A stretch of DNA of 64,000 bases, from positions 6,574-70,573 of the forward strand of contig JBDRLL010000033.1 of assembly GCA_043813075.1 (NCBI GenBank), in the 5' to 3' direction. Positions 1 to 64,000 of this stretch are shown here, piece by piece. The position numbers and the translations under genes were made by a program. Source of the DNA: Candidatus Altiarchaeota archaeon. Its GTDB lineage: Archaea > Altiarchaeota > Altiarchaeia > IMC4 > SCGC-AAA252-I15. Under the pieces are notes generated by a model, which saw only the letters and a list, made by a program, of their open reading frames with translations, made no database searches and had not been told where the DNA came from. Within the stretch, counting starts at the first letter, position 1. The number at the start of each line of letters is the position of its first letter.

Positions 1-7
1 ACACGAC

Positions 8-685
8 ATGGTCGGCGACCTCGGGCTGGATGGCCTAAGGAGTATCATAGAAGGTAATGATGTCATGGTGTACGGTTGCGGTCCGAGCCTGGAGAAGGAC
101 GTGCGGGTCATGCACGAGACCGGGAGGCACAAGGATTTCGTGAACGTTGCCGTTGACGGCGCTGTGAAAGCCCTCTTGGAGTGCAACATCATACCGGACA
201 TCAATGTGACCGACTTGGACGGGGACATCGAGTACATACTGAAGGCCGGCAGGTACGGGTGCGTTACGGTAGTGCACGCTCACGGGGATAACGTGAAGGC
301 TTTGAGGAAGTACGTGCCCCATATGGAGGGCAGGGTCTACGCGACCACCCAGAATGAGCCTACTGACAGGGTCCATAATTTCGGTGGTTTCACTGACGGC
401 GACAGGGCGGTCCATCTTGTAGAGCACTTCAAGCCCAAGAACATCGTGCTGGCTGGCATGGACTTCGGGAATGTCGTCGGCATATACTCGGGAGTATACG
501 ACAGCGTGATGAAGCCGAGGAAACTGGAGATAGGCAAGGAGTTGCTGGAGAGGCTGGCCAGCGCATCCAACATCCCAATGTACAACGCCACTTCAAGCGG
601 CGAGGACATCAAGGGCATCAGGAAGGTAGATTTCAGCGAGCTGGACGCCATCATCCAGAAGGGTTTTAGGATGAAAGCACCCTAA
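8..685 (+). CDS. mptE: 6-hydroxymethyl-7,8-dihydropterin pyrophosphokinase, archaeal MptE-like (DUF115)
   Basis: The 225-aa ORF carries GCGPSL, AVDGA, VTDLDGD and VHAHGDN motifs typical of the DUF115/MptE family. The frame is open to the window edge, so the true start may lie upstream. Confidence 0.55.
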   Translation: MVGDLGLDGLRSIIEGNDVMVYGCGPSLEKDVRVMHETGRHKDFVNVAVDGAVKALLECNIIPDINVTDLDGDIEYILKAGRYGCVTVVHAHGDNVKALRKYVPHMEGRVYATTQNEPTDRVHNFGGFTDGDRAVHLVEHFKPKNIVLAGMDFGNVVGIYSGVYDSVMKPRKLEIGKELLERLASASNIPMYNATSSGEDIKGIRKVDFSELDAIIQKGFRMKAP

Positions 686-941
686 TTCTATTACAGTGTC
701 TCACATCGACCCGGAGGACTTGGCGCCTGGAGGAAGCGTCGAACTGGTTGTCAGACGGCGGAAAGAGAGGATACTATTCAATCCTGTTGAAGGCTCCAGG
801 AGGCTGGAGGGTATTGAGCCGGTCACAGACAGTGTTGGGAGAAACCTTGAGGGAGTCAGGATACTGTTAAACAAGGTTTAGGGGGTTTTAGCTTCATATT
901 TAATAGTTCACTTTAATAATTAACAAATTCGGAGTGTTCTC

Positions 942-1655
942 ATGTCTGACAGGTTAAGCACTGGCGTAAAGGAGTTGGACGAAATACTGAACGGCGGGAT
1001 ACCACGCGGGCACTGCGTTCTTCTGGCAGGAAGCTGCGGCACCGGGAAGACGATACTATGCCAGCAATTCCTGTTCGCCGGCGCGGACGCTGGGGAGGGC
1101 GGCACCTACCTCGCCCTGACAGAGCCGAGAGACAAGGTGGTTAGGAACATACAGAACTTCAAGTTCTTCAAGCAGGAGCATATAGACAACAATAAGGTCA
1201 AGGTGGTTGACCTCGTGCAGGACACGAGGCTCCGCGGCATAGGCTTGAACAATGTGGAGGGCCTTATAGCAATCATAGAGGAGATATTGAAGTCCAACAA
1301 CAGCAAGAGGCTTGTGATAGACTCGATAACAGCGCTATGCGAGAACCTGCTGGAGGGTGAGAAGATAAGGAACTTCATTTTCGAGCTGGCGTTCAGGCTC
1401 ATGTACCTTAACGTCACCACAATCCTGATTTCGGAGATACCCCCGCAGACATTCAAGTACAGCATATTCGGCATCGAAGAGTTCGTCGCGGACGGCGTCA
1501 TCAGACTGTCCGAGTTCGAGCGAAAGGGTGACTTGATAAGGTCGCTTCAGGTGATCAAGATGCGGGGGATGGCGCATTCGAGGAACAAGCACGTTATGAA
1601 GATACTTGACGAGGGGACGGTACTTGTCCCAATGTTCAAAGCAGATATGGAGTAG
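942..1655 (+). CDS. KaiC/RadA-like single-domain RecA-superfamily ATPase
   Basis: It has Walker A GSCGTGKT, a Walker B-like KRLVIDSI, and a KaiC-type N-terminus (STGVKELDEILNGGIPRG). AT-rich TATA-like boxes lie at 895-925 and GGAGTG precedes the ATG. Confidence 0.75.
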   Translation: MSDRLSTGVKELDEILNGGIPRGHCVLLAGSCGTGKTILCQQFLFAGADAGEGGTYLALTEPRDKVVRNIQNFKFFKQEHIDNNKVKVVDLVQDTRLRGIGLNNVEGLIAIIEEILKSNNSKRLVIDSITALCENLLEGEKIRNFIFELAFRLMYLNVTTILISEIPPQTFKYSIFGIEEFVADGVIRLSEFERKGDLIRSLQVIKMRGMAHSRNKHVMKILDEGTVLVPMFKADME

Positions 1656-1660
1656 TAAGA

Positions 1661-2842
1661 TTGGCCAAGGAAGAAGACGGTAAATGGTATCATGAATACC
1701 TCCCGGAGTCGGAGGAGGTTATAGGCGAGGAGAACATAGGTTTCATGGGCTTCTACAGTGCCCTGGTGACGAAGGAGCGCGTAGTCTTCGTGCGTAGGTT
1801 CCCTAAGAAGTCTTTCGTCGAGGTCAGGCTTGACGAGATAATATCGCTGGAACACCTGACGAGAACACTGTGGGGGGACATGATAAAAGGCACTGCGATG
1901 ATAGTCGGGTCTGGGCTAATCTACCAGTACCAGCAGACGGCTGACTTGGTCACACCCATAAAGAACCTGCTGATCAAATATCTGCCGGAACTCTCAGGCA
2001 TACCAGTCCCGAAGGCGATCCTTTTCTTCCTCATAGTCATGTCCCTGATGGGAGTGTTCCACATACTCCGTTTCGTACCAAGCAACATAGGAAAACTCAA
2101 GATTTCAAGGAAGAACCGCTCTCCCCTGCTCATACCCACACGGCTTAACAGCAACACAAAGAAGCTGGTTAGGAACATAGAGTCCATGATGACCGAGAAG
2201 GACAAGGATAGGGGCAAGCCCATAATAGTGACTACCGGCATGGGCGGGGCAAGAGAGGAGGATGATAAGATAAGCCCCACAGAGAAGATCAAGAAGAGCC
2301 TGGATGAGGGGGTGAAAGGCCTCAGGGACCATGCCATCATAATAGCCTCCGCCAAGTCAAAGGACCACGGGCACGTGGTCTCAGCCCTTTTGGAGAACCT
2401 GATTAAGGAGAAGGGCATGGGCGGCGTGTACATAAGCGTGAGCAGGCCCTACGACGACATAATCGAGTTGATTGAAGAGTCCGGGTCTGACAGCAGCAAC
2501 GTGTTTTTCGTGGACTGCATATCCCAGATGGCTGGTAAGCTGCCGGAAGGGGCGGAGAACGTGGTTTTCGTGGAGAATCCCGGGTCTCTTGAGGAAGTCA
2601 GCATGTTCCTTGACAGGATGCTGGGTAAAGTCCAGACCGAGAAGAAGTTCCTGTTCCTGGACTCGCTTTCAAGCCTGCTCATCTACAACAATGACAAGAG
2701 CGTGAAGGAGTTCACGCACTTCATGATAAACAAGATGCGTTTGGAGAAGATTTCTGGGATAATACTCAGCACCGAGAAGAAGGAGGCTGAGGAGATGGTT
2801 AAGACGCTTGTGCCGATGTGCGACACTGAGATAAGATTCTAG
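1661..2842 (+). CDS. Membrane protein with a PH-like N-terminus, two TM helices and a P-loop-less KaiC/RecA-like C-terminal domain
   Basis: A TTG start lies 6 nt after the KaiC-like stop. Hydrophobic helices are TAMIVGSGLIY and AILFFLIVMSLMGVFHIL. The C-terminal region has a KaiC-like layout (GGVYISVSRPYDD, VFFVDC, KFLFLDSLSSL, ISGIILST), but SAKSKDHG sits where a Walker A would be. Confidence 0.5.
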   Translation: MAKEEDGKWYHEYLPESEEVIGEENIGFMGFYSALVTKERVVFVRRFPKKSFVEVRLDEIISLEHLTRTLWGDMIKGTAMIVGSGLIYQYQQTADLVTPIKNLLIKYLPELSGIPVPKAILFFLIVMSLMGVFHILRFVPSNIGKLKISRKNRSPLLIPTRLNSNTKKLVRNIESMMTEKDKDRGKPIIVTTGMGGAREEDDKISPTEKIKKSLDEGVKGLRDHAIIIASAKSKDHGHVVSALLENLIKEKGMGGVYISVSRPYDDIIELIEESGSDSSNVFFVDCISQMAGKLPEGAENVVFVENPGSLEEVSMFLDRMLGKVQTEKKFLFLDSLSSLLIYNNDKSVKEFTHFMINKMRLEKISGIILSTEKKEAEEMVKTLVPMCDTEIRF

Positions 2843-2857
2843 GCGCTATGTGTGAAG

Positions 2858-3982
2858 ATGAATGTCCTGATATTCATGTGCGGTGAAGGCTTAGGCCACA
2901 CCAGCAGGTGCATATCCCTTGGGCGTGAATTGAAGTCTGCGGGCCATGAAGTCCATTTCGGAGCCTACGGATACTCCAGAGAGCTTATAGAGAAGACGGG
3001 ATACGATGCGCATGAGATACCGTCTGAGATAAGGCTTGTCGGGAAGTCGGGGTCCCTCGACATGAGGAAGTCTGTTGAGGCTACGATAAGGAACGCTAAG
3101 ATACTTGGCGGACCCATGGTACTGAAGCTTTTGGATGAGTTAAGGCCTGACGTCGTCGTCTCTGACAGCTATTACCTTGGGACGCTAGCTGCGAAGGCGA
3201 AGGGCATTCCAGTATACATCATAGTGAACCAGACCAACATGAGGGAGTTCTTCGTGAATAGGGGAGTCTCCCTCCGAGTGCTGGGGAGGCTGGCTGAGGG
3301 ATTCTATTTCAAAGTCTTCGAGAACGTGGACGGCATAATAATCCCTGACTTCCCGCCGCCGTATACCATCTGCAGCAGGAACCTTTGTTTCACCAGAGAT
3401 ATGGTGGACAACATACTCTACAGCGGGCCGCTGGTGAGGAGGAAGTACGGGGAGGTTAAGGCTAGAAGACTGAGGAAGCCCCACATACTCTCCATGATAG
3501 GTGGTTTTGGCTACAGGGAGGGCATATTCAATAACGTGCTGGAGGCCGCCAGGATGTCGGTGGAAGCTGGTTTCACGCTGGTCTCAGGGCCGGGGCTGGA
3601 GCCGTCAAAGCTCAAGCTCCCGGGGAACGTTAAGATAATGCCGTTCATAGAGGACCCGTTCCCATACATCAAGGGTTCTGACGTCATCATCGCGCCCGGA
3701 GGGCACAGCACCACAATGGAGGCCATGAGCTTCGGGAAGCCGTTGCTCTCCATTCCAGACATGTTCCACAGCGAGCAGGAGAGCAATGCAACAGTAATCG
3801 ATGAGAAGGGTTTGGGTAAGAGGCTCAGCTACTTCACGCCAGCTGAAGTGATTTTAGAATGCGTTAGGGAGGTTGTTGAAGACAAATCATTCAGCAAGAG
3901 GACACGGCGGATGAGGCGGCTAGCCGGAAAACTAGACGGCCCCTCACGGATAAGGAGGATGCTTGAGGAAGAGGTGGCATAA
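2858..3982 (+). CDS. Glycosyltransferase, MJ1255/MurG-like (GT28-type fold)
   Basis: The N-terminus is CGEGLGHTSRC and the C-terminal nucleotide-sugar region is APGGHSTTMEAMSFGKPLLSIP...HSEQESNA. An alternative GTG start lies at 2852. Confidence 0.65.
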   Translation: MNVLIFMCGEGLGHTSRCISLGRELKSAGHEVHFGAYGYSRELIEKTGYDAHEIPSEIRLVGKSGSLDMRKSVEATIRNAKILGGPMVLKLLDELRPDVVVSDSYYLGTLAAKAKGIPVYIIVNQTNMREFFVNRGVSLRVLGRLAEGFYFKVFENVDGIIIPDFPPPYTICSRNLCFTRDMVDNILYSGPLVRRKYGEVKARRLRKPHILSMIGGFGYREGIFNNVLEAARMSVEAGFTLVSGPGLEPSKLKLPGNVKIMPFIEDPFPYIKGSDVIIAPGGHSTTMEAMSFGKPLLSIPDMFHSEQESNATVIDEKGLGKRLSYFTPAEVILECVREVVEDKSFSKRTRRMRRLAGKLDGPSRIRRMLEEEVA

Positions 3983-4539
3983 TGTTCTCTAGGAAGGATG
4001 TTGCGTTCCTGACGGCCACCGCTTTGCTGGGGATAATCTCCTACATCACTGGCCTTGACTATTATCTCGCATCAACCATCAGCAATAGGGCGGCTCATGG
4101 AGTGTCGTTGTTCTTCTCGTTCCAGTATTACGTCGCGTTCATGGTATTGTCCACCCTCATAATGCTGGTGAAAAACAGGCGGGCGGCCGTGTCCATGGTG
4201 GTGTCAGTAACCCTAGTTTTCCTCATACAAGGCATGTTCACTGAATTCGCGCCGAGGGCCAGGCCATCAGAGGCGATGCTCATTGGAGCCGGGCTCATGC
4301 ATCTCATACAGAGTTCTGGGACATCATCCAGTTTTTTTTCAGGACACACCGCCAGTTCGATGGTGGTTTACGTCACGTACATGATGGCAGGCCACCATCC
4401 TGCAGCAATGCTTGTTCTCGCAGCCCCCATAATGGCTTCAAGAATCATGCTCGTTCAACACTACTTGAGTGACGTGCTTGGGGGGATAATATTCGGGTAT
4501 GTGACAGCAAAAGTGGCGTACACACTCGTTGTGAGATAG
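3982..4539 (+). CDS. PAP2-family membrane phosphatase
   Basis: The three PAP2 motifs are present in order: PRARPSE, SGHTA and SRIMLVQHYLSDVLGG. The protein is polytopic and hydrophobic. Its start overlaps the upstream stop (TAATG). Confidence 0.7.
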   Translation: MFSRKDVAFLTATALLGIISYITGLDYYLASTISNRAAHGVSLFFSFQYYVAFMVLSTLIMLVKNRRAAVSMVVSVTLVFLIQGMFTEFAPRARPSEAMLIGAGLMHLIQSSGTSSSFFSGHTASSMVVYVTYMMAGHHPAAMLVLAAPIMASRIMLVQHYLSDVLGGIIFGYVTAKVAYTLVVR

Positions 4540-4540
4540 C

Positions 4541-5812
4541 TTAACCCATCTCTTTCCTGCCGCCCATACGCTTTTGTAGCGCTTCAGGCACCCTGACCTT
4601 TCCGTCTGCAGTCTGGTAGTTCTCCAGTATCAGGCGTAAAGCCCTGGACGTCGCCACCATCGTGGCGTTGAGCGTGTGAACAGGATTCTTCTCCTGCCCG
4701 TGCCTGTATCTTATGCCGAGACGTGCGGCCTGGTAGCTCGTGCAGTTACTGCAACTCATCAGCTCTATGTACTTGCCTTCACGCGGACTCCAGCCCTCAA
4801 TGTCGTATTTCTTGGCAGCCACCGTGCCTATGTCGCCGGTGCAGACGTTGACGACACGGTAGGGTATGCCAACAGCCTTCAACAGCTCTTCAGCGTTCGA
4901 GACCAGCTCCTCATGGAGGCTCCAGCCGTCCTCAGGCTTCGAGAAGACGAACTGCTCTATCTTGTTGAACTGGTGAACCCGGAATAGGCCGCGCTCATCT
5001 ATGCTATGCTTCCCGATCTCCCTCCTGAAGCATGGTGATATGCCACAGTACTTCAATGGAAGGTCTGATTCTTCCAGAATCTCGTTCATGTACATTGCGG
5101 CCATCGGGTGTTCGCTCGTGGCTATCAGGTATTCGTCTTCTTCATTTATCTTGTACATGACGTTCTCGAAGTCTGCTAAATCGGTCACACCCTCGTAGGG
5201 TTTTCTCCGCATCATCAGCGGCGGCTCGACGAGCGTGTATCCCTTACCCACCAGCATTTCTATGCCCATCATCATCAGGGCGTAGTCCATGAGCGCGAGG
5301 TCTCCCTTCAGGAAGTAGAATCCAGCACCAGATATCTTGACCGCCCGATCGAAGTCCGCGAGGCCGAGTTCGACTGCTATGTCACCGTGGTGCTTTAGCT
5401 CGAAGCCGGGTTTGGAGGCGTCACCCCACGTGCGGACGACGACATTATCCTCCTCGCTCTCGCCGACAGGAACGGAATCATGCAGTATGTTAGGCAGACG
5501 CATCAGACTATCGTCTATCCTAGACCGTATTGCATCGCATTCTGACTCGTGCCGTTTAATCTCTTCGCCAACGTCCCTGGCTTCGGCCACGATGGACTTG
5601 AAATCCCCGCCAGCCTTCCTGACCTCATCCACGTTTGACGAAAGCTGGTTGCGTTTCTGCCGTAAACCATCCATATTCCGCTTCAGAGTCCGCCACTCAG
5701 AATCCAGGCTAATAACTTCAGCAAGCCTTTTCAGATGGGACTTATCTCCCCTGCGGGAGATATTATCCTCGACTGCCTTAGGATCATCCCTGATTAACTT
5801 GATGTCTAGCAT
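4541..5812 (-). CDS. serS: Seryl-tRNA synthetase
   Basis: The 423-aa protein has an N-terminal coiled-coil arm (MLDIKLIRD...) and class II motifs GISPCFRREIG, FRVHQFNKIEQF and LNATMVATSRALRLILENYQ. Confidence 0.95.
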   Translation of the reverse strand: MLDIKLIRDDPKAVEDNISRRGDKSHLKRLAEVISLDSEWRTLKRNMDGLRQKRNQLSSNVDEVRKAGGDFKSIVAEARDVGEEIKRHESECDAIRSRIDDSLMRLPNILHDSVPVGESEEDNVVVRTWGDASKPGFELKHHGDIAVELGLADFDRAVKISGAGFYFLKGDLALMDYALMMMGIEMLVGKGYTLVEPPLMMRRKPYEGVTDLADFENVMYKINEEDEYLIATSEHPMAAMYMNEILEESDLPLKYCGISPCFRREIGKHSIDERGLFRVHQFNKIEQFVFSKPEDGWSLHEELVSNAEELLKAVGIPYRVVNVCTGDIGTVAAKKYDIEGWSPREGKYIELMSCSNCTSYQAARLGIRYRHGQEKNPVHTLNATMVATSRALRLILENYQTADGKVRVPEALQKRMGGRKEMG

Positions 5813-5848
5813 ACGGATAGTAATAGGAATAACTGTTTAAAGAATTGG

Positions 5849-6610
5849 TTAGGACAGGTAGGCTTTGAACACGTCCTCGACGTCCACTATGCCCACCAGC
5901 TGGTTCTTATCGTCCACGACAGGCAGTTTCGTGACGCTCCTTGACACCATCAGTGACGCCGCGTCCCCCACATTCTTCCGGGAGTTCAGTGTTATCGGCG
6001 GCGATTTCATGACCTTCTTCACCAGCACCTTCCTGCCCTTACCAGACTCCTTCTGTATGCGGGCGGAACCCTTGCTTAGCAGATCAATCTTGGTTATCAT
6101 ACCCTTAACCATCTTCTTCTCGACGACAGGCAGGCCTCCGAGGCCGGACTCCATCATCTTGTCCCATATCTTGGATAGCTCGTCTTCAGGGCTGCATGTT
6201 ATGACAGACGTTGTCATGATGCTTTCGAGGGTTTTCTTAGAGGGCTTGCGGTTTTCAATAACGTGTTTCAGCACGTCCCTGGATGAGATTATGCCCTTGA
6301 ATTCCTGGCCATCCACCACTGGGAGGTACAGTATCTTGGAATTCATTATCTTCTCTGCCGCGGCCATCACGTCTTCATCAGAGGATATGGTTATCACGTT
6401 GCTGTTCATTATGCCGTCTATCGTGAGGTTCGTCTTGGTGGAAGTGACCTTGAGTACGTCACCCCGCGAGAGTATTCCGATTAACCTGCCGGCATCGCAT
6501 ACGGGAAGTATCCGGACCTTGCTGTCCCGTATGATAGAACGGGCTTTTGACGCAGAGTCGTCTGGCTTCACACAGTCTATGTTTGTTCTCAGTATCTCCT
6601 TTACGAGCAT
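5849..6610 (-). CDS. CBS-domain protein (four CBS repeats)
   Basis: CBS-pair signatures repeat (ILPVCDAGRLIGILSRGDVLK, YLPVVDGQEFKGIISSRDVLK, LPVVEKKMVKGMITKIDLL, LPVVDDKNQLVGIVDVEDV). I chose the start at the ATG at 6610 (MLVKEIL), 4 nt after the upstream stop, instead of the overlapping start at 6661. Confidence 0.8.
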   Translation of the reverse strand: MLVKEILRTNIDCVKPDDSASKARSIIRDSKVRILPVCDAGRLIGILSRGDVLKVTSTKTNLTIDGIMNSNVITISSDEDVMAAAEKIMNSKILYLPVVDGQEFKGIISSRDVLKHVIENRKPSKKTLESIMTTSVITCSPEDELSKIWDKMMESGLGGLPVVEKKMVKGMITKIDLLSKGSARIQKESGKGRKVLVKKVMKSPPITLNSRKNVGDAASLMVSRSVTKLPVVDDKNQLVGIVDVEDVFKAYLS

Positions 6611-6614
6611 GTGA

Positions 6615-7169
6615 TCACTCACTAACACCAGAGCATTCGTCGCATAATAGACGACCATCAACGTTGACTAGACTCTCCGAGTAGTTCTCGCACGTCTCGC
6701 ATATTCCAGTGACCTTGCCTTCTGAGGCGGCCGTGGCTTCGCTGATGCTCCACTTGGCGTGCTCTCTGATCAGGAGGTGTAGTGCTGGCTCCACGCGGAC
6801 TATGTCGAATTCTGATATTACGCCCACTATCTTGCCCTTGTCTTTAACGAGTATCCGCCTGATGTTCTTGTCCCGCATTATCCTGGCGGCGTCGTCGACG
6901 TCTGCCCCAGGATTTATGGTTATGATCGGGCTGGTCATCACGTCAGCTATCTTGGAGGTCTCAGGGCTCTTCCCTTCAGCAACTATCTTTGAGATTATAT
7001 CCCTCTCAGTGACTATGCCAACTCCATCACCCTTTTCCACCACGATAACAGAGGATATGTCGTTCTTCTTCATTACTTCGGCCGCGTTTTTCACTGTGTC
7101 GCCGACGTCAACGCATATAACACCCCTCGTCATGACGTCCCCAACGCTCAAATCCTTGATCTCATCCAT
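6615..7169 (-). CDS. CBS-domain pair protein with C-terminal zinc ribbon
   Basis: It has two CBS repeats (SVIVVEKGDGVGIVTERDII, RRILVKDKGKIVGVISEFDIV) followed by CETCEN...CDEC. Confidence 0.8.
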   Translation of the reverse strand: MDEIKDLSVGDVMTRGVICVDVGDTVKNAAEVMKKNDISSVIVVEKGDGVGIVTERDIISKIVAEGKSPETSKIADVMTSPIITINPGADVDDAARIMRDKNIRRILVKDKGKIVGVISEFDIVRVEPALHLLIREHAKWSISEATAASEGKVTGICETCENYSESLVNVDGRLLCDECSGVSE

Positions 7170-7234
7170 TCGCTTGCACCTCGTTTATTAAACTATTCGC
7201 TCAAGTTTAAATACAATTCTTTTAGAGCTTAAAA

Positions 7235-8947
7235 ATGGTGGAAGCATACTTTGAAATAAAGCGCAAGGACGGTGCAGGAAGGCTTGGTCTGCTCAGCGTT
7301 AACGGGAAGATTGTGGAGACTCCTGCCTTGATGCCGGTCTACAACATCTCGAAGCCGGTCGTGAGTGTTCAAGAGCTGGTGGGTGAATTCGGTGTCAGCG
7401 CGCTTATGACCAACGCCTACATGCTGCTAAAGAACCCTGAGCTTAAGGAAGAGGTGTTGGAGAGGGGGATACACGAGCTCATCGGCTTTGACGGCGTGAT
7501 TGCCACTGATTCGGGCAGCTACCAGCTCATGGTCTACGGGGCGGTTGAGACCACCAACAGGGACATAATCAAGTTCCAGGAGGATATTGGGTCTGACATA
7601 GGCAGCTTCCTGGACATCCCGACGCTGCCTGACGCCTACAAGCCAAGGGCGAAGCAACAGCTGGAGGAGACCATACGCAGGTCTAGGGAGGCTGTTGACG
7701 CAGGATTCCTAGTGAATGCGGGGATACAGGGTGGCGTGTACACTGACCTGCGTGAGCAGGCTGCGAGGGAGACCAGCCAGGTGTCAAAACTGGTTGCTGT
7801 CGGGGGTATAGTGCCCTTGATGGAGAAGTACCGTCTCGCAGAGCTGGTTGACGTGATAGCGACTGTAAAGAAGAACATACCCAACGACAAGGTAGTGCAC
7901 GCTTTCGGGCTCGGACACCCGATGGTGTTCGGCCTCGCGGCGCTGCTGGGGTGCGACCTGTTCGACAGCGCAGCATACGCACTATACGCGCAGGACGACA
8001 GGTACTTGACGGAGTATGGCACTGAAAAGCTTGCGGAACTGGAGTACATGCCATGCTGCTGTCCGGTGTGCAGTGAACACGGCCTAGGATTGAAGAATCT
8101 CTATGGGATGGACAGGGTTAAGGCATTGGCGAGGCATAATCTTTACGTATCGTTCACGGAGTTGAGGAGGGTGAAGCAGGCCATCACTGAAGGGAGCCTG
8201 TGGGAGCTTGTGCTGTTGAGGTGCAGGAGCCATCCCGCCTTGATGAAGGCGCTTGATGTTTTGATGACGCATTCGGAGTGGATTGCCGGTCTTGACCCCA
8301 TAACAAAGGGCACCGCATTCTATTACACTGGAGCTGAGTCAGCGGGTCGGAGCGAGGTGTTGAACGCGAGGGCGCGCATCGGGAGGGTTGAGTGCGACAA
8401 CACAATAAGGTTGATGCCCTTCGGAGATGTGCCTGCCGGGATAATGGACATATACCCTTTTGGCACCATACTGGATGATGCTGTGAACATGCCTGTTGTG
8501 AGGGACTTGGCTAAGGTGAGGGCGTTGATGGACTACCAGTTTGGGAAAGGTGCTGGAGAGCTCATACCGGATAGCGTTAGGATCAAGAGGAGCCGGAAGA
8601 CGAGGAGGATGCGGTGGATTTACGAGGGAAAGGACATGTTAGCGTCTGTGCGCGCTTCGGATCATTTCATCATACCGCACGAGAAGCTTGCTTTGCGGCT
8701 GAGGGAGAAGTTCAATGCTCCGAGACTGCGGGTCGTATTGACTGACGAGCCGGAGGCGGTCGAGTTCGTGAGGCAGGGCAAGAGCGTGATGTGCAAGTTC
8801 GTTGAGAGCGTCGACCCGGAGCTGCGTTGCGGCGACGAGTGCATTGTCGTGGACAAGGACGACGAGTTCGTGCGGACAGGGACGCTAGCATTATCACCCA
8901 GCGAGATAATGGATTTCACGCGTGGCGCTGCCGTTAAAACCAGGTAG
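7235..8947 (+). CDS. tgtA: Archaeosine tRNA-guanine transglycosylase with C-terminal PUA domain
   Basis: Motifs include LMTNAY, ATDSGSYQLMVYG and VHAFGLGHP, the Zn site CCCPVCSEH, and a C-terminal PUA-like segment (CGDECIVVDKDDEFVRTGTLALS). Confidence 0.9.
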   Translation: MVEAYFEIKRKDGAGRLGLLSVNGKIVETPALMPVYNISKPVVSVQELVGEFGVSALMTNAYMLLKNPELKEEVLERGIHELIGFDGVIATDSGSYQLMVYGAVETTNRDIIKFQEDIGSDIGSFLDIPTLPDAYKPRAKQQLEETIRRSREAVDAGFLVNAGIQGGVYTDLREQAARETSQVSKLVAVGGIVPLMEKYRLAELVDVIATVKKNIPNDKVVHAFGLGHPMVFGLAALLGCDLFDSAAYALYAQDDRYLTEYGTEKLAELEYMPCCCPVCSEHGLGLKNLYGMDRVKALARHNLYVSFTELRRVKQAITEGSLWELVLLRCRSHPALMKALDVLMTHSEWIAGLDPITKGTAFYYTGAESAGRSEVLNARARIGRVECDNTIRLMPFGDVPAGIMDIYPFGTILDDAVNMPVVRDLAKVRALMDYQFGKGAGELIPDSVRIKRSRKTRRMRWIYEGKDMLASVRASDHFIIPHEKLALRLREKFNAPRLRVVLTDEPEAVEFVRQGKSVMCKFVESVDPELRCGDECIVVDKDDEFVRTGTLALSPSEIMDFTRGAAVKTR

Positions 8948-8983
8948 GGGGACTATTATTATCGTTTATCCCATTATTACTCT

Positions 8984-11900
8984 ATGGGCAAGGTCGTCCA
9001 TCACCCAAGGCATCCTGACGCCAGGGGCAAGGTTGTTCTGCAGGAGGACGGGGAGCATCTGACCATCAGGTTTAACGAAGAGCTTCTAGGGGCTAACACC
9101 CATCTCCTGGGCAGGCTGCATGATGCCACAGGCCATACGGCACTGAAGAAGCTTGGGTCAGACAGCGTTAAGAAGCTTGTCACCGTATTGGACAGCGAGC
9201 GCGCTCACCTGGAGGAGACTGGAGGTAACGCCGATGAGAAGAGGCTTGTGGGCAGGGCGCTGGACGCACTAGTACTGCATTTGCATAGGATTGGCGAGGG
9301 ACATGATCTCCCGAACCATCTGTCGAGCCGCCACTTCTTTGCCAGGGAGTCGGAACTGCATAACCTGAGCGTTGGTGATATGAGGAGCAGGCTGTCCGCC
9401 TTCCTGTCGCCGACGAGGATCATGGACGCCAGCAATCCGGCGATGCACTTGAGGGCTATTATGACGCACAGACCGCAGAGGAGTGAAGAGGATTCGGGTT
9501 TCTTTTATGACAGTGACATACAGTGTTTCGTGAGGGATGATGTGGAGCCGATGCTTGAAAGGGATGACTTGAGCGCTAGGACAGTCAGGAGGAGCATCAG
9601 CGAGGGCCGGGTGGTGACCACACTTACCACCAGGTCAAGCCATGTCATAGAGTTCAGGGATGGATCTCCAGTCCTGACTGCGATTGGGGGTAGGAATTGC
9701 GAGCATTTGACTCTTGACAGAGACGGTAATACAACACCCTTACTTGCCGAAATCCAGGAGTCTATCGACATACATGACTTTGGTTCAAGCCCTGGGGGCA
9801 GGGCTCTCGCCAGCAGGTTGAGGCATGCTACTGAGCATATGAAATGGAAGGAGAAGCATGAGGCCCACGAGCAGTACAAGAGGCTTTGGAAGTCTCTTGG
9901 TCCTGATGAGAGGGCTGCGCTTGAGACTCCTGATGCTATCGCAGGCTTCATGGGGCCTAACTTGGGTGAGGGGGTTAGGCGTAGTATTGTTGATGGCATG
10001 CTGTCTAGGAGCATGTCGGCGGATGACGTTAGGGCAGTAGCTTCAGCGGAGTGCGTGGGTATGCTTGCGGCAGCGTATTCGAAGGAGGGTTATGGTGTTG
10101 TCGCAGACAACTATCTGGACAGGCTTGCTTCAGCCGCGCCCGCAGAGAAGGCCCTGCTCGGGCGCAGGGGTTTTGTGGAGGACTTGCGCAGTCACTTGTC
10201 TAAAGCCACTGGGGAGGATGGTCTTATGGGTCAAGTTGCGTCAAGAGTGAACGAGCTTGTGGACTATGTCGCAGACTCGTCCAGGCATCACGGGTGCAGG
10301 CAGGTGTTCACGCTCCACGGGGTTTCAAAGGCTTACTTGGGTGATAAGGACATGCGGTTGGATGTTCTGGAGGCTAATCTCCCGCAGGACGAGAGGACGC
10401 GGGCATTTCTTATAGACACTGGAATGGCAGCGTCAATGATAACAGAGTCATCTCACCGGGAGGTTCTGGTGGAGACCATGTCAAAGACCACGCCGGAGAT
10501 TGTGGACAGGATACGGGGGACTCTCGTGGAAGCCAGACTGAGGGACGGGAGCCTCACTGGATTCGGCAGGCTAGTCCTGTTCAGAGACCAGGAGAGCAGG
10601 AATGCGGTGGCCGCATGCGGTACAGTCGCGAGACTGGGGCCTTTGGCTGGTAACGCTTATCTGAACGCTGCAGTACAGAGCCTCCACGACAAGGCCACCA
10701 TCTACGCTGACCCGGATTACATAGCCCTCCTTGAGGCTTCCAGCGACGAGGCAGGCCAGGCGCTGGTCCACGGCCAGCACACCCTAGTGAATCATTGGGT
10801 GACTAACAGGGAGTTCTGGGGGAGTCAGGAGGCTAGAGCCATGTGCGGTGCCGCGGATTATAAGGTTATGAAGGCGCTTATCGCAGCGCACGATAAGTGG
10901 GAGAGGCTTCCTGACGGATTCGCCCAGGCTGGTACCGCACTCGCACAGGGCAATGCGAGTGAAGGGGAGATAGCCGCGTGGGCGAAGGCTGCTAAGGGCG
11001 GCCTGCAGAGCGCGTTGATGAATCAGGGGTGCGTGGCGAATCTCATGTCCATGGGTTCAGACCCGAACACGAGGGAGCCTAGGACTAAGGCTTTGCTGAG
11101 TGAGATGGGGGATCTTGTTGGTGAGAAAGTTTGGAGCCCGACTGGAAGGACTAGTGGGAGGAGGCGTCCTAGGGACGGCGGGGAGAATATGGGTAAGGCC
11201 ATAGTCGATACGCTGGCTGACGATGAGACTAGGAGGAGGCTGATGGGCCTCCCCAATGAGGAGGCGCTTAAAAACGGGTTCTCGCTGGCTGTGGACGAGA
11301 AGGCTCGTGGGAGAGCATACTGTGTGCCTGCGGCAGACGCCCTGCAGCATTCGGAGTTCATGCCCCCACAGATGGCTGCCATGTATCTGGGCGAGGCGAA
11401 GGAGGATCTGGACGAGCATGAGGAAGCGAGTAGGGGTAGTATGTTACGTGATAAAGCGCTCTTAAGATTGATTGCTGAGAAGCTTCCTGAGGGGGTGGCG
11501 GCCCACGTGGTCAAGATGATGGGGTCGATTCACTTCACGAGACCGGAGGAGTTGAAGGCGCTCCTGCGGGATGCTGAAGGGCCGGTTATCCCTGATGGGC
11601 TTACCGTTGAACAGGGTGGTTCACTGCTCTCGCTACAGATTGATGTTCCGGAGGGATTCCCGGTCGCTGACGTGAAGCGTGCTGTCGCAACCATGTGCGG
11701 GGCGGAGGCTGTAGCACCGACAGACTATGATGGCACGCCCATACCTGTGACGCCTGATAAGATGAAGAGCGAGAGCGTATCAACGTACATGAGCCACATG
11801 TCTGAAAAGAAGAATGACATGCACTTTGACCATGATGGGGTTGGGGGTCATTTAGAGGTTGTCAGGCAGGCGACCGAGACGTTCACCCTGCTAGGACCAC

Positions 11901-14500
11901 TCGGTTATGGTTATAGTCGCGAGGACTTTGACGGTAGGACGGAGGTATATGACTCCAGGACCGAAGTCGCGCAAGGGCTCACTGAGATGAGGCAGTTGGG
12001 CATTAAATTCAGTTACACGCCTGTCGTTGAGATGGGTGGTGAAGGCGGTAAAGAGAGGCGTGTCGTCACCACAGACCCGTGGACTTCCTACGCGTGCCAG
12101 ACTGGTTCAAGCTTGATTTTGGAGGATGCGCAGAGGATATGCGCGGATACCGGCTCGCTTCCCAGAGCATTCACGGACGGTGTTCTCGCGGGAGCTAGGA
12201 GGAGGGCGGGAAACACGGAGCCGGCAGGCCCGGAACTCCAGGCCAGCTTCCATGGAGGGATGTGCGAGCTGGCGCAACGTGTCAAGCCCATCGAGGGCTC
12301 CCTTAAGGTGGATCTGCTGGACTGGATTAGGTATGGCAACACGCACGCCCAGGTGGTTATGGATGCATTGGTAGCGGACCCGACTGCTCCAATAGCGGAA
12401 AACCTTGAGTCCAACTACTATAGTAAAGCAGAGCAGTTGGGGAAAGCGGTCGAAGGCCTGCGTAGGGTACGCAACGACTATCCCATAGACGCTGCATCAC
12501 TTGAGCCTGTGGTGTTAACCCAGACGCCGGAGGCTTGCGCAGCATTCATGAAGAGTCTGGAGCCGTTGGCTGATGACGAGAGGGGTAAGAGGCCGGAGCC
12601 TCTCCACGTTATTGCAGCCACTGCGTTAGTCAGCCCGATAGTCTCGGCGGGGGCTGACTTCACTGGAGTGACCGGTGAGGTGGGGAAGATACTGCAGGAG
12701 ACTACAGGCAACCCGTTGAGCATGCTGGTGACAGGATTAAAGCCGCTTGTAGAGGATGGGACGGTACATGACTTGGAGACTCTAGGCGCCTACGGTCACG
12801 CGTTGGCGAGAGTAACCCAGGTGAACGCTTCCAGCCAGGCGATGGAGATGGCGCTCACCCGCATCACGCCAAGGTATGAGGGGACCGAAGCACTGCCGCC
12901 CAGAAGTGTTGCAGAGGAGTGTGAAGTCTTCTGCGGATATCTCGGAGACTTTGGGCCGTCCAATATCCCGAGGCTCTACGAGACTTACCGCGGCATTAGG
13001 ATGGGTGCGGAGCCGAGTGAAGATGCGAAGGCTGCTGGCCTGACCAAGACCGGTGATCAGGGTGTGAGGCAGCTGAAGGCTTTGGAGGCGAGGGCGAGGA
13101 AGAAGCTGTTGGGCGACGACAGGAGCGTGCAGGTTGAAAGCCAGCTGGAGGCTGACATCATGACTTCGATGCTGAAGATCGAGACCAGCGACTGGGCGAG
13201 GGGTACGACTCTCGCAGACATACTGGAGCAGTTGAATGCAGCCATAGCTGACGGGCGTGTGGCGGATGTCCCAAAAGGCTATGATAGGGGGGTAATCAGG
13301 GTAGACAAGAAGGATGCCAAGGCGGTGGCTGAATTCCAGTTCCAGCCGCACGCGCACGAGAAGCTGGAGGATATCAGGGAGGACGTCAGGGCTGTGACAG
13401 GCAAGACTGTTGAAGAGGTTGTTGTGGAGGCGAGGACTGCCATAATCCAGGGCGCTGAAGCCCAGGTAAGGGCGCTTGAGGATTCACTAGCCCAGGCAGA
13501 CCCTTCAGAGAAAGGATACGCTGGCAGGAAGAAGGGCTGTGAGATGAGGATACGAAGATACAGGGAACTGGCGGAGAGGGTGAAGGACCAGGATACTGTG
13601 GAAGGCTTCGTGGAAACCGTCGCCAGCTGGGAGGGCAAGAAGGATGACGAAGTGACCACAACCCACCTTAGGAGGGTCCTGATAAGCTACGGCATGTCAC
13701 AGAAGTCTGATGGCGGCGGAAAATTCAGGAGGGCTGTCGAGTCCCCGCTCAAGGACGGTATCGAAGACGTGAATGAATTCTACGAGATACTCTTGAGGAA
13801 GCACATCCTAGGCCCCAACGACCAGGTTGAGGGTTATCTGCCGCTTTCAAAAGAAGCGAAAAAGAGGGCGCAGCAGGTGGTTCGCCAGCCCACCATAGAG
13901 GAGGAGTTGAGTAGGAGGGAGAACATTGCTGCTGCAGGGAAGGAGGAGATTCTTGTGGTGCCGTCAAGGGGATTGAGGGGTGAGACCTGCGGCTACTACT
14001 CTGACGCATGCTACACGAGCGTGAATGGCATGCTTGAGGGGCACCCCAACATAGTGCCACTAACGCTTGTGAGAGGCCCTGAGACACCGTCAGAGAGGAT
14101 TATCGGCGGTGTGCTGGTGATAGAGGCTCAGACAGCTGAGAGAAGGGGTCTTGGAGGGGAAGTGATCCCATCAGAAAAGGTTCTGGTGCTGAGGGCAGTG
14201 AACCCGCAGGAGACTGCCATCAGGGCGCTCAAGGCGGACAGTTTCATGGAAGAATTCATTGACGGGTATGTCGTCCCAACTGCACGTAAGAGGGGTGCTA
14301 TGAGGATACTCGTAGCCAAGAGCGCTGCTGGCGCTTCCATGACCAACAGGCCAAGCATAGCGGACTACGTGAACGGGGAGGGAAGTCCATACGAGAGCGC
14401 TGAGGTGATACCGCTCGCTGATGAGCCTCCGAGCACATTCAACGGCTATGACATAAGAGGCAAGTGCGTGCTGGTGAGAGACCTTGCTAAATCAGCATAG
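8984..14500 (+). CDS. Giant orphan protein (1838 aa), predicted cytoplasmic, no recognisable domain
   Basis: This is a single uninterrupted ORF with no signal peptide or TM segment. It is rich in Ala/Glu/Arg/Gly/Leu. It has its own AT-rich box (ctattattatcg, 8953-8964) about 25 nt upstream of the ATG, which suggests a leaderless transcript. All other frames contain only short shadow ORFs. Confidence 0.8.
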   Translation: MGKVVHHPRHPDARGKVVLQEDGEHLTIRFNEELLGANTHLLGRLHDATGHTALKKLGSDSVKKLVTVLDSERAHLEETGGNADEKRLVGRALDALVLHLHRIGEGHDLPNHLSSRHFFARESELHNLSVGDMRSRLSAFLSPTRIMDASNPAMHLRAIMTHRPQRSEEDSGFFYDSDIQCFVRDDVEPMLERDDLSARTVRRSISEGRVVTTLTTRSSHVIEFRDGSPVLTAIGGRNCEHLTLDRDGNTTPLLAEIQESIDIHDFGSSPGGRALASRLRHATEHMKWKEKHEAHEQYKRLWKSLGPDERAALETPDAIAGFMGPNLGEGVRRSIVDGMLSRSMSADDVRAVASAECVGMLAAAYSKEGYGVVADNYLDRLASAAPAEKALLGRRGFVEDLRSHLSKATGEDGLMGQVASRVNELVDYVADSSRHHGCRQVFTLHGVSKAYLGDKDMRLDVLEANLPQDERTRAFLIDTGMAASMITESSHREVLVETMSKTTPEIVDRIRGTLVEARLRDGSLTGFGRLVLFRDQESRNAVAACGTVARLGPLAGNAYLNAAVQSLHDKATIYADPDYIALLEASSDEAGQALVHGQHTLVNHWVTNREFWGSQEARAMCGAADYKVMKALIAAHDKWERLPDGFAQAGTALAQGNASEGEIAAWAKAAKGGLQSALMNQGCVANLMSMGSDPNTREPRTKALLSEMGDLVGEKVWSPTGRTSGRRRPRDGGENMGKAIVDTLADDETRRRLMGLPNEEALKNGFSLAVDEKARGRAYCVPAADALQHSEFMPPQMAAMYLGEAKEDLDEHEEASRGSMLRDKALLRLIAEKLPEGVAAHVVKMMGSIHFTRPEELKALLRDAEGPVIPDGLTVEQGGSLLSLQIDVPEGFPVADVKRAVATMCGAEAVAPTDYDGTPIPVTPDKMKSESVSTYMSHMSEKKNDMHFDHDGVGGHLEVVRQATETFTLLGPLGYGYSREDFDGRTEVYDSRTEVAQGLTEMRQLGIKFSYTPVVEMGGEGGKERRVVTTDPWTSYACQTGSSLILEDAQRICADTGSLPRAFTDGVLAGARRRAGNTEPAGPELQASFHGGMCELAQRVKPIEGSLKVDLLDWIRYGNTHAQVVMDALVADPTAPIAENLESNYYSKAEQLGKAVEGLRRVRNDYPIDAASLEPVVLTQTPEACAAFMKSLEPLADDERGKRPEPLHVIAATALVSPIVSAGADFTGVTGEVGKILQETTGNPLSMLVTGLKPLVEDGTVHDLETLGAYGHALARVTQVNASSQAMEMALTRITPRYEGTEALPPRSVAEECEVFCGYLGDFGPSNIPRLYETYRGIRMGAEPSEDAKAAGLTKTGDQGVRQLKALEARARKKLLGDDRSVQVESQLEADIMTSMLKIETSDWARGTTLADILEQLNAAIADGRVADVPKGYDRGVIRVDKKDAKAVAEFQFQPHAHEKLEDIREDVRAVTGKTVEEVVVEARTAIIQGAEAQVRALEDSLAQADPSEKGYAGRKKGCEMRIRRYRELAERVKDQDTVEGFVETVASWEGKKDDEVTTTHLRRVLISYGMSQKSDGGGKFRRAVESPLKDGIEDVNEFYEILLRKHILGPNDQVEGYLPLSKEAKKRAQQVVRQPTIEEELSRRENIAAAGKEEILVVPSRGLRGETCGYYSDACYTSVNGMLEGHPNIVPLTLVRGPETPSERIIGGVLVIEAQTAERRGLGGEVIPSEKVLVLRAVNPQETAIRALKADSFMEEFIDGYVVPTARKRGAMRILVAKSAAGASMTNRPSIADYVNGEGSPYESAEVIPLADEPPSTFNGYDIRGKCVLVRDLAKSA

Positions 14501-14501
14501 A

Positions 14502-15281
14502 TTATCCGACAGTACCTATCCGGAATAGCCTGCAGTCGTGTTTAGAGCAGATTTTCTCGAGGCTGACATAATCATATTCTGATAGGGTGATTATGAAGTT
14601 GTCTAGGTTCCTTGCCATCGGGTAGGGTAGGTCGGCGCTTAGTGTGAATCTATTTCCTGACTTCTCGCTCATCTCATACACGACCGAAACCAGCCCGCCT
14701 TTGGTGACGTCCTTAGCGGAGTTGACTTTGACTCCGGACGCTAGTGCCGCATACCATGCCCCGAACATTTTCCTGGCCTTCCCTAGCCTCTCATCCATCC
14801 CACCCCATAGGGGCTCGCCGAGGAGGCATATTATGTCACCGTTTTCCGCCCCTGAGTCCCGGATGGGCTCGTCAAGCAGGAGTTCGCCCAACACGGTGAG
14901 GCTGCAGCGCGGTTCCACATCCTCGAAGAGGGTGTTGCCGCCGAGTAGGGGGATTTTCAATGCGAGTGACTGTTTCTTGAGTGAATCAATCATCTCCCCC
15001 AGATCGGCCTTGGGGCCTATTATTGAGTCCATTGCGAATAGCGGCCTGCCGCCCTTGACGACGACGTCTGTCGCCGCATGAACCAGAGCACTCTTCAAGA
15101 CCAGGCGCTTGCTGTACGGCCCGTCGACGCTCGCAAGGAGGCGGCCTTTGAAGTCCACACATACGGAGTCATCCCAGTCCCTGACACCCATAACCGGGTT
15201 GGCCAGCTCGTCCATATCCAGGAGCTTCTCCCGTATCCACTCTAGGGCTTTAACATACTTCTCAGAGACGTCGTCTGCCAT
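14502..15281 (-). CDS. AIR synthase (PurM)-related ATP-binding protein (ThiL/HypE/SelD-like superfamily)
   Basis: The N-domain signature is SVDGPYSK...HAATDVVVKGGRPLFAMDSIIGP and the C-domain is GGNT...SAKDVTKGGL. The protein is shorter (259 aa) than canonical PurM. Confidence 0.5.
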   Translation of the reverse strand: MADDVSEKYVKALEWIREKLLDMDELANPVMGVRDWDDSVCVDFKGRLLASVDGPYSKRLVLKSALVHAATDVVVKGGRPLFAMDSIIGPKADLGEMIDSLKKQSLALKIPLLGGNTLFEDVEPRCSLTVLGELLLDEPIRDSGAENGDIICLLGEPLWGGMDERLGKARKMFGAWYAALASGVKVNSAKDVTKGGLVSVVYEMSEKSGNRFTLSADLPYPMARNLDNFIITLSEYDYVSLEKICSKHDCRLFRIGTVG

Positions 15282-15716
15282 TCACACCATCTCCCTCAGC
15301 TTGTCAAGACCAGGGCACATCCTGGAGTCAGTGCAGAACCAGATGCCGTAGAGCCGGTAGAATGGGAATTCACGGCATACAGCCGGCCTGTGCCCGTGCA
15401 CCCTGCACTTGTCGTCCTTAAGGAAGACACAGCGGCCGTTAACCCGCTTCAGGGAGCCTTCCCCATCTACGCTGGCGGAGAAGCCGGTTTCACCCGCGTC
15501 CGCGAGCCTCTTAACGTCTTCAGGAGTAACGGGGGTTATCCTAAAGCGGCAGCAGTTACCACAGCACGTGCACTTGAATTCATGCCTCACACGGCCTAGG
15601 AGATAGGCTCGATGCATCTTAGGCAGGATTGCCGCTATTACCCCAGCGACCATGAAGACGAGTACCGTTAAGACTGAGAACATGGAGAGAGGGTCGACCA
15701 TAATAAGATTCTGCAA
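15282..15716 (-). CDS. YkgJ-family (UPF0153) Cys-cluster zinc/iron-chelating protein with N-terminal TM helix
   Basis: It carries the CTCCGNCCRF motif plus downstream Cys residues (CVFLKDDKCRVH, CREFP). It abuts the upstream gene. Confidence 0.65.
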   Translation of the reverse strand: MQNLIMVDPLSMFSVLTVLVFMVAGVIAAILPKMHRAYLLGRVRHEFKCTCCGNCCRFRITPVTPEDVKRLADAGETGFSASVDGEGSLKRVNGRCVFLKDDKCRVHGHRPAVCREFPFYRLYGIWFCTDSRMCPGLDKLREMV

Positions 15717-15800
15717 TACAAAATAAAAAAATCAGGGGGAAAATAGGGCAGTATTTTTAAAGGAAAACAACATAAGATTAAACGCTTTTAATTCCGGGGA

Positions 15801-16211
15801 ATGGTGATGCCAGGTAAAAAAACAGTTAAAAAAACTAGTAAAAAACCAAAACCTACTTCTAAAAAGAAGTCTCCAGGAAAAACAGGCAACAAGGTTGCTA
15901 AGGAAAATACGGCTAAAAAGTCTGTGAAAAAGAAGTCCACGATGGATAAAAAACCTAAAACCAATGCGAAAACGAAGGCGGCGCCGAAGGCGAAGACTAT
16001 TAAGTGCTGTAAGCACTGCGTGGACTACGAGCACTGCAAGGATAAGGGGGAATGCTGCAACTACTGCGACTTCTACTTCAAGGGCAAGTGCATGTACGAG
16101 AAGGAGAAGAACCTGATACCCAAGGACCCTTGCGTCATAGAGATGAACGACTATAGGGGAGACGATTTCGGTATAGACGACCACGAAGCCTACGAGTCAC
16201 TCTACGAGTAG
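15801..16211 (+). CDS. Small protein with a Lys-rich basic N-terminal tail, Cys-rich core and acidic C-terminus
   Basis: The 136-aa protein has about 65 aa of KK-rich sequence, then CCKHCVDYEHCKDKGECCNYCDFYFKGKC, then an acidic end. An AT-rich promoter-like region lies at 15717-15800. The antisense ORF 15732-16184 has an implausible composition. Confidence 0.55.
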   Translation: MVMPGKKTVKKTSKKPKPTSKKKSPGKTGNKVAKENTAKKSVKKKSTMDKKPKTNAKTKAAPKAKTIKCCKHCVDYEHCKDKGECCNYCDFYFKGKCMYEKEKNLIPKDPCVIEMNDYRGDDFGIDDHEAYESLYE

Positions 16212-17008
16212 TTCATGCTGCCTGTGCGGTAACCTTTAAGGTCCATCGTAACCCGATTGAATCCAAGCCCCAACAGCCTATCAGAGATTATGTCCCTATT
16301 ATCGTATACTTTATCAAATTCTCCTGGATCAACCTCTATTACTGCAACATCGCCTAAACACCTGACCCTCACCTGCCTGACACCTAATGACCTGACCACC
16401 GACTCCGCGTCTGAGACCGTGGACAGTAACTCCCCGGTTATCTCGGTGCCGTATGGGATTCTTGAGGCGAGGCATGCGGTAGACGGCTTGTCGTGGTTTG
16501 GGAGTCGGAGAGACTCAGAAAGAGCGCGCACGTCATCCTTGGTGAACCCAAGTTCTGCTAGGGGGCTTAGAATCCCCATCTCCCTAAGAGCCATGTAGCC
16601 GGGCCTGTGTCCTCTAATCTCACTGGCATTAGTGCCCTCCACGATTGTCTTGACCCCGTATTCGGCAGCAATCTTACGCATCTTCAAGGCCAGCTCATGC
16701 TTACAGTAGTAGCAACGGTCTTCAGGATTGGACTTGAAGCCTTCACTAGCCAGCTCGTTGTGGGGGCACAGGATATGATTTATGCCGATGACCCCCGCTA
16801 TCTCGCCGGCAGAACCGACTTCACTCGGGTCTGATGTTGGGGATACGAGAGTGACTGCGATTGCCTTTTCACCCAGCGTGTCGTGGGAGACCTTAGCCAG
16901 GAGGCTGGAGTCCACACCCCCTGAGAACGCTATTATCACCCCATCAAGGCCTTTGAAGAAGTCTGATAGGCGCTGTTTTTTAGCCTTCAAATCCTCTGGC
17001 ATAAGCAT
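16202..17008 (-). CDS. larE: LarE-like PP-loop ATP-dependent sulfur transferase (COG1606)
   Basis: It has the PP-loop IAFSGGVDSS and the LarE-type TACLASRIPYG cysteine motif. Confidence 0.75.
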   Translation of the reverse strand: MLMPEDLKAKKQRLSDFFKGLDGVIIAFSGGVDSSLLAKVSHDTLGEKAIAVTLVSPTSDPSEVGSAGEIAGVIGINHILCPHNELASEGFKSNPEDRCYYCKHELALKMRKIAAEYGVKTIVEGTNASEIRGHRPGYMALREMGILSPLAELGFTKDDVRALSESLRLPNHDKPSTACLASRIPYGTEITGELLSTVSDAESVVRSLGVRQVRVRCLGDVAVIEVDPGEFDKVYDNRDIISDRLLGLGFNRVTMDLKGYRTGSMNYS

Positions 17009-17037
17009 ATATTACCGGTGAAAAACTATAAGAATAC

Positions 17038-18304
17038 GATGGTCGAATCGAGGATGCCGGGATTCTACAAGAAGACTGTTGGTGAGCGGAGAAGAGAGGT
17101 TGTCGGGCAGGCAGGATTGAGCGGTGAGGAGGAGGATTGCCTCAAGTCTGGGGGGCTTGACGAGAAGACTTCAGACAGGATGATAGAGAACGTTGTTGGA
17201 TTGTTCAGCCTGCCGCTTGGAGTTGCGACAAACTTCCTGATAAACGGGAGAGACTACCTGATACCCATGGCCACTGAGGAGCCTTCCGTGGTGGCTGCCG
17301 CGAGCAATGCCGCCAAGATGGCTCGTGGCTCGGGCGGTTTCACTGTGGAGTCCGGAGACCAGCTGATGATTGGTCAGATACAGGTTGTTGGTGTTGACCC
17401 GGGGGAAGCTGGTGAGAAGGTTTTAGCTGGTGAGGAAGGTCTGCTGGAGCTCGCAAACCAGCAGGATCCGGTTCTTGTTAAGTTCGGCGGGGGTGCGAGG
17501 AGGATAGAGGCGAGAAGTATTGACACGAAAGAGGGTCCTATGCTGGTAGTCCACGTTATAGTGGATGTCAGGGATGCGATGGGCGCTAACGCAGTCAACA
17601 CCATGTGTGAGGCGCTTGCACCTGAGATAGAATCGTTGACTGGGGGGGAGGCCATACTGAGGATAATATCAAATTATGCGGTGGAAAGGGTTGTTAAGGC
17701 GAGTGCATTGTTCCCTGCCGAGAAGTTGGGGGGTGATCGTGTTGTGGAGAGAATCTTGAAAGCCTATGCTCTTGCTGACGCTGACGTTCACAGGGCGGTC
17801 ACACACAACAAGGGGATTATGAACGGGATAAGCGCGGTTGTCAGGGCGACTGGCAACGACACGCGAGCCGTTGAAGCGGGATGCCACGCCTACGCGTGCC
17901 GTGACGGCAGGTACAGGAGCCTAACAAGGCACATGATAAACGGGGATGGGGACTTGGAGGCGAGTATTGAAGTTCCTATCGCAGTCGGCATAATAGGCGG
18001 CGCCACGAAAAGCCATCCGGTAGCCCATGCGGCACTGAAGATTATGGGGGTTAAAAGCGCTGGAGAGCTTTCCGGCATAATAGCGGCGGTTGGGCTTGCC
18101 CAGAACCTGGCTGCACTGAGGGCTCTGAGCGATGAGGGCATACAGAAGGGTCATATGGGACTGCACGCTAGAAACATTGCGGTAATGGCAGGTGCTGGAG
18201 ACGAAATCGTTGATGAGGTTGCTAGAGAACTTGCCGAATCGGGGACGGTAAGGATGGATAAGGCTAGGGAGATTATTAAAAAGATAAAGGAAAAGTCCGT
18301 TTAA
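17038..18304 (+). CDS. hmgA: HMG-CoA reductase, class II
   Basis: It is collinear with the Pseudomonas mevalonii-type enzyme: SRMPGF, ENVVG, EEPSVVAAAS, VDVRDAMGANAVN, THNKGIMNGI, GGATKSHP and IQKGHMGLHARNIAV. I chose the ATG at 17038 over the GTG at 17018 by N-terminal analogy. Confidence 0.92.
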
Positions 18305-18435
18305 TGCATTAGACCATACTCGTAGCCTATCTTCATGCCAATCAAGAATGCGGCGCCAACCAGTGTTGAAACCACTATGCCGACCAGCGTGAATTCAAGC
18401 TGCATGAAACCTTCCTTGGTTTTAGGTAGCATCAT
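18301..18435 (-). CDS. Possible 44-aa single-TM micro-protein
   Basis: This manual ORF is below the track threshold: MMLPKTKEGFMQLEFTLVGIVVSTLVGAAFLIGMKIGYEYGLMH. It lies 46 nt downstream of map on the same strand. Confidence 0.3.
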   Translation of the reverse strand: MMLPKTKEGFMQLEFTLVGIVVSTLVGAAFLIGMKIGYEYGLMH

Positions 18436-18481
18436 ATCACCTGTTGTTAGATATTATAATCAGTATAAAAAAGGAGTGGAT

Positions 18482-19372
18482 TCATGCCGTCGTGACCTCG
18501 CAGCCGTCTGAAGTAACCACTATCGTATGCTCGAACTGGCTTACCACACCCTCCTGCCTCTCGTGGAGTGGGGGATATGACTTTAGTATGTCTTCAGCGG
18601 AAAGCTTGTTCAACACGATGCCTAGACGCAGTGGGCTTATCTCAAGGGAATACCAGCGGGAAGCGAACGGAAGTCCCTCACGGCCATCTATTGCCTTCAG
18701 CAGTTTTCTCGCCTCCCTGTCCCTCGTCGGGCGCTGGCTGATTAATGAGAATATCTCCGCCTTCTTTGACTCCACCACCCTCCCGACACCGTCGGTCGCG
18801 AACGGCTCCAAAGCCAAGACCATGCCCTCCTCTATCACCCAGTCGTAGGGAACCTTGATGTTCGGTACGCTGAGCCCTGCGTGAAGGTCGTACTGCTTTA
18901 CCTCATGCCCAGTCAGGTTTTCAATCGGCCGGTATCCTGCTGAAGTTATCCTGGACTGCACTATATCCCCGATGGCGCTGACTGAGAGGCCTGGTTTTAC
19001 TGCTTCTATTGATTCTGTGAGCGCTAGTTCGTTGGCTTCAAGCATTTTAGAGTATTCCCCAGTCAAGTCGATAGTGTATGCAGTGTCCGCTATGAATCCG
19101 TCGACGTGTACTCCAAGGTCAACTGAAACAACATCTTTTTCAGTGAGCACTAACTCGTCGTTGAACCTTGGCGTGTAGTGGGCTGCCACATCATTAACGC
19201 ATACGTTGACAGGGAACGCGAGCCCTGCTTTGTTCTCGATTATCCTTGACTCTATGGACTCGGCTATTTCGATGAGTCTTGCGCCCGGCTTGACAAGCTT
19301 CCTGCTCCACTCCCTGGCTTCTGAAGCTATGCGACCAGCCTGTCGGTATGACTCCATATCCTCTGGCTCCAT
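18482..19372 (-). CDS. map: Methionine aminopeptidase, type 2 (archaeal)
   Basis: Motifs are VNDVAAHYTP, VDLGVHVDGFIADTA, GHEV, LEPFAT and SQFEHTIVV. The start is set at MEPEDMESY (19372) by analogy with archaeal MetAPs. The track ORF extends to 19747 across the tmk gene and is rejected. Confidence 0.9.
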   Translation of the reverse strand: MEPEDMESYRQAGRIASEAREWSRKLVKPGARLIEIAESIESRIIENKAGLAFPVNVCVNDVAAHYTPRFNDELVLTEKDVVSVDLGVHVDGFIADTAYTIDLTGEYSKMLEANELALTESIEAVKPGLSVSAIGDIVQSRITSAGYRPIENLTGHEVKQYDLHAGLSVPNIKVPYDWVIEEGMVLALEPFATDGVGRVVESKKAEIFSLISQRPTRDREARKLLKAIDGREGLPFASRWYSLEISPLRLGIVLNKLSAEDILKSYPPLHERQEGVVSQFEHTIVVTSDGCEVTTA

Positions 19373-19435
19373 TGTTGGGTTAAACTTATTGGCCTGCCCC
19401 ATTAAAATAAGGTCTAGGGCAATAGATAACAATCC

Positions 19436-19999
19436 ATGGCTTTCATAGTGCTTGAGGGCATAGACGGATGCGGCAAGTCGACGCACGCGAGACTGCTCGC
19501 GGAATGGCTGGTGAAGGAGGGTCGTGATGTTGTCTTGACTGCGGAGCCGACTGACGGGAAGATAGGGGTGTTCATAAGGGAGGTCCTGTCCGGAAGGGAG
19601 ACTGTCGACCCAAAGACGCTTTCCATGCTCTTTACTGCAGACCGCTACGAACACCTGCTCAACAGGATAGAGCCGGCGCTGGCTGAAGGAAAGATTGTCG
19701 TGTCTGAGAGGTACTATTACTCCACCATAGCGTATCAGAGCGCGCAAGGCGTCGACTGGAACTGGCTCTTTGAGATAAACAAGTTCGCTAGGAAACCTGA
19801 CTTAACCATACTCTTGGATGTTAAGCCGGATGAGGGAGCCTCAAGGACGGACACCAACGAGATATTTGAGAAAAGCGAGTTTCTCGCGGAAGTCAGGGAC
19901 AACTACCTCAAGTTCCAGGACGTCTCTATGGTGGAGACGCGCAGGCCTACGGGTGAAGTGCAGGATAGGATAAGGAGCATAGTGTCTGATATGATGTGA
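19436..19999 (+). CDS. tmk: Thymidylate kinase
   Basis: It has the P-loop LEGIDGCGKST, TADRYEH, and a lid region. Confidence 0.9.
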   Translation: MAFIVLEGIDGCGKSTHARLLAEWLVKEGRDVVLTAEPTDGKIGVFIREVLSGRETVDPKTLSMLFTADRYEHLLNRIEPALAEGKIVVSERYYYSTIAYQSAQGVDWNWLFEINKFARKPDLTILLDVKPDEGASRTDTNEIFEKSEFLAEVRDNYLKFQDVSMVETRRPTGEVQDRIRSIVSDMM

Positions 20000-20033
20000 T
20001 GAATGCTGTCGTGACTTTTCCTGGTGCATTCCA

Positions 20034-20150
20034 TCAGAGTATGTAGATGTATGCTAATATGGCCACGAAGACTACGGTCAGGAGAATCATGGTCTGGTTG
20101 TCTTTCTTGAGTGATTCTCTGTCGTCAACTGGTTTTTCTGGTTCTCCCAT
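20034..20150 (-). CDS. Possible 38-aa tail-anchored micro-protein
   Basis: An internal ATG at 20150 is preceded by GGTGAT. The peptide is MGEPEKPVDDRESLKKDNQTMILLTVVFVAILAYIYIL. The longer 64-aa version would overlap the HD gene. Confidence 0.3.
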   Translation of the reverse strand: MGEPEKPVDDRESLKKDNQTMILLTVVFVAILAYIYIL

Positions 20151-20196
20151 GGTATCACCGTTTAATGATTTTTCTTTATCAAATATAAATCGATTT

Positions 20197-21390
20197 TCAC
20201 GTGAATTTCCCCAAACGGGTCTGAGCATACTCTATGTAGTCTTCAGGCTTGAATCCAGATAGTTTGCCTAATTGCTCTGGCGCGGCGTATATGTTGAACA
20301 GAAGCTTTTCCTTTTCTGACTTCTCAAGGTCCCTGGCTAGCGTCGACACCTCGTCTATCCTCTTGTATTCCCCGTCAACCTCTATCTTGACCTTGAACTC
20401 GTTCAGGCGGATCTCGGGGAAATCAAGAAGGGCATAACCATCCTCCACCGAATAGTCGGAGGCTATCTTAGACTCTATGGCGCGTATGTTCTCCTCAAGC
20501 TCCTTTCTGAAGGTTTCAGTCATCATGTTAATGCGCTCGTGGAATATCTTTTTGAACAGCCTCCGCTCGTCTATCCTCGATGTTATGTCCTTGACGTAGC
20601 CCTCCTGCCGCCTCATGTGGGAGATAAGGCTGATGTCGTCCATCGAGGATAACTCATCCGGAGACATACCTTCCTCCAGCATGTTCTCAAGCGCGTGTGC
20701 GAACATTGACTCTGCAATCCTCTTGGTGTGATGCCGGTAGACTGTCTGATACATGAGGTTCCTGCTGACGAGAAGCAGTTCAACAGCCTCAAGACCCCTG
20801 TTGTTCACGTACAAGTCATCGTCCTCCAGGGTAAGGTTGTATAACACGCGTTCGACGTCTATAACACCGTACGCAACCCCCGCGTAATACGAGTCCCGTA
20901 TCAGATAGTCCATCTTATCCAAGTCTATTTCAGAGGAAACCAGCTTTCCGATGCTCCCGACACCCATCACCAGACCAGCGACATGCGTGGGCTCTATACC
21001 ATGCCTGTCAAGAACGTCAGCGACCTCGGTCTTTGCTATTATCTCGCAGGACCTTGCTTCATGGGGGATCCCCCGCCTAGTCAGCACGTTGTCTGAGGTA
21101 TGGGAGAATGGCCCGTGACCCACGTCGTGGAGAAGGCATGCGGCCTTGAGAGACTGCGTGTCAGCTTCATCTAGAGACAGATACTCGGAGACCAGTCCCG
21201 CCAGGTGCATGACTCCGATAGAGTGCTCAAAGCGTGTTGAATTCATTGCTGGATACACGAGGTAGCAGAATCCGTTTTGCTTCACGTTCCTCAATCGCTG
21301 CATGTGTGGTGTATCCAAAAGCTCTTTCTCCAACGCGTCCAGCCTGATGTTCCCGTGTATAGGGTCTCGCACATACTTTACAGGCTTCAT
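20197..21390 (-). CDS. HD-domain phosphohydrolase (dGTPase/SAMHD1-like)
   Basis: Motifs are RFEHSIGV, LLHDVGHGPFSH and DKMDYLIRDSYYAGV. The start is set at MKPVKYV (21390); the 43-aa N-terminal extension in the track overlaps the rfc start. Confidence 0.85.
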   Translation of the reverse strand: MKPVKYVRDPIHGNIRLDALEKELLDTPHMQRLRNVKQNGFCYLVYPAMNSTRFEHSIGVMHLAGLVSEYLSLDEADTQSLKAACLLHDVGHGPFSHTSDNVLTRRGIPHEARSCEIIAKTEVADVLDRHGIEPTHVAGLVMGVGSIGKLVSSEIDLDKMDYLIRDSYYAGVAYGVIDVERVLYNLTLEDDDLYVNNRGLEAVELLLVSRNLMYQTVYRHHTKRIAESMFAHALENMLEEGMSPDELSSMDDISLISHMRRQEGYVKDITSRIDERRLFKKIFHERINMMTETFRKELEENIRAIESKIASDYSVEDGYALLDFPEIRLNEFKVKIEVDGEYKRIDEVSTLARDLEKSEKEKLLFNIYAAPEQLGKLSGFKPEDYIEYAQTRLGKFT

Positions 21391-21428
21391 CGGAGTAATT
21401 AATTTAATTGGATTATAAATAAGATACC

Positions 21429-22565
21429 GTGTGGACAGAGGAGCATAAACCCGGGAATCTTGACGAATTCGTGGGAAAGACGGCCGTCGACTACGTGAGG
21501 AAGTGGGATGGCGAGCCACTTATAGTCTATGGCGGGTCTGGCAGTGGAAAGAGCCTGCTGGCCCAACTGACTGCCGTCGAAAAGGGCTGGGATATGATAG
21601 AGGTTGATGACAGCAACATCAATGAGGCTGAGAGCATAGCTTCGACCTCTAGCCTCTATGGGGGCAGGAGGCTTGTCATCATAGAGGACGTGGACTTGAT
21701 TAGGGACATCAAGAAGATTTCAGAGTTTGTTGCATCCACAAAGAGTCCGGTGCTTATGACAACCCAGGACTACGGCTCTAAGAGGCTTTCAACACTTAAG
21801 AGGAAGTGCCTTGGACTCCAGTTGAGGAAGCCTATGGTCTCGTCGGTAGTCAAGCACCTGCAGGGGATATGCGCTGCCGAGGGATTGGATGTTGATAAGA
21901 GTGTTCTGGAAGCCATAGCGAAGAATGCGAAATGCGACCTACGAGCGTCAGTAAACGACCTTGAGACTCTCGGGAAAGGCAGGAAGGCCATACGCGAGGA
22001 GGACTTGGATGTGCTTGCCAAGAGGGACATTGAGTCAGACATCTACAGGGCCTTGAGCGTCATCTTCGGGGGTAAAGACATCAGGGAGGTTGTAGAGTCC
22101 ACATGGAACATACAGGAACAGCCAAGGGATGTGATATGGTGGGTTGACGAGAACGTCCCCTACATGTATGTGGACGGGAAGTCGGTCTCAGAGTCAATGG
22201 AGAAGCTGTCGAGGGCTGACGTCTTCCTGGGGAGGATAATGAACAGGCAGTACTGGGGTTTCCTGAGATACGCGAACGCCCTGATGACGGCTGGCGTGAA
22301 CAACTCCCGTCCGGATAAGACCAACTACTCCCAATACAGGTTCCCCAGCTATTTCGCCGCTTTGGGTAGGACCAAGGGCGTCAGGAACATTGAGAAGAGC
22401 ATTTCAGAGAAGCTATCGCCAACACTTCACGCGTCAAGAAGAGTCATTTCGCAGGAGTATATACCCTTGTTAAAACTGTTGCTTAAGAAGCGTATTGTCG
22501 AGTCAGACGAGGTTAAGGAGTTCTTCAGACTTGAGGATGAGGAAGTGGAGCACCTAGTCTCCTGA
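21429..22565 (+). CDS. rfcL: Replication factor C large-subunit-like AAA+ ATPase (short, divergent)
   Basis: It has a GTG start, the RFC N-terminal pattern W-EEHKP-NLDEFVG, Walker A GGSGSGKS and Walker B-like LVIIEDVD. At 378 aa it is shorter than typical archaeal RfcL. Confidence 0.6.
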   Translation: MWTEEHKPGNLDEFVGKTAVDYVRKWDGEPLIVYGGSGSGKSLLAQLTAVEKGWDMIEVDDSNINEAESIASTSSLYGGRRLVIIEDVDLIRDIKKISEFVASTKSPVLMTTQDYGSKRLSTLKRKCLGLQLRKPMVSSVVKHLQGICAAEGLDVDKSVLEAIAKNAKCDLRASVNDLETLGKGRKAIREEDLDVLAKRDIESDIYRALSVIFGGKDIREVVESTWNIQEQPRDVIWWVDENVPYMYVDGKSVSESMEKLSRADVFLGRIMNRQYWGFLRYANALMTAGVNNSRPDKTNYSQYRFPSYFAALGRTKGVRNIEKSISEKLSPTLHASRRVISQEYIPLLKLLLKKRIVESDEVKEFFRLEDEEVEHLVS

Positions 22566-23471
22566 AGCATCACCGTCTTCGAGGCCATTGGTCTCCATCA
22601 GAGCCTTGAAGTCATCGAAGCTGATGCGTTTACTTGACTTGAGCTTCTCCTTGGCCTGTATGGCCTGCTTCTCCTTTTGCTCAGCCTCCTTACGAGCCTT
22701 GTAGACGTCCATTTGCTCGGAGTATGGGGCCATCTCATCCCCAACAGCCTTGATCTTCTCCCTGAAGTCGGTTATCTTGTCCCGCATGGGGTCTATGAGG
22801 GCGTATTTCTCCAGTATCTGCTTGTGTAGTTCATCGGCTTTCTTGCGCACTTCATCCAGTTGACCGTATATTTCTATAACGCTCTTATGGTATTTCTCAG
22901 ACTCGTCGGCTAGGTTGCGTATCTCATTGGATATCGCATCTATCTTATCGTCAGCCTCCTTGAGCCCGTCATACGTCGAGACCACCTTCTTATGCAGGTC
23001 GTCGGCTTTCTTGGCTGCCTCAAGCCGCTCGTTCATCTGGAATATCTCCTCGAAATACCGTGTCTCCTTGCTCAATGGTATGTCCTCGCTGGTGAGGGCA
23101 TTTAGTATCTTATCGTATCTCTTTGAGAGGGACTTGTCCGTGCCCTGAGCCTTCCGGTTAAGCTTGTCTCTCAGGCTCTTGGACTCTTTTATGTTGTCGC
23201 TCAAGTGTTTTACGCTCTCTGTTATCTTTGCCCGCTCCTCCTTAAGGCCGGCTATCCTCTTGTTCAGTTCATCACGCTTGTCCCTGAGTTTTTTTGCTTC
23301 TTCAGAAAGCTGCTTGCACTTATTGTTGTGGTCGTCCCTCAATGTCCGTAGCTTAGAGGCCTCCTTCTGGTGGATGCGTATTTCACGCATTACGGATGCC
23401 ATATCCTTGTTTATCCGTGATATCTCCTTCCGGTACTCATCCACCTTCTTCTTGACTTCCTTCTCGTTCAT
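22554..23471 (-). CDS. Archaeal coiled-coil protein (COG1340-like)
   Basis: The 305-aa protein is almost entirely heptad-like and K/E/R/L/D-rich, with an acidic C-terminal tail. Confidence 0.6.
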   Translation of the reverse strand: MNEKEVKKKVDEYRKEISRINKDMASVMREIRIHQKEASKLRTLRDDHNNKCKQLSEEAKKLRDKRDELNKRIAGLKEERAKITESVKHLSDNIKESKSLRDKLNRKAQGTDKSLSKRYDKILNALTSEDIPLSKETRYFEEIFQMNERLEAAKKADDLHKKVVSTYDGLKEADDKIDAISNEIRNLADESEKYHKSVIEIYGQLDEVRKKADELHKQILEKYALIDPMRDKITDFREKIKAVGDEMAPYSEQMDVYKARKEAEQKEKQAIQAKEKLKSSKRISFDDFKALMETNGLEDGDASGD

Positions 23472-23794
23472 TAGGACAACTCCTTTAGCTTATTGAACCA
23501 GTAGTTCCTAGCCTCAACGTGTTCGGTGACTGATTTCTTGATGCTAGCGTACTGTTGCCTTGAGGATATTGACAGCGCACCCTCAAGTTCAGACAATTCC
23601 TTCTCAGTATCCTCGAGTTCTTTGCTGAATTTCCCCTCCTTATCGTCTTCCACCCAGTGTTTGAGCTGGTCCCTCTTCTCGCGGAGGATGCTGATGTTCT
23701 CCCACCTCTCAACGTCCGCACTGTATTCTGTGATCATCCGGTCGTGCTTCTCGACCAGTATTCCAGCCAGTTTTTTTGGCGTGAGGTCATCCAT
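23471..23794 (-). CDS. Small coiled-coil protein
   Basis: The 107-aa protein is charged and helical. Its stop overlaps the downstream start by 1 nt. Confidence 0.5.
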   Translation of the reverse strand: MDDLTPKKLAGILVEKHDRMITEYSADVERWENISILREKRDQLKHWVEDDKEGKFSKELEDTEKELSELEGALSISSRQQYASIKKSVTEHVEARNYWFNKLKELS

Positions 23795-23837
23795 TTTGGA
23801 GTATAATACACGTATTAAAGGTAAATAAAAGTATGGA

Positions 23838-24455
23838 TTACTCCGACTTCTTCAAGACGTAGTTAATCCTCTGTATTATAGTGATATTACATAGCACTAC
23901 AAGGAGTATAATAGCGTAAATCAGGTATAAAACACTGTAATATCCGAGGAACATTCCGGCGTATATGATTACCAGACGCTCGAAACGCTCCACAATGCCC
24001 CCCATCTCCTTGTGTTGTTCTGGCTCTGTGACGACCTTCCTGTGGTCAGCATATGCTGTGACAAAGGATGGCATGAGTGCGCTGAATACTAGGAGTATTA
24101 TCCAGAGACTGTTAGGTAGGAGCACTTCAGGGGCCCCCAGAAGGTAGAACCACAGGCCCACATAGAGTATTATCTCGACGTAACGGTCTATCAGACCGTC
24201 AAGGAATGCGCCGAGGCTTGAGACGCTCTTGGTTACTCTCGCCACATTACCGTCTATTATGTCTATGAACGCGGATATGATGAAGAATGCGACTGCGTGC
24301 AACAACATCTTGTAGTAGAGGAATGCGAATCCGGTCAGTGCTGGGATCAGTGATAGGAGGGTCCACATGTTGGGGGGTATGCCCAATCCTGCGAAGATCA
24401 TTCCCACACGGACGTTCCATCCAGCAGCCTTCTCTGAAAAATGGGATCTGAGCAT
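23838..24455 (-). CDS. CDP-alcohol phosphatidyltransferase, probable archaetidylinositol-phosphate synthase
   Basis: It has the D-G-x2-A-R...G-x3-D-x3-D motif (DIIDGNVARVTKSVSSLGAFLDGLIDRYVE) and is polytopic. It lies directly downstream of inositol-1-phosphate synthase. The start at 24455 avoids overlap; an alternative start is at 24494. Confidence 0.75.
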   Translation of the reverse strand: MLRSHFSEKAAGWNVRVGMIFAGLGIPPNMWTLLSLIPALTGFAFLYYKMLLHAVAFFIISAFIDIIDGNVARVTKSVSSLGAFLDGLIDRYVEIILYVGLWFYLLGAPEVLLPNSLWIILLVFSALMPSFVTAYADHRKVVTEPEQHKEMGGIVERFERLVIIYAGMFLGYYSVLYLIYAIILLVVLCNITIIQRINYVLKKSE

Positions 24456-24459
24456 CTTA

Positions 24460-25545
24460 TTATCTTTCTCTCTTGCCAGATATAAATTCCTCAACCAGGT
24501 CCCGCGCGACAGTGTCAGTATACTGTATGGGCGGGCTCTTCATGAAATAGCTGCTGGGACTGTATAACGGACCTCCTATACCGCGGTCCAACGCGATTTT
24601 AGCGCATCGAATAGCGTCGACAATCACTCCAGCAGAGTTGGGGCTGTCTTCAACGTCGAGCCTGAGCTCTATGCTGATGGGTATGTCACCGAACTTCCGA
24701 CCCTCCATCCGTATGAAGCATAGTTTCTTGTCCTTCAGCCATGGAACGTAGTCGCTAGGACCTATGTGTATGTCTTCGGGCGGCATCTGGGTCGGCAGCT
24801 GGGATTGGACGCTCTGCGTCTTGCTTATCTTCTTGCTCTTCAGCCTAGTCCTCTCCAGCATGTTTAGGAAGTCCGTGTTCCCCCCCACGTTAAGCTGGTA
24901 CGTGTGATCCAGCTTGACGCCGCGGTCTACGAACAAACGGGTTAAAGTCCTGTGCACTATCGTAGCCCCCACCTGGCTCTTGATGTCGTCGCCGATTATG
25001 GGGACCTTATCCTTCTGGAATTTCTCAGCCCACTCCTTGTTGGATGCTATGAAGACGGGCATCGCGTTTATGAAGCCGACGCCTGCCTTAAGACATTCGG
25101 TGGCGTAGAATCTCGCAGCCTGCTCGGAGCCGACCGGAAGGTAGCTTACAACCACTTCCGCGCCGCTGTCTTCCAGTTCTTTCGCCACGTCCACCGGCTT
25201 CTGCTTCGGGTCGACAGTGAACTTGTCTTTAGTCAGGTCTGTGACGCCGTCAAGGACCGGCCCTTTCTTCACTTCAACATTCCATTTGGGCACATCCGAG
25301 AAACGGGCGGTGCAGTTCGGCTCTGAGAATACGGCGGCACTAAGATCCTTACCCACCTTCTTCGAGTCGACGTCTATCGCAGCCACGAATTTTATGCTGC
25401 TAAGCTTGTATCCAGCCATCACGTTGTGCATTAGGCCGGGTATCTGTGGGTCGTTTGCGTCTATGTCCTTATAATATTCAACTCCCTGGACGAGTGATGA
25501 CGCGCAATTGCCCACCCCTATTAAGGCCACCTTGATTTGCTTCAT
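24460..25545 (-). CDS. ino1: myo-Inositol-1-phosphate synthase
   Basis: It has a Rossmann N-terminus ([17 protein letters not shown]), NVGGNTDF and [12 protein letters not shown]. The start is set at MKQIKVA (25545). Confidence 0.88.
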
Positions 25546-25606
25546 TTTCGTAATAATATAGATTATCCAGTATTTAAATATTTTACGGTCATAAAATATT
25601 ATCGTT

Positions 25607-25930
25607 ATGGATAATCCTCCTCTCCGAAGGCTTAGGGATAAGACCACCATAGAGGTCTTGTGGATATACATACTGTCACTCATGAAGGATGAGCCCCTAT
25701 ACGCTTATGAGATAAAAGAGAGGATAGAGGACAAATACGGCTTTGAGATAGGCAAGGTGACCGCCTACATGGTCTTATACCGGCTGGAATACGAGGGATA
25801 CGTCGAGACCGAATGGAGGGTCATAGAGAACAGGCAACGAAAGTACTATAGGATAACGGAATCCGGCCGTGAAACACTGGATGAGGGCGTTAAATACGTT
25901 AAAGGACTGGCTGAGGAGCTAGAGCATTAA
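25607..25930 (+). CDS. PadR-family transcriptional regulator
   Basis: The 107-aa wHTH has the PadR pattern ([21 protein letters not shown]...[10 protein letters not shown]...[10 protein letters not shown]). Confidence 0.85.
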
Positions 25931-26110
25931 GCCGATGAATGAGGAGGATAGCTTGTTCATGACCGCAGGCTCGTTGGGTACTACAACCAGGTTGTAGCCT
26001 AGGAAATACCATACTATGAACACCAGGAGCACTGCTACCGCGGCAACAGCTATTATGGTAAGCTCCCATAAGGGTATGTTCTCCGGTATAAGGAAGTCTA
26101 AATCGCTCAT
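25919..26110 (-). CDS. Possible small single-TM protein
   Basis: The 63-aa form starts at MSDLDF and has the TM segment LWELTIIAVAAVAVLLVFIVWYFLG. It lies just downstream of pgk. Confidence 0.3.
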   Translation of the reverse strand: MSDLDFLIPENIPLWELTIIAVAAVAVLLVFIVWYFLGYNLVVVPNEPAVMNKLSSSFIGLML

Positions 26111-26145
26111 TATCCATAGATACTGGGAGGCAGACAATAAAAAGA

Positions 26146-27369
26146 CTACCCACCGCTTGAAGACTCCTTCAAAGCCTCTATGGCAGCCAGCTTGACTCCA
26201 GCAAGGAAGTCCACTGAAGCCTTGCCGCCAGTACTGACGTGAGTCAAATCATCCTCCACATCCAAGTCCCTTGCGGCAGCCACAGTGTCGCCGCCGCCGA
26301 TGACTGAAAAACAGTCTGCCGACGCGATAGCCTTTATAACCTCCTCAGTCCCATATGCAAACGCCTTCGTCTCGTACACTCCCAAAGCCCCGTTCGAGAA
26401 CACGGTTCCCGCACTGTTTATTATCTTCTTGTACTTCTCAACAGTCTTCTGTCCCACGTCAACGATACGATAGTCCTGGGGGAGGTCATACAAGGGTATC
26501 TCAATGCGTTCCCCGTTCTGGTCTATGGCAACATCCACAGGCAACACGATACGATCCTCATTATCCTCCAGTATGCGTTTGGCCTCGTTTATCTGGTCCA
26601 CAAGCTTCTTACCCCTGATGAACTCTATGGACGGCTCGCCGAGACGGTAATCCTTTGCCGCCAGGAACACGTTGGCTAGCACGCCACCCGTAAGTATCTT
26701 ATCCACGTTACCCTTCAAAGCCTTGGATATTATGCGCATGGAATCCTTTACCTTAGCGCCACCCAGCACGAAGATGAGTGGGTGCCTCGGGTTCTTGAGA
26801 ACATCGCCGAGAGAACGGACTTCCTTCTCCATAAGCCTGCCTGCGACAGAAGGCAGACGCTTTGTGAAACCCACCGTCGAGGCCTGACTCCTGTGAGCAG
26901 TCCCGAACGCGTCATTAACGAAGACGTCAGCCAGAGGAGCGAGATTCCTGACCAAAAGCGTGGTAGCCTGCACGTCGGCGGGCCTCTCCAACGCCTCTTC
27001 AGAGTATATCCTAACGTTATCCAACAGGATTATCTCACCTTCCCGCATGTTCTTTATCTCAGTGCATGCTGTGGGCCCGAATATGTCTGCAACATATTTC
27101 ACTTTCACACCAAGAAGTTCGCTCAAGTGTTTAGCATGCTTCTCGAGCGTCGTGAAGTCCGGCTCGCCAGCCCTACCCTGGTGGGCGAGGCATACTATCC
27201 GGGCCTTCTTGTCGATGAGCTCCTGGAGGGTTGGTACGTGAGACCGCATCCTACGGTCCTCTAGGAATTCCCCCGTCTTAGGGTCGAGGGGAGTGTTCAA
27301 GTCAAGCCTTACGATAACAGTCTTTCCTTTGAAGTTATAGTCGTCCATTGTTGAGATGCCGTCAATCAT
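26146..27369 (-). CDS. pgk: Phosphoglycerate kinase
   Basis: Motifs are RLDLNTPL, AHQGR, FGTAHRSQAS and GGGDT. Confidence 0.95.
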   Translation of the reverse strand: MIDGISTMDDYNFKGKTVIVRLDLNTPLDPKTGEFLEDRRMRSHVPTLQELIDKKARIVCLAHQGRAGEPDFTTLEKHAKHLSELLGVKVKYVADIFGPTACTEIKNMREGEIILLDNVRIYSEEALERPADVQATTLLVRNLAPLADVFVNDAFGTAHRSQASTVGFTKRLPSVAGRLMEKEVRSLGDVLKNPRHPLIFVLGGAKVKDSMRIISKALKGNVDKILTGGVLANVFLAAKDYRLGEPSIEFIRGKKLVDQINEAKRILEDNEDRIVLPVDVAIDQNGERIEIPLYDLPQDYRIVDVGQKTVEKYKKIINSAGTVFSNGALGVYETKAFAYGTEEVIKAIASADCFSVIGGGDTVAAARDLDVEDDLTHVSTGGKASVDFLAGVKLAAIEALKESSSGG

Positions 27370-27443
27370 GTTTTCACGCCTCCATGTGGGTGTATATAAG
27401 ACTTAGGTTGGGTAATTAAAAACAATAGTAAATAGTTTCCTTA

Positions 27444-27935
27444 ATGGACGTCCTAGAAGCCATCAGAAGCAGGAGGAGTGTCAGGGAGTTCTCAGAGAAA
27501 CATGTTGACGATAAACTGGTGGGGGATATACTGACGGCGGGCGTGTGGGCTCCGTCCGGCCTGAACAACCAGCCATGGAAGTTCAAGGTGCTTAATGGTG
27601 TTTTGAAGGATAGTATTGCCGGGTGCACCAGGTACGGGAGGATAATAAGAGATGCGCCCGTGTGCATTGCAGTATTCCTCGATGAGAATGAGGGATACGA
27701 TAGGACCAAGGATGTTCAGGCTATTGGAGCGTGCATCCAGAACATGCTGCTTGCAGCGCACTCCATTGGACTCGGAGGAGTCTGGCTGGGCGAGATACTG
27801 AACCAGAGGGAGAAGGTGAGAGAACTGCTTGGAGTGCCTGAGTCATGCGAGCTCATGGCGGTCATAGCAATTGGGTGGCCCAACGGCAATGCAGGTTCAG
27901 GCAGCAGAGGGAGTGTTGGAGGATTCATGCTGTAG
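27444..27935 (+). CDS. Nitroreductase-family protein
   Basis: Motifs are RRSVREF and APSGLNNQPWKF, and the size is typical for the family. Confidence 0.85.
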   Translation: MDVLEAIRSRRSVREFSEKHVDDKLVGDILTAGVWAPSGLNNQPWKFKVLNGVLKDSIAGCTRYGRIIRDAPVCIAVFLDENEGYDRTKDVQAIGACIQNMLLAAHSIGLGGVWLGEILNQREKVRELLGVPESCELMAVIAIGWPNGNAGSGSRGSVGGFML

Positions 27936-27944
27936 GTGTGTGTG

Positions 27945-29105
27945 ATGAACGCAAAATTCCCAGGGATTATCGCCTTAATATTGTTTTTGGCCTTATTCCT
28001 CATCGCAGCATCCCACGCGCGCAACGGCAGGGGGAATGACCCGGCCAAAAACGTGGTTTCGGAACGATTGGAGTCGGTAGGATATCTGCCGTACGTTGAG
28101 GAGGAGGCTGCTCCCGGGAAGTTGGGGGTGACCGTGTACGACCAGGAGTACGCTTACACTGGAGTGAACCTCTACACACCCCAGAGGCTTGGCGTCGCAT
28201 ACCTTATAGGCATGGACGGGAGCGTCCTGCACGAATGGAAGGCTCCTGAAGGGGTTCCCGACGATTGGGTGTCCCTGAAGATAATCGACAGGGATAACGT
28301 CGTCGTGATGATGCAGGAACATCTCATGGGGATGGGGTGGGACTCCAGCATCAAATGGGTTGACGACAACAGATACCACCACGACTTCACTGTCGCAGAG
28401 AACGGCGACATCTATGCCCTCGCGAAGAAGAGCAGGTACTACCGGAAACTCGGTGGCTGGATACTCGACGACTACATAATAGTATTGGACAGGGATGGGG
28501 AGGTCAAGAAGAGCATATCAGTCTACGAGCTTTTGGGGGGAGACTTCGTCAGTAAGAGAGCTAGGCTGAATGAGACCGCGGACGTGTTCCACACAAACAC
28601 CATAGATATCATAGACCATGACATTGAAGTCGGCGAGAGGGGTGATTTCATACTATGCTTCAGGCACTTGGACATGATAGCCGTAGTCGACCTTGAGAAG
28701 GAAGAGATAGTCTGGAGCTGGGGGGAAGGCATACTAGACAGACCCCACCACCCCACAGTACTCGAGGACGGTAACATACTGGTATTCGACAACGGCAATA
28801 ATAGAGGCTACTCAAGGGTCGTTGAATACGACCCCGGCGACGACAAGATAGTGTGGGAATATGTGGCAGACAAGAGGAAGTCTTTTTTCACTAGTGAGAG
28901 GGGTGGCAGCCAGAGGCTTCCTAACGGAAACACTCTCATAACCGAGTCGAATAAAGGCCACGTGTTTGAAGTCACTGAAAAGGGAGAAATCGTGTGGGAG
29001 TACTGGCTTCCAGAGAAGCACGAGAACGGCAGGAGGGCTACATTATACCGGATGGCCAGGCTTGACGAGGAAACACTTACACCATTGAATGGGGTGGCTG
29101 CGTGA
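27945..29105 (+). CDS. Arylsulfotransferase (ASST)-like beta-propeller protein, membrane-anchored, paralog 1
   Basis: It has an N-terminal TM/signal anchor plus YHHDFTVAENGDIYAL, FHTNTIDII, HHPTVLEDGNILVFDNGNN and GGSQRLPNGNTLITES. Confidence 0.55.
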   Translation: MNAKFPGIIALILFLALFLIAASHARNGRGNDPAKNVVSERLESVGYLPYVEEEAAPGKLGVTVYDQEYAYTGVNLYTPQRLGVAYLIGMDGSVLHEWKAPEGVPDDWVSLKIIDRDNVVVMMQEHLMGMGWDSSIKWVDDNRYHHDFTVAENGDIYALAKKSRYYRKLGGWILDDYIIVLDRDGEVKKSISVYELLGGDFVSKRARLNETADVFHTNTIDIIDHDIEVGERGDFILCFRHLDMIAVVDLEKEEIVWSWGEGILDRPHHPTVLEDGNILVFDNGNNRGYSRVVEYDPGDDKIVWEYVADKRKSFFTSERGGSQRLPNGNTLITESNKGHVFEVTEKGEIVWEYWLPEKHENGRRATLYRMARLDEETLTPLNGVAA

Positions 29106-30235
29106 AGAGCATACTGCTGACTGTTCTGACTATGCTGGTGGCCATGGCTGCCGTGAGGACGATGACTGGCACTGTTAAAGAAGGCATTGGGGATTCTGTA
29201 GAATCCATTGGAGAGCGGCTGGAGTCCATAGGCTATGTCCCCTACGTGGTTGATGACGAGAATCCTGACATGGAGGGGGTTACCGTATACGATAGAGGGC
29301 TTGCTTATCAGGGATTGAACCTGTATACTCCGGCCAGGCTCGGCAGGTCATACCTGATGGACATGGAGGGGAATAAGATGCACGAATGGAAGGCGCCCAA
29401 GGGGTTCCCAGGAAAATGGGAGTTCGCGAACACGGTGGACAACAATTCGCTCATTATAGTGATACGCGACCACCTGTCAAAGATGTGGTGGAATTCGAGC
29501 GTAGAGTGGACTTCGAAGGGTAAGTATCACCACGATTTTGACGTGTCAGAAGAGGGGGACATATACGCCCTAAGCAAGGGCATCAGGAGGTATGAAGGTG
29601 TCGGGAGGATACTAGACAACCATATTGTGGTACTAACGCCGGAGGGGAGAGTCAAAAAGAGGATATCAGTGTTCAAACTACTCGGAGAGGAATACGTTAA
29701 GAGGGTGATGAAGCTCAACGAGACCAGGGACGTGTTCCACGCGAACACCATAGATTTGATAGAGGATGACGTCGGCATCGGAGTGGAGGGTGACGTGCTA
29801 CTATGCTTCAGGAACATAAACCTCGTTGCGATAGCTGACTTGGAGGATGAGAGGATAGTATGGAGTTGGGGTGAAGATGAGCTTAGATGGCCCCATCACC
29901 CCACGATACTCGAGAACGGGAACATACAGGTCTTTGACAACCGAGCTGGCAGTGGAAGCTCGCGAGTTGTAGAATACGACCCGATTGGGGGGGAGATAGT
30001 CTGGGAGTATGAGGGAGACCCCCCGAAATCGTTTTACACTTCCACTAGGGGCGGCAGCCAGAGGCTTCCTAACGGAAACATACTTATCACCGAGACCAAC
30101 AGGGGGAGGGTATTCGAGGTCACTGGAGATGGCAGGATCGTGTGGGAGTATTGGATACCGGAAAGGTACGACGGCAAGAGGGCTGTCGTATACAGGATGA
30201 TACGGTTGGGGTCAGGCTCCTTTAAAGAAATTTAA
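29102..30235 (+). CDS. Arylsulfotransferase (ASST)-like beta-propeller protein, paralog 2
   Basis: The GTG start overlaps the upstream stop (GTGA). It carries the same motif set as paralog 1 and is alignable with it over the full length by eye. Confidence 0.55.
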   Translation: MKSILLTVLTMLVAMAAVRTMTGTVKEGIGDSVESIGERLESIGYVPYVVDDENPDMEGVTVYDRGLAYQGLNLYTPARLGRSYLMDMEGNKMHEWKAPKGFPGKWEFANTVDNNSLIIVIRDHLSKMWWNSSVEWTSKGKYHHDFDVSEEGDIYALSKGIRRYEGVGRILDNHIVVLTPEGRVKKRISVFKLLGEEYVKRVMKLNETRDVFHANTIDLIEDDVGIGVEGDVLLCFRNINLVAIADLEDERIVWSWGEDELRWPHHPTILENGNIQVFDNRAGSGSSRVVEYDPIGGEIVWEYEGDPPKSFYTSTRGGSQRLPNGNILITETNRGRVFEVTGDGRIVWEYWIPERYDGKRAVVYRMIRLGSGSFKEI

Positions 30236-30261
30236 GTGTTATATACGAATAAGTGAGGAAT

Positions 30262-31443
30262 ATGTTTTCAAGGCGATTAGGGGCGTATATTATCCTGGCA
30301 ATTTTGGTCGTGATAATCCTGATTGCAAACCATTTAAAGGGCCATATTGCCGTGGGAGAGGAGTCAATTGATGTCGAAGGTCCGCAACATGGCAACAATA
30401 TTTCGATCGAGGAAAGACTGAAGTCCCTGGGTTATTTGTCGTACGTTGTCGAAGAGAGGGACCCTAGCAAGAATGGCGTAACAATACACGACAGGATGCG
30501 CGCCTATCAGGGGCTTAACCTCTACACTCCAGAAGACATTGGGGTAGTATACCTCATCGACATGGACGGCAACAAGGTCTTTGAATGGAAGGCTAAGGAG
30601 GGCGTTCCGAGGAACTGGAGGTACGCTAAGATAGCGGAAAACATGTCTATCCTAGTCAACATAGGGCTCTCTGAGATCGCGAGGATAGACAGGGACTCCA
30701 GCCTAGTTTGGATAACGAATCAAAGCGGATACCACCACGACCTGACAGTCGCAGAGAACGGCGACATATACGCTATAAGGGCGATAGTCAGACATATTGA
30801 GGGTATTGGAAACATCCTAGACGAAAATATCGTTGTGATGGACGAGAATGGTGACGAGAAGAGAGCCATCTCACTATTCGATATTCTTGGGAAGAGATTC
30901 GTCAGGGATAGGATACAGGTTAGGAAGGACAACATAGACATATTCCACGTAAACAGTATCGGGATAATACCGAGAGAGATAGGGGTTGCTAGAAAGGGGG
31001 ATGTCATGATATGCGTTAGGAACATGAACCTTATAGTGATAGTAAACACCACGGACGGAAGAGTAATGTGGAGGGGTGGCAGATACATTCTCGAGCGCCC
31101 GCACAACCCGGTCATACTACCCAACAACAACATACTCGTCTTCGACAACGGACCGTTCAGGGGATACTCAAGGGTGCTGTCAATCGACCCACGTAAAAGA
31201 GAATTGGTGGGGGAATATAATATGAAAAACGAGTCTTTCTTCACCGCCAACATGGGAGGTAACCAGAGACTGCCCAACGGAAACACGCTCATAACAGAAT
31301 CGGACAAGGGAAGAGCATTTGAGATAACCAGTAGGGGGGAGATAGTCTGGGAATTCTACGTGCCAGAGAGGGATGATAATGGTAACAGACCAGTGATATA
31401 CAGGATGCATCGGGTAAGACCCAGCGTAATAGAGAGGGTTTAG
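30262..31443 (+). CDS. Arylsulfotransferase (ASST)-like beta-propeller protein, paralog 3
   Basis: The ATG at 30262 is preceded by GTGAGG. It carries the same motif set (YHHDLTVAENGDIYAI, FHVNSIGII, HNPVILPNNNILVFDNG, GGNQRLPNGNTLITES). Confidence 0.55.
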   Translation: MFSRRLGAYIILAILVVIILIANHLKGHIAVGEESIDVEGPQHGNNISIEERLKSLGYLSYVVEERDPSKNGVTIHDRMRAYQGLNLYTPEDIGVVYLIDMDGNKVFEWKAKEGVPRNWRYAKIAENMSILVNIGLSEIARIDRDSSLVWITNQSGYHHDLTVAENGDIYAIRAIVRHIEGIGNILDENIVVMDENGDEKRAISLFDILGKRFVRDRIQVRKDNIDIFHVNSIGIIPREIGVARKGDVMICVRNMNLIVIVNTTDGRVMWRGGRYILERPHNPVILPNNNILVFDNGPFRGYSRVLSIDPRKRELVGEYNMKNESFFTANMGGNQRLPNGNTLITESDKGRAFEITSRGEIVWEFYVPERDDNGNRPVIYRMHRVRPSVIERV

Positions 31444-31459
31444 CAAGTTTCAGGCAGGC

Positions 31460-32662
31460 ATGTTTTATTTGATGGAATCATATTCATACCTGATGCTCGA
31501 GTCGCCGATAATACAGTTGCTCTTAATACTGCTGGCAGGATGGTACATGGGTAGGCTTTTCAGGAAAAGCCTCGACCTGCCGCCGATGCTCGGAGAGCTG
31601 ATAGCCGGACTAATCTTCGGACCGTCCATACTGAACCTCATACACCCGAGCGAGTACATAGACTTCCTAGCAGAGCTTGGAATATTCTTCCTAATGTTCT
31701 ACGCTGGGACTGAAACCGACCCTAAAATGTTCTTCAAATCATTGAGGCCGTCAATACTCTGCGGGATAATGGGCTTCGTGATACCCTTCACCCTCGGATA
31801 TTATGGGACTGTATTCCTCATGCCCTCCGCGACAATGTACCAGGCGCTTTTCATAGGTCTTGGCCTCTCCATCACAGCCATAGCCGTTAACGCCAGGATA
31901 CTCATGGACTTGAACATGCAGAACAGCAAGATAGGCCACATACTGATAGGTGCGGCACTTGTCGATGACATACTGTCGCTGGGCTTCTTCTCCGCCCTGG
32001 TGGATACGATAAAGATTGGTCATTTCTCCTATTCTTCAGTCACTGTTTCGATGCTTCACGTGATAATGTTCTTCCTCATAACATATGGGATAGGTAAGCT
32101 CGTGCTGCCTATGGTCAACAAATACTATCTTGAGAAGGAGGGTCACGGATTCACGTTCAGCCTGCTGACTGCACTTGTTTTCTCCGTTATCGCGGAGTCG
32201 ATGGGACTCCACCTTATTATCGGGGCCTTCCTCGCGGGACTGTTCGTTAGGGAGGAGATGAAGGAGGATAAGCTGATTGACATGCTGAACGACAGGCTTA
32301 TGATCATAAGCTATGGATTCCTTGGGCCGGTATTCTTCGTCTCGCTCGCATTCAACGTGGAGCTGTCTGCGATATTGCATGAGGCATTCTTTCTTATCGT
32401 GGTGCTAGTCATCGCCTTGGGGGGGAAGTTCATCGGCGCATACCTGGGGTGTGTGATGGCGAAGGTCAGGAGGGAGGATAGCATAATTATATCCGCTGGG
32501 ATGAACGGGCGTGGAGCCGTTGAGCTCATACTCGTCAGCGCTGGAGTCAGCCTGGGCATACTGAACAACCAGATCGTCACCATACTAGTGTCTATGGCTT
32601 TCATAACAACACTGATAACGCCAATAGCCTTCAAGACCCTCCTCAAAAGGTATGGTAGGTAG
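31460..32662 (+). CDS. Cation:proton antiporter (CPA2/Kef-NapA type)
   Basis: The protein is polytopic and has GELIAGLIFGPS near its N-terminus. An alternative start lies at 31493. Confidence 0.8.
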   Translation: MFYLMESYSYLMLESPIIQLLLILLAGWYMGRLFRKSLDLPPMLGELIAGLIFGPSILNLIHPSEYIDFLAELGIFFLMFYAGTETDPKMFFKSLRPSILCGIMGFVIPFTLGYYGTVFLMPSATMYQALFIGLGLSITAIAVNARILMDLNMQNSKIGHILIGAALVDDILSLGFFSALVDTIKIGHFSYSSVTVSMLHVIMFFLITYGIGKLVLPMVNKYYLEKEGHGFTFSLLTALVFSVIAESMGLHLIIGAFLAGLFVREEMKEDKLIDMLNDRLMIISYGFLGPVFFVSLAFNVELSAILHEAFFLIVVLVIALGGKFIGAYLGCVMAKVRREDSIIISAGMNGRGAVELILVSAGVSLGILNNQIVTILVSMAFITTLITPIAFKTLLKRYGR

Positions 32663-32674
32663 TCCTCTTTTTTC

Positions 32675-34771
32675 ATGCAATACCCTATATCTTATCCCAT
32701 GCTTTTCAGAGAACTGGATATCGCGGACGAGTTCAAGAACATCATCGACGCCCTGGGAGTGGAGAGGCTATACCCGCCCCAGGAGGATGCGGTAAAAGCA
32801 GGGATACTGGAGAAGAAGAACCTTATACTCTGCACTCCAACCGCCTCCGGGAAGACGCTGACCGCGGAACTTGCAATAATGAAGGCGTTGGAGTCGGGGG
32901 GGAAGGCAGTGTATATAGTGCCGCTCCGAGCCCTAGCCTACGAGAAGTACGTTGAATTCAGGAAGTACGAGCAGCTAGGATACAAGGTACGGCTCGAGGT
33001 GGGGGACCTGGACTCCAGCAAATACAAGCGAAAACCAGCGTTCGACATCATAGTGGCGACCGCGGAAAAATGCGATTCCATACTAAGGAGCAGGCCCAGA
33101 TGGTTCCAGGGGACAAGCGTCCTAGTGCTCGACGAGATACACTTGATAGCCTCCGACCGCGGGCCAGTATACGAGGTATTGACTGCTAAGTTCAGGAACA
33201 TATACCCGGACGTCCAGGTGCTCGGCCTGTCTGCGACCATCGGCAACGCCGGCGAGCTGGCTGAATGGCTGAACGCAGACCTCCTGCAGTCCGACTGGAG
33301 GCCTGTGAAGCTGAACGAGAGCGTAGTCGTTAGGGAGGATGAGTCGCTGGGTGATGTCGTAGCCTCCAGTGTGGCTGAAGGGCAGGTGCTTGTTTTCGTG
33401 AACTCTAGACGGAGCGCGGAGGCTGTCGCCGAGAAACTGGGTAACGAGCTTAACCTAGCTTCAGACAGCGAAAGACTGGGGGGGATAGCAGAGGAAGTCC
33501 TCGACGCCCTGGGCAACCCAACAAGACAATGCAAGAGGCTCGCAGAATGCGTGAGGCGGGGGACCGCATTCCATCATGCAGGCCTCGTCAACAAGCAGCG
33601 GATACTCATAGAGGACGCATTCAAGGAAGGGCTTGTGAAGGTGATATCCGCAACACCAACGCTCGCTGCGGGAGTGAACCTTCCGGCGAGGACAGTAGTG
33701 GTGAGGGACGTGAAGAGGTTCACGCAGAACGGCATGGCGTACATACCTGTCTTAGAGTACAAGCAGCAGGTTGGCCGCGCAGGAAGGCCGAAATATGATA
33801 AGGTTGGTGATGCTATCACCATCGCGTCGAGCAGTGATGAGGCAGGGTATATTGACGAGCACTACGTTCACGGAGAGCCGGAGGACATCCACTCGCAGTT
33901 GGGTATAAAGCCTGTCTTGAGGTTCCACAGCCTGGCTTCCATAGCTTCATCGTTCACCAGGACGAGTGACGCGTTGATAGAGTTCTTCAGAGCCACTTTC
34001 TTCGGATTCCAGTACGGGGTTAGGAGCGAGTTCGAGTCCATGATAAATGAGATCGTGTCTGAGCTGGTTGAATGGGGCTTCGTGAAGACTGAAAACAGGT
34101 TCCTTGCGGCGACAGAGCTAGGCGCCAGGGTGTCGGAGTTGTACATAGACCCGATGACCGCCCACAACTACCTTGAACTCCTGAATAAGGCGGAGGAGGG
34201 GGAGAAATTCTCTGAACTCGGGCTGCTTGAAGTGCTTTCAGACGCAGTGGAGATAATCCACCTGCCTGTGAAGCACAAGGAGGAGGCGGTCATATGGGAG
34301 GAAGCCTACAGGGTGGAGGACGAGCTGCTGAGGGATCTCGGAGGATTCGACCTGGACTTCCAGTTCCTCAACCGGTTCAAGACCGCGAAAATGTTTGTGG
34401 ACTGGGTTAACGAGAAGACTGAGGACGGGATACTGGAGGACTATAACGTCACGCCAGGACAGTTGAACATGAGGCTGCAGAACCTGGAGTGGCTCTGCTA
34501 TGCTGCGTCAGAACTGACTAGGATCACGAAGTTGAGGAAGAGCCATGTCGAATTGAGCAGGCTGGGTGTTAGAATCAAGTACGGGGTCCGGAAGGAGCTG
34601 CTGCCGCTAGTGGCGTTCAAGGAGGTCGGCCGCGTTAGGGCGCGGAAGCTCTTCAGAGATGGTTTGAAGACTCCTTCAGACCTTAAGAAGGCCAGTCTCA
34701 CTGAGATGGCGGACATAGTTGGCTTGAAGACTGCGAGAAAGATAAAATCCCAGTTGGCTGGATTCGACTGA
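32675..34771 (+). CDS. hel308: Ski2-like DNA helicase Hel308
   Basis: It has LYPPQ (Q motif), TPTASGKT, DEIH, SAT, HHAGL, QQVGRAGR, and a C-terminal HhH-like domain. Confidence 0.9.
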   Translation: MQYPISYPMLFRELDIADEFKNIIDALGVERLYPPQEDAVKAGILEKKNLILCTPTASGKTLTAELAIMKALESGGKAVYIVPLRALAYEKYVEFRKYEQLGYKVRLEVGDLDSSKYKRKPAFDIIVATAEKCDSILRSRPRWFQGTSVLVLDEIHLIASDRGPVYEVLTAKFRNIYPDVQVLGLSATIGNAGELAEWLNADLLQSDWRPVKLNESVVVREDESLGDVVASSVAEGQVLVFVNSRRSAEAVAEKLGNELNLASDSERLGGIAEEVLDALGNPTRQCKRLAECVRRGTAFHHAGLVNKQRILIEDAFKEGLVKVISATPTLAAGVNLPARTVVVRDVKRFTQNGMAYIPVLEYKQQVGRAGRPKYDKVGDAITIASSSDEAGYIDEHYVHGEPEDIHSQLGIKPVLRFHSLASIASSFTRTSDALIEFFRATFFGFQYGVRSEFESMINEIVSELVEWGFVKTENRFLAATELGARVSELYIDPMTAHNYLELLNKAEEGEKFSELGLLEVLSDAVEIIHLPVKHKEEAVIWEEAYRVEDELLRDLGGFDLDFQFLNRFKTAKMFVDWVNEKTEDGILEDYNVTPGQLNMRLQNLEWLCYAASELTRITKLRKSHVELSRLGVRIKYGVRKELLPLVAFKEVGRVRARKLFRDGLKTPSDLKKASLTEMADIVGLKTARKIKSQLAGFD

Positions 34772-35689
34772 CTACCTTAGGTTTTCAAGCAGCTCGCAGA
34801 CCTTGCATTTTTCCCCTGAAGACGGCTCCCCGCATAGGGGGCAGTACTTCATCTTCTTCCCTGCGTAATCCTGCCTGAGCAGTCCTATGAGCCGGTCTGT
34901 GCTGTTCAGCATCTGATACTTGCTTCCAGGATGGCGTTTCTCGAGGGTGTCGAGCATGGACTTGACGCTCCTTCTGAACGCACCCTTAGCGTGCGGGCAG
35001 TCAAATGATGCTATGGGAATCCTGTTAAGCCTGGCGTAGAGCTTCACCTCATCCTCTGGAATCTCCCTGAGAGGCTTTATGCGCGGGACGAAACGCTCGT
35101 CCCCGACAACACCCACTATAGGCCCGAGCCTGCTGGTCCGGTCGTATTCCCCGCGCACGAAGTTCATGAAGGAGGATTGGACTTCATCGTCAAGGTTGTG
35201 GCCTGTAGCTATGCGGGATACCCCCAGCTCAATTGCCTTGGTGTTCAATAGCCTGCGGCGTAGCACGCCGCAGTAAGTGCACGCGTTCACGCCCTCATCC
35301 CTGACCTTGCGCATTATGTCGTCCAGTTTGATGCCGTACTCCTCCTTAAAGGAGTATGTGTGGGATTTGACTCCGGTCTTATCACAATATTTGGACACCT
35401 TGTTGAACACCTTCTTTTTGCCCCTTATGCCCTCGTCTATGACTATGGTGACGACCTCGATTTTCGGATTCCTTGACGTTAGATCCATCAGTAGCTTAAG
35501 GACGGTCATGGAGTCCTTGCCGCCAGACAATGCGACCGCGATCCTGCCTGAAGAAGGCAGGAGCTTGTTTATCCTTACAGTCTTCCTAACCCTCTTCTCC
35601 AACAGCCTGCTGAAGCAGCCCTCACACATTGTCTTGCCGTAATACCTGAGTTTAACGACAGCCCTGCTGCCGCAGTCGTCGCAGTTCAT
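34772..35689 (-). CDS. tRNA 2-thiolation PP-loop ATPase (TtuA/NcsA family)
   Basis: It has an N-terminal Zn finger (CDDCGS...CEGC), the PP-loop ALSGGKDS, CTYCGVLRR, GHNLDDE, and a C-terminal CPLCG...CKVC. Confidence 0.85.
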   Translation of the reverse strand: MNCDDCGSRAVVKLRYYGKTMCEGCFSRLLEKRVRKTVRINKLLPSSGRIAVALSGGKDSMTVLKLLMDLTSRNPKIEVVTIVIDEGIRGKKKVFNKVSKYCDKTGVKSHTYSFKEEYGIKLDDIMRKVRDEGVNACTYCGVLRRRLLNTKAIELGVSRIATGHNLDDEVQSSFMNFVRGEYDRTSRLGPIVGVVGDERFVPRIKPLREIPEDEVKLYARLNRIPIASFDCPHAKGAFRRSVKSMLDTLEKRHPGSKYQMLNSTDRLIGLLRQDYAGKKMKYCPLCGEPSSGEKCKVCELLENLR

Positions 35690-36138
35690 TTCAATTCGTA
35701 GACTTCCTCAATCCTCTTCAGAACCCTCTCAGTGAAGGCGGCGGACTCCTTAACAACCTCCATTGTGTAGTCCTTGAACGCCCTGCTGGGAGGCTTGTTG
35801 GATGTGAACCTGTATTTCCCCGCGAAATTGTCTATGAGACGTATGTTCTGGAAGTACTTAAGCCAGACCTGCAGGTTACGGTCCGTCAGACCCCACATTG
35901 GGTCCTTTGACTTACGCCTGCGCCTTAACTCCAGAATAAGTATCTTGATTTCCCCCGCGCCAAGGGATACGTCCTTCGTCTTGGCGTTAACCAATACTTC
36001 AATCAGGTCCCTTGCGACGTCGGATGTTATCCCAATAGAGTCCAGGAACAATTCGACAAGCTCCCTCCTGTCGTCAGTAAGCAGAGCGGACTCGTCAAAC
36101 CACCTGAATTTGATGTCAGCTAGGAGATCCCTCATCAA
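35686..36138 (-). CDS. Hypothetical protein, translationally coupled to TtuA/NcsA
   Basis: The 150-aa ORF has a 4-nt overlap with the downstream gene. I recognised no motif. Confidence 0.45.
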   Translation of the reverse strand: MMRDLLADIKFRWFDESALLTDDRRELVELFLDSIGITSDVARDLIEVLVNAKTKDVSLGAGEIKILILELRRRRKSKDPMWGLTDRNLQVWLKYFQNIRLIDNFAGKYRFTSNKPPSRAFKDYTMEVVKESAAFTERVLKRIEEVYELK

Positions 36139-36201
36139 CTAGGATATTCAACTTCCAGGCTTAAATGAGTTGTTTTATATAGGGAAGACTTATATTAAGG
36201 T

Positions 36202-36687
36202 ATGGGCGACAAGCCGATACTGGAGAGGCAGTTCAACGAAGACCTGGACATTGAAGCCAAACTGGGGGAGGGAGGCGTCATAGCCAGACTATACCTGGAA
36301 GTCCAAGGAAACGACAAGGAGGCCGCTCAAAAGGCCTTGGAGAGCACTATCTTCGAGAAGATGAATTCGGAGCCCATGATGGACCTGCTTGAAGCCAAAC
36401 TCTATGACATAGAGGAGAGTGAGGACAAAAAGTTCTTCTCTGGCGTCGCAGAGGTCAAGCTCATTGCAGACGACTTCAGGAGCTTCATAAACGTGTCCAT
36501 GAGGTACGGGCCCACCGCCATAGAGATAATAGAGCCTGATGAAGTCAGCCTTGACTTGGATAAGATGCATGCGATAGCAGGCGACGTCAGCAGCATGATG
36601 CAACTCTTCTCTAACCAGATTATAAGCATGCTAAAGGACCCTGAGAGAGCAGCCCTGTACAGGCAGATGATAGAGAAAGAGGGTTGA
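36202..36687 (+). CDS. Hypothetical acidic protein
   Basis: The 161-aa ORF has a TATA-like box (ttttatatagg) upstream. I recognised no motif. Confidence 0.45.
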   Translation: MGDKPILERQFNEDLDIEAKLGEGGVIARLYLEVQGNDKEAAQKALESTIFEKMNSEPMMDLLEAKLYDIEESEDKKFFSGVAEVKLIADDFRSFINVSMRYGPTAIEIIEPDEVSLDLDKMHAIAGDVSSMMQLFSNQIISMLKDPERAALYRQMIEKEG

Positions 36688-36728
36688 ATTCACATTATAA
36701 TAGCCTTTAGGGGGTAAATAATACTAAG

Positions 36729-37802
36729 ATGAGGTATTTAGCCATCTTCGCAGCGCTATTGATATTTGCTTCTACAAGCTCAGCCGACACCATCAGCGAC
36801 ATAAACCTGTGGATCGGCGATGACGGGATAACGTGGATAGAGGAGAGGATAACGGTAAGTGACAGTGAAGCAGCCTACTCCAGCATACTGGTCCCTGATT
36901 TCATAAGCAACGTAACAGTACTCGGGCCGGAGGGAAGGCTGAACTACACTCTGATGCCTGAAGGGAAATACAATAGGGTGCTCTTCTACCTTAAGAGGCC
37001 GCTGGAAGAGGGTGAGACCAAGGACGTCTGGGTTAAGTTCGGCAGCCCCCTTCTCACCGCTAAGACCGGCGGCAACTGGGTTGTGAGCTACTATACGCCA
37101 ACTACCTCTGGGGCCACCATAATGAGGATTAACTTTCCTGTTGGGACGAAGATAATATCCCTGAAGCCGGATGACATACTTAGGAGCTATGACAAGTATG
37201 CTCTCTGGCTCTACCCCCATAGGGAGGAGATAGAATTCAAGGTGACCTACGAGTATGGTAACATCCCCGCCCCAACAACCACTACGACGATCATAATGGA
37301 GGCTCCTGTGAACGACAGCAGGCAGATTGACGCGGGAATCATAATGATAGAGTACAGGACCTTCCTGATGATAGTGGGGGTATTATTCTCACTGATAACC
37401 CTTCTTGTGGTGTTCATAGTGTGGAAGAAGAGGCTTTCACTTGTCGTAAGGGAGGAGAATAACATAGGGCGGAGGGTGGACTACGAGCCTGACGAGTTAA
37501 TAGGTGGTTCCACTCTCGTCAACGGTAGCATATCTTACAGCATAAACGGTGATGAAAAGAGGGGTTCTGGGAAGGTTAAGGATTCTGTAATCAAGATGCT
37601 TGACGAGAAAGAGCTTGCCATAGTGAAGATACTAGAGAAAGCAGAGGAGGAAGTCACCCAAGCATACATCTACAAGACAACAGGAATACCTAAAACAAGC
37701 TTATCAGACATTATAAGGCGGATAGAGAAGAGAAATATAGTTGAAATAAAAAAAGAGGGTAGGACAAACTGGATAAGTCTAAAAGAATGGGTACTAGAGT
37801 AG
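36729..37802 (+). CDS. Membrane-tethered winged-HTH regulator (COG2512-like): signal peptide, extracellular domain, Thr run, TM, cytoplasmic wHTH
   Basis: It has a signal peptide (MRYLAIFAALLIFASTSSA), a PAPTTTTTII run, the TM FLMIVGVLFSLITLLVVFIVW, and a C-terminal wHTH (ELAIVKILEKAEEEVTQAYIYKTTGIPKTSLSDIIRRIEKRNIVEIKKEGRTNW). Confidence 0.65.
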   Translation: MRYLAIFAALLIFASTSSADTISDINLWIGDDGITWIEERITVSDSEAAYSSILVPDFISNVTVLGPEGRLNYTLMPEGKYNRVLFYLKRPLEEGETKDVWVKFGSPLLTAKTGGNWVVSYYTPTTSGATIMRINFPVGTKIISLKPDDILRSYDKYALWLYPHREEIEFKVTYEYGNIPAPTTTTTIIMEAPVNDSRQIDAGIIMIEYRTFLMIVGVLFSLITLLVVFIVWKKRLSLVVREENNIGRRVDYEPDELIGGSTLVNGSISYSINGDEKRGSGKVKDSVIKMLDEKELAIVKILEKAEEEVTQAYIYKTTGIPKTSLSDIIRRIEKRNIVEIKKEGRTNWISLKEWVLE

Positions 37803-38014
37803 ATAAAGAAAAAATAAGCTCTGTCGTACCTTTAAATCATATAAATAGGATGTTCGTACATTATATAGTATTTAAGTGGAATATAGGCCTGTTTGTACGA
37901 CTTAAATTATAAATATAGGCAAATCTAATTGATAGAAGTCAAGTAGCATGCGTACAGCATGTACCTTGAAAAAAACTAAAAAAACTATAAGAAAATAGGA
38001 GGTAAGCAACCAAA
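37803..38014 (+). promoter_or_regulatory. AT-rich promoter/leader of the S-layer gene, with repeated TATA-like units, five GTAC-core boxes, a leader hairpin and a strong SD
   Basis: Three similar units occur (GTCGTAC-ctttaaatcatataaatagg, TCGTAC-attatatagtatttaag, GTACGAC-ttaaattataaatatagg). GTCGTAC (37823-37829) and GTACGAC (37895-37901) form an inverted repeat. A hairpin catgc-gtaca-gcatg lies at 37947-37961, and GGAGG lies at 37998-38002. Confidence 0.6.
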
Positions 38015-40762
38015 ATGAAGACATTGAAACGGATTGGATCCGTGGCTGCCGGCGCTCTAATGCTGGGTTCAGCAATAGCAGGCGCAGTAAGTGCAGGCAT
38101 GGACGACACCGGAATGACGAAGAACTTCTTCTATGACGCCAGCTTCAACCCTGTTGTGCAGATTGTTGTTGGTGAGAAGGGTCTAGCGTCAGACTCCGTT
38201 GCAGCAGGAAACATTGCAGCGGTAATAGGGAACCTGGCGTACACAAGTGCGACAGCAGACGCCACCGGCGGATCAGCCAGTGGACAAGTCGTGCTAGGAG
38301 TGTCCGCGAAGGGAGCTACAGGAAAGTTTGAGCAAGCAAGCCACCCAAGCTCTGGGAAGTTTATTACTACGAACACGGACAGTGACTCGTACATGGACTT
38401 CTACAACGACAACGATGGTTTGGTGTTCAAGAGCTCCGCAGAGACGTACTCGCGCGGCGAATTCGTGAGCTACAGCCTAGCTTGCGACCAGCAGCAGAGA
38501 ACAGAAGCCGGGATCCTAAAGGAGGGAACGTACAACAACGTACACTGCTTGTTCTGTCAGACGCTTTGTCTAGCACAGCTAGAGAACCCAGAGCACGAGA
38601 TGGAGGAGATGATATCTGTCGATTACAGCCAGATTACATGGTATGAAGACGGTCTAAGTACGGACGACGCCGAGGCGCTCACACTAAAGATCGCCAGCAA
38701 GGCAGTAACGTACATCGTGGACACAGGATACGTACCCATGAACACAATCGACGGTGGAAGCGCCACAGACGACCAGCTGGACTTTGAATGGAGAGGCAAG
38801 ATGATACTCTTCGGTGAAGAGTATTACGTGAAAGACATTGAAGGTATGACCAAAGTATACCTAGCAAAAGGTAAGATATTGGACGACATCTCATCTGAAG
38901 GATACACTTCAGAGTACATGGGGTACAAGTTCAAGATCGACCACCTGATATACTCAGCAGAGTACCAGGTCGCAGGGATACTCCTAGATGTCGAGAAGCC
39001 AGACGGAACAGTAGTCCAGACCCAGATCAGCAAGATGGCGAACGGTATCGTTGACGACATCGAGATAGCGGGCGTATACGCTGAAGAAGCGGATGCAGTC
39101 GCTACAGCGAGCATAATCGTCTATGATACGACAAGCAACGTTCTCTTGGAAGACGGTAAGGACATGGAGCTAGGCGGAGAAGTCAAGAAATACTGGAAAG
39201 TCGACTTAAGCACCGTAGGTGCAAACGACTCAAGCGTCGACGTGACAGAATACAACGCAGCCACATCCGGTACAGTATTGTCAAACATAACAATACAGTA
39301 CAGGCACTCTGTAGAACTAGAGGAAGGAGAGGCGTTGCAGTTCCCAAGCACGTTCAAGCTTGTGTTCGACGGCTTCAGGACGAACGACTACTCTGAGAGC
39401 GCGTGTTCAGGAGCAGGAAGCGGCGACATCGTCATTGAGAAGGAAGGCAAGTCAAGGTGTAAGATAAGCTTCACCGGTGACGACGGCAACAGGTACGACG
39501 ACGTGTATATGGACCAAGGTCCGTTCTCAGAAGGCGACATGTTCATACTAAATGGACTAGTCTTCGAGTACGACGACGCTAAGGAGCTTACAACCGACTT
39601 AACAACCCTAAGGTTAACCATGAGGGACCTGTTAAACGGCGGTAAGAAGACAGCAGACCTAACGGCCATATCGACGGCAGACATCGACGCGCTATACCTA
39701 TACACATACGCGTTCGAGTCAGCAGCCGACAACGACCAGGAGCTAACCGCAATCGAGCCAGACGCAGACCAAAACGACTCTGACGTATATGTAGGTGTGT
39801 TCGACGCCAACGGCGAAGACAAGCCCGTATTATACAACGGAGGAGACTTGTACCTAACCACAAGCACTGCAGTAGCTTCGATAAACGGTAGCCAGCTAGG
39901 TTGTCACGCAACACCATTCGGTGGAAGCGACCTGTCAAAGCTGCAGTTAGACGACGCAACCCTGAGCATAGACATATACAACGAGCCCAGTGCCTACGCA
40001 GGCGCGCCAAACGTAGCCTACGCTGGCAACAGCACTGCTGATTCGACAGCAGACAGGGACAACGACTACGACGACGCATTAATCCGCCTGGTAAACCAGG
40101 AGGGTGAATACATTGTCGTGGACTTCTATGACAGGGACTTCAACGACAGCGTGGACACATACTACTCTCAAGGTGTGTGGGCAGGCGGAAACAACCTACC
40201 GTGGGCTGGAAACACCAGCATGTACTCCGTAGGATTCGAGAACGAGGAGGACACATTGCTGATAACCCCACAGGGAGGTACGCGCGTGACAGTTGACTGG
40301 GGCGGAGCCCGTGAAGTCGACAAGGTCACAGTATGCCAGCCACAGGACGTAGTGTACTCCACAATCTTCCTGGGTACCGACGAAGCCACGACCACGATTG
40401 ACGCGGTCATAACAAAGGCTGACGAGGGAACCGAGAAGACTGTCGGATGCTGCAGTTACCTAGTGAAGGAGTTCGGCATAGCAGTGGACAGCGTCTCAGC
40501 GGAGACTGTTTCCATCAACCCGATTGTTGGAAACCTAGTCGTCCCAGAGATCGCAGCAGACACGACCAAGAACCTAGTGGTTGTTGGTGGACCATCCGTG
40601 AACGGACTTTGCGGTCTGACCAAGGATGAGATCCAGGCTGCTTCAGGCCAGTACGTCGTTCGTAAGGACGGTAGTAAGGTCTACATAGCAGGTTGGACAG
40701 CTGCAGACACTGTTGACGCCGGTAACGCCTTAATCGCTTGGTTACAGGCAAACGTCCACTAA
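38015..40762 (+). CDS. S-layer protein (Methanococcales/Thermococcales-type S_layer_N / S_layer_C termini)
   Basis: The signal peptide is MKTLKRIGSVAAGALMLGSAIAGAVSA. It has VVGEKGLASDSVAAGNIAAVIGNLAY, an acidic Thr/Asp-rich body with many N-x-S/T sequons, and the C-terminus NLVVVGGPSVNGL...YIAGWTAADTVDAGNALIAWL. Confidence 0.85.
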   Translation: MKTLKRIGSVAAGALMLGSAIAGAVSAGMDDTGMTKNFFYDASFNPVVQIVVGEKGLASDSVAAGNIAAVIGNLAYTSATADATGGSASGQVVLGVSAKGATGKFEQASHPSSGKFITTNTDSDSYMDFYNDNDGLVFKSSAETYSRGEFVSYSLACDQQQRTEAGILKEGTYNNVHCLFCQTLCLAQLENPEHEMEEMISVDYSQITWYEDGLSTDDAEALTLKIASKAVTYIVDTGYVPMNTIDGGSATDDQLDFEWRGKMILFGEEYYVKDIEGMTKVYLAKGKILDDISSEGYTSEYMGYKFKIDHLIYSAEYQVAGILLDVEKPDGTVVQTQISKMANGIVDDIEIAGVYAEEADAVATASIIVYDTTSNVLLEDGKDMELGGEVKKYWKVDLSTVGANDSSVDVTEYNAATSGTVLSNITIQYRHSVELEEGEALQFPSTFKLVFDGFRTNDYSESACSGAGSGDIVIEKEGKSRCKISFTGDDGNRYDDVYMDQGPFSEGDMFILNGLVFEYDDAKELTTDLTTLRLTMRDLLNGGKKTADLTAISTADIDALYLYTYAFESAADNDQELTAIEPDADQNDSDVYVGVFDANGEDKPVLYNGGDLYLTTSTAVASINGSQLGCHATPFGGSDLSKLQLDDATLSIDIYNEPSAYAGAPNVAYAGNSTADSTADRDNDYDDALIRLVNQEGEYIVVDFYDRDFNDSVDTYYSQGVWAGGNNLPWAGNTSMYSVGFENEEDTLLITPQGGTRVTVDWGGAREVDKVTVCQPQDVVYSTIFLGTDEATTTIDAVITKADEGTEKTVGCCSYLVKEFGIAVDSVSAETVSINPIVGNLVVPEIAADTTKNLVVVGGPSVNGLCGLTKDEIQAASGQYVVRKDGSKVYIAGWTAADTVDAGNALIAWLQANVH

Positions 40763-40777
40763 GGTGTTCGACCAAAA

Positions 40778-40817
40778 TGTCCCCCTTTTGGGGGACAAAA
40801 TTTTTCTTTTTCTTTTT
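40778..40817 (+). terminator. Hairpin plus T-tract terminator after the S-layer gene
   Basis: The hairpin tgtccccc-tttt-gggggaca is followed by tttttctttttcttttt. Confidence 0.7.
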
Positions 40818-40870
40818 ATTCCCCTGAAACATGCCGGAGGCACATATTTTTCCCTTAAAACCATATCAGT

Positions 40871-41626
40871 ATGATGCTCTATCTAGTCGGCTTGGGCCTG
40901 CATGATGAGGGTGACTTGAGCCTGAAGGGCCTTGATGCTTTAAGGAAGTGCGGTAAGGTTTACCTGGAGTCCTATACCAGCAAGTTCAAGGGGAGTCTTG
41001 AAAGGCTCTCGGAGCTGGCTGGGAAGGAGATTATGGTTTTGGGTAGGAGTGGTGTTGAGGAGGATGCCGTGTTCATTGAAGAGGCGCTTGAAGGGGATGT
41101 TTGCCTGCTGGTGTGCGGCGACCCGATGGCTGCAACAACCCATGCAGACCTGGTCTTACGAGCCAGGAGGAAGGGTGTGGAGGTTAGGGTAATCCACTCG
41201 TCTTCTATTTTCTCTGCAATCGGCGAGTGCGGCCTCCAACTATACAAGTTCGGCAGGACTACTACGCTCGCGTATCCTGATGGCGATTATTTTCCCATGA
41301 GCCCCTACGACGTTATAAGGGGTAACATGGAGTCTGGATTGCACACTCTCGTGCTGCTGGACGTTAGGAGTGATGAGGACAGGTTTATGAGTGTGAACGA
41401 GGCTGTCGGCCTGCTGTTGAGGATGGAGGGTGAGAAGAAGGAGGGTGTTGTCACAGAGGATTCCATGTGCCTTGGTGTCGCCAGGCTGGGTGGTGACGCC
41501 GTGATCAGATACGGGAAGGCGGGGGATTTGTTGAACGTGGATTTCAGGGGGCCGCCGCACGTGCTGATTATCCCAGGCAGACTTCATTTCATGGAGGAGG
41601 AGGCTCTGAAGGAGTATGTGATTTAG
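40871..41626 (+). CDS. dphB: Diphthine synthase
   Basis: It has MLYLVGLGL, GDPMAATTH, and tetrapyrrole-methylase-fold length. Confidence 0.9.
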   Translation: MMLYLVGLGLHDEGDLSLKGLDALRKCGKVYLESYTSKFKGSLERLSELAGKEIMVLGRSGVEEDAVFIEEALEGDVCLLVCGDPMAATTHADLVLRARRKGVEVRVIHSSSIFSAIGECGLQLYKFGRTTTLAYPDGDYFPMSPYDVIRGNMESGLHTLVLLDVRSDEDRFMSVNEAVGLLLRMEGEKKEGVVTEDSMCLGVARLGGDAVIRYGKAGDLLNVDFRGPPHVLIIPGRLHFMEEEALKEYVI

Positions 41627-41627
41627 A

Positions 41628-41969
41628 ATGATCCTGGATTACATGGGCGTGTTCATGGCGTTTTTCCTGATATTAGTCAACGGCATCAGCTGGATTATCA
41701 CGATAATAGCGGTAATCGATATCCTAAAGAGGGATTTCGAGAATAAGCAGCATAAGGTCCCGTGGATAATTGGCGTGGTTTTCCTGGGATGGTTTGGGGT
41801 CATAGCGTATTACGTTTTTGTCGTCCGGAAGGTCAGGTGGACTATGTGGGACCGTGAAATCAAGGGTGGGGAGGATAAGGACGATATGATGAGGAAGAAT
41901 GTGAAAAAGACGGTAATGGGAGGTAGGGAGACTGTCATACTGGATGGGAAGGAGTATTCTGGGAGATGA
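41628..41969 (+). CDS. Small membrane protein with PLDc_N-like domain
   Basis: It has two TM helices flanking DILKRDFENKQHKVPWIIGVVFLGWFGVIAYYVF. Confidence 0.6.
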   Translation: MILDYMGVFMAFFLILVNGISWIITIIAVIDILKRDFENKQHKVPWIIGVVFLGWFGVIAYYVFVVRKVRWTMWDREIKGGEDKDDMMRKNVKKTVMGGRETVILDGKEYSGR

Positions 41970-41999
41970 CACCCGCATCAGTCCGGAGGGGGTGTGATG

Positions 42000-43118
42000 T
42001 CATGTGGTTCGCTGGGGCGCGGGGTTGTTCCTGCCAACACCCTCACGGCTCGTGTTTTTGAGTATGATGCTTCCAAGGCTTTTAAGACGCTCGTCCACAG
42101 GATTCTCCATGATTTTCTTGAATTCACTCCAAGAAGTCCCCTCCTTGAAGGAGAGGAATAATGTGTTGGAATAGTATTCCACATAGTAGGTGGAGGGGAA
42201 CAATGATAGCAGCCGGTCGTATATTGCAGACTTTATGCCAGGCCCGTAGGGGGTGATGTAGTTAAGCACGAAGCATCCGTTTTCAGTTAGTCTTTCACGC
42301 ACCATCCCTAGGGTGTCCTCGTTTGTCAGCTCGGGAGGCACACCCTCTCCAGAGAATGCGTCGAATACTATGGCACCGTAATGCTTGCCGCATGATTGAA
42401 GGAAGCTGAGGCCGTCAGTCTGGTGGAGTATCACTCTGTCTGGTTTTTCCCCGAAATATCTCTCGCAAGTGGTGAAGACGTCTGTGTCCGGGTCGACCGC
42501 GTCGACTAGGGACTCCGTGAAGTATGCGTATTGCCTTGCTATGGTGCCTGCCGCAACACCCACGAGAAGAACATCCGACACCCCAGGGTTCTTGAATATG
42601 GGGGCGAGGCAGATGTCCCAGAAGCCTCCGGTGAATGGAGACTTCAAGTGTATTTGAGAGTGGGTTAGAGACCGGTCTCCGGTTAATAGGCGGGTCACGT
42701 CACCAGCCTTCTCTACGATAAGGCCGTGCACCCCTATTTCCTCTGAAAAATCCGGGGGCTGGTTCAAGCTTATCTCGATTAGGACGCTTATTCTGACAGA
42801 GTCGATGGAGTAGGGGTTCATTTCCAGAGACTTGCTTGCTGAATCACGGGCGTCCTGCATTTCATTGAGGTAGTATAAGGCAACAGCCTTGAGGTAGTAG
42901 GCGTGGTCGCTTTCATAACCGGCCTTGAGATATGACTCGATGTCTGATAGCGCGGACGAGTAGTCGCCAAGCCGGTAGTGGGATACCGCCCGGTTGAACA
43001 TGCATTTGTTGCATGCGTCGCGTTCCAATACTATGCTATAGAAGCCGATGGCTTCCGCGTATCTGGCGTTATTGAAAAGTAGGTCGCCTGCTTTCCTGAA
43101 GTCATCTATATAGTACAT
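42000..43118 (-). CDS. TPR-repeat / spermidine-synthase-like methyltransferase-fold fusion protein
   Basis: N-terminal TPR-like repeats (YAEAIGFYSIVLERD..., YSSALSDIESYLKAG..., YYLKAVALYYLNE) precede a C-terminal Rossmann region (VLLVGVAAGTIARQY...AVDPD...FDAFSGEGVPPEL). Confidence 0.55.
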   Translation of the reverse strand: MYYIDDFRKAGDLLFNNARYAEAIGFYSIVLERDACNKCMFNRAVSHYRLGDYSSALSDIESYLKAGYESDHAYYLKAVALYYLNEMQDARDSASKSLEMNPYSIDSVRISVLIEISLNQPPDFSEEIGVHGLIVEKAGDVTRLLTGDRSLTHSQIHLKSPFTGGFWDICLAPIFKNPGVSDVLLVGVAAGTIARQYAYFTESLVDAVDPDTDVFTTCERYFGEKPDRVILHQTDGLSFLQSCGKHYGAIVFDAFSGEGVPPELTNEDTLGMVRERLTENGCFVLNYITPYGPGIKSAIYDRLLSLFPSTYYVEYYSNTLFLSFKEGTSWSEFKKIMENPVDERLKSLGSIILKNTSREGVGRNNPAPQRTT

Positions 43119-43849
43119 TATAAGCTCTTCCGGAATAATCCTTCCATTATTTTTAGGTTCTTCCTGTTGTCGAATCTAGCAGCAATAGAAGCCAGTCTTC
43201 CACGGGACATGTCTTTCATGCTCCTTGCGTGGACAATCATGTTTGGGACTGCCCTGACCACGTTGTCGACTATGGTTATGTCAGCCGTCCTGGCTGTCCG
43301 TGACAGGGGATTCAAGTCCACTGCGATAACCTTCTTGCCCATCGCCTTCAAAGCCCCAGTACGGTCGCCGTCCTCCAGCATCACCAGGACTGTGTCGGAA
43401 TCCCATAACGCATCGTCCACGTTCGCCCTCTGGCTGCCCAATCCAGGAATCCTATGCCGCTTCCGGAGGCCGTAAACCAGTTCCGCGCCGGAATCCTCCA
43501 GCACCCTGGCTATAAGCCTCTCCCTTAGGGGGGTCCTATAGAAGAGGTTGACCTCAAGGAGGGCTTTAACAGCCTTTGAAAGCCGTATAACGTCCTTAGG
43601 GCATAGTGCGGCAACATTCCCGTTGACCGAGAAAACAGGTTTTTCAGAGGATAAAAGGAGGGCGGAGGCCGCCTTCTCAGCCCTCTCAGCGTGCACGCAC
43701 GTCCTTTCTCCTAGCAAGTAGTCATAGGCCTCTCCACGTCCATGCGCAATAAGGCCCGTCTCTGCCACAAACCCTTGTTTTAGGCCGTCCACGAGCCTGT
43801 GGCGTAGGTCTAGGGAGGTTTTTCTCGGGTGTTGCGGCGGGTTATTCAT
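43118..43849 (-). CDS. Archaeal phosphopantothenate synthetase (4-phosphopantoate--beta-alanine ligase, COG1701)
   Basis: Motifs are GLIAHGRGEAYDYLLGE, SVNGNVAAL, EVNLFYRT, LEDGDRT and DLNPLSRTARTADITIVDNVVRAVPNM. Confidence 0.85.
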   Translation of the reverse strand: MNNPPQHPRKTSLDLRHRLVDGLKQGFVAETGLIAHGRGEAYDYLLGERTCVHAERAEKAASALLLSSEKPVFSVNGNVAALCPKDVIRLSKAVKALLEVNLFYRTPLRERLIARVLEDSGAELVYGLRKRHRIPGLGSQRANVDDALWDSDTVLVMLEDGDRTGALKAMGKKVIAVDLNPLSRTARTADITIVDNVVRAVPNMIVHARSMKDMSRGRLASIAARFDNRKNLKIMEGLFRKSL

Positions 43850-43882
43850 GTGATTTTTATATTAAACTTACGCATTATAATA

Positions 43883-44001
43883 CGGTCAACGGCCATAGCG
43901 GAGGGGCAACACCCGCAACCATTCCGAACGCGGAAGTAAAGTCCTCCAGCGATCCATACAGTACTGCTTACAAAGTGGGAATTATGGGACGCTGTTGACC
44001 A
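43883..44001 (+). rRNA. rrf: 5S ribosomal RNA, not linked to 16S/23S in this window
   Basis: The sequence GGTCAACGGCCATAGCGGAGGGGCAACACCCGCAACCATTCCGAACGCGGAAGTAAAGTCCTCCAGCGATCC...GCTGTTGACC has the terminal helix GGTCAAC/GTTGACC. The TATA-like box tttttatatta lies about 25 nt upstream. Confidence 0.9.
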
Positions 44002-44068
44002 CCCCTCACTCTCACTATTCAAGCCCTGATTCTATTTATTCCATTATTCAATCTCTATTCTACGCACC

Positions 44069-45712
44069 ATGGACGAATACCAGAGGATAATAACAGGGAT
44101 AATCAGGGGGGATATTTCCACTAGAAGCCAGTTGGATGAGGAGAAGAGGCGGCTGTCATCTGAACTGGGCTTAGACCATTTCATACGGAACAGCGACATA
44201 CTCAAGCACGCTAACGCCGAGGAGAGGAAGGCGATAAAGAGGTTCCTCCAGAAGAAGCCCATGAGAAGCATGTCTGGTGTCGCGGTGGTTGCGGCAATGA
44301 CCATGCCCAGCAGGTGCCCGCACGGCAAGTGCAGGTACTGCCCCGGCGGCCCGGACACCAACGTGCCCCAGAGTTACACCGGAAAGGAGCCTGCGACACG
44401 CAGGGCCATACAGTACGGCTTCAACCCCTACTTGCAGACCACGTTCAGGCTCCACCAGCTGAAGACCATAGGTCATCCGATAGACAAGGTGGAGTTGATC
44501 GTGATGGGGGGGACGCTTACCGCACAGTGCCTTGACTATCAGGACTGGTTTGTGAAGGAATGCCTCCTGGCCATGAATGATTATGACGTGAACGGCAGGC
44601 GGATTATCGAGATTGGTGAGGAAGGATTCATCAAGGAATATGAGTCTTCACCCAAGACGTTCTCCTATAGGGAGGACGTGCAGGAGGGGAATGAGAGGGC
44701 TAGCGTTAGGTGTGTTGGAATAACCTTCGAGCCGAGGCCGGACTGGGCCAAACGGGAGCAGATAGGATTCATGCTGGACTTCGGCGTGACCAGGGTGGAG
44801 GTTGGGGTTCAGAATCCGGACGACATGGTGTATGAGCATGTGGAGAGGGGTCATACTGTGGCTGATGTCGTGGAGTCCACGCAACTATTGAAGGATTCAG
44901 GGATCAAGGTGGGCTACCACATGATGCCTGGCATAATGGGCTACGACCATGATTCGGACTTGAATGCCTTCAAGAGTATTTTCAACAGACAGGAGTTCAG
45001 GCCCGACATGGTGAAGATATACCCGTGCATAGTCCTGAAGGGAACTGATTACTACAGGAGGTGGGTGGACGGAGAGTTCGAGCCCATGACCACCGGGCAG
45101 GCTGTGGACTTGATCGCTGAAGTCAAAGGCATGATGCCAAAGTGGGTTAGGACCATGCGAATCATGAGGGACATACCCAGCAACCTTATTGAGGCAGGCA
45201 TAAAGTCGAGCAACCTGGGGCAGATGGTTTACAGGAGGATGAGGGAGAAGGGGATAAAATGCAGTTGCATCAGGTGCAGGGAGGTTGGAAGATTCATGGA
45301 GAAGGGTGTGGAGCCTGACCCAGACGACATAAGGATAGTGCGGGAGGATTATGACGCTAGCGGAGGCAGGGAAGTGTTCCTAAGCTTCGAGGACGTTAAG
45401 AAGGACATACTAATCGGGTTCACCCGCCTGAGGATACCTTATAGGCCATTCCGCCCTGAGATAACAGAGGATTCCGGGCTCATAAGGGAGCTTCACGTCT
45501 ACGGCCCCATGGTGGAGATAGACGAGAGGCCTGAATACGAGTGGCAGCACAGGGGGTACGGCACCGAGTTGATAGGTGAGGCTGAGAGGATTGCCGCAGA
45601 GGATTTCGGGCTCGGCAGGATGGTCATCACGTCAGGCATCGGCGTGAGAGAGTACTACCGTAGGATGGGCTACTCGCGGGATGGGGCCTACATGAGCAAG
45701 AGCCTAGTTTAG
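44069..45712 (+). CDS. elp3: Elp3-type radical SAM / GNAT tRNA modification enzyme
   Basis: It has the radical SAM cluster CPHGKCRYCPGG and a C-terminal GNAT region (HRGYGTELIGEAERIA). Confidence 0.9.
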   Translation: MDEYQRIITGIIRGDISTRSQLDEEKRRLSSELGLDHFIRNSDILKHANAEERKAIKRFLQKKPMRSMSGVAVVAAMTMPSRCPHGKCRYCPGGPDTNVPQSYTGKEPATRRAIQYGFNPYLQTTFRLHQLKTIGHPIDKVELIVMGGTLTAQCLDYQDWFVKECLLAMNDYDVNGRRIIEIGEEGFIKEYESSPKTFSYREDVQEGNERASVRCVGITFEPRPDWAKREQIGFMLDFGVTRVEVGVQNPDDMVYEHVERGHTVADVVESTQLLKDSGIKVGYHMMPGIMGYDHDSDLNAFKSIFNRQEFRPDMVKIYPCIVLKGTDYYRRWVDGEFEPMTTGQAVDLIAEVKGMMPKWVRTMRIMRDIPSNLIEAGIKSSNLGQMVYRRMREKGIKCSCIRCREVGRFMEKGVEPDPDDIRIVREDYDASGGREVFLSFEDVKKDILIGFTRLRIPYRPFRPEITEDSGLIRELHVYGPMVEIDERPEYEWQHRGYGTELIGEAERIAAEDFGLGRMVITSGIGVREYYRRMGYSRDGAYMSKSLV

Positions 45713-47182
45713 CCCGAGTATGTCGTAGGCCTTTAGGACTATCATCTGGAAAAGGGGTATGACGTTGACTATGAACACGACCACCGTGAACACTATTATG
45801 GTGTACATTATCCGTTTAACATCCAGTTCCCTTAGTTTTGTGGAGTAGACCAGTTCCTTGAACATCCTGCCGCCGTCAAAAGGCAGCAAGGGCAGGAGGT
45901 TCACGAGTCCGATGTTTATGTTGAAGAATATTATCCACTCAAGTGCCTTGAGGAATACCGACACGTATGACGTGCTGATGAACCCCATCAGCCCGGTGAA
46001 AGACACGTCATCGGTGACGTACACCCCCATGTATCCCTTGCCAGGCTCTGTTGGGTTTTCAGCCATCGTGAAGGAACGCACCCCAGAGCTTGTGTTTAGA
46101 GTCACCCGCTCGCCAGCCTTAAGGCTTGAAGTCGCATTGAGGAAGCCTTCAACATTGGAGAGCGGCATGCTGTTTATCGAGTGTATTATGGAATCCTTCG
46201 CCAGGTATTCCTCTGCAGGATAGCCTTCAATGAAGCCCACTATCCGCACCCCATTGTATACCATATGGTTTGAAAGCAGGGACATTGCGAGGAGTATGAC
46301 CAATACAGACGTGATACCAACCGCGAAGTTGGCGAACGACCCCATAGTGTAGACGCGCATCCTGTCCAGCCCAGAGCGTTTGTTCAGCTCATCCTCGTCA
46401 GGCTCGACAAATGCGCCTATGGGAAATGAGCCTATCGTAAGAAGGCCTGTTGACTTCAGTTTTACCCCGCAGACTCTCGTAAGCACACCATGGGAGATTT
46501 CATGGGAGCCGAGGGTTATTATGATCGCGAGGAGGGCATACCACCAGGGTATGAAGAGGTCGTATCCGGGGAATGCAACGCCTATATTGCCCTCCCTCGA
46601 CGAGGGCAATAGGGGTGACACGCCAGGAAGGTCGGTCTCACCGTATAGTATCGTGATCCCGTGGGATGTGAGGGCGTATATCAGGAGGGCTGGCAGCCCG
46701 AACACGCCGACAAAAACAGACAAGAGCATGTTGTTCGTCGGGAGATACGTGATGACAGACATTATTATTGACGATAGCGTGAAGTCAACTATCGTGGAAC
46801 GCATCCTGCCGGACATGGCATAAGCCATGAGTACAAGCAGTGATGAGCCTGCAGCGAACGTGATGCTGTATCCGGAAAAAAATGCGGTGATTACTGCCAA
46901 AAAACCCAGCACTAGGAAGCTCTTCCTGAAGTTGCCGCGGGATAGGTCGTCTTTAGAAAGGTAATATCCGCCGAGGCCGCCGAAAGACAGGAATATGGAG
47001 AAGTCGGCTAGAAACCGCCATAGGGAAGGCGCTAGGTTAGCTATGGAACTTATCAGGCGCATGCCATAGTTTGAACGCATTATGTAGAAGGTGCCGTAAT
47101 ACCTCTCGGTCTTGGACTTGTAGAGTATAATCCATCCCAGCCCGAAAAGCGATATTAAAAACAGGTTTACGTCCATCTTCAC
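45704..47182 (-). CDS. Site-2 protease (peptidase M50) with PDZ domain
   Basis: It has HEISHG, NLLPLLPFDGG and an internal PDZ-like segment, and is polytopic. Confidence 0.85.
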   Translation of the reverse strand: MKMDVNLFLISLFGLGWIILYKSKTERYYGTFYIMRSNYGMRLISSIANLAPSLWRFLADFSIFLSFGGLGGYYLSKDDLSRGNFRKSFLVLGFLAVITAFFSGYSITFAAGSSLLVLMAYAMSGRMRSTIVDFTLSSIIMSVITYLPTNNMLLSVFVGVFGLPALLIYALTSHGITILYGETDLPGVSPLLPSSREGNIGVAFPGYDLFIPWWYALLAIIITLGSHEISHGVLTRVCGVKLKSTGLLTIGSFPIGAFVEPDEDELNKRSGLDRMRVYTMGSFANFAVGITSVLVILLAMSLLSNHMVYNGVRIVGFIEGYPAEEYLAKDSIIHSINSMPLSNVEGFLNATSSLKAGERVTLNTSSGVRSFTMAENPTEPGKGYMGVYVTDDVSFTGLMGFISTSYVSVFLKALEWIIFFNINIGLVNLLPLLPFDGGRMFKELVYSTKLRELDVKRIMYTIIVFTVVVFIVNVIPLFQMIVLKAYDILGLN

Positions 47183-47658
47183 TACTTCTTCTTTTTAACC
47201 ACAATCATGTCGCCGAGAGTCAGAGGCTTGCTTTCCCCACCACTCATCTTCACCTCATCATCATCCGAGTGCGGAACCAGCAAGCGTATCCCAAGCGCCT
47301 TCTCCAGCTTCTTTAAGACACTAGGGTTCGGCTCGATCCTGGACGACTCGATCCGGTGTATGAGGGATGAAGGCTCATTCACCATGCGGGCCAGCTCCTC
47401 CTGCCGGAGGCCCTTCTTCTCCCTCGACTCCTTTATCCTGCGGGCATATTCTTCAACCAAGTCCTCCCCGGACTCTATCTTGAATTCTGGCTTAACATTC
47501 ACAACCCTCACAGGCTTCTTCTCTGCCTTAGGCTTTAGGGAGACCGTCTTAACGACCTCACCGACGCTGGAGCAGTCCCTGCAGGCGGTGACTTCACCAC
47601 CCTCGAGGGTAACCTTCACCCCATCATTGATGAATTTGCCGCAAATCTCGCATATCAT
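47182..47658 (-). CDS. mbf1: Archaeal multiprotein bridging factor 1 (Zn ribbon + XRE HTH)
   Basis: It has CEICG...CRDC followed by KGLRQEELARMVNEPSSLIHRIESSRIEP. The start is set at MICEICG (47658). Confidence 0.85.
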   Translation of the reverse strand: MICEICGKFINDGVKVTLEGGEVTACRDCSSVGEVVKTVSLKPKAEKKPVRVVNVKPEFKIESGEDLVEEYARRIKESREKKGLRQEELARMVNEPSSLIHRIESSRIEPNPSVLKKLEKALGIRLLVPHSDDDEVKMSGGESKPLTLGDMIVVKKKK

Positions 47659-47749
47659 GAGAACCCAACCTCTATATGAATTGGGGTTACCTGTAATAAA
47701 ATGAACAATCACTGGGGGAATAGAAAAAATAAAAGGGTTTCAGGCCCGT

Positions 47750-50700
47750 CTAGAACAGGCCTGTGAAGAAGTCCACTATAGTGTCGATGATGCCCTTCTT
47801 CCGTGGTTTAGGCGCCTGCCTCTTTATCGTCGTCGTCGGCTTCATTGTTGTCGTAGTCGGCTTGAGGGTTGTGACGACCTGCATAGTGGTCGGCGGCGAC
47901 ATCAACGTGGTGGTAGGCTTCACTGTCGTGGTCGTGGGCTTAAGGGTCGTTGTCGTCGGCTTAAGCGTGGTGGTGGGCTTCAAAGTCGTCGGAACCACAG
48001 CACCCTCGGCCATTATGAATCCTACTACGGACTTGTAGCCGTTCTTAGTCACCTCCAGGTCGTATCTGCCGGGTGTTGTTGGCGTGAAGAAGACGTTGCC
48101 CATCGCATCGGTCCTGGCGAAGAACACCTCAACCTCATCCCTCAACACCTTCACTGCAGCATCCCATATGTATGGTCCCGTACCCCTCTTGTTGTCCAGC
48201 CTAATCCTGATACGGAGGGGGTTCCCGGCCGGGCCGAACTCTGGAGCATCTATGTAGAGCCTCTTCTTGCTTATGGATCCGCCGCCTGTGGCAGGGGGGT
48301 TGAGCTGGCCCCCAGCCCACACTGAGAACTCGCAGAACGGTATGCGCCACACACAGTATCCGCCTGCACTGCTGATTAGTGCGGCTTCAGAGGTACGGTC
48401 CACACAGTTCTCGCCGTTGTCGTCGCAGTGCCATAGGGAATCGCATCCCCCGCCCGACTCAGGTATCTTAAGCCTGCATTCCTCAGGGTGGAGGTTGTTG
48501 ATGATCTTGTCCCTCGTCTGTTGTGGGAGGCCGACGAACCCTATGCCGCCGCTGGTCCCCTGCTTTATCGCTCCTGCGTCGCTTATGGTGCGCACCTTGT
48601 CGTTTAGCGATGTCTTGCTGAGGTGGCAGTTCAGGAACTGCATGAATGTGGTGTTGGTGTTCTTCTCCAGTTTTATGTCCGCAGACCTGCCGTCAGTGTA
48701 GTTCGTCCTCATCCCCGCGTCCGCACCGCACATCTGGCCTTGCATGTGCTCGTAGGTGCCGTCCCGGTCCAGGTCGTAGCTAACCACCCAAGAGCTGGGC
48801 GCCTTTATCCTGGTCACGAAATTGCAGTACGGGCATCTGTCCGCGCTGGTTGTCGTGAAGTTGCTGCACTTGCTTGTCGTGCACCTGCCGTTGGTGTCGC
48901 ATATCTGCAGCTTGTAGAAGTAGGTGGTCGACGCCAGCAGGTCGTAGTCCAGGGAGTTGACTCCGCCGTCATTGTATATGTCCCCGATATGCCATACCTT
49001 GAACTCCTTGCTCAGGTTGCTGAGTATGCCTATGTCATGGATGTACGTCACGTTGCCGGTGCACCCTGAAGTCGTGTTGTAGAACAACACTGAGCCGTTG
49101 GTCGGCTTGTTGGTGTCATACATTATCATCGCCGCGTCTGGATACTCCTCTATCTTGGCTCCAACCAGCATGGGGGTGGAAGTGTCCTCGTATCCTGGAG
49201 CATGCACTCCAAGACCATTGTTCACGCAGAACGATGTTCCATAGCAGAACATGCTCTCGCAGCCCGCTGGAGTGAAGCAGTCCGCGAAATCGACGAAACC
49301 CTGCTTCATCATGTCGTTGAATTTCGAGGCGTCAGTGCCGTAGCTGAACATGTCTCCTATGTCAAAGTCCACTGAGCCTGGAGTGAACCATCCGGGCATG
49401 TCAACAATGTCTGACGGATTCGTGGCGCTGCCTGTGCAGTTGTCTGAAGCCACGAATATCCTGAAGTCCACTGACTCATTGTATAGTGTCGGATACTTCT
49501 TCAAACCCTTCTTGTCCACGGCAATCATTGGACCGCCAATCTCAGAGCACATCGCCATCTTAAAGTTGGATAACGTGATGTCTGCCGCAGTCCACTGGCC
49601 GTCAACACACCTGAACGCGTTGTATGTTTCTGACACGCTGCCGCCGGTGTAGTTGGCTTGATAGCGGAGGAGGAACTCGTAGCCCATCATGCTGCTGTTG
49701 TGCATTAGGCTGCAGTTACCTGTCTTCATTCCGTCCGTGTCCAGGTATACGAAGAGCTTCAATGGTTCTTCCCCGCTGCCTTGCTGACCCCATGCCTGAA
49801 GCATCTGGCCGTTGCAGACCGCGGACTGGCTGAAGTCGTTCATCATGGCGCCGAAGGCGAACGTGTCGCCCATGTCCTTGATGCCGAAGCCCACTATGTC
49901 CACTGAGTTGGGGGTTGCGTCGCCCATTGCATCCATGCCCAGGGGAGTTGGCGGGCCGCCCTGCATCTTCTTGAAGTTGTCGACACCCATAGCAGGGTCG
50001 CAGAGCCCGTCCATCCACATGCATCCTTCAGCGCTCCCGCATGTGCCTGCCTCGTTTATCGTGAAGCACTGGGGCTCGCAGTGGTTGTTGGTCCACGTGC
50101 AGTAGGCACTGTATGTTCCAGTCGTAGTGCATTCACCCTGCGTCTGGTAGGAGTTGCATCTGTTGGCCTTCTCCATGCAGAAGTTGTTCTCCCACAGGCA
50201 CCAGTCATTGTTATCGCATTCTGTCTCGTCGTTTATCTGCCCGCACTTGCGTGTCTCGCAGAAGCTCTGCGGGAACGGGAAGTAGGAGCAGCCTGAAGTG
50301 GCGTTGCACGCCGTCTGGTTGCCGTCGAACTGGAAGCACATCATGCCCATGCCGCCTCCGCCGAAGGAGCCTCCGCCGAATCCTATTGGATCGCAGAATC
50401 CGGTTGACCACATGCATGTGCCACTCGGAGCGTTGTCACAGTCGTTCTGGGTCTGGTACTGCATGCAGTCCGCCATACCCTCTGGATCGCACCATCCTCC
50501 GCCGAAGGGGTCCTGGAACCAGGCGCATCCCTCGGTCTGCCCGCAGACTGTTGGATTGTTATCGTACTGAACGCAGTCCACGCCGCCTGAGAACGCCTCG
50601 AAATCGCAGTGTCCGCCCACATCCTGACACCACTGGTCATTCTGTGCCTCAGGAGAGTTGCACCACTCGTCCTGAACCCACACGCAGTTCGAGTCGGCGT

Positions 50701-52912
50701 CGCACGCCTGCTCGCCCAGCGGGAAGCATTCCTCGCCCATTTTCCAGTTCATCACGCATTCTCCGCCTCCCGGTGGCTGATGCCATTCGCAGCTCTCGTT
50801 TTGAATCCCGCAAGCCGTCTGGTTGCCGTCGAACTGGAAGCAGAATGCTCCAGCCATATCGCACCATCCGCCCCACGCGTCGGTCATCCAGAGGCATCCG
50901 TCAGCGTCGTTGCATGATGTCTCGTCGTTGTATGCGAAGCAGTTCCCTCCGCCGCCACCGCATGCAGAGTCGCCGAAGCACCCGCTGTCAGCGCAGTCTA
51001 TAGAGTCATCGTCATCGTCGTCCACACCGTTCCAGCATACTTCAGTGGCTCCTGAAGCGGGCTGGCACATTCCGGCGCCGTCACTCCATTTGCACGCTCC
51101 CGCAGTCCCACGACCCATGTTGTTGCAGTCCTCTCGTTCATAGCACCGGTCGCACGCGTCCGCGCAGGTCTTGTCTCCCTTCGGCACGCAGATGCTCAGT
51201 GAAGTATCCCACTTGCAGTTAGCCTTGCTGTTGTCGCACTCCTTCTGCGGGCTCGGCAGGTACTCGCATCCAGCACAGTCAGTCTGGCAGTCGCCGGCCA
51301 GACCCTTCTTGAGTGCGTCGGCGGGCTCGCAGTATCCGTAGCCGTTGGGTGCGTTAGATTCCTGGATGAACGTGCATCCTCTTGGGGAGTTCTGGCATGC
51401 CGTCTGGGCTGACGACAGGCTTGTGACGTTGTTTCCGTTGCTGTCGTAGTATTCGCACGCGAAGCACGCCTTCTTGCAGTTCCGCTCCTCATCGAACTTG
51501 TTCTCGCATCTTCCGGCAGGCACTGCAATCCATGACTCGCCGGACTGCTCGCAGTATGACTCCATAATCCACTTGCCGCCAGCGTATTCGCACGACTGCT
51601 TGTTGTCTATCTGCGAGACCTTGTCTGCGCCGGAGTCGCCGCTCTTGAACTGGCATTGGCTTGCCGCAGTATTCCATTCGCAGGGCATATACCATGGGCT
51701 GCCCGCTATCTGTTGGCAGAGTTGCTGGTTGTTGTAGGCGTTATAGTCTTCACAATACATCGCACCTTCGGGGGGCGGTTCTATGTCATCCCAGCATGAG
51801 GGGCTGTACGTGTCCTGGCATGCGCCGGCACTCCACTCGCAGCATGTGGGTAAGACAGGTATCTTGTTGCACATGTCGGAGTCGGTTATGTTAGCGCAGA
51901 ATATCTCCTCAGAGCCCTGGCATTCATTGTTCTGCCATGAGCATCCGTCGACGTTACCGCAGGCCGTCTCCGACACGTCGAAGATGTAGCAGCCTGGACT
52001 CCACTTGTCAAAGAAGGTTCCGCCACCTAGCGGCTCGACACATTCCCCCGCATTGAAATCCCAGAAACAGAACATTGTGTCGAAACATTCCCTGTCAGTG
52101 GTGAAGTCTGAGCAGGATTCAGTGAAGTTGCGGAAGCACCAGCCGCCGTTCCCATCCCACACGCATTCGATGCCGTACTGGTTGTTGACGCATCCATCCT
52201 CGGTCGCTGCGCCCTGGAGGGTTATGTTGTCGAAGAGCCAGCACTGCACTTCCTCGCAGTGCCCGCCGCCGGAGGGGGTGAACCAGAAGCAGTCCGCGTT
52301 CTCGCAGTTGTTCTCAGTATTGTATTGGCTGCAGTCCACCCAACCGCAGTATGGGGCGTCCCACTGGCATCCTGATCTGGCGTTGCATGCCGTCTGGTTT
52401 CCGTCCAGTTCATTGCAGGTTGACTCGTAGCAGTAGTTTGAATTATTGTTCCACATGCAGTTTCCAGCACCCATGCCTTTCTTGCCGAGGCATGATGAGG
52501 AGCTCGTGTATTGGTCGCATGGTATTCCATGGCATATTCCGTTGATGTCCCATACGCAGGTTATTCCAGCAGCATTGTTTTCGCAGGTGTTTGTGTTAGT
52601 GTTGTCGAAGTTCCAGCATCCTTTCTCCTCGCACCATCCCTGCACCTGCATGTCGGTCCTCCAGATGCATGACTTGTTTATGGTGTTGGTGGAGTTGGAG
52701 CAGGATTCATTAGCCCATAGGGCCCAGCAGCCCTTCTGCTCGCACCAGGAGCCCATCGGGTCGTTGCGGTAGTCGCATTCGGAGAAGCTGTTGCATAGAG
52801 TCTCGTTTTCATCGTACTGGGAACAGTCCTCCACCGCCGAAACAGACAGAACAACATAGAATATGAATCCCAGCGCCAGAATGGAAAATATTTTTCCTGC
52901 ATTCATTTGCAC
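47750..52912 (-). CDS. Giant secreted Cys-rich modular surface protein (1720 aa) with Thr/Pro/Lys stalk
   Basis: It has a signal peptide (MQMNAGKIFSILALGFIFYVVLSVSA). Roughly 20 copies of a four-Cys module (C-x2-[YF]-x4-6-C-x4-7-C-x-W-x3-9-C) occupy about 49990-52840, and many N-x-S/T sequons are present. Central beta-rich regions and a prealbumin-like domain (TDAMGNVFFTPTTPGRYDLEVTKNGY) follow. The C-terminus has (T)nLKP repeats and a short hydrophobic end, GIIDTIVDFFTGLF. Confidence 0.85.
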   Translation of the reverse strand: MQMNAGKIFSILALGFIFYVVLSVSAVEDCSQYDENETLCNSFSECDYRNDPMGSWCEQKGCWALWANESCSNSTNTINKSCIWRTDMQVQGWCEEKGCWNFDNTNTNTCENNAAGITCVWDINGICHGIPCDQYTSSSSCLGKKGMGAGNCMWNNNSNYCYESTCNELDGNQTACNARSGCQWDAPYCGWVDCSQYNTENNCENADCFWFTPSGGGHCEEVQCWLFDNITLQGAATEDGCVNNQYGIECVWDGNGGWCFRNFTESCSDFTTDRECFDTMFCFWDFNAGECVEPLGGGTFFDKWSPGCYIFDVSETACGNVDGCSWQNNECQGSEEIFCANITDSDMCNKIPVLPTCCEWSAGACQDTYSPSCWDDIEPPPEGAMYCEDYNAYNNQQLCQQIAGSPWYMPCEWNTAASQCQFKSGDSGADKVSQIDNKQSCEYAGGKWIMESYCEQSGESWIAVPAGRCENKFDEERNCKKACFACEYYDSNGNNVTSLSSAQTACQNSPRGCTFIQESNAPNGYGYCEPADALKKGLAGDCQTDCAGCEYLPSPQKECDNSKANCKWDTSLSICVPKGDKTCADACDRCYEREDCNNMGRGTAGACKWSDGAGMCQPASGATEVCWNGVDDDDDDSIDCADSGCFGDSACGGGGGNCFAYNDETSCNDADGCLWMTDAWGGWCDMAGAFCFQFDGNQTACGIQNESCEWHQPPGGGECVMNWKMGEECFPLGEQACDADSNCVWVQDEWCNSPEAQNDQWCQDVGGHCDFEAFSGGVDCVQYDNNPTVCGQTEGCAWFQDPFGGGWCDPEGMADCMQYQTQNDCDNAPSGTCMWSTGFCDPIGFGGGSFGGGGMGMMCFQFDGNQTACNATSGCSYFPFPQSFCETRKCGQINDETECDNNDWCLWENNFCMEKANRCNSYQTQGECTTTGTYSAYCTWTNNHCEPQCFTINEAGTCGSAEGCMWMDGLCDPAMGVDNFKKMQGGPPTPLGMDAMGDATPNSVDIVGFGIKDMGDTFAFGAMMNDFSQSAVCNGQMLQAWGQQGSGEEPLKLFVYLDTDGMKTGNCSLMHNSSMMGYEFLLRYQANYTGGSVSETYNAFRCVDGQWTAADITLSNFKMAMCSEIGGPMIAVDKKGLKKYPTLYNESVDFRIFVASDNCTGSATNPSDIVDMPGWFTPGSVDFDIGDMFSYGTDASKFNDMMKQGFVDFADCFTPAGCESMFCYGTSFCVNNGLGVHAPGYEDTSTPMLVGAKIEEYPDAAMIMYDTNKPTNGSVLFYNTTSGCTGNVTYIHDIGILSNLSKEFKVWHIGDIYNDGGVNSLDYDLLASTTYFYKLQICDTNGRCTTSKCSNFTTTSADRCPYCNFVTRIKAPSSWVVSYDLDRDGTYEHMQGQMCGADAGMRTNYTDGRSADIKLEKNTNTTFMQFLNCHLSKTSLNDKVRTISDAGAIKQGTSGGIGFVGLPQQTRDKIINNLHPEECRLKIPESGGGCDSLWHCDDNGENCVDRTSEAALISSAGGYCVWRIPFCEFSVWAGGQLNPPATGGGSISKKRLYIDAPEFGPAGNPLRIRIRLDNKRGTGPYIWDAAVKVLRDEVEVFFARTDAMGNVFFTPTTPGRYDLEVTKNGYKSVVGFIMAEGAVVPTTLKPTTTLKPTTTTLKPTTTTVKPTTTLMSPPTTMQVVTTLKPTTTTMKPTTTIKRQAPKPRKKGIIDTIVDFFTGLF
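47828..47992 (-). repeat. Imperfect tandem 18-21 nt coding repeats for PTT(T)(T)[LVM]K
   Basis: The plus strand shows reiterated gtcgtcgt/ggtggtgg-ggctt[c/a]a units. They translate to PTTLKPTTTLKPTTTTLKPTTTTVKPTTT...TTLKPTTTTMKPTTT. Confidence 0.8.
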
Positions 52913-52972
52913 ACCAACAGAACTGCGTTAATGTAGAATTAGATTTCAATAGTATATATATTGTGCGCTATT

Positions 52973-54370
52973 TTATTTTTTTCGTTCGTAGACGCCTGGG
53001 AACCTGGTCCTACGGTAGTCTTTAGACAGCCCGCACGCCCTCAAGTCTATCAGCGTGTCAGATATTATCCCAGGCTTCTTCTTTTTTATGAGACTGCACG
53101 TGTCATAGTCATCGTATCTCCCGCCCGTGACCATGTTGTACGTGTCAAGACCCTTCCCATGGTGCAGTGAATACCAGAAGTAGTGGAGGTCCCGCCTGTA
53201 GAGGTTGAAGTTTATGTCCCCGTCGTACACGTAGTCTCCTGCAGACGTCTTGAAAGGCACGAGCTCCACCACCCCAAGCTGCTGCCGGTAGTCTGGGTAG
53301 AGAGTCTGCACGGTTGCCAGGGAATAGAGTAGGGGCACTGAGACCATCGCCAGAACCGCTATAAAACGGTAGGCTGGCCGGATTCTGGGGAATAGCCTCT
53401 CCGTCAGGAGTATGGACGCCAGTATGGAAATCAACGGTATCAGAGGGAGGAAGTACTGTCGGTGGGGTAGTTTAACTGTGAAAAGGGAGGCGGCAAGCAG
53501 GAGGGAGAGGAACGATATGGTCTTCACCCCATTCCGGGGGGAGTTCTTGAGCAGGTAGGGTATTGCGAAGAGGCCTATGGCCCATAGGAAGACGTTTATC
53601 CATAGGCTGTATATCTGCTGGGTTATGGGGAATGATTGCATGAGGTACACGTTCACCAGCCAGTTGGTGACGTAGTAGTCTTGTAGAGAGCCGGACGCGT
53701 ACAGTAGGAGTAGGAACAGGATGAATGGGGTGATGAAAAACAGGGAGTACAATCCGACATCACGCAGCGCCGGAACACGCCTCTCTCTCGAAAGGACGTG
53801 GTGCAATAGCACGGCGTATATGCCGGCAGCCAGGAACAACGCCTTCTGGGAGAATAGGACCGCTATTGAGAGATAAAGTGCGGACAACGCCAGCCGACGG
53901 CTGGAACCATCATGCGAGAGGAGGTAGTATAAGGAGGCCATTCCCAGGAGCGTCTGAATCCCTGCTGGACGTACCTCAACCACCTTGTCTATGAAAATCA
54001 GGCAGCTGGACATGAGGATGATGGACAGCATCCGCGTCTCCGTTGAATCGGAAAGCCTCCTGGAAACCAGGTAAGTTAAGTAGATTATGCCGTAGGCCAC
54101 TGCGAGCATGAGCAGCCTGCATGCGAACAGGGTTGTTGTCGTCTCCCCGAACAGGAGGATTACGGGGGCGAGGAGATACCATAGTAGGGGGTTATGATGC
54201 TGGAAGAAGTCCCTGTAGGGGATGTAACCGTTAAGGACATACCATGCGGAATGCACGTGCTCGAACTCGTCGTGGTCAAACACCCTGAAGAAAGAGTTCA
54301 GTGAAACGACTATGACGCACACTAGCAGGATCCCGTAAAGCGAATTGAGGTATAGCTGATTCTCGTCCAA
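52973..54370 (-). CDS. GT-C fold membrane glycosyltransferase, PMT/ArnT-like (GT39/GT83-type)
   Basis: It has a TTG start and about 11 predicted TM helices. The first-loop acidic motif VFDHDEFEHVH resembles the FDE-xHF loop-1 motif of protein O-mannosyltransferases. A C-terminal soluble domain is present. Confidence 0.6.
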   Translation of the reverse strand: MDENQLYLNSLYGILLVCVIVVSLNSFFRVFDHDEFEHVHSAWYVLNGYIPYRDFFQHHNPLLWYLLAPVILLFGETTTTLFACRLLMLAVAYGIIYLTYLVSRRLSDSTETRMLSIILMSSCLIFIDKVVEVRPAGIQTLLGMASLYYLLSHDGSSRRLALSALYLSIAVLFSQKALFLAAGIYAVLLHHVLSRERRVPALRDVGLYSLFFITPFILFLLLLYASGSLQDYYVTNWLVNVYLMQSFPITQQIYSLWINVFLWAIGLFAIPYLLKNSPRNGVKTISFLSLLLAASLFTVKLPHRQYFLPLIPLISILASILLTERLFPRIRPAYRFIAVLAMVSVPLLYSLATVQTLYPDYRQQLGVVELVPFKTSAGDYVYDGDINFNLYRRDLHYFWYSLHHGKGLDTYNMVTGGRYDDYDTCSLIKKKKPGIISDTLIDLRACGLSKDYRRTRFPGVYERKK

Positions 54371-54418
54371 CTGGAAGCACCATTAAAATAAGAAAACCTA
54401 GAGGCTTATATCCTGAAG

Positions 54419-55762
54419 TCAGACTATCTTCCTGCACTCCAGGTAGTACTTCTTCTCGTCAGCGTGACCCATCGAAACGCTCTTCCTCGGGAAGGCGCCG
54501 TGAAGCAGGACCGACTTGAACAGGCTCTTCTTGGAGTAGCGGGGCATGTAGAATCCCACGTTACCCTCCCTCGATCCCATTGACCGGAGAACATCCTCGC
54601 CGTGGACGAACTCCATTGCGGAACCACTCCTCGAGTCGGTGTATCCGACGAGAAACGCTTCAAGAGTCTCAGTCTCGAAATTGTGCTTAGGATTACCGAC
54701 GGAGAATATGCCGTAGCCGTCGGAATGAACGAACGGTATGTTGTGGAGGCCGTCCTTCCCGAGTATCTCAAGGCGTTCGAACATCTCCTCCTCAGAGTCG
54801 AAACGCTCGACACTGAAGCCAGACCCCTGCCCCTCATAGAAGACGCGCATATCATCGACCATGTCGTTGAAGTCCACGTTGAAGGCAAGACGGTGTATTG
54901 CCTCGATGGAGAGTCCCTCATCGTGTATGTTGATTAGTTCGACCATCGCATAGCGGGCAGGATGGTTCATGACAGCCTGCTGGTCTTCAGCCCCCTTTTT
55001 TATCCTGTCCCACCTCTTCCTGGCTGCGGCGAAGGAATGGTTCCCATCCCCCATGAGGTAGAGTATTATGTTCTCCGAGCCGCCGACGCCATACTTCCTC
55101 TTGAACTCGTCTGGGTCTGCCATGCGGCGGAGCTTTCCCACCACATCCATTATCAGATGCTCGTCTCCGACAGCGTATCCCCTTATGTGGCCCCCATTCA
55201 TCATGAGTTTGAAGTCGAAAAGCTTCTCCAGCTTCTTCTTGAACAAAGGCTCGATAATCTCCTTCTTGTTGTCGTCGATGAGCACGAGTATGTGGGGCAA
55301 TTCTATGGTGGCTTTCTCGCGTATCTTTATCCTAGTGTCGAGCTTGCTCAGGTAGACTCCCTCGGTGGTGCGTATTAGGGTCTTAGAATCCTTGTCATAG
55401 TCGTATTTCTCAAGGTCGAGCGCTACTATCAGCCCCCTCCGCTTCTTTCCTGAGGGGAGCGTCCTCTCAACGAGAATGAAGCATTCACGCCCCTCGTCGA
55501 GTACACCTTCATCAACGTATTCCCGCATGTTCCGGTTGATTGAATCAACAATCGCGCCATATTCGCCGGAATCCAGGTAGGCTTCCGGGAAAATCAAGTG
55601 AAGCGTGGATGGGGATCCGCCGACAAAACCCTTGACCTTCTCCCAGTATTCCTTCTGCGTGTTGTACTGGTCGCATGCTATTACAGACCACTTGGTGAGG
55701 TCAACACTCTTGTTTGGAAGAAGTATCTTCGGAACACACAGGCCGATATCCTCGAACTCCAT
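54419..55762 (-). CDS. Conserved hypothetical protein, DUF1015-like
   Basis: It has VIACDQYNTQKEYW, GDGNHSFAAAR (compare the DGHHR motif) and SIEAIHRL. The start is set at MEFEDIG (55762). Confidence 0.5.
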   Translation of the reverse strand: MEFEDIGLCVPKILLPNKSVDLTKWSVIACDQYNTQKEYWEKVKGFVGGSPSTLHLIFPEAYLDSGEYGAIVDSINRNMREYVDEGVLDEGRECFILVERTLPSGKKRRGLIVALDLEKYDYDKDSKTLIRTTEGVYLSKLDTRIKIREKATIELPHILVLIDDNKKEIIEPLFKKKLEKLFDFKLMMNGGHIRGYAVGDEHLIMDVVGKLRRMADPDEFKRKYGVGGSENIILYLMGDGNHSFAAARKRWDRIKKGAEDQQAVMNHPARYAMVELINIHDEGLSIEAIHRLAFNVDFNDMVDDMRVFYEGQGSGFSVERFDSEEEMFERLEILGKDGLHNIPFVHSDGYGIFSVGNPKHNFETETLEAFLVGYTDSRSGSAMEFVHGEDVLRSMGSREGNVGFYMPRYSKKSLFKSVLLHGAFPRKSVSMGHADEKKYYLECRKIV

Positions 55763-55873
55763 TATTAGAACACCCCGCCCCCAGGGAACATACACAATAT
55801 AACAAAGACACATTAATAAATCCTTCATGGAAAAGGATTAAACACCTTGAAAAAACAGGGGGAGGAGGAGGAT

Positions 55874-56392
55874 ATGATGCGCTGGCGCGGGGTGAACCAC
55901 ATTATTCTCACGGCAATAGCGGCGTCAATCCTCGCCACAGGATGCATTACAACCCAGACCACAGACAGGCTATCACAGGGCGATATTGCCGCCATGCATG
56001 AGGCCATCAACGACGAATACCGGCTGAAGGCATCCTACGACAGCATATTCAATGACTATGGCCGGCTGACTCCGTTCACGAACCTGCATAGTGCAGAGCA
56101 GGAGCACGTAGCAGATTTGGCTAATCTGTTCGAGAAATACCGGCTTAGGGTGCCCAAAGACAATTGGTCGAAAAGTGGGATACGCTATTCGAGCATAGAG
56201 GAGGCTTGCGTGGCGGGAGTCGAGGCTGAGAGGCAGAATGCGGCCATGTACGACAGACTAATCCCTAACGTGGAGGACCCTGATGTCAGACACGTGTTCG
56301 CAAAGCTCCGTGACGCGAGCAGGGAATACCATCTGCCGGAATTAGAGAGGTGCGTTAGGAGGGAGCGGATAAGACCCGCGGATTTAACATGA
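55874..56392 (+). CDS. Ferritin-like DUF2202-type lipoprotein
   Basis: A strong SD (GGGGGAGGAGGAGG) precedes the ATG at 55874. It has a lipobox-like ILATGC and ferritin-like helices (AINDEYRLKASYD, SAEQEHVADLANLF, EAERQNAAMYDRL, FAKLRDASREYHL). Confidence 0.6.
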   Translation: MMRWRGVNHIILTAIAASILATGCITTQTTDRLSQGDIAAMHEAINDEYRLKASYDSIFNDYGRLTPFTNLHSAEQEHVADLANLFEKYRLRVPKDNWSKSGIRYSSIEEACVAGVEAERQNAAMYDRLIPNVEDPDVRHVFAKLRDASREYHLPELERCVRRERIRPADLT

Positions 56393-56411
56393 GACAAACT
56401 CATAGATTACG

Positions 56412-58325
56412 ATGTCTCCAGACAGTGTGAGCTATCATTTGATTGCGTTGTTCTTGCTGGCCATCCTATCGACTACGATAATAGTCGGCTGGACGTATTC
56501 TGGGGTCATCAATGTTGATGACAGGTTGGATGTGAAACCTGCAGTAGTTGAAGACAATAATAAAACCCTAAAACTAGCCGGTAAGGCGATAAGGGCGGCT
56601 GTGGATTCCGGCGACGCCGGCGAGTGCGATGCCCTAGATGGCAGATTGCTTGTGGAATGCGTGATTGAAGTCGCTAGGACTTCAAAGCCTGACGCGTGCG
56701 AGATGCTCAAAGACCATGCGGGAGACTATGGGAAATGCATTACTGAAGTGTCGCTTGTGAAAAACTCTGGAAAATGCGATATGCTCGGCAAGAAGACGAA
56801 GGAATACGTTAACTGCATAACAGAGAAGGCGAGGTACGAGATGAGGCCGGGCCTGTGCAACATGCTGAAGAAGGGCGGGGTGAAGGGCAAGGATTACGCC
56901 TTCTGCATAACAGAACTGTCGAAGGATATGGGCGAGGGTGTGTGCAAGAGGCTGAGGGAAAACAGCAGGAGGTATGAGTCCTGCCTGAATGAAGTCTCAA
57001 TAGAACAGGATGGGGAAGCGGGAGAAGGCTTATGCCCTGACTGCAACGTGCTGGTAATACTGATAGACGCCTTGAGGCCCGACCACATGGGCTGTTATGG
57101 GTATGATAAGGACACAAGCCCGAACATTGACGCTCTATCGGAAAAATCATTCCTATTCAATAATGCTGTCAGCCAGGCAACGTGGACCAAGCCATCCGTA
57201 GCCTCGATCTTCACGTCACTGAATCCTGGAAGGCACTGCACATTAAAGTTCAGCAACACGATAAGAGACGGTCTTGACACCAACGCCCTCCCTAAGAAGC
57301 TGACGACCATTGCGGAGGCGTTCAGGAACAACGGCTACAGGACTTACGGCATCACAAACAACCCGTTCATATCGCCTAAACTACAGTTCGGCCGAGGATT
57401 CAACACATATAAGCTTATAGGATGGAGTTCCCCCACATACACCAACGACAGGAAGGCGACGAGTGAGGTGCTGGACATACTATCGCGGGGGGGGAGAAAT
57501 GAGAGGAAGTTCATTTACCTGCATTACATGGGACCACACACGGAATACAATCCCCCACCACCATACAACAAGATGTTTTTAGGGGGGGATTACGTGTTCA
57601 TCGACACTAGGATGAAGCACCAGAACGAATACAACAGGATTAACCCGGGGATGCTTAAGGTGAGGTATATGGTGTCACAGTACGACGGTGAAATCGCGTT
57701 CATAGACTCTGAGGTGAAGACGCTGCTAAACGGCTTGATGGAGGAGAAGATGCTTGAAAAGACCATAGTCGTGATAACAGCAGACCATGGGGAATTCCTC
57801 GGTGAGGACATAAACGATGACGGTAGGAGGGAGTTTGGACATGTTTACCCGCCCCATGAGATAATGGTGAAAGTGCCCTTGATAATGCATGTTCCGGGCG
57901 TCGATGGGGCTCGCGTCATAAGCCAGCAGGTGAGGCTGATCGACTTGATGCCGACACTGCTGTCCATGACTGGGGGCGCAATACCAGACGGGCTGGACGG
58001 CACAGACATCACCCCAATGCTAAAGGGCTCTGAAATGAACCTCACCGCATACAGTGAGGAAAACAACCCTGAAGTATACTCCATAAGGAGAGGTGACTGG
58101 AAATACACGTATGACTTCAAGAAAAACACGGGCAGCTTATACAACATAACCGCAGACCCGTACGAGAGAGAGCCTGTGGCAAACGAGGGGAAGGTGGAGG
58201 ATGCGCTGAGGGAGGAGATGATGGACTACAGGGACAGCAGGCTATGCGGCGAAGACTACGACGCCACCACCGGCCTGAGCAAGGATACGATAGCCAGGCT
58301 CAGGGCCATAGGATACCTGACGTGA
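56412..58325 (+). CDS. Sulfatase-like (alkaline-phosphatase superfamily) hydrolase/transferase with N-terminal TM and five Cys-pair repeats
   Basis: It has a TM helix, then five copies of C-x2-L-x5-10-[YL]-x2-C-[IVL]-x-E, then VLVILIDALRPDHMGCYGY. Where sulfatases have C/S-x-P-x-R it has SQATWTKPSVASIFTS (Thr/Val at the positions of the formylglycine Cys and the Arg). It also has HYMGPH and TADHGE. Confidence 0.65.
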   Translation: MSPDSVSYHLIALFLLAILSTTIIVGWTYSGVINVDDRLDVKPAVVEDNNKTLKLAGKAIRAAVDSGDAGECDALDGRLLVECVIEVARTSKPDACEMLKDHAGDYGKCITEVSLVKNSGKCDMLGKKTKEYVNCITEKARYEMRPGLCNMLKKGGVKGKDYAFCITELSKDMGEGVCKRLRENSRRYESCLNEVSIEQDGEAGEGLCPDCNVLVILIDALRPDHMGCYGYDKDTSPNIDALSEKSFLFNNAVSQATWTKPSVASIFTSLNPGRHCTLKFSNTIRDGLDTNALPKKLTTIAEAFRNNGYRTYGITNNPFISPKLQFGRGFNTYKLIGWSSPTYTNDRKATSEVLDILSRGGRNERKFIYLHYMGPHTEYNPPPPYNKMFLGGDYVFIDTRMKHQNEYNRINPGMLKVRYMVSQYDGEIAFIDSEVKTLLNGLMEEKMLEKTIVVITADHGEFLGEDINDDGRREFGHVYPPHEIMVKVPLIMHVPGVDGARVISQQVRLIDLMPTLLSMTGGAIPDGLDGTDITPMLKGSEMNLTAYSEENNPEVYSIRRGDWKYTYDFKKNTGSLYNITADPYEREPVANEGKVEDALREEMMDYRDSRLCGEDYDATTGLSKDTIARLRAIGYLT

Positions 58326-58526
58326 TCAGACGACAATCTTCAGCGCGCCAGTCGGACAGTTCATCTCGCACGCAGCCCTGCCATCACACAATTCCGGGTG
58401 AGCCACGACACACTTCCTGCCGCCAACTTCGGATTCGACCATAGTCAAGACCTTGGGGTTTACGGGGCATATCCTAACGCAAAGCCCACAGCCAACGCAC
58501 TTTTCACTATCGACTACAGGATGCAT
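58326..58526 (-). CDS. Small 2x[4Fe-4S]-type ferredoxin
   Basis: It has CVGCGLCVRICP and a second, atypically spaced cluster, C...CDGRAACEMNCP. Confidence 0.7.
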   Translation of the reverse strand: MHPVVDSEKCVGCGLCVRICPVNPKVLTMVESEVGGRKCVVAHPELCDGRAACEMNCPTGALKIVV

Positions 58527-58579
58527 GACGCCACCTGGATGATTGGTTATCTATGAAGTCGAAACTTCTTAAGATAAAA

Positions 58580-58903
58580 TCATGCGAGAGTGAACATGCC
58601 TGAAAGGATGTTTGATGTTATAGAGGCCTTCAACGCGGTCTTCAACGGCTGCTTGAGCAGTATTTTCGTTAGATAAGCCTCCGTCAGGACAATCACCGCC
58701 TCCATCATCAACAGCGCAATAACGTAGTTGTCGTAGAAGAATGGGAGGATGAGCCACAAGAGGGGGAGGGTTAACGTGTTAATCAACACCAGGGCAGACA
58801 GCTTCAAGCCCAAAGGCCGTCTTATGATCAGAGAGTAGGGTATTGACTCCAGCAGGTTCGTAAGGATGAATGCGTGTAGAAAGGAGTTGACTGCAATGTT
58901 CAT
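58580..58903 (-). CDS. Small polytopic membrane protein, unknown function
   Basis: The 107-aa protein has about 3 hydrophobic helices. It overlaps the upstream gene by 4 nt. Confidence 0.45.
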   Translation of the reverse strand: MNIAVNSFLHAFILTNLLESIPYSLIIRRPLGLKLSALVLINTLTLPLLWLILPFFYDNYVIALLMMEAVIVLTEAYLTKILLKQPLKTALKASITSNILSGMFTLA

Positions 58904-59439
58904 TCTTTCTTCTTTTTCCTGTCAACAAGGATTTTGACCACAAATGCCAGAACCAACAGGCCGACAAGACCAACCCCGACGACAACTACCATGATGACCA
59001 GCAGGGGCAGGCCGAAGTAGAGTGAATCCCATAGGCTGACGTCAGGTTCTTTCCTTGAAACCGTGCTTAGCCTCATCTGACGGGAGTTGGAGTCAAAGTA
59101 TATTACGTGGAACACTGTATGGCCCGGCTTCAGGTCATACTGGTCGGATACCACTGACTCGCCGACAACCCTGCTGAAAACAGGAGGATTATCGCCTTTA
59201 GGTGCGACATCAAAAGGCACCGCATAGAGGGTTATGTGTGTGTTAAGCTTGTACACACTGGTTTCAGACGTCACCGGCTCGAGCTTCTCAGGCCATATGA
59301 CCCCGGCATAGTAGAACCGGTAGCCGGGATAATTCCCCATGTTCGAGATTGTGAACGTATAGGACGGGCTTGGACCCACGTCGGCTAATGCAGAATTCGA
59401 TAGAAGTGATAAGACGAGTAGTAGAATTACGTAGCGCAT
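58900..59439 (-). CDS. Secreted, C-terminally TM-anchored protein, unknown function
   Basis: It has a signal peptide (MRYVILLLVLSLLSNSALA), an ectodomain of about 120 aa, the TM LLVIMVVVVGVGLVGLLVLAFVV, and the tail DRKKKKE. Confidence 0.5.
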   Translation of the reverse strand: MRYVILLLVLSLLSNSALADVGPSPSYTFTISNMGNYPGYRFYYAGVIWPEKLEPVTSETSVYKLNTHITLYAVPFDVAPKGDNPPVFSRVVGESVVSDQYDLKPGHTVFHVIYFDSNSRQMRLSTVSRKEPDVSLWDSLYFGLPLLVIMVVVVGVGLVGLLVLAFVVKILVDRKKKKE

Positions 59440-59469
59440 GTTATTCTATGACAGGTTAATATAAAATAC

Positions 59470-59907
59470 TTAAACCCCGCATTCAGTCAGGATTATGGCG
59501 CCGTCAGCGGCGACAGTGTACACCATCTCATCACCGTTCTTGTCGTATGCGAACACGTTGAAGAAGACGTCATTCAACTCCGCGGCACGGCGGACGTCAC
59601 TGTAAGAGATTTTCTCAGCCTTCACGTAATCCACGACAACCTGCTTTGCCTCCCCCGGAGTCCTTACCGGAGACTTGCCTTCAACCAGCACCGGACCCTC
59701 AACCCTGTAGTCACTACACCAGCATTGCTCGACCATGCACTCGAAGAGCCCGCACACGTCATCCCTCTCACCCCTGCATTCCTGAGGTATCTCAGCCCAC
59801 GCGATACCCTTATACCTACGCAAGTCGTCGTCGCCCTGATTGCCCCCGTCCATGCAGCCTGACAAAAGCAGGAAAGCGACGACGATTATGGTGGATTTCA
59901 TGCCCAC
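59470..59907 (-). CDS. Lipobox lipoprotein with Cys-rich segment and PepSY-like C-terminal domain
   Basis: It has MGMKSTIIVVAFLLLSGC, then ECRGERDDVCGLFECMVEQCWC, then EAKQVVVDYVKAEKISYSDVRRAAELNDVFFNVFAYDKNGDEMVYTVAADGAII. Confidence 0.5.
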   Translation of the reverse strand: MGMKSTIIVVAFLLLSGCMDGGNQGDDDLRRYKGIAWAEIPQECRGERDDVCGLFECMVEQCWCSDYRVEGPVLVEGKSPVRTPGEAKQVVVDYVKAEKISYSDVRRAAELNDVFFNVFAYDKNGDEMVYTVAADGAIILTECGV

Positions 59908-59938
59908 TAATCCTTATAAAATGGCTGTTAATATATTC

Positions 59939-61078
59939 ATGACACATATGAAGCGTAATGTATCCGCGCTTACGGTATTCTTTCTCATCACATCATTAAC
60001 AGTCAACATGGTCGACGGCAAATCCCTTGGAGACGTTGACTTTGGCAAGGACGGGTGGCAGGTAAAACACTTGGAGTATACTTTCCCCTGCGAAGGCTCG
60101 GCATACGAGGATGGACCATGCCACGGGCAAGAGGAATACCATACTATAACCATTGAATGGCCGGCTTACACTGTAACGCCGCTCCTAACAGCGTATAATA
60201 CGATAACCCATACCAGCGACCATGGATGCAAGTATGGTGGATACGGTTCCACAAAGATATTCGCGGACAAAATATCGGACACCGTGCATTTTGAAGGGGA
60301 ATCTAGGTCATTCCTCTCGGGTAAGGGTGAAAACCGTAGTTACGGTCCGTTTTACGCGGAGCCTGTTAAGGTGAATATAGTGCTAAGGCAGTGCGCGGAC
60401 TACGGATACCTCTACAAGACGACTTTCAGGAAGGATGTCTATTATAAGAATCTCGGATCCTGCGACAACTTCTGTATGACGGCTCACGACAACTGGTCAC
60501 GAGGCAGGGTAGTACAAGGCGAACAATATAAACAGTGTGAATGCTACTGCAAGGAGGGGGACGTGAAGGTGAACAGGGCATATGAGGGAAGATGGGTGTG
60601 CGAGACGACGACCACAACGCTAAAGACCACGACAACAACCTTCCCCCAATACGACAAGGACAAGGAATACTGCGGGCCGGAGAAGAACGATATCATCATG
60701 AAGATTATCCCCCGCGGCCACCTATTCTCTGGTGTGGACTTCAATAGGGGATGCTACGAGCATGACAGGTGCTATGCTGAGTGCGGGCAGACTGGGAAGT
60801 CTAAGGAGTCTTGCGACAGCGAGTTCCGGGAGCGTCTGCATGGGGTCTGCGAGAGCGTATTCGACATATACAGGAGCATGTGCCTGCAGAGGGGATGGTA
60901 CAACCCGTTCAGGTACTCCTGCCTTACCATAACCAAGAAGAACGAGTGGGACTGCTACGGGACAGCCAACACATACTGGGCGGCTGTGGCGGCTGGCGCA
61001 AACATGTTCGACGCATACCCCTGCGGGAAAAAAAGCGAACCATCAAGACCATACACACCCCAGAATCCGCACAAATAA
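59939..61078 (+). CDS. Secreted modular protein: shared N-domain, Thr linker, phospholipase A2-like C-terminal domain
   Basis: The signal peptide is MKRNVSALTVFFLITSLTVN (the start is uncertain among 59921, 59939 and 59948). The N-domain is paralogous to the next gene and the linker is TTTTTLKTTTTT. The C-terminal VDFNRGCYEHDRCY (HD at 60761-60766) matches the [FV]DF-x3-C-x2-HD-x2-Y motif of prokaryotic/fungal secreted PLA2. Confidence 0.55.
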   Translation: MTHMKRNVSALTVFFLITSLTVNMVDGKSLGDVDFGKDGWQVKHLEYTFPCEGSAYEDGPCHGQEEYHTITIEWPAYTVTPLLTAYNTITHTSDHGCKYGGYGSTKIFADKISDTVHFEGESRSFLSGKGENRSYGPFYAEPVKVNIVLRQCADYGYLYKTTFRKDVYYKNLGSCDNFCMTAHDNWSRGRVVQGEQYKQCECYCKEGDVKVNRAYEGRWVCETTTTTLKTTTTTFPQYDKDKEYCGPEKNDIIMKIIPRGHLFSGVDFNRGCYEHDRCYAECGQTGKSKESCDSEFRERLHGVCESVFDIYRSMCLQRGWYNPFRYSCLTITKKNEWDCYGTANTYWAAVAAGANMFDAYPCGKKSEPSRPYTPQNPHK

Positions 61079-61100
61079 AAAGGGTTGGGTTAATAGGTAA

Positions 61101-63038
61101 ATGGTAGCAGTGGCTCGCTTTACCCTGTGCGTTGCGGCAATATTTTTTCTCGCGTCATCAGCGTGCGCTGACTACCGCATCGACTACTCTACTGGACGAA
61201 CCAGCATGGGTGCGGAAGGATGGAATCATAAGAGCGACACTTTCACGTTCACATGCCATGGGGCGGCAGACCTTGTGAACACACCATGCTATGAGAAGGG
61301 AAAACCAGTGACCCGGGAGATGACAGTGTCCGGCAACTATGTGGTAATATACTTTGGGGAGAGATACGAGACTCCAGGATATGAGATGGGGCCTGAAGAC
61401 CTTTGCTGGGTGAAGTACATAAGGGATGGGGAAAAGAGGGCCATATGGTTTGAAGGCCCCATCAAGGAAAAGGCGGGAGTGCAGGAGGGTTATGGCTTCG
61501 ACTCTGAGATAATGAAGGGGCCGGTTACCATACAATACACTTGCAGGCCATACGGGTACGGGAGCTACGTGTATTCGGTAAGGCCGACAAACTGCTGGGT
61601 GGACATATACTATAAGGCCTACAACACGTGTAATGATTTCTGCACTGCGATAAGGGATAACGCATACGGTAAAGAGGAGGAGGGTGTCTGCAACTGCTAC
61701 TGTAACCCTGAATTCAGGAGGGCATACGATTACCTTGTTGTGGGGGAGAGGAAATACCGGCAGGAAGTATGCGCTCCCATAGAGACTACAACGACGACAA
61801 TTAAGACGACCACTACAACACTGAAAAAAGCCACGACCACAAGCACAACCCTCAGGGATAGGAGGGCCACGACAACGACAATACAGGGCTATCGTACCGT
61901 GCGGGGTCAGGTGCACGACGCATACGGTATCCCGCTGCCGAAAGTGAAGGTGGGCTTGTTCTGGCCGGACGACGGGAAAGAAAAGATCACTTACACAAAC
62001 GATGACGGATACTATTCCATTAAAGGGGGGCCGACTTTTGGTGTTAATCCGGAGAACAATGAGAAGGCTACCATAACGGTCTACCTGATTTCTGAGGGAG
62101 ATGGTATACAGATACTTGACTCCAAATCCCACAATACCATGGTATACATTAAGACAGAGTTTCCATTGAACAGTGAGGAGGACTTGATGCAGAACATTGG
62201 CTTTCCGTTGACCGAGTTTGACTGGATAACGTACTCGACGAGAAAGGAGTACCTGCATGATGCTGCAGTAATCTACCATGAGACCATGAGTGCTGTGAAG
62301 TTCTATGAGGAGACTCTCGGCGAGAGTGTGGGATACCAGACTCCTGAGGAGATTCGAATCAACAACAACCAGTATTGTGCGGCATGCCATGTCATTAGGC
62401 CGATCACTCCCATAGAGGATATGGGGATATACTACGACGATGATACGACAGACTATCAGTGTAAGGACCGCCACGACAACCGTGAGTGGCATGAGTTCAG
62501 CCACCACATGATGCTCGATGCATACAACGACTTCCCGGATGGAGGGGGGAATAACCACGGCGGATTTGCAAACCCCGATACTATTGACTCATTCCAGGAA
62601 GGATTTGCTGAGGCCATGGCGATAATCATAAGCGCTGAAAAGAAGGAGCCGTCCCCGAGATTATACGGCACGCACTTTGGTGATATAGACGTGGAGAGGA
62701 ACTATATGGACGACGAGTGGGAGGAGATCAGTGTCGCAGGCCTGATATGGGACCTCTACGATCCGAGAAGCTTTGGCGACGAGGATATGGTGGACATGAG
62801 CTTGAAGCAGGTCTGGGATGTCATAGGGACATATACTCTGAATGTGACGCACCTCTACAATAAGCTGGACAGCCTGGATAACGACGACTTGAGTGAAGAC
62901 GAAGATGGTGACGGGATAAGCGACCTGGACGAGATATTCATAGCTCATGGATTCTACTTGGATGAAAACAGGAATGGAGTATACGATATTAATGAAACAG
63001 TGGGGAGGGGGGACATAGACCGGGAATGGAGGCAGTAA
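61101..63038 (+). CDS. Secreted modular protein: shared N-domain, Thr linker, CarboxypepD_reg-like domain, HExxH gluzincin metalloprotease, acidic Ca-binding-like tail
   Basis: The signal peptide is MVAVARFTLCVAAIFFLASSACA and the linker is TTTTTIKTTTTTLKKATTTSTT. It has VRGQVHDAYGIPLPKVKVGLFWPDD...YTNDDGYYSIKG, HEFSH (62490-62504) with downstream SFQEGFAEAM, and DEDGDGISDLDE. Confidence 0.65.
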   Translation: MVAVARFTLCVAAIFFLASSACADYRIDYSTGRTSMGAEGWNHKSDTFTFTCHGAADLVNTPCYEKGKPVTREMTVSGNYVVIYFGERYETPGYEMGPEDLCWVKYIRDGEKRAIWFEGPIKEKAGVQEGYGFDSEIMKGPVTIQYTCRPYGYGSYVYSVRPTNCWVDIYYKAYNTCNDFCTAIRDNAYGKEEEGVCNCYCNPEFRRAYDYLVVGERKYRQEVCAPIETTTTTIKTTTTTLKKATTTSTTLRDRRATTTTIQGYRTVRGQVHDAYGIPLPKVKVGLFWPDDGKEKITYTNDDGYYSIKGGPTFGVNPENNEKATITVYLISEGDGIQILDSKSHNTMVYIKTEFPLNSEEDLMQNIGFPLTEFDWITYSTRKEYLHDAAVIYHETMSAVKFYEETLGESVGYQTPEEIRINNNQYCAACHVIRPITPIEDMGIYYDDDTTDYQCKDRHDNREWHEFSHHMMLDAYNDFPDGGGNNHGGFANPDTIDSFQEGFAEAMAIIISAEKKEPSPRLYGTHFGDIDVERNYMDDEWEEISVAGLIWDLYDPRSFGDEDMVDMSLKQVWDVIGTYTLNVTHLYNKLDSLDNDDLSEDEDGDGISDLDEIFIAHGFYLDENRNGVYDINETVGRGDIDREWRQ

Positions 63039-63039
63039 G

Positions 63040-63510
63040 ATGAATAAGACGTTTGTAATAATCGCGGTATTAATGCTTTGCGGGCTAGCGGATGCTACAC
63101 CATTAAAGCCTTTGGAGGGGTCATACATCCGGGTGAACGTTGTTGACGCGGAAAGCGGAGTGAGGATAAGCAACTATACGATAATCGTGTCTGTCGAATA
63201 CCCTGGTGATTTGAAGCAGGAAAGCTACACATACAACAGAACTTATGCTGGCGAGAACAGGATAGGCTTCTCCATGCCCCCCAGGTCATATGGTGCGGGG
63301 GCAAAGATAAGCGTCACATCAGAAGGCTACAACACGTCAGTCACTGAACCCATGACCAGCGACTACTACTGGAACAACCTGGGTGGGGAATACATCAAGG
63401 AATACACCTTCAAGGTCAAGAGGGAGGAGAAGCCACTATGCTGCATACCGGCCGTGGGATTGATCCTGCCCCTAATGGCAGCGGTCACCGCAAGACAGTT
63501 CTTAGGATAG
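63040..63510 (+). CDS. Small secreted protein with prealbumin-like domain and C-terminal hydrophobic anchor
   Basis: The start lies 2 nt after the upstream stop. It has the signal peptide MNKTFVIIAVLMLCGLADA, then YIRVNVVDAESGVRISNYTIIV, and the C-terminus PLCCIPAVGLILPLMAAVTARQFLG. Confidence 0.5.
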   Translation: MNKTFVIIAVLMLCGLADATPLKPLEGSYIRVNVVDAESGVRISNYTIIVSVEYPGDLKQESYTYNRTYAGENRIGFSMPPRSYGAGAKISVTSEGYNTSVTEPMTSDYYWNNLGGEYIKEYTFKVKREEKPLCCIPAVGLILPLMAAVTARQFLG

Positions 63511-63554
63511 TTTTATCCTGCACTACACATAGTTAATGCGATGAGGGTTTTGAA

Positions 63555-64000
63555 GTGATAACCACACTGCTGATACTAATGTGCATGGCTGTGTTGGTGG
63601 CATGGTCCAGCAGCAAGGCGGTGAGATACAGCCTGGAACTAGCATCTATACTCCACCTAAAGACTTTTGTCGTCGGATTCATCGTGCTCTCACTGTCGAC
63701 GTCACTGCCAGAACTCTCGGTTGCAGTGATGTCAGGACTGTCGGGAGTCCCCAGACTATCGATAGGGAACATAGTCGGCGCCAACTTCATAGACCTGTCG
63801 CTGATACTGGGCCTTGTCGTAATCCTGGTGGGCGAAATCAAGCTGGAGAAGAAGGACGAGCTCGACCTGATAACCATCTTTGCCATAGCAACGCTGGTGA
63901 TGCTCCTGATATTCACTGGTGAAAACCTGACTAGAGCCCAGGGGGTAGTGCTGATAGGCCTCTACGTCCTCTCCATATTCCACATCTACTCGCAGGAAAA
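63555..64000 (+). CDS. Sodium/calcium exchanger (CaCA, YrbG/NCX-like), 5' part, runs off the window
   Basis: This gene is not in the ORF track because there is no stop in the window. Manual translation from the GTG at 63555 gives ...LSLSTSLPELSVAVMSGLSGVPRLSIGNIVGANFIDLSLILGLVV..., which is the alpha-1 repeat signature of CaCA exchangers. The listed ORFs 63533-63916(-) and 63581-63922(+) are shadows. Confidence 0.75.
   Translation, partial: MITTLLILMCMAVLVAWSSSKAVRYSLELASILHLKTFVVGFIVLSLSTSLPELSVAVMSGLSGVPRLSIGNIVGANFIDLSLILGLVVILVGEIKLEKKDELDLITIFAIATLVMLLIFTGENLTRAQGVVLIGLYVLSIFHIYSQE

What the first reader, a model, noticed from the sequence alone, without database searches (positions are those of the whole stretch)
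8984..14500. 1838-aa cytoplasmic orphan giant protein with no recognisable domains
This is a continuous 5.5-kb ORF between tgtA and a PurM-like gene, with its own TATA-like box about 25 nt before the ATG. It has no signal peptide or TM segment, and I found no Walker, HExxH, repeat or coiled-coil signature. It is Ala/Glu/Arg/Gly/Leu-rich and probably largely helical. The last 230 aa or so look like a separate mixed alpha/beta globular domain with a Cys cluster (LRGETCGYYSDACYTSVNG ... VLVLRAVNPQE ... RILVAKSAAGASMTNRP ... GYDIRGKCVLVRDL). Sampled lines are GC-richer (about 57-60%) than neighbouring genes, but AGG and ATA codons are still used, so this may be a composition effect and not recent transfer. 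Cytoplasmic archaeal proteins of this size without any known domain are rare.
Basis: partly seen in the sequence, partly recalled or inferred. Interest (0 to 1): 0.7.

Follow-up and report, generated by a model that had tools for sequence, protein, structure and literature searches.

The report
Giant mosaic protein with hidden GNAT-like domain
The 1838-residue archaeal protein is a real native gene but not an orphan: its last ~530 residues belong to a large, unnamed family of big bacterial and archaeal proteins that end in a helical domain plus an acetyltransferase-like (GNAT) fold with an invariant cysteine, joined here to a 1190-residue front part found in only one other genome.

Summary
The ORF at 8984-14500 (+) is real. 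It has no Pfam, NCBIfam, PADLOC or PDB sequence hit, no TM segment, no internal repeats, native GC3 and codon usage, and a TATA-like box about 26 nt before the ATG. It is not an orphan.

- **N-terminal part:** a related MAG (L001) has a syntenic 1817-aa ortholog, 35% identical over aa 1-1189 and unrelated after that.
- **C-terminal part:** an exhaustive HMMER search found 613 cluster representatives, almost all matching aa ~1310-1835. On aligned members the match lies at the C-terminus of 900-1700-aa proteins. Named sources are Patescibacteria, Altiarchaeota and a Myxococcaceae MAG, all "hypothetical". The closest fragment matches from aa 1191.
- **Architecture:** the protein is therefore a mosaic with a sharp junction near aa 1190.
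- **Fold:** AlphaFold2 with an alignment (pLDDT 92) shows a helical domain (aa 1306-1646) packed on a domain with GNAT topology (aa 1647-1838). The best Foldseek hits are GNAT enzymes (αTAT1, AtaT/KacT/TacT, HAT1), with probability up to 0.98 but weak E-values.
- **Conserved residues:** C1676, G1708, R1737, P1741 and N1820 are invariant. The CoA "P-loop" is atypical (R-G-x-N-P).
- **Context:** no neighbour is conserved in about 67 loci, and nothing was found in phage, plasmid or viral collections.

Best reading: a divergent GNAT-fold acyltransferase module on a lineage-specific scaffold. Substrate and chemistry are unknown.

The parts
8954..8962 (+). TATA-like element (TATTATTAT), centred about 26 nt upstream of the ATG. 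It probably drives a leaderless or near-leaderless transcript.
   Evidence: Read directly from the sequence. A similar TATTATA lies about 29 nt upstream of the ortholog's ATG in L001. No Shine-Dalgarno-like GGAGG/GGTG in the spacer. Function is inferred, not shown.
8984..14500 (+). Coding sequence of the 1838-aa (200 kDa, pI 5.5) protein, stop codon included.
   Evidence: Intact in the window. N-terminal ortholog intact in L001. C-terminal family found.
8984..12553 (+). N-terminal module, aa 1-1190. Lineage-specific and fast-evolving, with no detectable domain. Inferred to be a scaffold or targeting part.
   Evidence: 35 % identity to L001:11749-15312 over aa 1-1189, against 55-75 % for flanking genes. 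No other relative in the exhaustive search of aa 639-1190. None in 79 fetched loci, in a metagenome pattern scan, in PDB or in Pfam. hhalign shows no relation to the N-terminal regions of other family members.
12554..12898 (+). aa 1191-1305: start of the C-terminal module as seen in the closest relative. Acidic linker or subfamily-specific extension.
   Evidence: P0002 aligns from aa 1191 to 1834 at 41 %, while its first 229 aa are unrelated. The wider family starts matching at about aa 1310.
12899..13921 (+). aa 1306-1646: all-helical domain of the family module, holding the conserved motif G-[IV]-T-x-T-G-x-x-G-[ILV]-x-Q-L (G1352, G1357, G1360, L1364).
   Evidence: AF2 model m5297b6a23f8e, pLDDT 92, pTM 0.87. 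Conservation.
13922..14497 (+). aa 1647-1838: GNAT-fold domain (b1-a1/a2-b2-b3-b4-a3-b5-a4-b6), the most widespread core of the family.
   Evidence: Secondary-structure order in the model matches the GNAT topology described in PMC4964394. Top Foldseek PDB hits are GNAT enzymes, probability 0.90-0.98, E 0.04-0.1. The only meaningful viral-library hit is a GNAT protein.
13961..14014 (+). aa 1660-1677, PSRGLRGETCGYYSDACY. Family signature P-x-R-G-x-x-x-E-x-[SC]-G-x-x-x-D-A-C-[WY] in the a1/a2 (acceptor-site) region. Invariant C1676 is at nt 14009-14011.
   Evidence: Among 110 aligned members: P1660 98 %, R1662 95 %, E1667 98 %, G1670 96 %, D1674 88 %, C1676 100 %.
14192..14206 (+). aa 1737-1741, RAVNP (family R-[GA]-x-N-P), at the b4-a3 junction where GNATs carry the pyrophosphate-binding P-loop. 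An atypical version of Q/R-x-x-G-x-G/A.
   Evidence: R1737 100 %, N1740 95 %, P1741 100 %. Position taken from the model. Consensus from PMC4964394. The role is inferred.
14342..14353 (+). aa 1787-1790, TNRP, at the start of a4 (motif-B position). Y1795 lies seven residues after N1788, at nt 14366-14368.
   Evidence: N1788 99 %, R1789 95 %. Position 1795 is Y 59 %, F 15 %, H 14 %. The motif-B analogy rests on my own knowledge of GNATs and is inferred.
14438..14449 (+). aa 1819-1822, FNGY, just before b6.
   Evidence: F1819 99 %, N1820 100 %, Y1822 95 %.

Best explanation
The ORF is a genuine, native, probably leaderless-transcribed gene of an Altiarchaeota-related archaeon. It encodes a mosaic cytoplasmic protein.

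The two parts:
- Residues 1-1190 are a lineage-specific, fast-evolving module seen in only one other genome. There it carries a different C-terminus.
- Residues ~1191/1306-1838 are a member of a large family with no Pfam or NCBIfam model, found at the C-terminus of 900-1700-aa proteins in Patescibacteria, Altiarchaeota and other uncultivated lineages.

This C-terminal module folds as one unit: a helical domain packed against a divergent GNAT-fold domain.

Most likely mechanism (inferred):
- The GNAT-like domain binds an acyl-CoA in the b4/b5 cleft.
- The R1737-x-x-N1740-P1741 loop takes the place of the P-loop, and N1788/R1789 sit at the start of a4.
- The acyl group is transferred to an amine of a protein or small-molecule acceptor bound by the a1/a2 signature region (R1662, E1667, D1674, invariant C1676).
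- C1676 acts as general acid or as an acyl-accepting nucleophile.
- The helical domain and the giant N-terminal module select or scaffold the substrate.

Shown: the gene is real and native, it is a mosaic, it belongs to the family, and it has the fold and the conserved residues. Inferred: CoA dependence, acyl transfer, the role of the Cys, and the scaffold role.
For: - **Real and native:** intact 1838-codon ORF. GC3 0.65 and a CAI-like index of 0.74 are typical of the window, and AGG/ATA usage is typical too. Both ends are anchored in a gene order (serS-CBS-CBS-tgtA ... PurM-like-CxxCxxCC-LarE-HMGR) shared in large part with three related MAGs.
- **Ortholog:** L001:11749-17202, 1817 aa, 35 % identity over aa 1-1189.
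- **Family:** 613 representatives with E<=1e-3, and 361 with E<=1e-10. Coverage is concentrated on aa 1310-1835. Among 110 aligned members the match ends 0-5 residues from the C-terminus in nearly all.
- **Mosaic junction:** L001 shares aa 1-1189, P0002 shares aa 1191-1834. The family HMM finds no module anywhere in the L001 locus.
- **Fold:** AF2 with a 29-sequence alignment gives pLDDT 92.1 and pTM 0.87 with GNAT strand/helix order. In Foldseek against PDB, 20 of the top 21 hits are GNAT-fold proteins (αTAT1 4pk2, KacT 5zgn/5xun, AtaT 7chd/6gtq, TacT3 6g96, HAT1 7xay), with probabilities up to 0.98. A Klosneuvirus GNAT protein scores probability 0.91.
- **Active-site-like conservation:** polar residues C1676, R1737 and N1820 are 100 % conserved, and E1667, N1788, R1662, R1789 and N1740 are 95 % or more.
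- **Literature:** atypical P-loops occur in bona fide GNATs (PMC4964394).
Against: - No sequence-level link to any GNAT model or structure, even with a domain-only profile at permissive thresholds.
- No Foldseek hit reaches E<=1e-3, and TM-scores normalised to the targets are only 0.38-0.52.
- The canonical P-loop glycines are replaced by N-P, and Pro has no backbone NH.
- The Tyr at the general-acid position is only 59 % conserved.
- Cysteines in GNAT active sites studied so far were not catalytic (PMC8072286).
- No conserved neighbours give a functional hint.
- The L001 ortholog lacks the module, so whatever the N-terminal module does does not need it.
- No expression or biochemical data.
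Confidence: 0.55

Rival explanations
1. The GNAT scaffold is used for different chemistry. Candidates are an aminoacyl-tRNA- or acyl-ACP-dependent transferase (as in Fem, L/F-transferase, ATE1 or HlyC), a decarboxylase (as in malonyl-CoA decarboxylase or CurA GNAT), or a truly covalent Cys-dependent enzyme such as an amidase or ligase, with C1676 as nucleophile.
For: - The P-loop is non-canonical (R-G-x-N-P), which fits a donor other than CoA.
- The invariant Cys sits in the a1/a2 region.
- Malonyl-CoA decarboxylase (helical N-domain plus GNAT) is among the Foldseek hits, though poorly: 4ks9, probability 0.47, rmsd 16.
- AtaT bound to acetyl-Met-tRNA is one of the best hits.
- GNATs are known to perform succinylation, condensation and decarboxylation (PMC8072286 abstract).
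Against: - No conserved His that would complete a Cys-His dyad or triad (no His column at 50 % or more in aa 1640-1838).
- All parts are acidic (pI 4.8-5.7; family medians 5.6-5.7), which does not favour tRNA binding.
- The hit to malonyl-CoA decarboxylase is of low quality.
Confidence: 0.2
2. The GNAT-like domain is a non-catalytic (pseudo-enzyme) binding or dimerisation module, and the whole protein is a structural or scaffolding component.
For: - Loss of the canonical P-loop glycines.
- Very large, probably helical, repeat-free N-terminal regions that differ between members.
- The L001 ortholog works without the module.
Against: - Invariant or nearly invariant polar residues (C, R, N, E, D) are kept across members that share only about 20-40 % identity. 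That pattern is typical of an active or ligand-binding site.
- The module is kept as a rigid two-domain unit (pTM 0.87).
Confidence: 0.15
3. It is a toxin or effector: a polymorphic-toxin-like or toxin-antitoxin-like GNAT toxin delivered to, or acting against, other cells. The variable N-terminal modules would serve delivery and the conserved C-terminal module would be the warhead.
For: - Modular shuffling: the same N-module carries two different C-termini (window and L001), and the same C-module sits on at least five unrelated N-terminal types.
- The best structural neighbours include the tRNA-acetylating toxins AtaT, KacT and TacT.
- The family occurs in lineages often described as episymbionts or predators (Patescibacteria, Myxococcaceae; characterisation from my own knowledge).
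Against: - No immunity or antitoxin-like gene. In the window a conserved convergent gene starts 1 nt after the stop, and no neighbour recurs in about 67 loci.
- No signal peptide, TM segment or known secretion domain.
- No PADLOC hit.
- Absent from phage, plasmid and viral collections.
- The module is conserved, not hypervariable.
- Acidic pI.
Confidence: 0.07
4. One reading: a true orphan without any domain. A related alternative is a spurious or strain-specific non-expressed ORF.
For: No hit in Pfam, NCBIfam, PADLOC or PDB sequences. The word-indexed searches returned nothing but the protein itself.
Against: 613 cluster representatives in the exhaustive search. A syntenic intact ortholog. 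A confident fold. Native codon usage.
Confidence: 0.02

Closest known systems
GNAT (Gcn5-related N-acetyltransferase) superfamily, acyl-CoA N-acyltransferase fold
   Same: Same strand/helix order b1-a1-a2-b2-b3-b4-a3-b5-a4-b6 (PMC4964394). Nearly all the best structural neighbours are GNATs. A conserved Arg at the b4-a3 junction and a conserved Asn at the start of a4 occupy the places of motifs A and B.
   Different: No sequence-profile similarity to any GNAT model or structure. The P-loop is R-G-x-N-P in place of Q/R-x-x-G-x-G/A. There is an invariant Cys in the a1/a2 region. The domain is always fused after a ~340-aa helical domain at the end of 900-1800-aa proteins.
tRNA-acetylating GNAT toxins AtaT / KacT / TacT (type II toxin-antitoxin)
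   Same: Highest Foldseek probabilities (0.97-0.98; 7chd, 5zgn, 6gtq, 5xun, 6g96), with 153-197 aligned columns. An aromatic residue, Tyr in 59 % of members, lies at the a4 position where these toxins have their catalytic Tyr (Y144/Y145 named in the PDB titles).
   Different: Those toxins are ~160-180-aa stand-alone chains. From my own knowledge they are basic proteins with an adjacent antitoxin gene. Here the domain ends a 200-kDa acidic protein with no conserved neighbour. Sequence identity is 9-13 %.
alpha-tubulin acetyltransferase αTAT1 / MEC-17
   Same: Best Foldseek E-value (4pk2_A, 0.042; many αTAT1 entries in the top 50). It is a protein-lysine acetyltransferase with a divergent GNAT core.
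   Different: Eukaryotic, acts on tubulin, about 190-aa catalytic domain. No Pfam hit of any kind, so none to its family model. TM about 0.38, identity 8-10 %.
Multidomain GNAT enzymes with a large non-GNAT part: bacterial protein acetyltransferase Pat/PatZ (YfiQ), malonyl-CoA decarboxylase, and NatA (Naa15 scaffold + Naa10)
   Same: Same general logic: a large helical or regulatory part presents substrates to, or regulates, a small C-terminal GNAT-fold catalytic domain. Malonyl-CoA decarboxylase (helical N-domain + GNAT) and Naa20 appear among the hits.
   Different: None of their diagnostic domains is detectable here: no acyl-CoA-synthetase-like, TPR or MCD models. The resemblance is architectural only and rests partly on my own knowledge of those proteins.

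Membership tests
GNAT superfamily | Core fold b1-a1-a2-b2-b3-b4-a3-b5-a4-b6 (PMC4964394) | tested here: met
   AF2 model (pLDDT 92): E345-355, short helices 359-381, E385-392, E400-412, E427-436, H446-464, E469-473, H485-492, E523-528 (model numbering + 1305).
GNAT superfamily | Significant structural similarity to solved members | tested here: inconclusive
   20 of the top 21 PDB hits are GNAT-fold proteins, with probability up to 0.98. But the best E-value is 0.042, no hit reaches 1e-3, and TM normalised to the target is 0.38-0.52. The query was a two-domain model and could not be cropped.
GNAT superfamily | Pyrophosphate-binding P-loop Q/R-x-x-G-x-G/A at b4-a3 | tested here: not met
   The family has R(100 %)-[GA]-x-N(95 %)-P(100 %)-x. 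A regex finds no canonical motif in the domain. Atypical P-loops exist in true GNATs (PMC4964394), so this lowers the case for membership but does not exclude it.
GNAT superfamily | Match to a sequence model of the clan (Pfam Acetyltransf_*, Mec-17, FemAB and others; NCBIfam) | tested here: not met
   No hit at E<=10 for the window domain. No family is hit by more than one of 29 members. Nothing in NCBIfam. The domain-only profile against PDB gives only noise.
GNAT superfamily | Binds acyl-CoA and transfers the acyl group | not testable with these tools
   Needs biochemistry or ligand co-folding.
GNAT toxins of type II TA systems (AtaT/KacT/TacT) | Small stand-alone toxin with an adjacent antitoxin gene | tested here: not met
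   The domain is the end of an 1838-aa protein. The downstream gene is a conserved convergent PurM-like gene. No recurrent neighbour in about 67 loci.
GNAT toxins of type II TA systems (AtaT/KacT/TacT) | Catalytic Tyr in a4 | tested here: inconclusive
   Y1795 is present in the window protein, but the column is Y 59 %, F 15 %, H 14 %.
Polymorphic toxin systems | N-terminal secretion or trafficking domain, variable C-terminal toxin, immunity gene immediately downstream | tested here: not met
   No signal peptide, TM segment or known domain. No room for an immunity gene, since the convergent gene starts 1 nt after the stop. No conserved downstream gene. Only the modular shuffling resembles them.
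Known anti-phage defence proteins | Match to a PADLOC model | tested here: not met
   No hit at E<=1.
Unnamed 'helical + GNAT-like C-terminal module' family defined here | Full-length match to the ~530-aa module at the C-terminus, with the signature P-x-R...E-x-[SC]-G-x-x-x-D-A-C-[WY], R-[GA]-x-N-P, T-N-R-P, F-N-G-Y | tested here: met
   Family HMM score 447.9 bits, E 1.3e-134, HMM positions 35-557. All signature residues are present, with Y for W at 1677, C for S at 1669 and A for G at 1738.

The most novel reading that the evidence does not exclude
The C-terminal module may be a new enzyme class built on a GNAT-like scaffold, in which the invariant Cys1676 is a true catalytic nucleophile. 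That has not been established for GNATs studied so far. Evolution would recombine this module onto unrelated giant N-terminal 'adaptor' modules across bacteria and archaea. This would amount to a modular, cytoplasmic or contact-delivered effector system typical of uncultivated lineages such as Patescibacteria and Altiarchaeota.
Probability: 0.15. Interest if true: 0.7.

Novelty: new variant of a known kind. Interest (0 to 1): 0.45.

Why it matters
If correct, hundreds of "hypothetical" 100-200 kDa proteins gain a first fold-level annotation and a set of testable active-site residues. These proteins come from Patescibacteria, Altiarchaeota and other uncultivated lineages. From my own knowledge, Patescibacteria have genomes of about 1 Mb, where a 4-5 kb gene is a large investment.

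It would also add to the GNAT superfamily a branch that current profile libraries miss. That branch has an atypical CoA loop and an invariant cysteine.

The window and L001 give a clean natural example of module exchange at a defined junction (aa ~1190) between closely related genomes. Such a case is useful for asking what the giant N-terminal parts do.

Even so, it remains a prediction without a substrate, so its present value is as a lead and not as a discovery.

Tried and rejected
**Searches that returned nothing**
- Word-indexed homology searches found nothing beyond the protein itself: full length, aa 1-640, aa 1590-1838. One search did not even return the self-hit, so these negatives are weak. 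The exhaustive search superseded them for aa 639-1838 only. Residues 1-638 have therefore not been searched exhaustively.
- Pfam on the whole protein and on eight tiles, plus two L001 segments, at E<=10 gave only isolated noise: Peptidase_A2_2, FeoB_Cyto, DUF6279, DUF3954. NCBIfam, PADLOC and PDB sequences gave nothing.
- Profile searches against PDB gave only noise. The whole-module profile returned coiled-coil hits, the domain-only profile returned S100 and NDK at E>1, and the N-module profile returned nothing.
- The metagenome scan with N-module peptide patterns gave no relative.
- Automatic pattern design from alignment A2 failed because the alignment is too diverse. A hand-made degenerate pattern replaced it.

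**Models and comparisons that failed**
- Single-sequence AF2 of aa 1190-1838 had pLDDT 41 and was unusable.
- The second giant ORF in the window (47750-52912) is unrelated, so it is not a paralog.

**Hypotheses rejected**
- Phage, plasmid or viral origin: no tblastn hit in phage or plasmid records, and no signature match in IMG/VR.
- Recent horizontal transfer judged from GC: rejected by GC3, the CAI-like index and codon usage.
- Split gene in L001: the family HMM finds nothing in any frame of the 21.7-kb locus.
- Relic of the gene in MAGs that lack it: only a 13.5-bit, 40-aa match in L002. This is not convincing.
- Functional link to the adjacent tgtA (tRNA modification): adjacency is seen only in the window and L001, whose ortholog lacks the module; tgtA is absent from the six annotated family loci and no neighbour recurs in ~67 loci.
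- Nucleic-acid binding judged from charge: all parts are acidic.
Full report
**1. The observation**

The window holds a single uninterrupted ORF at 8984..14500 on the + strand: 1838 codons, ATG start. Its neighbours are as follows.
- Upstream is archaeal tRNA-guanine(15) transglycosylase tgtA (7235-8947; TIGR00432, E 1e-149).
- Downstream and convergent, starting 1 nt after the stop, is a short PurM/AIRS-like gene (14502-15281).
- After that come a CxxCxxCC protein, a 150-aa ORF, LarE and a class-II HMG-CoA reductase.

The 36-nt spacer before the ATG holds TATTATTAT at 8954-8962, centred about 26 nt upstream, and has no Shine-Dalgarno-like sequence. The ortholog in L001 has TATTATA about 29 nt upstream of its ATG in a 35-nt spacer. 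This fits an archaeal TATA box driving a leaderless transcript. That reading is an inference.

Other checks on the protein and gene:
- The protein is 200 kDa with pI 5.5 and is rich in A, L, G, E and R.
- The N-terminus is hydrophilic, and the highest 19-residue hydropathy mean is 1.53, so there is no TM-grade segment.
- Self-BLAST finds no internal repeats.
- Regex searches find no Walker A, HExxH, CxxC or GxGxxG motif.
- GC is 55-59 % along the gene against about 50-54 % around it.
- GC3 (0.65) and a CAI-like index (0.74) are in the middle of the window's range. The extra GC sits in codon positions 1 and 2.
- AGG and ATA usage follows the local pattern.

**2. Not recognisable by sequence profiles**

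None of these searches gave a credible hit:
- Pfam on the whole protein and on eight overlapping tiles at E<=10.
- NCBIfam.
- PADLOC.
- PDB sequences.

Three word-indexed searches of the 5.8-billion-protein database returned only the protein itself or nothing. One search failed to return even the self-hit, so I treat these negatives as weak.

**3. Not an orphan: the N-terminal module**

I scanned one genome per species with the neighbouring tgtA and recovered four loci.

In L001 (uncultured archaeon SRP077602_co7_59; tgtA 75 % identical) the gene order is the same as in the window: serS, CBS, CBS, tgtA, giant ORF, PurM-like, CxxCxxCC, LarE, HMGR. An intact 1817-aa ORF (L001:11749-17202) follows tgtA. 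It aligns with the window protein at 35 % identity over residues 1-1189. Flanking proteins are 55-75 % identical, so this gene evolves fast. After residue 1189 there is no similarity at all.

Two Candidatus Altiarchaeota MAGs (L002 and L004; tgtA 62-64 %) go from tgtA to the PurM-like gene within 0.6-1.2 kb and lack the giant gene.

The N-module was found nowhere else:
- Only the L001 protein (P0008) matched residues 639-1190 in the exhaustive search.
- Nothing in 79 fetched loci.
- Nothing in a metagenome pattern scan.
- Nothing in PDB.
- Nothing in Pfam for either ortholog.

**4. Not an orphan: the C-terminal module**

I ran an exhaustive phmmer search of residues 639-1838 against 1.84 billion cluster representatives. 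It gave 613 proteins at E<=1e-3, 361 at E<=1e-10 and 37 at E<=1e-30.
- Apart from the L001 ortholog, the listed hits map to the last part of the query. In protein numbering, coverage rises at about residue 1310 and is highest over 1620-1835.
- Among 110 aligned members the match ends 0-5 residues from the C-terminus in nearly all. It is preceded by 0-1170 residues.
- Members are typically 900-1700 aa, and only 3 of 149 have a TM-grade hydrophobic segment.
- Six tested members have no Pfam domain.
- Across 29 members, no Pfam family is hit by more than one, even at E<=10.
- Named members are all "hypothetical protein". They come from Candidatus Altiarchaeota (MFC2154670.1), Patescibacteria (MEK7159445.1), Candidatus Magasanikbacteria (HBU06828.1) and a Myxococcaceae MAG (MFN0062078.1).
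- A degenerate DNA pattern for the signature motif found 68 metagenome loci, 60 of them confirmed by the family HMM, with GC from 24 to 62 %. It found none in 2.9 million viral contigs.
- tblastn found nothing in phage or plasmid records.

**5. Mosaic architecture**

The closest relative of the C-terminal part is P0002, an N-terminally truncated fragment. It aligns at 41 % from residue 1191 to 1834, and its preceding 229 residues are unrelated to the window protein. The L001 ortholog shares residues 1-1189. The two homologies therefore meet at a sharp junction near residue 1190 (nt ~12554).

Supporting points:
- The family HMM finds one copy of the module in the window and none in any frame of the L001 locus, so L001 does not have a split gene.
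- The N-terminal regions of other members fall into several mutually unrelated clusters of 58, 12, 12, 9 and 7.
- hhalign shows that neither the window's N-module nor the L001 C-terminus is related to these clusters.
- Both ends of the window gene are anchored in conserved synteny, so an assembly chimera is very unlikely.
- In a neighbour-joining tree the window module is sister to P0002. It sits in a small clade with the Altiarchaeota protein P0003, with P0007 and, next outward, P0017. P0007 has bacterial-type neighbours, namely sigma-70 region 4 and patatin/POTRA, and P0017 is from the Myxococcaceae MAG. The module has crossed the domain boundary, and the direction is unresolved.

**6. What the module is**

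A single-sequence AlphaFold2 run was useless (pLDDT 41). With a 29-sequence alignment (A2), residues 1306-1838 gave pLDDT 92.1 and pTM 0.87.
- Residues 1306-1646 are an all-helical domain.
- Residues 1647-1838 have the order b1, short a1/a2 helices, b2, b3, b4, a3, b5, a4, b6. This is the GNAT core topology as described in PMC4964394.

Foldseek against PDB gave no hit at E<=1e-3. However, 20 of the top 21 hits are GNAT-fold proteins:
- αTAT1/MEC-17: 4pk2, E 0.042.
- KacT: 5zgn, probability 0.97.
- AtaT: 7chd, probability 0.98, TM to target 0.46.
- TacT3 and HAT1.
- Malonyl-CoA decarboxylase (4ks9), poorly aligned.
- Naa20, further down at rank 50.

In the viral library the only meaningful hit is a Klosneuvirus GNAT protein with probability 0.91.

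At sequence level there is no link. A domain-only profile (A3) against PDB gave only noise. The GNAT assignment therefore rests on the model, its topology and the consistent ranking of neighbours. I hold it at roughly 75-80 %.

**7. Conserved residues**

Among 110 aligned members:
- **a1/a2 region**, which forms the acceptor site in GNATs: P1660, R1662, E1667, [S/C]1669, G1670, D1674, A1675, C1676 (100 %), [W/Y]1677.
- **b3:** G1708 (100 %), E1714.
- **b4-a3 junction:** R1737 (100 %), [G/A], x, N1740 (95 %), P1741 (100 %). GNATs have the pyrophosphate-binding loop Q/R-x-x-G-x-G/A here, so this version is atypical. Atypical loops are documented in bona fide GNATs (PMC4964394).
- **Start of a4:** T-N1788-R1789-P, with an aromatic residue seven positions later (Y1795; Y 59 %, F 15 %, H 14 %). 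From my own knowledge of the superfamily this recalls GNAT motif B (N..A..LY).
- **Before b6:** F1819-N1820 (100 %)-G-Y1822.

There is no conserved His.

According to PMC8072286, Tyr and Cys can act as general acids in GNATs, and a Cys or Ser nucleophile would be needed for a ping-pong mechanism. The same paper reports that cysteines examined in GNAT active sites so far were not catalytic. The role of C1676 is therefore open and is the most interesting point.

**8. Context**

Six family members on long contigs have unrelated neighbourhoods. I clustered all ORFs within 4 kb of the gene in about 67 loci. No neighbour family was present in more than 7 loci, and that one occurs on either side of the gene. 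There is no antitoxin, immunity or operon partner.

All parts of the window protein are acidic (pI 4.8-5.7), and the family medians are 5.6-5.7. This gives no support for tRNA or DNA as substrate.

**9. Interpretation**

The best-supported reading is a divergent GNAT-fold acyltransferase module (helical domain plus catalytic domain) fused to a lineage-specific giant N-terminal module that scaffolds or targets it.

Shown:
- The gene is real and native.
- It is a mosaic with a junction near residue 1190.
- Its C-terminal part belongs to a large family that the profile libraries searched here do not recognise.
- The fold and the conserved residues are as described.

Inferred:
- Acyl-CoA dependence.
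- Acyl transfer to an amine.
- The role of C1676.
- The scaffold function of the N-terminal part.

Rivals are other chemistry on the same scaffold (0.2), a non-catalytic domain (0.15) and a toxin or effector (0.07). The orphan or artefact reading is refuted.

**10. Verdict**

No profile library recognises the protein, but it is not an orphan and it is not domain-less.

It is a new variant of a known kind. The GNAT-like family is missed by current libraries and has an unusual CoA loop, an invariant Cys and a modular giant architecture.

Interest is moderate (0.45). It gives a useful annotation lead for hundreds of large dark-matter proteins and a tidy case of module exchange, but there is no substrate, no expression data and no strongly surprising mechanism yet.

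Noticed in passing
window 47750-52912 (-): A second giant ORF (1720 aa, GTG start), unrelated to the finding. It is Cys-rich, with GC3 0.735, and has only a weak CarboxypepD_reg hit at aa 1578-1630. It is probably a secreted or surface protein. The next ORF on the same strand (52973-54370, 465 aa) has no Pfam hit.
   Followed up: partly
window 38015-40762 (+): A 915-aa protein with an S_layer_C (S-layer outer domain) hit. It is likely the S-layer protein of this archaeon.
   Followed up: no
window 43885-44000 (+): A stand-alone 5S rRNA gene (71 bits, E 5e-13), 69 nt upstream of an ELP3-like radical-SAM/GNAT gene (44069-45712). There are no other rRNA genes and no tRNA genes in the 64 kb.
   Followed up: no
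window 14502-17008 (-); L001 18325-20800; also L002 and L004: A gene group made of a short PurM/AIRS-like protein (259 aa, weak ThiL/SelD/HypE-like hits), a CxxCxxCC zinc/iron-chelating protein (144 aa), a 150-aa ORF without hits, and the LarE sacrificial sulfur transferase. The PurM-like, CxxCxxCC and LarE genes recur in L001 and L004, and only the PurM-like gene was detected in L002. It may be a cofactor- or sulfur-insertion module, and its function is unclear.
   Followed up: no
L001 15313-17202 and 17203-18324: The ortholog's C-terminal ~630 aa replace the GNAT-like module with a charged region that has no homolog found here. An extra 1.1 kb follows it, holding a 362-aa ORF (17234-18322, +, no Pfam hit) or a 150-aa ORF on the other strand. 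The window has no equivalent region.
   Followed up: partly
L002 12662-12883 (+): In an Altiarchaeota MAG that lacks the giant gene, a 74-aa ORF lies in the tgtA / PurM-like gap. It gives a 13.5-bit, 40-aa match to the helical domain's most conserved motif (…LGxxKxGxEEIxQLK…). The match is too weak to call a relic, and it is unexplained.
   Followed up: partly
window 17018-18304 (+): The HMG-CoA reductase is of the class-II, NAD-type ('degradative') family (TIGR00532, E 2e-138), not the NADPH type.
   Followed up: no
tool behaviour: The word-indexed protein search missed the whole family of more than 600 clusters and also the L001 ortholog. In one search it missed even the self-hit. 'No homolog' from that tool alone would have wrongly confirmed orphan status.
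   Followed up: yes

Follow-up and report, generated by a model that had tools for sequence, protein, structure and literature searches.

The locus analysed here, within a window of 64,000 nt of archaeal DNA, raises the question of what a giant, Cys-rich protein may be doing in an archaeon, and whether it is peculiar to this genome. Little is known of how DPANN archaea, the majority of them uncultured, construct their envelopes and attach to hosts. We find that the gene at 47750-52912 is real, with a 1720-aa product, and that this product belongs to a large family of secreted Cys-rich surface glycoproteins, of a known general kind but not described before, which many tiny DPANN archaea share. 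As to its role, we lean slightly towards a core DPANN cell-coat glycoprotein, i.e., an envelope or contact protein that is glycosylated and stabilised by disulfides and calcium. The existence of the gene, its family, the architecture, the conservation and parity of the Cys and the predicted folds are shown, whereas disulfide bonding, glycosylation, calcium binding, surface location and function are inferred.

Architecture of the giant protein

The protein starts with a signal peptide, continues with ~23 four-Cys modules (aa 30-973) and then three beta-sandwich domains (aa 987-1540), and closes with a weak transthyretin-like domain, followed by a Thr/Pro/Lys stalk and a C-terminus without a transmembrane helix (Table 1). 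It contains 132 Cys (7.7%), of which 109 lie within aa 30-971, as well as 50 Trp and 26 N-glycosylation sequons, and is acidic (D+E = 222 vs. K+R = 105). The original prediction was borne out as regards secretion, the modular four-Cys/Trp build with sequons inside the modules, the Thr-rich stalk and the abnormal anchor. The strings that it quoted were all located (CSQYNTENNC... at aa 194, WNGVDDDDDDSIDCADSGC at aa 627, CVQYDNNPTVC... at aa 780 and CFQFDGNQTACNATSGCSY at aa 859), as were the three occurrences of DGNQTAC (aa 170, 695 and 863). An ATG two codons downstream of the GTG (52906-52904), with GGTG just before it, is the more likely start; the GGTG (52912-52915) is a possible Shine-Dalgarno sequence, and the TATA-like ATATATATA may belong to a promoter of the gene's own. 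The predicted signal peptide (...LSVSA, then VEDC after cleavage) was identified by visual inspection and by comparison with the N-termini of homologues, and includes a helix at aa 5-22 in the AlphaFold2 model of the N-terminal half.

Table 1 Features of the giant-protein gene, in order of transcription (coordinates refer to the window).
Feature	Residues (aa)	Coordinates	Strand	Remarks
TATA-box-like element ATATATATA		52953..52961	(-)	~50 nt upstream of start; by sequence inspection
Whole ORF, giant Cys-rich surface protein		47750..52912	(-)	1720 codons counted from GTG
Signal peptide	1-26	52835..52912	(-)	K-containing n-region, hydrophobic core, cleavage motif VSA before V; same layout in homologues
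Module array I	30-421	51650..52825	(-)	11 four-Cys modules, including one 6-Cys variant (aa 339-373)
Beta-hairpin segment	433-471	51500..51616	(-)	3 Cys; predicted long hairpin
Six-Cys units (three)	479-618	51059..51478	(-)	C-x3-C-x2-C head and module-type C...C-x-W...C tail
Asp-rich C-rich motif (CWNGVDDDDDDSIDCADSGCFGDSAC)	623-652	50957..51046	(-)	Putative teneurin-type Ca-binding kind
Module array II	658-973	49994..50941	(-)	9 canonical four-Cys modules and Gly-rich linkers
Two-Cys remnant in array II	760-770		(-)	C762/C769
Conserved core	987-1540	48293..49954	(-)	Three beta-sandwiches, pLDDT mostly >90; YLDTDG loop; DKIINNLHP region; degenerate second C-rich linker aa 1212-1229
Transthyretin/CarboxypepD_reg-like beta-sandwich	1550-1636	48005..48265	(-)	Poorly conserved
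Thr/Pro/Lys stalk	1640-1697	47822..47995	(-)	LKPTTTT units, from degenerate 21-nt tandem repeats
C-terminal tail	1698-1720	47753..47821	(-)	Basic patch KRQAPKPRKK, then 14-residue amphipathic/hydrophobic helix
T-run TTTTATTTTTTC		47723..47734	(-)	Directly after stop; archaeal terminator-like, by inference

The modules measure 25-37 aa and carry four invariant Cys with the spacing C-x8-10-C-x5-6-C-x-W-x5-10-C, and HMMs counted 19 canonical modules plus four variants. Their repetition exceeds chance: in 2000 shuffles of aa 27-975 the four-Cys regular expression matched 0.68 ± 0.86 times (maximum 5) against 14 matches in the real sequence, and C-x-W was found 4.6 ± 2.0 times against 21. Units of the form C-x3-C-x2-C-[EY] were likewise recovered, three in number (aa 479, 542 and 583). 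Since repeats at the DNA level were absent from the module array and confined to the stalk, the modules are old and diverged. The HMMs found the module in no other ORF of the window, where a second giant ORF (8984-14500) is not a paralogue but an unrelated gene. AlphaFold2 modelled the N-terminal half (pLDDT 78, pTM 0.36) as a bead chain of helix-helix-hairpin modules, those of array I each with two short helices and a beta hairpin.

Between the two arrays, the Asp-rich motif follows the teneurin-type pattern C-x-D-x2-D-N/D-D-x-D-G/x-x2-D-C-x-D-x2-C (query residues CWNGVDDDDDDSIDCADSGC), and the family profile aligned all of its Cys and Asp with the teneurin-4 chain 7plp_A in the PDB, at a borderline score (E = 0.0022, 18.4 bits). 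The motif is a candidate Ca2+ site. A second C-rich copy known from the family (consensus DCxNxxDDDxDGxxDCxDYxC) is degenerate here (aa 1212-1229).

The beta-rich centre that had been proposed is backed by the AlphaFold2 model of the C-terminal half (pLDDT 80, pTM 0.73), in which the three beta-sandwich domains exceed 90. Foldseek searches of the PDB and BFVD with the core returned generic FN3/Ig/macroglobulin/ConA-like sandwiches only (TM-score <0.2), and no function can therefore be transferred to it. The following domain matched CarboxypepD_reg (PF13620) with 25.5 bits (E = 1.7e-5) when aa 1538-1720 were searched alone and with 23 bits when the full sequence was used, short of the cut-off of 32.3, and its beta strands were predicted at pLDDT <50. 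Support for the earlier "prealbumin-like" label comes from this sub-threshold match only. The stalk is presumed to be an O-glycosylated spacer, by analogy to haloarchaeal S-layer glycoproteins.

The abnormal C-terminus was confirmed. The protein ends in KPRKKGIIDTIVDFFTGLF before the stop, and the TAG stop falls within a 15-nt direct repeat, in its second copy. An anchor hidden by a frameshift was ruled out, as no transmembrane helix follows aa 1697 in any frame and a T-run comes after the stop; AlphaFold2 predicted a helix in the tail. Most homologues end in a transmembrane helix and a basic tail (KRHRKR in the nearest relative), which argues for a type I surface topology in the family, whereas this ending is missing from the query (terminus KKGIIDTIVDFFTGLF). 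Since the anchor is missing, attachment here must differ from that of the family, and could occur via the amphipathic tail or via another envelope protein, or the protein could be released from the cell. With the anchor missing, surface retention of the query protein is only a presumption, a point against the envelope reading.

A colinear family in DPANN archaea

The original prediction regarded such a protein as unusual for an archaeon; this did not hold, as the protein is an orthologue within a colinear family and is typical of the DPANN clade. More than 200 full-length colinear homologues were found (each >1000 bits, 35-64% identity, 1700-2100 aa), labelled as Woese-, Pace-, Aenigmat-, Nano-, Iain- and Altiarchaeota, and an exhaustive search with the core as HMMER query gave 216 clusters at 50% identity. 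The family is carried by at least 128 species-level archaeal genome loci, nearly all DPANN-labelled, and members under the label "Methanosarcinales" fall in among those of DPANN archaea, with 60-70% identity. Complete DPANN genomes such as CP010425.1 and the 1.3-Mb contig JANQNC010000001.1 also have the gene. The gene is usually single-copy, with a typical product length of ~1900 aa. Colinear homology, the Cys scaffold and the beta-sandwich core place the query in this unnamed DPANN giant Cys-rich family (P0001-P0120). Literature keyword searches and a metaproteome supplement yielded no description of the family, and no expression, localisation or biochemical data for any member.

Sixty homologues aligned colinearly over aa 30-1540 (occupancy ~0.9-1.0). 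Identity ranged from 19-37% in the distal N-terminal modules, the least conserved part, to 45-66% in the centre, while the hairpin segment at aa 433-471 (60% mean identity) is among the best-conserved N-terminal segments. The Trp after Cys3 is nearly invariant, aromatic residues follow Cys1, and six sequons are shared by 50% or more of the homologues (N172, N697, N865, N1072, N1272 and N1404). As many as 124 of the 132 Cys are conserved at ≥90% in the family. Of 110 members, 89 have an even number of Cys (p = 3.8e-11; mode 152), and the family-conserved Cys that the query lacks are missing in blocks, two comprising four Cys each and one about five, which would follow aa 124, 180 and 803. Because counts are even and indels come in four-Cys blocks, the disulfides are likely paired inside modules.

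The genomic neighbourhood gave no conserved partner family-wide: the commonest neighbour cluster, a housekeeping one, was present at 10 of the 81 loci, and the MBF1, S2P protease and Elp3 neighbours are shared with the nearest relative only. The absence of a conserved neighbour fits a stand-alone core gene. Pfam did not support the upstream membrane protein (52973-54370) as a GT-C glycosyltransferase even at E ≤ 10. A canonical S-layer-like protein (PF05124, E = 3.8e-11) is encoded 7 kb away in the same window (38015-40762).

Domain assignment and alternative roles

The modules had been left without a family, and could indeed be assigned to none that is described: Pfam, NCBIfam, PDB sequence searches and Foldseek were all negative; Pfam, NCBIfam and PDB families cover neither the modules nor the core. 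EGF, furin-like and TNFR families gave no Pfam match at E ≤ 10, and the six-Cys units matched nothing in Pfam. Dickkopf, trefoil and Paramecium_SA were rejected for the modules as sub-threshold; Paramecium_SA (PF01508) was weakly matched in 9 of 98 modules (best E = 0.0022), with 15.1 bits for the one module scored directly, against a cut-off of 21.2. The C-terminal domain of VSG MITat1.1 (5m4t) stayed below significance (E = 0.084), and a 980-aa model of the array found nothing at E < 2 in the PDB with Foldseek, a method that is weak on tiny disulfide domains.

The suggested resemblance to PSI domains fared no better. The PSI domain has about 50 residues, eight conserved Cys and a C-x-W-C motif. 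The modules do share with it the nature of a small extracellular Cys-rich unit and a C-x5-6-C-x-W stretch, and one module type gave weak matches: PF01437 was hit in 12 of 98 modules, and the module at aa 267-293 scored 18.5 bits, within the range of bona fide integrin PSI domains (17-21 bits). However, the best hit (19.2 bits, E = 0.0015) is below the gathering score of 23.1, the matches span only profile positions 2-30 of 52, and the whole protein did not match PF01437 at E ≤ 10. Compared with PF01437 and PF17205, the modules are half the size, with four Cys rather than eight and no C-x-W-C. Against five PSI sequences validated by Pfam, hhalign gave probabilities of 0.9% (module-8 orthologues) and 2.3% (all modules) over 9-12 columns, and Foldseek recovered no PSI-containing chain above Sema2b (E = 4.1, probability 0.01). 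That the modules are true PSI domains, an archaeal relative of the eukaryotic receptor module, is thus largely refuted and retains almost no probability. We consider scarcely more credible, and in any case very improbable, a role as an extracellular metal-binding or redox scaffold, in which the Cys groups would bind Zn, Fe-S or Cu rather than form disulfides. The even counts and four-Cys indels would follow equally from metal sites with four Cys per module, and the three C-x3-C-x2-C motifs and reducing habitats suit such a role, but paired CxxC knuckles, as in Zn sites, are absent from the module spacing, matches to metal-binding families were not significant, and AlphaFold2 folded the modules confidently without a ligand. 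Fe-S proteins, moreover, normally need folded export, whereas this signal peptide is of the Sec type.

Two further readings concern the role of the whole protein. The protein might be a dedicated lectin-like adhesin, whose disulfide-stapled modules would display aromatics (C-W-x-Y, C-x-W) in a hevein/CBM-like manner to bind host or polymer glycans and so tether the small cell to a host. An episymbiotic life is typical of DPANN archaea, and both the conserved Trp and aromatics and the poorly conserved distal modules, which would suit a ligand-binding tip, are compatible with this; however, conservation is high across phyla with presumably different hosts, the Cys scaffold does not vary, CBM and lectin families gave no match and Foldseek found nothing for the module array. 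The label "adhesin-like" is plausible, but we regard a dedicated lectin as unlikely, and the strong conservation and housekeeping neighbourhood favour a core envelope component over a variable, host-specific adhesin. A lattice-forming S-layer subunit of these DPANN lineages, with the beta-sandwich core tiling on a Thr-rich stalk and transmembrane anchor, is in our estimate decidedly improbable. The order of parts in the family, from signal peptide through ectodomain and Thr-rich stalk to a C-terminal transmembrane helix, is that of an anchored archaeal S-layer glycoprotein, and the wide, usually single-copy occurrence, housekeeping neighbours and acidic, sequon-rich composition agree with it. 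On the other hand, the window already holds the canonical S-layer-like protein, and the giant protein matched no S-layer family (PF05123/PF05124, NCBIfam S-layer, PGF-CTERM) at E ≤ 10. S-layer proteins are also usually Cys-poor and evolve fast. The proven S-layer protein of the DPANN archaeon Micrarchaeum harzensis (101 kDa, TIGR01564/TIGR01567) is nearly devoid of amino acids that contain sulfur, and kinship with it was ruled out, as it belongs to a different family.

Proposed role and comparison with known systems

Under the favoured reading of a core cell-coat glycoprotein, the family would be a vertically inherited, usually single-copy surface glycoprotein, here represented by the orthologue of an Altiarchaeota-related archaeon. 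The protein would be exported via Sec and its signal peptide removed, after which ~66 disulfides and Ca2+ would stabilise the ectodomain. Closest to the membrane would stand the Thr-rich, probably O-glycosylated stalk and the transthyretin-like domain, followed outward by the three beta-sandwich domains as a rigid core and, outermost, by a chain of ~23 mini-domains with two disulfides each, conserved aromatics and N-glycan sequons, interrupted by the teneurin-type Ca-binding C-rich motif. The whole would most likely project as a protease-resistant, semi-rigid fibril or coat that offers a contact surface to cells, hosts or minerals. Many such organisms inhabit anoxic, reducing settings, which speaks against the disulfide and coat reading, and the question is raised of how ~66-76 disulfides would be oxidised outside the cell in tiny-genome, often anoxic organisms. 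A bolder and rather doubtful extension is that the family serves Woese-, Pace- and Aenigmatarchaeota-type DPANN as a conserved organelle of host contact, in which a fibril of a previously unrecognised extracellular domain class, rigidified by disulfides and Ca2+, reaches across to the envelope of the host, with episymbiotic attachment or material exchange depending on it. If true, one tractable surface molecule would serve for antibody capture, enrichment and imaging of uncultured lineages.

As a conserved, usually single-copy and probably surface-exposed protein of several phyla, the cell-coat candidate is an obvious choice for a core envelope or contact component and offers a target for antibodies, for cell sorting and for identification by cryo-ET, and its four-Cys module and three-domain core are two structurally unassigned units for domain databases.

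Among known systems, teneurin shares the C-rich domain (PDB 7plp; C-x-D-x2-D-N-D-x-D-G-x2-D-C-x-D-x2-C, with the family consensus EICWDGxDNNxDxxIDCADSxC) and a transthyretin-like domain, putative in the giant protein; in the latter, by contrast, the motif is one 30-aa element in 1720 aa, and the EGF repeats, YD shell and toxin-like domain of teneurin are absent. The EGF/cbEGF arrays of fibrillin and Notch are a functional analogy only, as chains of ~30-45 aa disulfide-stapled units with Ca2+ sites that form semi-rigid rods, and differ in Cys count and from the predicted helix-helix-hairpin fold. With the surface glycoproteins of Haloferax volcanii and Halobacterium the protein has in common the Sec signal peptide, the acidic N-glycosylated beta-sandwich ectodomain and the Thr-rich membrane-proximal stalk, and most family members also have their C-terminal membrane anchor. 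Those proteins are Cys-poor, whereas 7-8% Cys in ~23 modules, twice the size and the lack of a PGF-CTERM set the giant protein apart, and the two show no sequence or HMM relationship. Like Paramecium surface antigens, trypanosome VSG and Giardia VSPs, it is a large or abundant surface protein with periodic disulfide-rich units of the kind that forms a protective coat; the protist proteins, however, are multigene, fast-varying antigens, while the giant protein is conserved and usually single-copy.

A conserved giant gene and its archaeal homologues

The reading frame of the giant cysteine-rich secreted protein is uninterrupted for 1720 codons; judging from the sequence, the likelier start is the ATG two codons in, with GGTG before it and a ATATATATA element ~50 nt upstream. 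A search of 5.8 billion proteins retrieved 205 matches, and among the matches listed (120 of 205) all exceeded 980 bits, were 30–64% identical and typically measured 1800–2100 aa. Where sources name them, they are hypothetical or “PGF-pre-PGF domain-containing” proteins from Woesearchaeota, Pacearchaeota, Nanoarchaeota and Aenigmarchaeota, with the best match in Altiarchaeota. Sixty homologues aligned end to end with the giant protein, at an occupancy of 0.9–1.0 and an identity of 30–66% over aa 30–1540; the N-terminal tip is less conserved, and a sharp drop in conservation comes only over the final 180 residues. Almost all cysteines are invariant, 124 of the giant protein's 132 each being at least 90% conserved, and at least half of the homologues keep six sequons, including all three DGNQT sites. 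The giant ORF is a real, conserved gene.

An exhaustive HMMER search of 1.84 billion cluster representatives with the three-domain core (aa 975–1560) returned only 216 proteins (E ≤ 0.001), some of which are low-cysteine proteins (2.5–3.5% Cys) with a different N-terminal region ahead of the core. In this low-cysteine subfamily (P0212, P0225–P0229, P0244, P0251, P0258, P0263) the core lies at ~aa 490–1040 and is followed by long Ig-like C-terminal extensions; three of the ten looked up carry an organism label, Woesearchaeota or unclassified archaea. When each GTDB species was represented by one genome, a relative was encoded at 128 loci; 80 of these were kept, with the labels Woese-, Pace-, Nano-, Aenigmat-, Iain- or Altiarchaeota, among them the complete genome CP010425.1. 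At fifteen loci the public MAG contig bears the title “uncultured Methanosarcinales archaeon” (L017, L025, L036, L037, L043, L047, L055, L060, L064, L067, L068, L070, L071, L073, L080). Since the nearest neighbours of most of them are DPANN-labelled, at 50–71% core identity, these titles are probably a mislabelling artefact.

Modules, core and probable cysteine pairing

The giant protein has a Sec-type N-terminus, is strongly acidic and contains 50 Trp, 26 sequons and 132 Cys, 109 of the latter within aa 30–971. The original prediction of reiterated four-Cys modules was borne out, with the pattern occurring 14 times versus 0.7 ± 0.9 in shuffled sequences and C-x-W 21 times versus 4.6; all the strings it quoted were found, DGNQTAC three times, as were three C-x3-C-x2-C-[EY] units. 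Module HMMs resolved 19 canonical modules plus four variants (see table) and found no module in other ORFs of the window. The array has no tandem repeat at the DNA level, and the modules are therefore old; only the Thr/Pro/Lys stalk has DNA repeats, being encoded by degenerate 21-nt repeats.

AlphaFold2, given a 61-sequence alignment, modelled aa 960–1720 with a pLDDT of 80 and a pTM of 0.73. The beta-rich central domains proposed earlier appear as three beta-sandwich domains (aa ~987–1540, pLDDT mostly >90), a core predicted to be rigid. Confidence is low for the transthyretin-like domain, stalk and tail; a helix is predicted for the last 12 residues. For aa 1–980 the pLDDT was 78 but the pTM 0.36, meaning that local folds are confident and their mutual arrangement uncertain. 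Each module is predicted to have two short helices and then a beta hairpin bearing C-x-W, and the highly conserved aa 446–471 to form a long hairpin. Foldseek found no PDB match for the array (best E = 2.2); for the core, its matches in PDB and BFVD were all generic multi-sandwich ones of FN3, Ig, macroglobulin or ConA-like type (TM-scores <0.2).

Cysteines were counted in the mature proteins of 110 full-length Cys-rich members, and the number was even in 89 (binomial p = 3.8e-11), with a mode of 152 per member against 132 in the giant protein. The family cysteines it lacks are missing as blocks, two with four Cys each and a third with about five, located after aa 124, 180 and 803, so that whole modules have been gained or lost as self-contained units. 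In this fixed scaffold the cysteines act as pairs or quartets inside modules, and the counts point to probable disulfides within them; one tetra-Cys metal site per module, a minor rival, would give the same arithmetic.

As the original prediction held, the modules can be assigned to no family: no curated model covers module or core. The only Pfam match of the giant protein was a sub-threshold CarboxypepD_reg near the C-terminus, and neither NCBIfam nor a PDB sequence search with this protein alone gave a match. The suggested loose likeness of the modules to PSI (plexin-semaphorin-integrin) repeats did not survive. Only 12 of 98 single modules touched the PSI model, at best with 19.2 bits (Pfam cut-off 23.1) over profile positions 2–30 of 52; nine touched Paramecium_SA, six Trefoil and four Dickkopf_N. 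When profiles were compared with an aligned set of five domains that Pfam confirmed as PSI or PSI_integrin, the best module type reached a probability of 0.9% and all modules together 2.3%, and the alignment covered only the C-x5-C-x-W stretch. These profile tests therefore reject the modules as PSI domains. In the PDB, the best match of a module profile was the VSG MITat1.1 C-terminal domain (E = 0.084). The one positive assignment concerns the Asp-rich stretch, where the profile of the family hit the C-rich domain of teneurin-4 (7plp_A, E = 0.0022) with Cys and Asp aligned, which suggests a Ca-binding-type motif. Another motif of this type stands in the family consensus, between core domains 1 and 2; the giant protein's copy (aa 1212–1229) is without the Asp loop, which it has lost.

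C-terminus and gene neighbourhood

Most family members have type I membrane topology: in the nearest relative, from an Altiarchaeota-labelled marine MAG, a Ser/Thr-rich stalk leads to a 24-residue TM helix and KRHRKR, and most homologues share this arrangement. Unlike them, the giant protein ends in KRQAPKPRKK-GIIDTIVDFFTGLF*, and no frame of its ORF encodes a C-terminal TM helix, in keeping with the earlier remark that a normal anchor is lacking. A 15-nt direct repeat (FFTGL / F*TGL; 47741–47770, reverse strand) contains the TAG stop in its second copy. A T-run follows, and past the stop the frame remains open through another 20 aromatic-rich codons, up to a TAA. This stop could be a recent change tied to the missing anchor, a loss that may be biological or may stem from a mutation or an assembly event.

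Features of the giant protein and its window
Feature	Position	Strand	Evidence or remark
Second giant ORF, 1838 aa	8984–14500	+	
Canonical S-layer-like protein, 915 aa, signal peptide	38015–40762	+	S_layer_C PF05124, E = 3.8e-11
Lone 5S rRNA gene	43885–44000	+	71 bits
Giant Cys-rich protein, 1720 aa	47750–52912	-	
Variant module, 6-Cys	aa 339–373		module HMM
Variant modules, tails of three six-Cys units	aa 479–618		module HMMs
Multipass membrane protein, 465 aa	52973–54370	-	directly upstream of giant gene, same strand
Sulfatase-family protein	56412–58325	+	PF00884
Probably secreted Cys-containing protein	59840–61078	+	adjacent to next
Probably secreted Cys-containing protein	61101–63038	+	adjacent to previous

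Downstream genes for MBF1, S2P protease and Elp3 are common only to the giant gene and that of the nearest relative, which is split over two contigs. When all neighbouring ORFs were clustered, no partner gene occurred in more than 10 of 81 loci and the most frequent were housekeeping genes, making the giant gene a stand-alone gene in core-genome surroundings. Even at E ≤ 10 the membrane protein upstream matches nothing in Pfam, and its gene is not beside that of the nearest relative. The second giant ORF, unrelated to the Cys-rich protein, lies where GC is raised (0.57), and its product has no signal peptide, Pfam family or PDB sequence match. An N-terminal domain (~200 aa, 27% identity, E = 5e-9) is common to the two neighbouring Cys-containing proteins that are probably secreted, and a further, weak CarboxypepD_reg match occurs in the second of them. 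Repeated C...C-[IL]-[TN]-E units occupy the first ~190 residues of the sulfatase-family protein and differ from the giant protein's module. No tRNA genes were found across the 64-kb window.

A putative envelope component

We infer that the giant protein belongs to the envelope, as a glycosylated fibril or part of a coat stabilised by disulfides and Ca2+, and that its distal chain of modules would form the surface with which the cell makes contact. Given its high conservation and housekeeping neighbourhood, a core role in the envelope seems more likely to us than a host-specific adhesin; a lectin-like adhesin is kept alive by the invariant aromatic residues and the less conserved N-terminal tip. 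We rank an S-layer, a metal-binding and a PSI reading below both. An S-layer subunit is the less likely because a canonical S-layer-like gene, possibly hamus-like, lies 7 kb away, which argues against the giant protein as sole or main lattice protein here.

A literature search found no paper describing this family, which is of moment for DPANN cell biology. Anchored archaeal surface glycoproteins are a known general kind; the Cys-module array and three-domain core match no curated model, and the Cys/Asp pattern of the Asp-rich stretch is held in common with the C-rich domain of teneurin-4.

Follow-up and report, generated by a model that had tools for sequence, protein, structure and literature searches.

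In bacterial polymorphic toxins, one N-terminal module is carried on unrelated enzymatic C-terminal domains, and Tox-PLA2 and metallopeptidase domains are among the heads that serve as toxins (Zhang et al. 2012, PMC3482391). Such toxins are on record for archaea too (PMC3482391; Makarova et al. 2019, mBio, as cited in PMC12352652); a preliminary description of the locus analysed here, which knew of no archaeal equivalent of such an arrangement, is corrected on that point. Secreted archaeal peptidoglycan (PG) hydrolases are known to kill bacteria (PMC12352652). The present locus lies in a 64,000-nucleotide stretch of DNA (the window) from a Candidatus Altiarchaeota archaeon. With slightly better than even confidence, we read its three-gene cluster as a set of Sec-exported, modular extracytoplasmic hydrolases, in which A would be a Ca2+-dependent sPLA2-type lipase, B a zinc metallopeptidase and C its tether, with a shared N-domain as binding module and bacteria as the target.

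All three genes are on the + strand. Gene A (59939-61078; 379 aa; its start placed by the gene caller 9 nt later, at 59948) encodes a putative signal peptide (MTHMKRNVSALTVFFLITSLTVNMVDG, 59939-60019, read from the sequence), the N-domain, a Thr linker and a PLA2-like head. Gene B (61101-63038; 645 aa) encodes a putative signal peptide, the N-domain, a long Thr linker, a transthyretin-like sandwich, a thermolysin-like zincin domain and an acidic, Ca-loop-like tail. The first base of gene C (63040-63510; 156 aa) falls 1 nt past the B stop. The export features readable in the sequence are signal peptides, a lipobox (gene L, below) and a C-terminal anchor (gene C). Its closest named homologs come from Altiarchaeota/Altiarchaeales, and A has orthologs in Ca. 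Altiarchaeales (P0004 and P0008). Matches to PPS_PS and ELP3 in the window mark an archaeal context.

The N-domains of A (60038-60601; aa 34-221, 10 Cys) and B (61203-61781; aa 35-227, 11 Cys) are paralogous, as had been proposed for two Cys-rich domains of about 190 aa. BLASTP aligns residues 12-216 of A with 13-210 of B (E=6e-9, 27% identity over 217 aa), and MAFFT recovers the landmarks GW, TF-C-G, PC, FEG, C-YGY, YYK-C-FC-DN, C-CYC and AY. BLASTP gave no second significant HSP between A and B, so that the two diverge completely after the linker, as had also been proposed. A 10-sequence profile, with A itself among the seeds, matches the A N-domain at E=5.5e-56 in a local hmmsearch. Profile search of the representative library places the domain in 8 further proteins (E 6e-32 to 1e-4), mostly from Altiarchaeales and in 1 case in a bacterial context; the family thus comprises 10 representatives in a library of 1.84 billion clusters. 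The C-terminal regions that follow it are of at least 6 mutually unrelated types, so the search for further heads, as had been suggested, was fruitful and the family is not tied to a single head type; some members, among them P0009 and the incomplete P0005, have only a short tail or none at all. Pairwise identity among the N-domains is 24-40%, and 10 Cys and several invariant aromatic/Gly positions are conserved across the 10 divergent members. The AF2 model of the B N-domain is all-beta (pLDDT 87.7, pTM 0.81), and a Foldseek search with the N-domain model returned nothing below E=0.07 in the PDB and nothing below 0.009 in BFVD. The N-domain is a previously undescribed domain and a true family; its architecture suggests a role in binding.

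The Thr linker of A (ETTTTTLKTTTTT, 60602-60640) and the Thr-rich linker of B (ETTTTTIKTTTTTLKKATTTSTTLRDRRATTTT, 61782-61880) had been called near-identical. This stands at the protein level, with 12/13 aa shared between ETTTTTLKTTTTT and ETTTTTIKTTTTT, but the DNA is identical at 28/39 nt (72%), and the TTTT-LK-TTTT pattern is generic to the lineage, with further examples in L001 and L003 proteins and in an unrelated protein of 1720 aa encoded in the window. The heads, too, are found in other company: the zincin head is paired with at least 3 other N-modules, and the PLA2 head is paired with another N-module in L003. Because the heads occur on other N-modules and the N-domains themselves are so dissimilar, the shuffling is, on this sequence evidence, ancient and many-to-many, and does not amount to an exchange of cassettes behind an unchanging stem.

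The head of A (60641-61030; aa 235-364, 10 Cys) resembles the sPLA2 superfamily (group XII, PF06951; group XIV, prokaryotic/fungal, PF09056, 1faz) in being a small, disulfide-rich domain of an exported protein. The PLA2-type motif reported earlier, VDFNRGCYEHDRCYAEC, is present. The C-x-x-H-D-x-C-Y catalytic motif takes the form GCYEHDRCYAEC in A (CYEHDRCYAEC, 60752-60784, with His275/Asp276 at 60761-60766) and is followed by C-D-x-x-F; the residues C, Y, H, D, C, Y, A, E and C of this motif do not vary among 4 homologs. Also invariant in the 4 homologs is Y-C-G-P-E, the predicted Ca loop (YCGPE, 60668-60682), which precedes the active-site motif by 24-28 residues and stands in the place of the [YW]-C-G-x-G Ca2+ loop of sPLA2s, whose second Gly is not conserved. 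Among profiles, PF06951 (PLA2G12, group XII) scores best, at E=3.7e-6 and a sub-threshold 27.4 bits (cutoff 34); PF09056, the profile suggested in the preliminary description, does match, but weakly and also below threshold (E=0.0035, 18.3 bits, cutoff 29.4). The former is matched by 4/4 homologs and the latter by 3/4. The sole PDB match is the PLA2 of S. violaceoruber, 1faz (E=0.55), with HD aligned on HD. Apart from its lower score, A differs from known sPLA2s in its archaeal host, in the replaced glycine, in its Cys pattern and in having a Cys-rich beta domain of 190 aa and a Thr linker in front of the head. These data consistently support, at a sub-threshold level, the assignment of the head of A as a divergent secreted-PLA2 domain.

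After its linker, B carries a predicted beta-sandwich (61893-62180; about aa 265-360) that had been described as CarboxypepD_reg-like. Foldseek matches the sandwich to transthyretin-like folds, among them a carboxypeptidase D domain (3mn8; E=2.5e-3, rmsd 3.5 A); the profile match to PF13620 (E=1.1e-6, 29.3 bits) is below the cutoff of 32.3, and 11/35 family members match. The zincin catalytic domain follows (62181-63035; about aa 361-645). It contains NREWHEFSHH (62478-62507; H464, E465, H468), NNHGGF (62550-62567, with H486), QEGFAEAM (62595-62618, with E500), EE541-542 (62715-62732) and the acidic DxDGDG tail motif DEDGDGISDLDE (62898-62933), so that both the HEFSH...QEGFAEAM arrangement and the DxDGDGxxD tail noted before are indeed there. 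Across 35 family members, N460-F466 and H468 (NREWHEFxH), H486, E500 and EE541-542 are invariant, and EGFAE is nearly so. In the model of the B head (pLDDT 71, pTM 0.74), HExxH lies on one helix (200-214, head numbering) and E500 on a downstream one, the Glu helix (234-252). Its best full-length Foldseek matches are the thermolysins 1kei/4tln (E=5e-4 to 8e-4, probability 1.00; TMt 0.45-0.50, a moderate level of support at this pLDDT), together with aureolysin 1bqb (E=2.4e-3).

B thus resembles the thermolysin-like gluzincins (MEROPS clan MA(E), M4) in the HExxH helix, in the conserved Glu on the next long helix and in its best structural matches, and its EGFAE recalls the NEGFA motif of M1. 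It differs from them in sequence, in a His-to-Glu spacing of 31 residues with a Gly-rich insert that holds the invariant H486 (an alternative candidate for the third zinc ligand), and in its surroundings, with a transthyretin-like sandwich before, a beta-sandwich (gene C) after and an acidic DxDGDG tail. None of the 35 members matches any Pfam peptidase family at E<=0.1, B gives no match to Peptidase_MA_2 (PF13485), which had been put forward as a check, and the 35-sequence profile finds no PDB sequence match in the catalytic region. The earlier gluzincin call is supported by the invariant HExxH and E, the near-invariant EGFAE and the predicted thermolysin-like two-lobe fold, and the model lends moderate support to the head of B as a thermolysin-like member of an unnamed zincin family. 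Members of this family occur widely in large proteins of surface type that have many domains.

Gene C, which had been taken for an independent small anchored protein, proved to belong to the peptidase. Between a putative signal peptide (63040-63096) and a C-terminal CCIP motif with a hydrophobic anchor (63439-63507), its middle part is a beta-sandwich module. Next to the Altiarchaeota ortholog of B (P0003, L001), the following gene is 39% identical to C (E=8e-38) and is again separate; directly behind the zincin domain, a C-like domain is fused in a Micrarchaeota protein (L002, E=2e-10) and in some 20 proteins from metagenomes. These comparisons identify C as the C-terminal beta-sandwich domain of the B family, split off here as a gene of its own. 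As a candidate immunity protein, C is ruled out by the same fusions.

On the - strand, divergent from the adjoining A, lies gene L (59470-59907), missed in the preliminary description. It encodes a conserved extracytoplasmic lipoprotein of 145 aa with a lipobox (LLSGC), a Cys motif DDVCGLFECMVEQCWC and a C-terminal CGV, and has no Pfam or NCBIfam match. Homologs are found as the divergent neighbour of P0004 (L055, 52% identity) and two genes downstream of P0011/P0014 (L054/L058/L059, 36% identity), so that 3 independent loci have L in the vicinity of an N-domain gene; it is absent from 3 other N-domain loci, whose flanks are short or bacterial. Its presence follows the N-domain and not the head type, P0011 having a different head. 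The linkage may be inherited synteny, and L can be regarded as a candidate partner for proteins with the N-domain. By functional analogy only, a common non-catalytic module, diverse hydrolases, Thr-rich linkers and a nearby gene for a membrane-anchored partner recall cellulosome-type display, but the N-domain and L are unrelated to dockerin and cohesin in sequence or fold. The locus lies among genes for exported or surface proteins, including a sulfatase with a Cys-rich N-terminus, the 1720-aa linker-bearing protein and lipoproteins, and the gene after C encodes a CaCA-type cation antiporter.

How far does the cluster resemble a polymorphic toxin? For the likeness seen earlier speak the at least 6 unrelated tails on one N-module, the PLA2 and metallopeptidase domains known as heads of bacterial polymorphic toxins (PMC3482391), and the adjoining lipoprotein gene, which could be compared with Tli/Tai-type immunity proteins of periplasm-acting effectors. 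A true system of this kind, with the N-domain as delivery stem for swappable toxin heads in contact-dependent or inter-strain competition and with a cognate immunity protein such as L, nevertheless seems to us very improbable. Here the N-modules are anciently diverged, with no sharp recombination breakpoint, the linker is generic and its DNA 72% identical, and the heads themselves have been shuffled onto other N-modules. Pfam and NCBIfam reveal no trafficking domain (T5/T6/T7SS, RHS, PVC and so on), only Sec-type signal peptides being present, and no orphan toxin/immunity cassettes lie downstream, where the antiporter gene is next. The cytoplasmic immunity gene whose absence had been remarked on is indeed missing: the locus has no head-specific immunity gene and no conserved small cytoplasmic ORF, L tracks the N-domain, and C is a peptidase domain.

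Another reading would make the N-domain a mere structural spacer or stalk of the lineage's exported proteins, with A and B the functionally uncoupled products of a local tandem duplication and a later change of head. The adjacency of the two paralogs, the small size of the family and the members with little beyond the domain all fit this, but we consider it quite unlikely, given the Cys, aromatic and Gly positions kept through such divergence, the compact and confidently predicted fold, the retention of the domain in archaeal and bacterial hosts and the co-occurrence with L. Somewhat easier to credit, while still unlikely, are enzymes directed at the producer itself, which would remodel its surface by maturation of S-layer or hami-type proteins or by turning over lipid-anchored proteins, while the PLA2-like domain would act on a non-phospholipid ester or only bind. 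The exported and surface proteins around the locus, the membrane anchor on C and the spread of the zincin family in surface-type proteins speak for such a role; against it, 4/4 homologs keep the full PLA2 signature of catalytic motif and Ca loop unchanged, a point in favour of a true lipase, there is no sn-2 ester in archaeal ether lipids, and no envelope-biogenesis genes are present among the adjacent ORFs checked.

Archaeal membranes consist of ether-linked lipids, which lack an sn-2 ester substrate; there are, however, archaea with genes for fatty acids and ester lipids, so that we can only assume self-immunity by way of the ether lipids. In the reading that we prefer, that of exported hydrolases with a bacterial target, A would act as a Ca2+-dependent lipase of the secreted-PLA2 type, with His275/Asp276 as its predicted dyad and YCGPE as its predicted Ca loop. 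Because the producer's membranes are ether-linked, A should be unable to cleave the producer's own lipids, and its substrates would be the ester phospholipids of bacteria (or eukaryotes). B would act as a thermolysin-like zinc metallopeptidase with H464, H468 and E500 as predicted ligands and E465 as predicted general base. Its C-terminal beta-sandwich would be supplied as a separate, membrane-anchored polypeptide by C, which probably re-associates with B and so tethers it to the cell surface. The lineage-specific, disulfide-rich, all-beta N-domain would be the common binding module of A and B, separated from each enzyme by a Thr-rich spacer that is probably O-glycosylated; it may dock the enzymes on a shared structure of the producer surface, for which L is a candidate, or bind a shared target.

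The predicted arrangement parallels that of the archaeal PG hydrolases (PMC12352652), where an exported enzyme likewise acts on a substrate that the producer lacks (peptidoglycan in their case, ester phospholipids in this one), no immunity is needed and a bacterial target is implied; the enzyme classes are different, and the activity of the present cluster is a predicted one. Overall, the cluster looks like a mix-and-match extracellular enzyme set and not like a classical toxin/immunity system. The absence of the PLA2 substrate from the producer would account for the missing immunity gene and would suggest that neighbouring bacteria are attacked or scavenged from.

Three genes on the forward strand, A (59939-61078, 379 aa), B (61101-63038, 645 aa) and C (63040-63510, 156 aa, starting 1 nt past the stop of B), each begin with a hydrophobic segment that reads in the sequence like a signal peptide. 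On the reverse strand beside them lies L (59470-59907, 145 aa), which has the lipobox LLSGC, and the next gene downstream of C encodes a CaCA-type cation antiporter. The gene content of the window is archaeal (phosphopantothenate synthetase PF02006, ELP3, M50), and by annotation the closest relatives of A, B, C and L belong to Candidatus Altiarchaeota or Altiarchaeales, which makes an altiarchaeal source probable. There is a stand-alone 5S rRNA gene at 43885-44000 (+, 71 bits); no 16S rRNA, 23S rRNA or tRNA genes were detected within the 64-kb window. A sulfatase (PF00884, E = 2e-45) at 56412-58325 (+) has an unusual N-terminal extension, with repeated Cys-containing, helical-looking units (C-x-ML...Y-x-x-CI-x-E) over about 200 aa ahead of the sulfatase domain. 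The window also holds two giant ORFs, one for a 1720-aa exported protein (47750-52912, -) with a CarboxypepD_reg-like match close to its C terminus, and one of 1838 aa at 8984-14500.

A and B share an N-terminal Cys-rich module of about 190 aa, which we call the N-domain. BLASTP between the two proteins returned a single significant HSP (A 12-216 versus B 13-210; 217 aa, 27% identity, E = 6e-9) and no further significant similarity beyond it. This confirms the preliminary description, which had confined the paralogy to the N-terminal part, and the landmark motifs listed there do align between A and B. A two-sequence A+B profile, run with HMMER exhaustively against 1.84 billion cluster representatives, recovered 8 further N-domain proteins (E from 6e-32 to 1e-4); 10 Cys and a number of Gly, Trp, Tyr and Thr residues vary little or not at all across the family. 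The N-domain is joined to a Thr linker and a PLA2-like head in A, P0004 and P0008, to a zincin in B, and to four further tails in P0006, P0007, P0010 and P0011 that show no relationship with one another or with any Pfam family; it occurs alone or with a short tail in P0005 (partial) and P0009. When all tails were compared against each other by BLAST, only the PLA2 tails connected, and a Pfam search of the non-PLA2 tails gave no matches. The module carries heads other than PLA2 and zincin. PDB sequence searches with the tails of P0006 and P0010 yielded nothing useful; a papain/transglutaminase-like C..H..D reading of the P0006 head and a caspase-like H..C reading of the P0010 head were considered and had no support in Pfam or the PDB.

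The N-domain itself has no match in Pfam or NCBIfam. Its AlphaFold2 model (10-sequence alignment) is all-beta and confident (pLDDT 87.7, pTM 0.81), and Foldseek found no convincing match to it (best E = 0.07 in the PDB and 0.009 in BFVD, TM <= 0.3); resemblances to CUB-EGF and jelly-roll folds were too weak, and these assignments were dropped. We conclude that the N-domain represents a genuine but small protein family, not described before, which combines with many different C-terminal regions. Its named members are from Ca. Altiarchaeales. P0012/P0010 (L052 6001-7404 / L053 1771-3174) lies in a bacterial setting with RF-1, FtsEX and SurA_N, which suggests that the module has been transferred between domains of life. 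The same surroundings include a pilin-like N_methyl gene, with a Y1 transposase nearby, and a 143-aa membrane-anchored ORF follows the P0012/P0010 gene.

Four homologous PLA2-like heads, those of A, P0004, P0008 and a second gene in locus L003 (Ca. Altiarchaeales GCA_014727915.1), have invariant F-P, Y-C-G-P-E and C-Y-x-H-D-x-C-Y-A-E-C...C-D motifs and further invariant Cys residues. All four match PF06951 (group XII sPLA2), the best of them (E = 3.7e-6) reaching 27.4 bits where the cutoff is 34, and three of the four match PF09056 (prokaryotic PLA2; E = 0.0035). With a profile of these heads the lone PDB chain recovered was Streptomyces violaceoruber PLA2 1faz (E = 0.55), with HD aligned on HD. 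A itself found nothing useful in a PDB sequence search and no protein besides A in a word-index homolog search. The head of A is predicted to be a divergent secreted PLA2; the kind of enzyme first proposed stands, although it comes closest to the profile of group XII, not of group XIV, and the curated threshold is missed. The tandem PLA2-head genes of L003 (299-2664 and 3232-5556) have different N-terminal modules, the N-domain on one and a different Cys-rich module on the other. Near this pair is a 774-aa Thr/Cys-rich protein with a C-terminal C...H...D pattern, putatively reminiscent of transglutaminase-like proteases. Nevalainen et al., in 2012, reportedly found no sPLA2 in Archaea. Our literature search found no paper on an archaeal sPLA2. 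A secondary citation (PMC11811501) contradicts the absence of sPLA2 from Archaea.

A word-index homolog search with B returned P0003 alone, an Altiarchaeota protein that is its sole close relative (48% identity over B 265-644). Scans also located the zincin head in L002, from a Micrarchaeota MAG, and in 48 loci from metagenomes, and exact protein look-ups of the family name one Micrarchaeota protein and one protein of a Clostridiales-bacterium MAG. Invariant over 35 sequences of the family are N-R-E-W-H-E-F-x-H, H486, E500 and E541-E542, and EGFAE around E500 is nearly so. Neither single sequences nor the 35-sequence profile matched Pfam peptidase families, including the Peptidase_MA_2 suggested for B at the outset, and within the catalytic region they matched no PDB chain either. 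An S100/EF-hand match to the DEDGDG tail (E = 0.08) was not significant. In the AlphaFold2 model of the B head (9 sequences; pLDDT 71, pTM 0.74), an N-terminal beta-sandwich is followed by a long helix, a small sheet, the HExxH helix and then the E500 helix. Over its full length the model is matched best in Foldseek by thermolysin (E = 5e-4, TMt at most 0.50) and by aureolysin, and the sandwich resembles transthyretin-like and carboxypeptidase-D regulatory domains. The invariant motifs and the thermolysin-like model agree, supporting the original gluzincin reading at moderate confidence: the head of B is probably a thermolysin-like zincin of an unnamed family.

C had been described as a third small anchored protein; it is neither independent nor an immunity protein but a module of B's own family. 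The gene after P0003 (locus L001) likewise encodes a protein of 156 aa, homologous to C at 39% identity (E = 8e-38), and follows with equally tight spacing, and in a Micrarchaeota protein the C module is fused straight after the zincin domain (E = 2e-10). A local hmmsearch of all fetched loci found the module just C-terminal of the zincin domain, in one ORF, in about 20 proteins; in the window, L001 and L020 it forms an ORF of its own directly after the zincin gene. B and C therefore make up one two-domain unit that has been split, and this textbook Rosetta-stone case corrects how both are annotated. From the signal peptide of C and the hydrophobic anchor in which it ends, CCIPAVGLILPLMAAVTARQFLG, we infer that it would tether B to the membrane. 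Three different exported proteins share a C-terminal signature in which CC-[IG]-[PG] precedes about 17 hydrophobic residues and then a basic one (window 63439-63507 and the C termini of L014 ORF 3-1169 and of P0007, L057 3751-5193); examples are CCIPAVGLILPLMAAVTAR, CCCIPLLTGIIALITAMLMRVVK and CCGGPVFILLSLLAIIRK. By analogy with PGF-CTERM, the signature may serve to sort or anchor proteins in this lineage specifically. L001 also encodes, at 3313-4728, a secreted Cys-rich protein with duplicated modules and Thr/Ser linkers, whose C-terminal PEF...hydrophobic...KRKS tail resembles a PEF-CTERM-type sorting signal.

N-terminal modules are exchanged as well as heads. At least four different ones precede the zincin head: the N-domain in B and those of P0003, L002 and the Micrarchaeota protein P0021 (L030 5080-7830). 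The Cys-rich N-terminal region of P0003 is a different module from the N-domain, since hhalign between them gave a probability of 1%, and the P0021 module is shared with an unrelated 275-aa Altiarchaeota protein (L001 4778-5602; E = 1e-15). This small module has the Cys-rich pattern NCLC-x-C...C-x-C-x-x-FGC...GDCYD-x-C. The linkers of A and B are near-identical, as first observed, in 12 of 13 residues (28 of 39 nucleotides), but TTTT-LK-TTTT recurs in the 1720-aa protein of the window (as TTTTLKPTTTT) and in other Altiarchaeales proteins, so it is a generic inter-domain spacer, presumably O-glycosylated. The shuffling of heads and N-modules is many-to-many and old.

The lipoprotein L belongs to a Cys-rich family with a lipobox, a DDVCGL[FY][ED]CMV-x2-CWC motif and a C-terminal CGV, and the family has no Pfam or NCBIfam match. 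One homolog (L055 2052-2480, -; 52% identity) divergently adjoins P0004, and others, 36% identical, are found in L054/L058/L059 (L054 9078-9527, +), two genes downstream of P0011/P0014. Homologs of L were not seen in the bacterial L052/53 or the short contigs L056 and L057, and the flank of L003 meets the contig end. The family adjoins or neighbours N-domain genes in three independent loci. P0011 and P0014 bear a non-PLA2 head; the linkage tracks the N-domain and not the head type, so a docking partner fits L better than a head-specific immunity protein, and the three loci are only suggestive of such docking.

These data bear on the proposal that the locus resembles polymorphic toxins. The observation behind it, a shared N-domain with diverged heads, holds; the interpretation does so only in part. 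The likeness consists of one N-module with many heads and nothing further. Polymorphic toxins are defined by a trafficking domain, an immunity gene specific to the head, orphan cassettes and recent recombination on a stem that stays conserved, and the locus showed none of these when examined for them. Nor is an archaeal equivalent undescribed, as had been supposed: archaeal polymorphic toxins are published (PMC3482391), and Makarova et al. 2019 also describes them, as cited in PMC12352652. The particular families of this locus do appear undescribed. Overall, the locus probably encodes secreted hydrolases or toxins of several domains that arose by domain shuffling.

Archaeal lipids are ether-linked and, to our knowledge, evidence on archaeal action against neighbouring bacteria is scarce. 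In the reading that the data support best, the products of the locus would be exported, modular hydrolases with a common binding or anchoring module, acting on ester phospholipids, which are absent from the producer, or on extracellular proteins; the ether linkage of archaeal lipids would account for the lack of an immunity gene. Like reasoning lies behind the recent demonstration that archaeal peptidoglycan hydrolases kill bacteria (PMC12352652), and PLA2 domains are established bacterial toxin heads (PMC3482391). Lysolipids are abundant in an Altiarchaeota-dominated aquifer community, for which the authors name phospholipase A as a possible origin (PMC7242380), a contextual lead only. A more elaborate and rather unlikely version is an enzyme display of Altiarchaeales and their relatives, in which the disulfide-rich, all-beta N-domain would dock interchangeable heads onto L, among them PLA2, zincin and four or more types of unknown nature. 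The PLA2 would then serve to attack bacteria or to harvest lipids, and the archaeon, having ether-linked lipids of its own, would be intrinsically immune to it. Such a display, if real, would be the lipid-side counterpart of the archaeal peptidoglycan hydrolases, and the aquifer lysolipids could stem from it in part.

In summary, the locus contributes three uncharacterised families, namely the N-domain, the predicted thermolysin-like zincin with its dedicated beta-sandwich and the lipoprotein L, and adds an archaeal sPLA2-like enzyme. For an organism with ether lipids, secretion of a PLA2-type enzyme leads to the testable hypothesis that the substrates of the enzyme are ester lipids only and that immunity is unneeded. 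If the N-domain is a docking or targeting module, it would offer a new way to study how surface proteins are organised in an archaeal lineage that is uncultivated.
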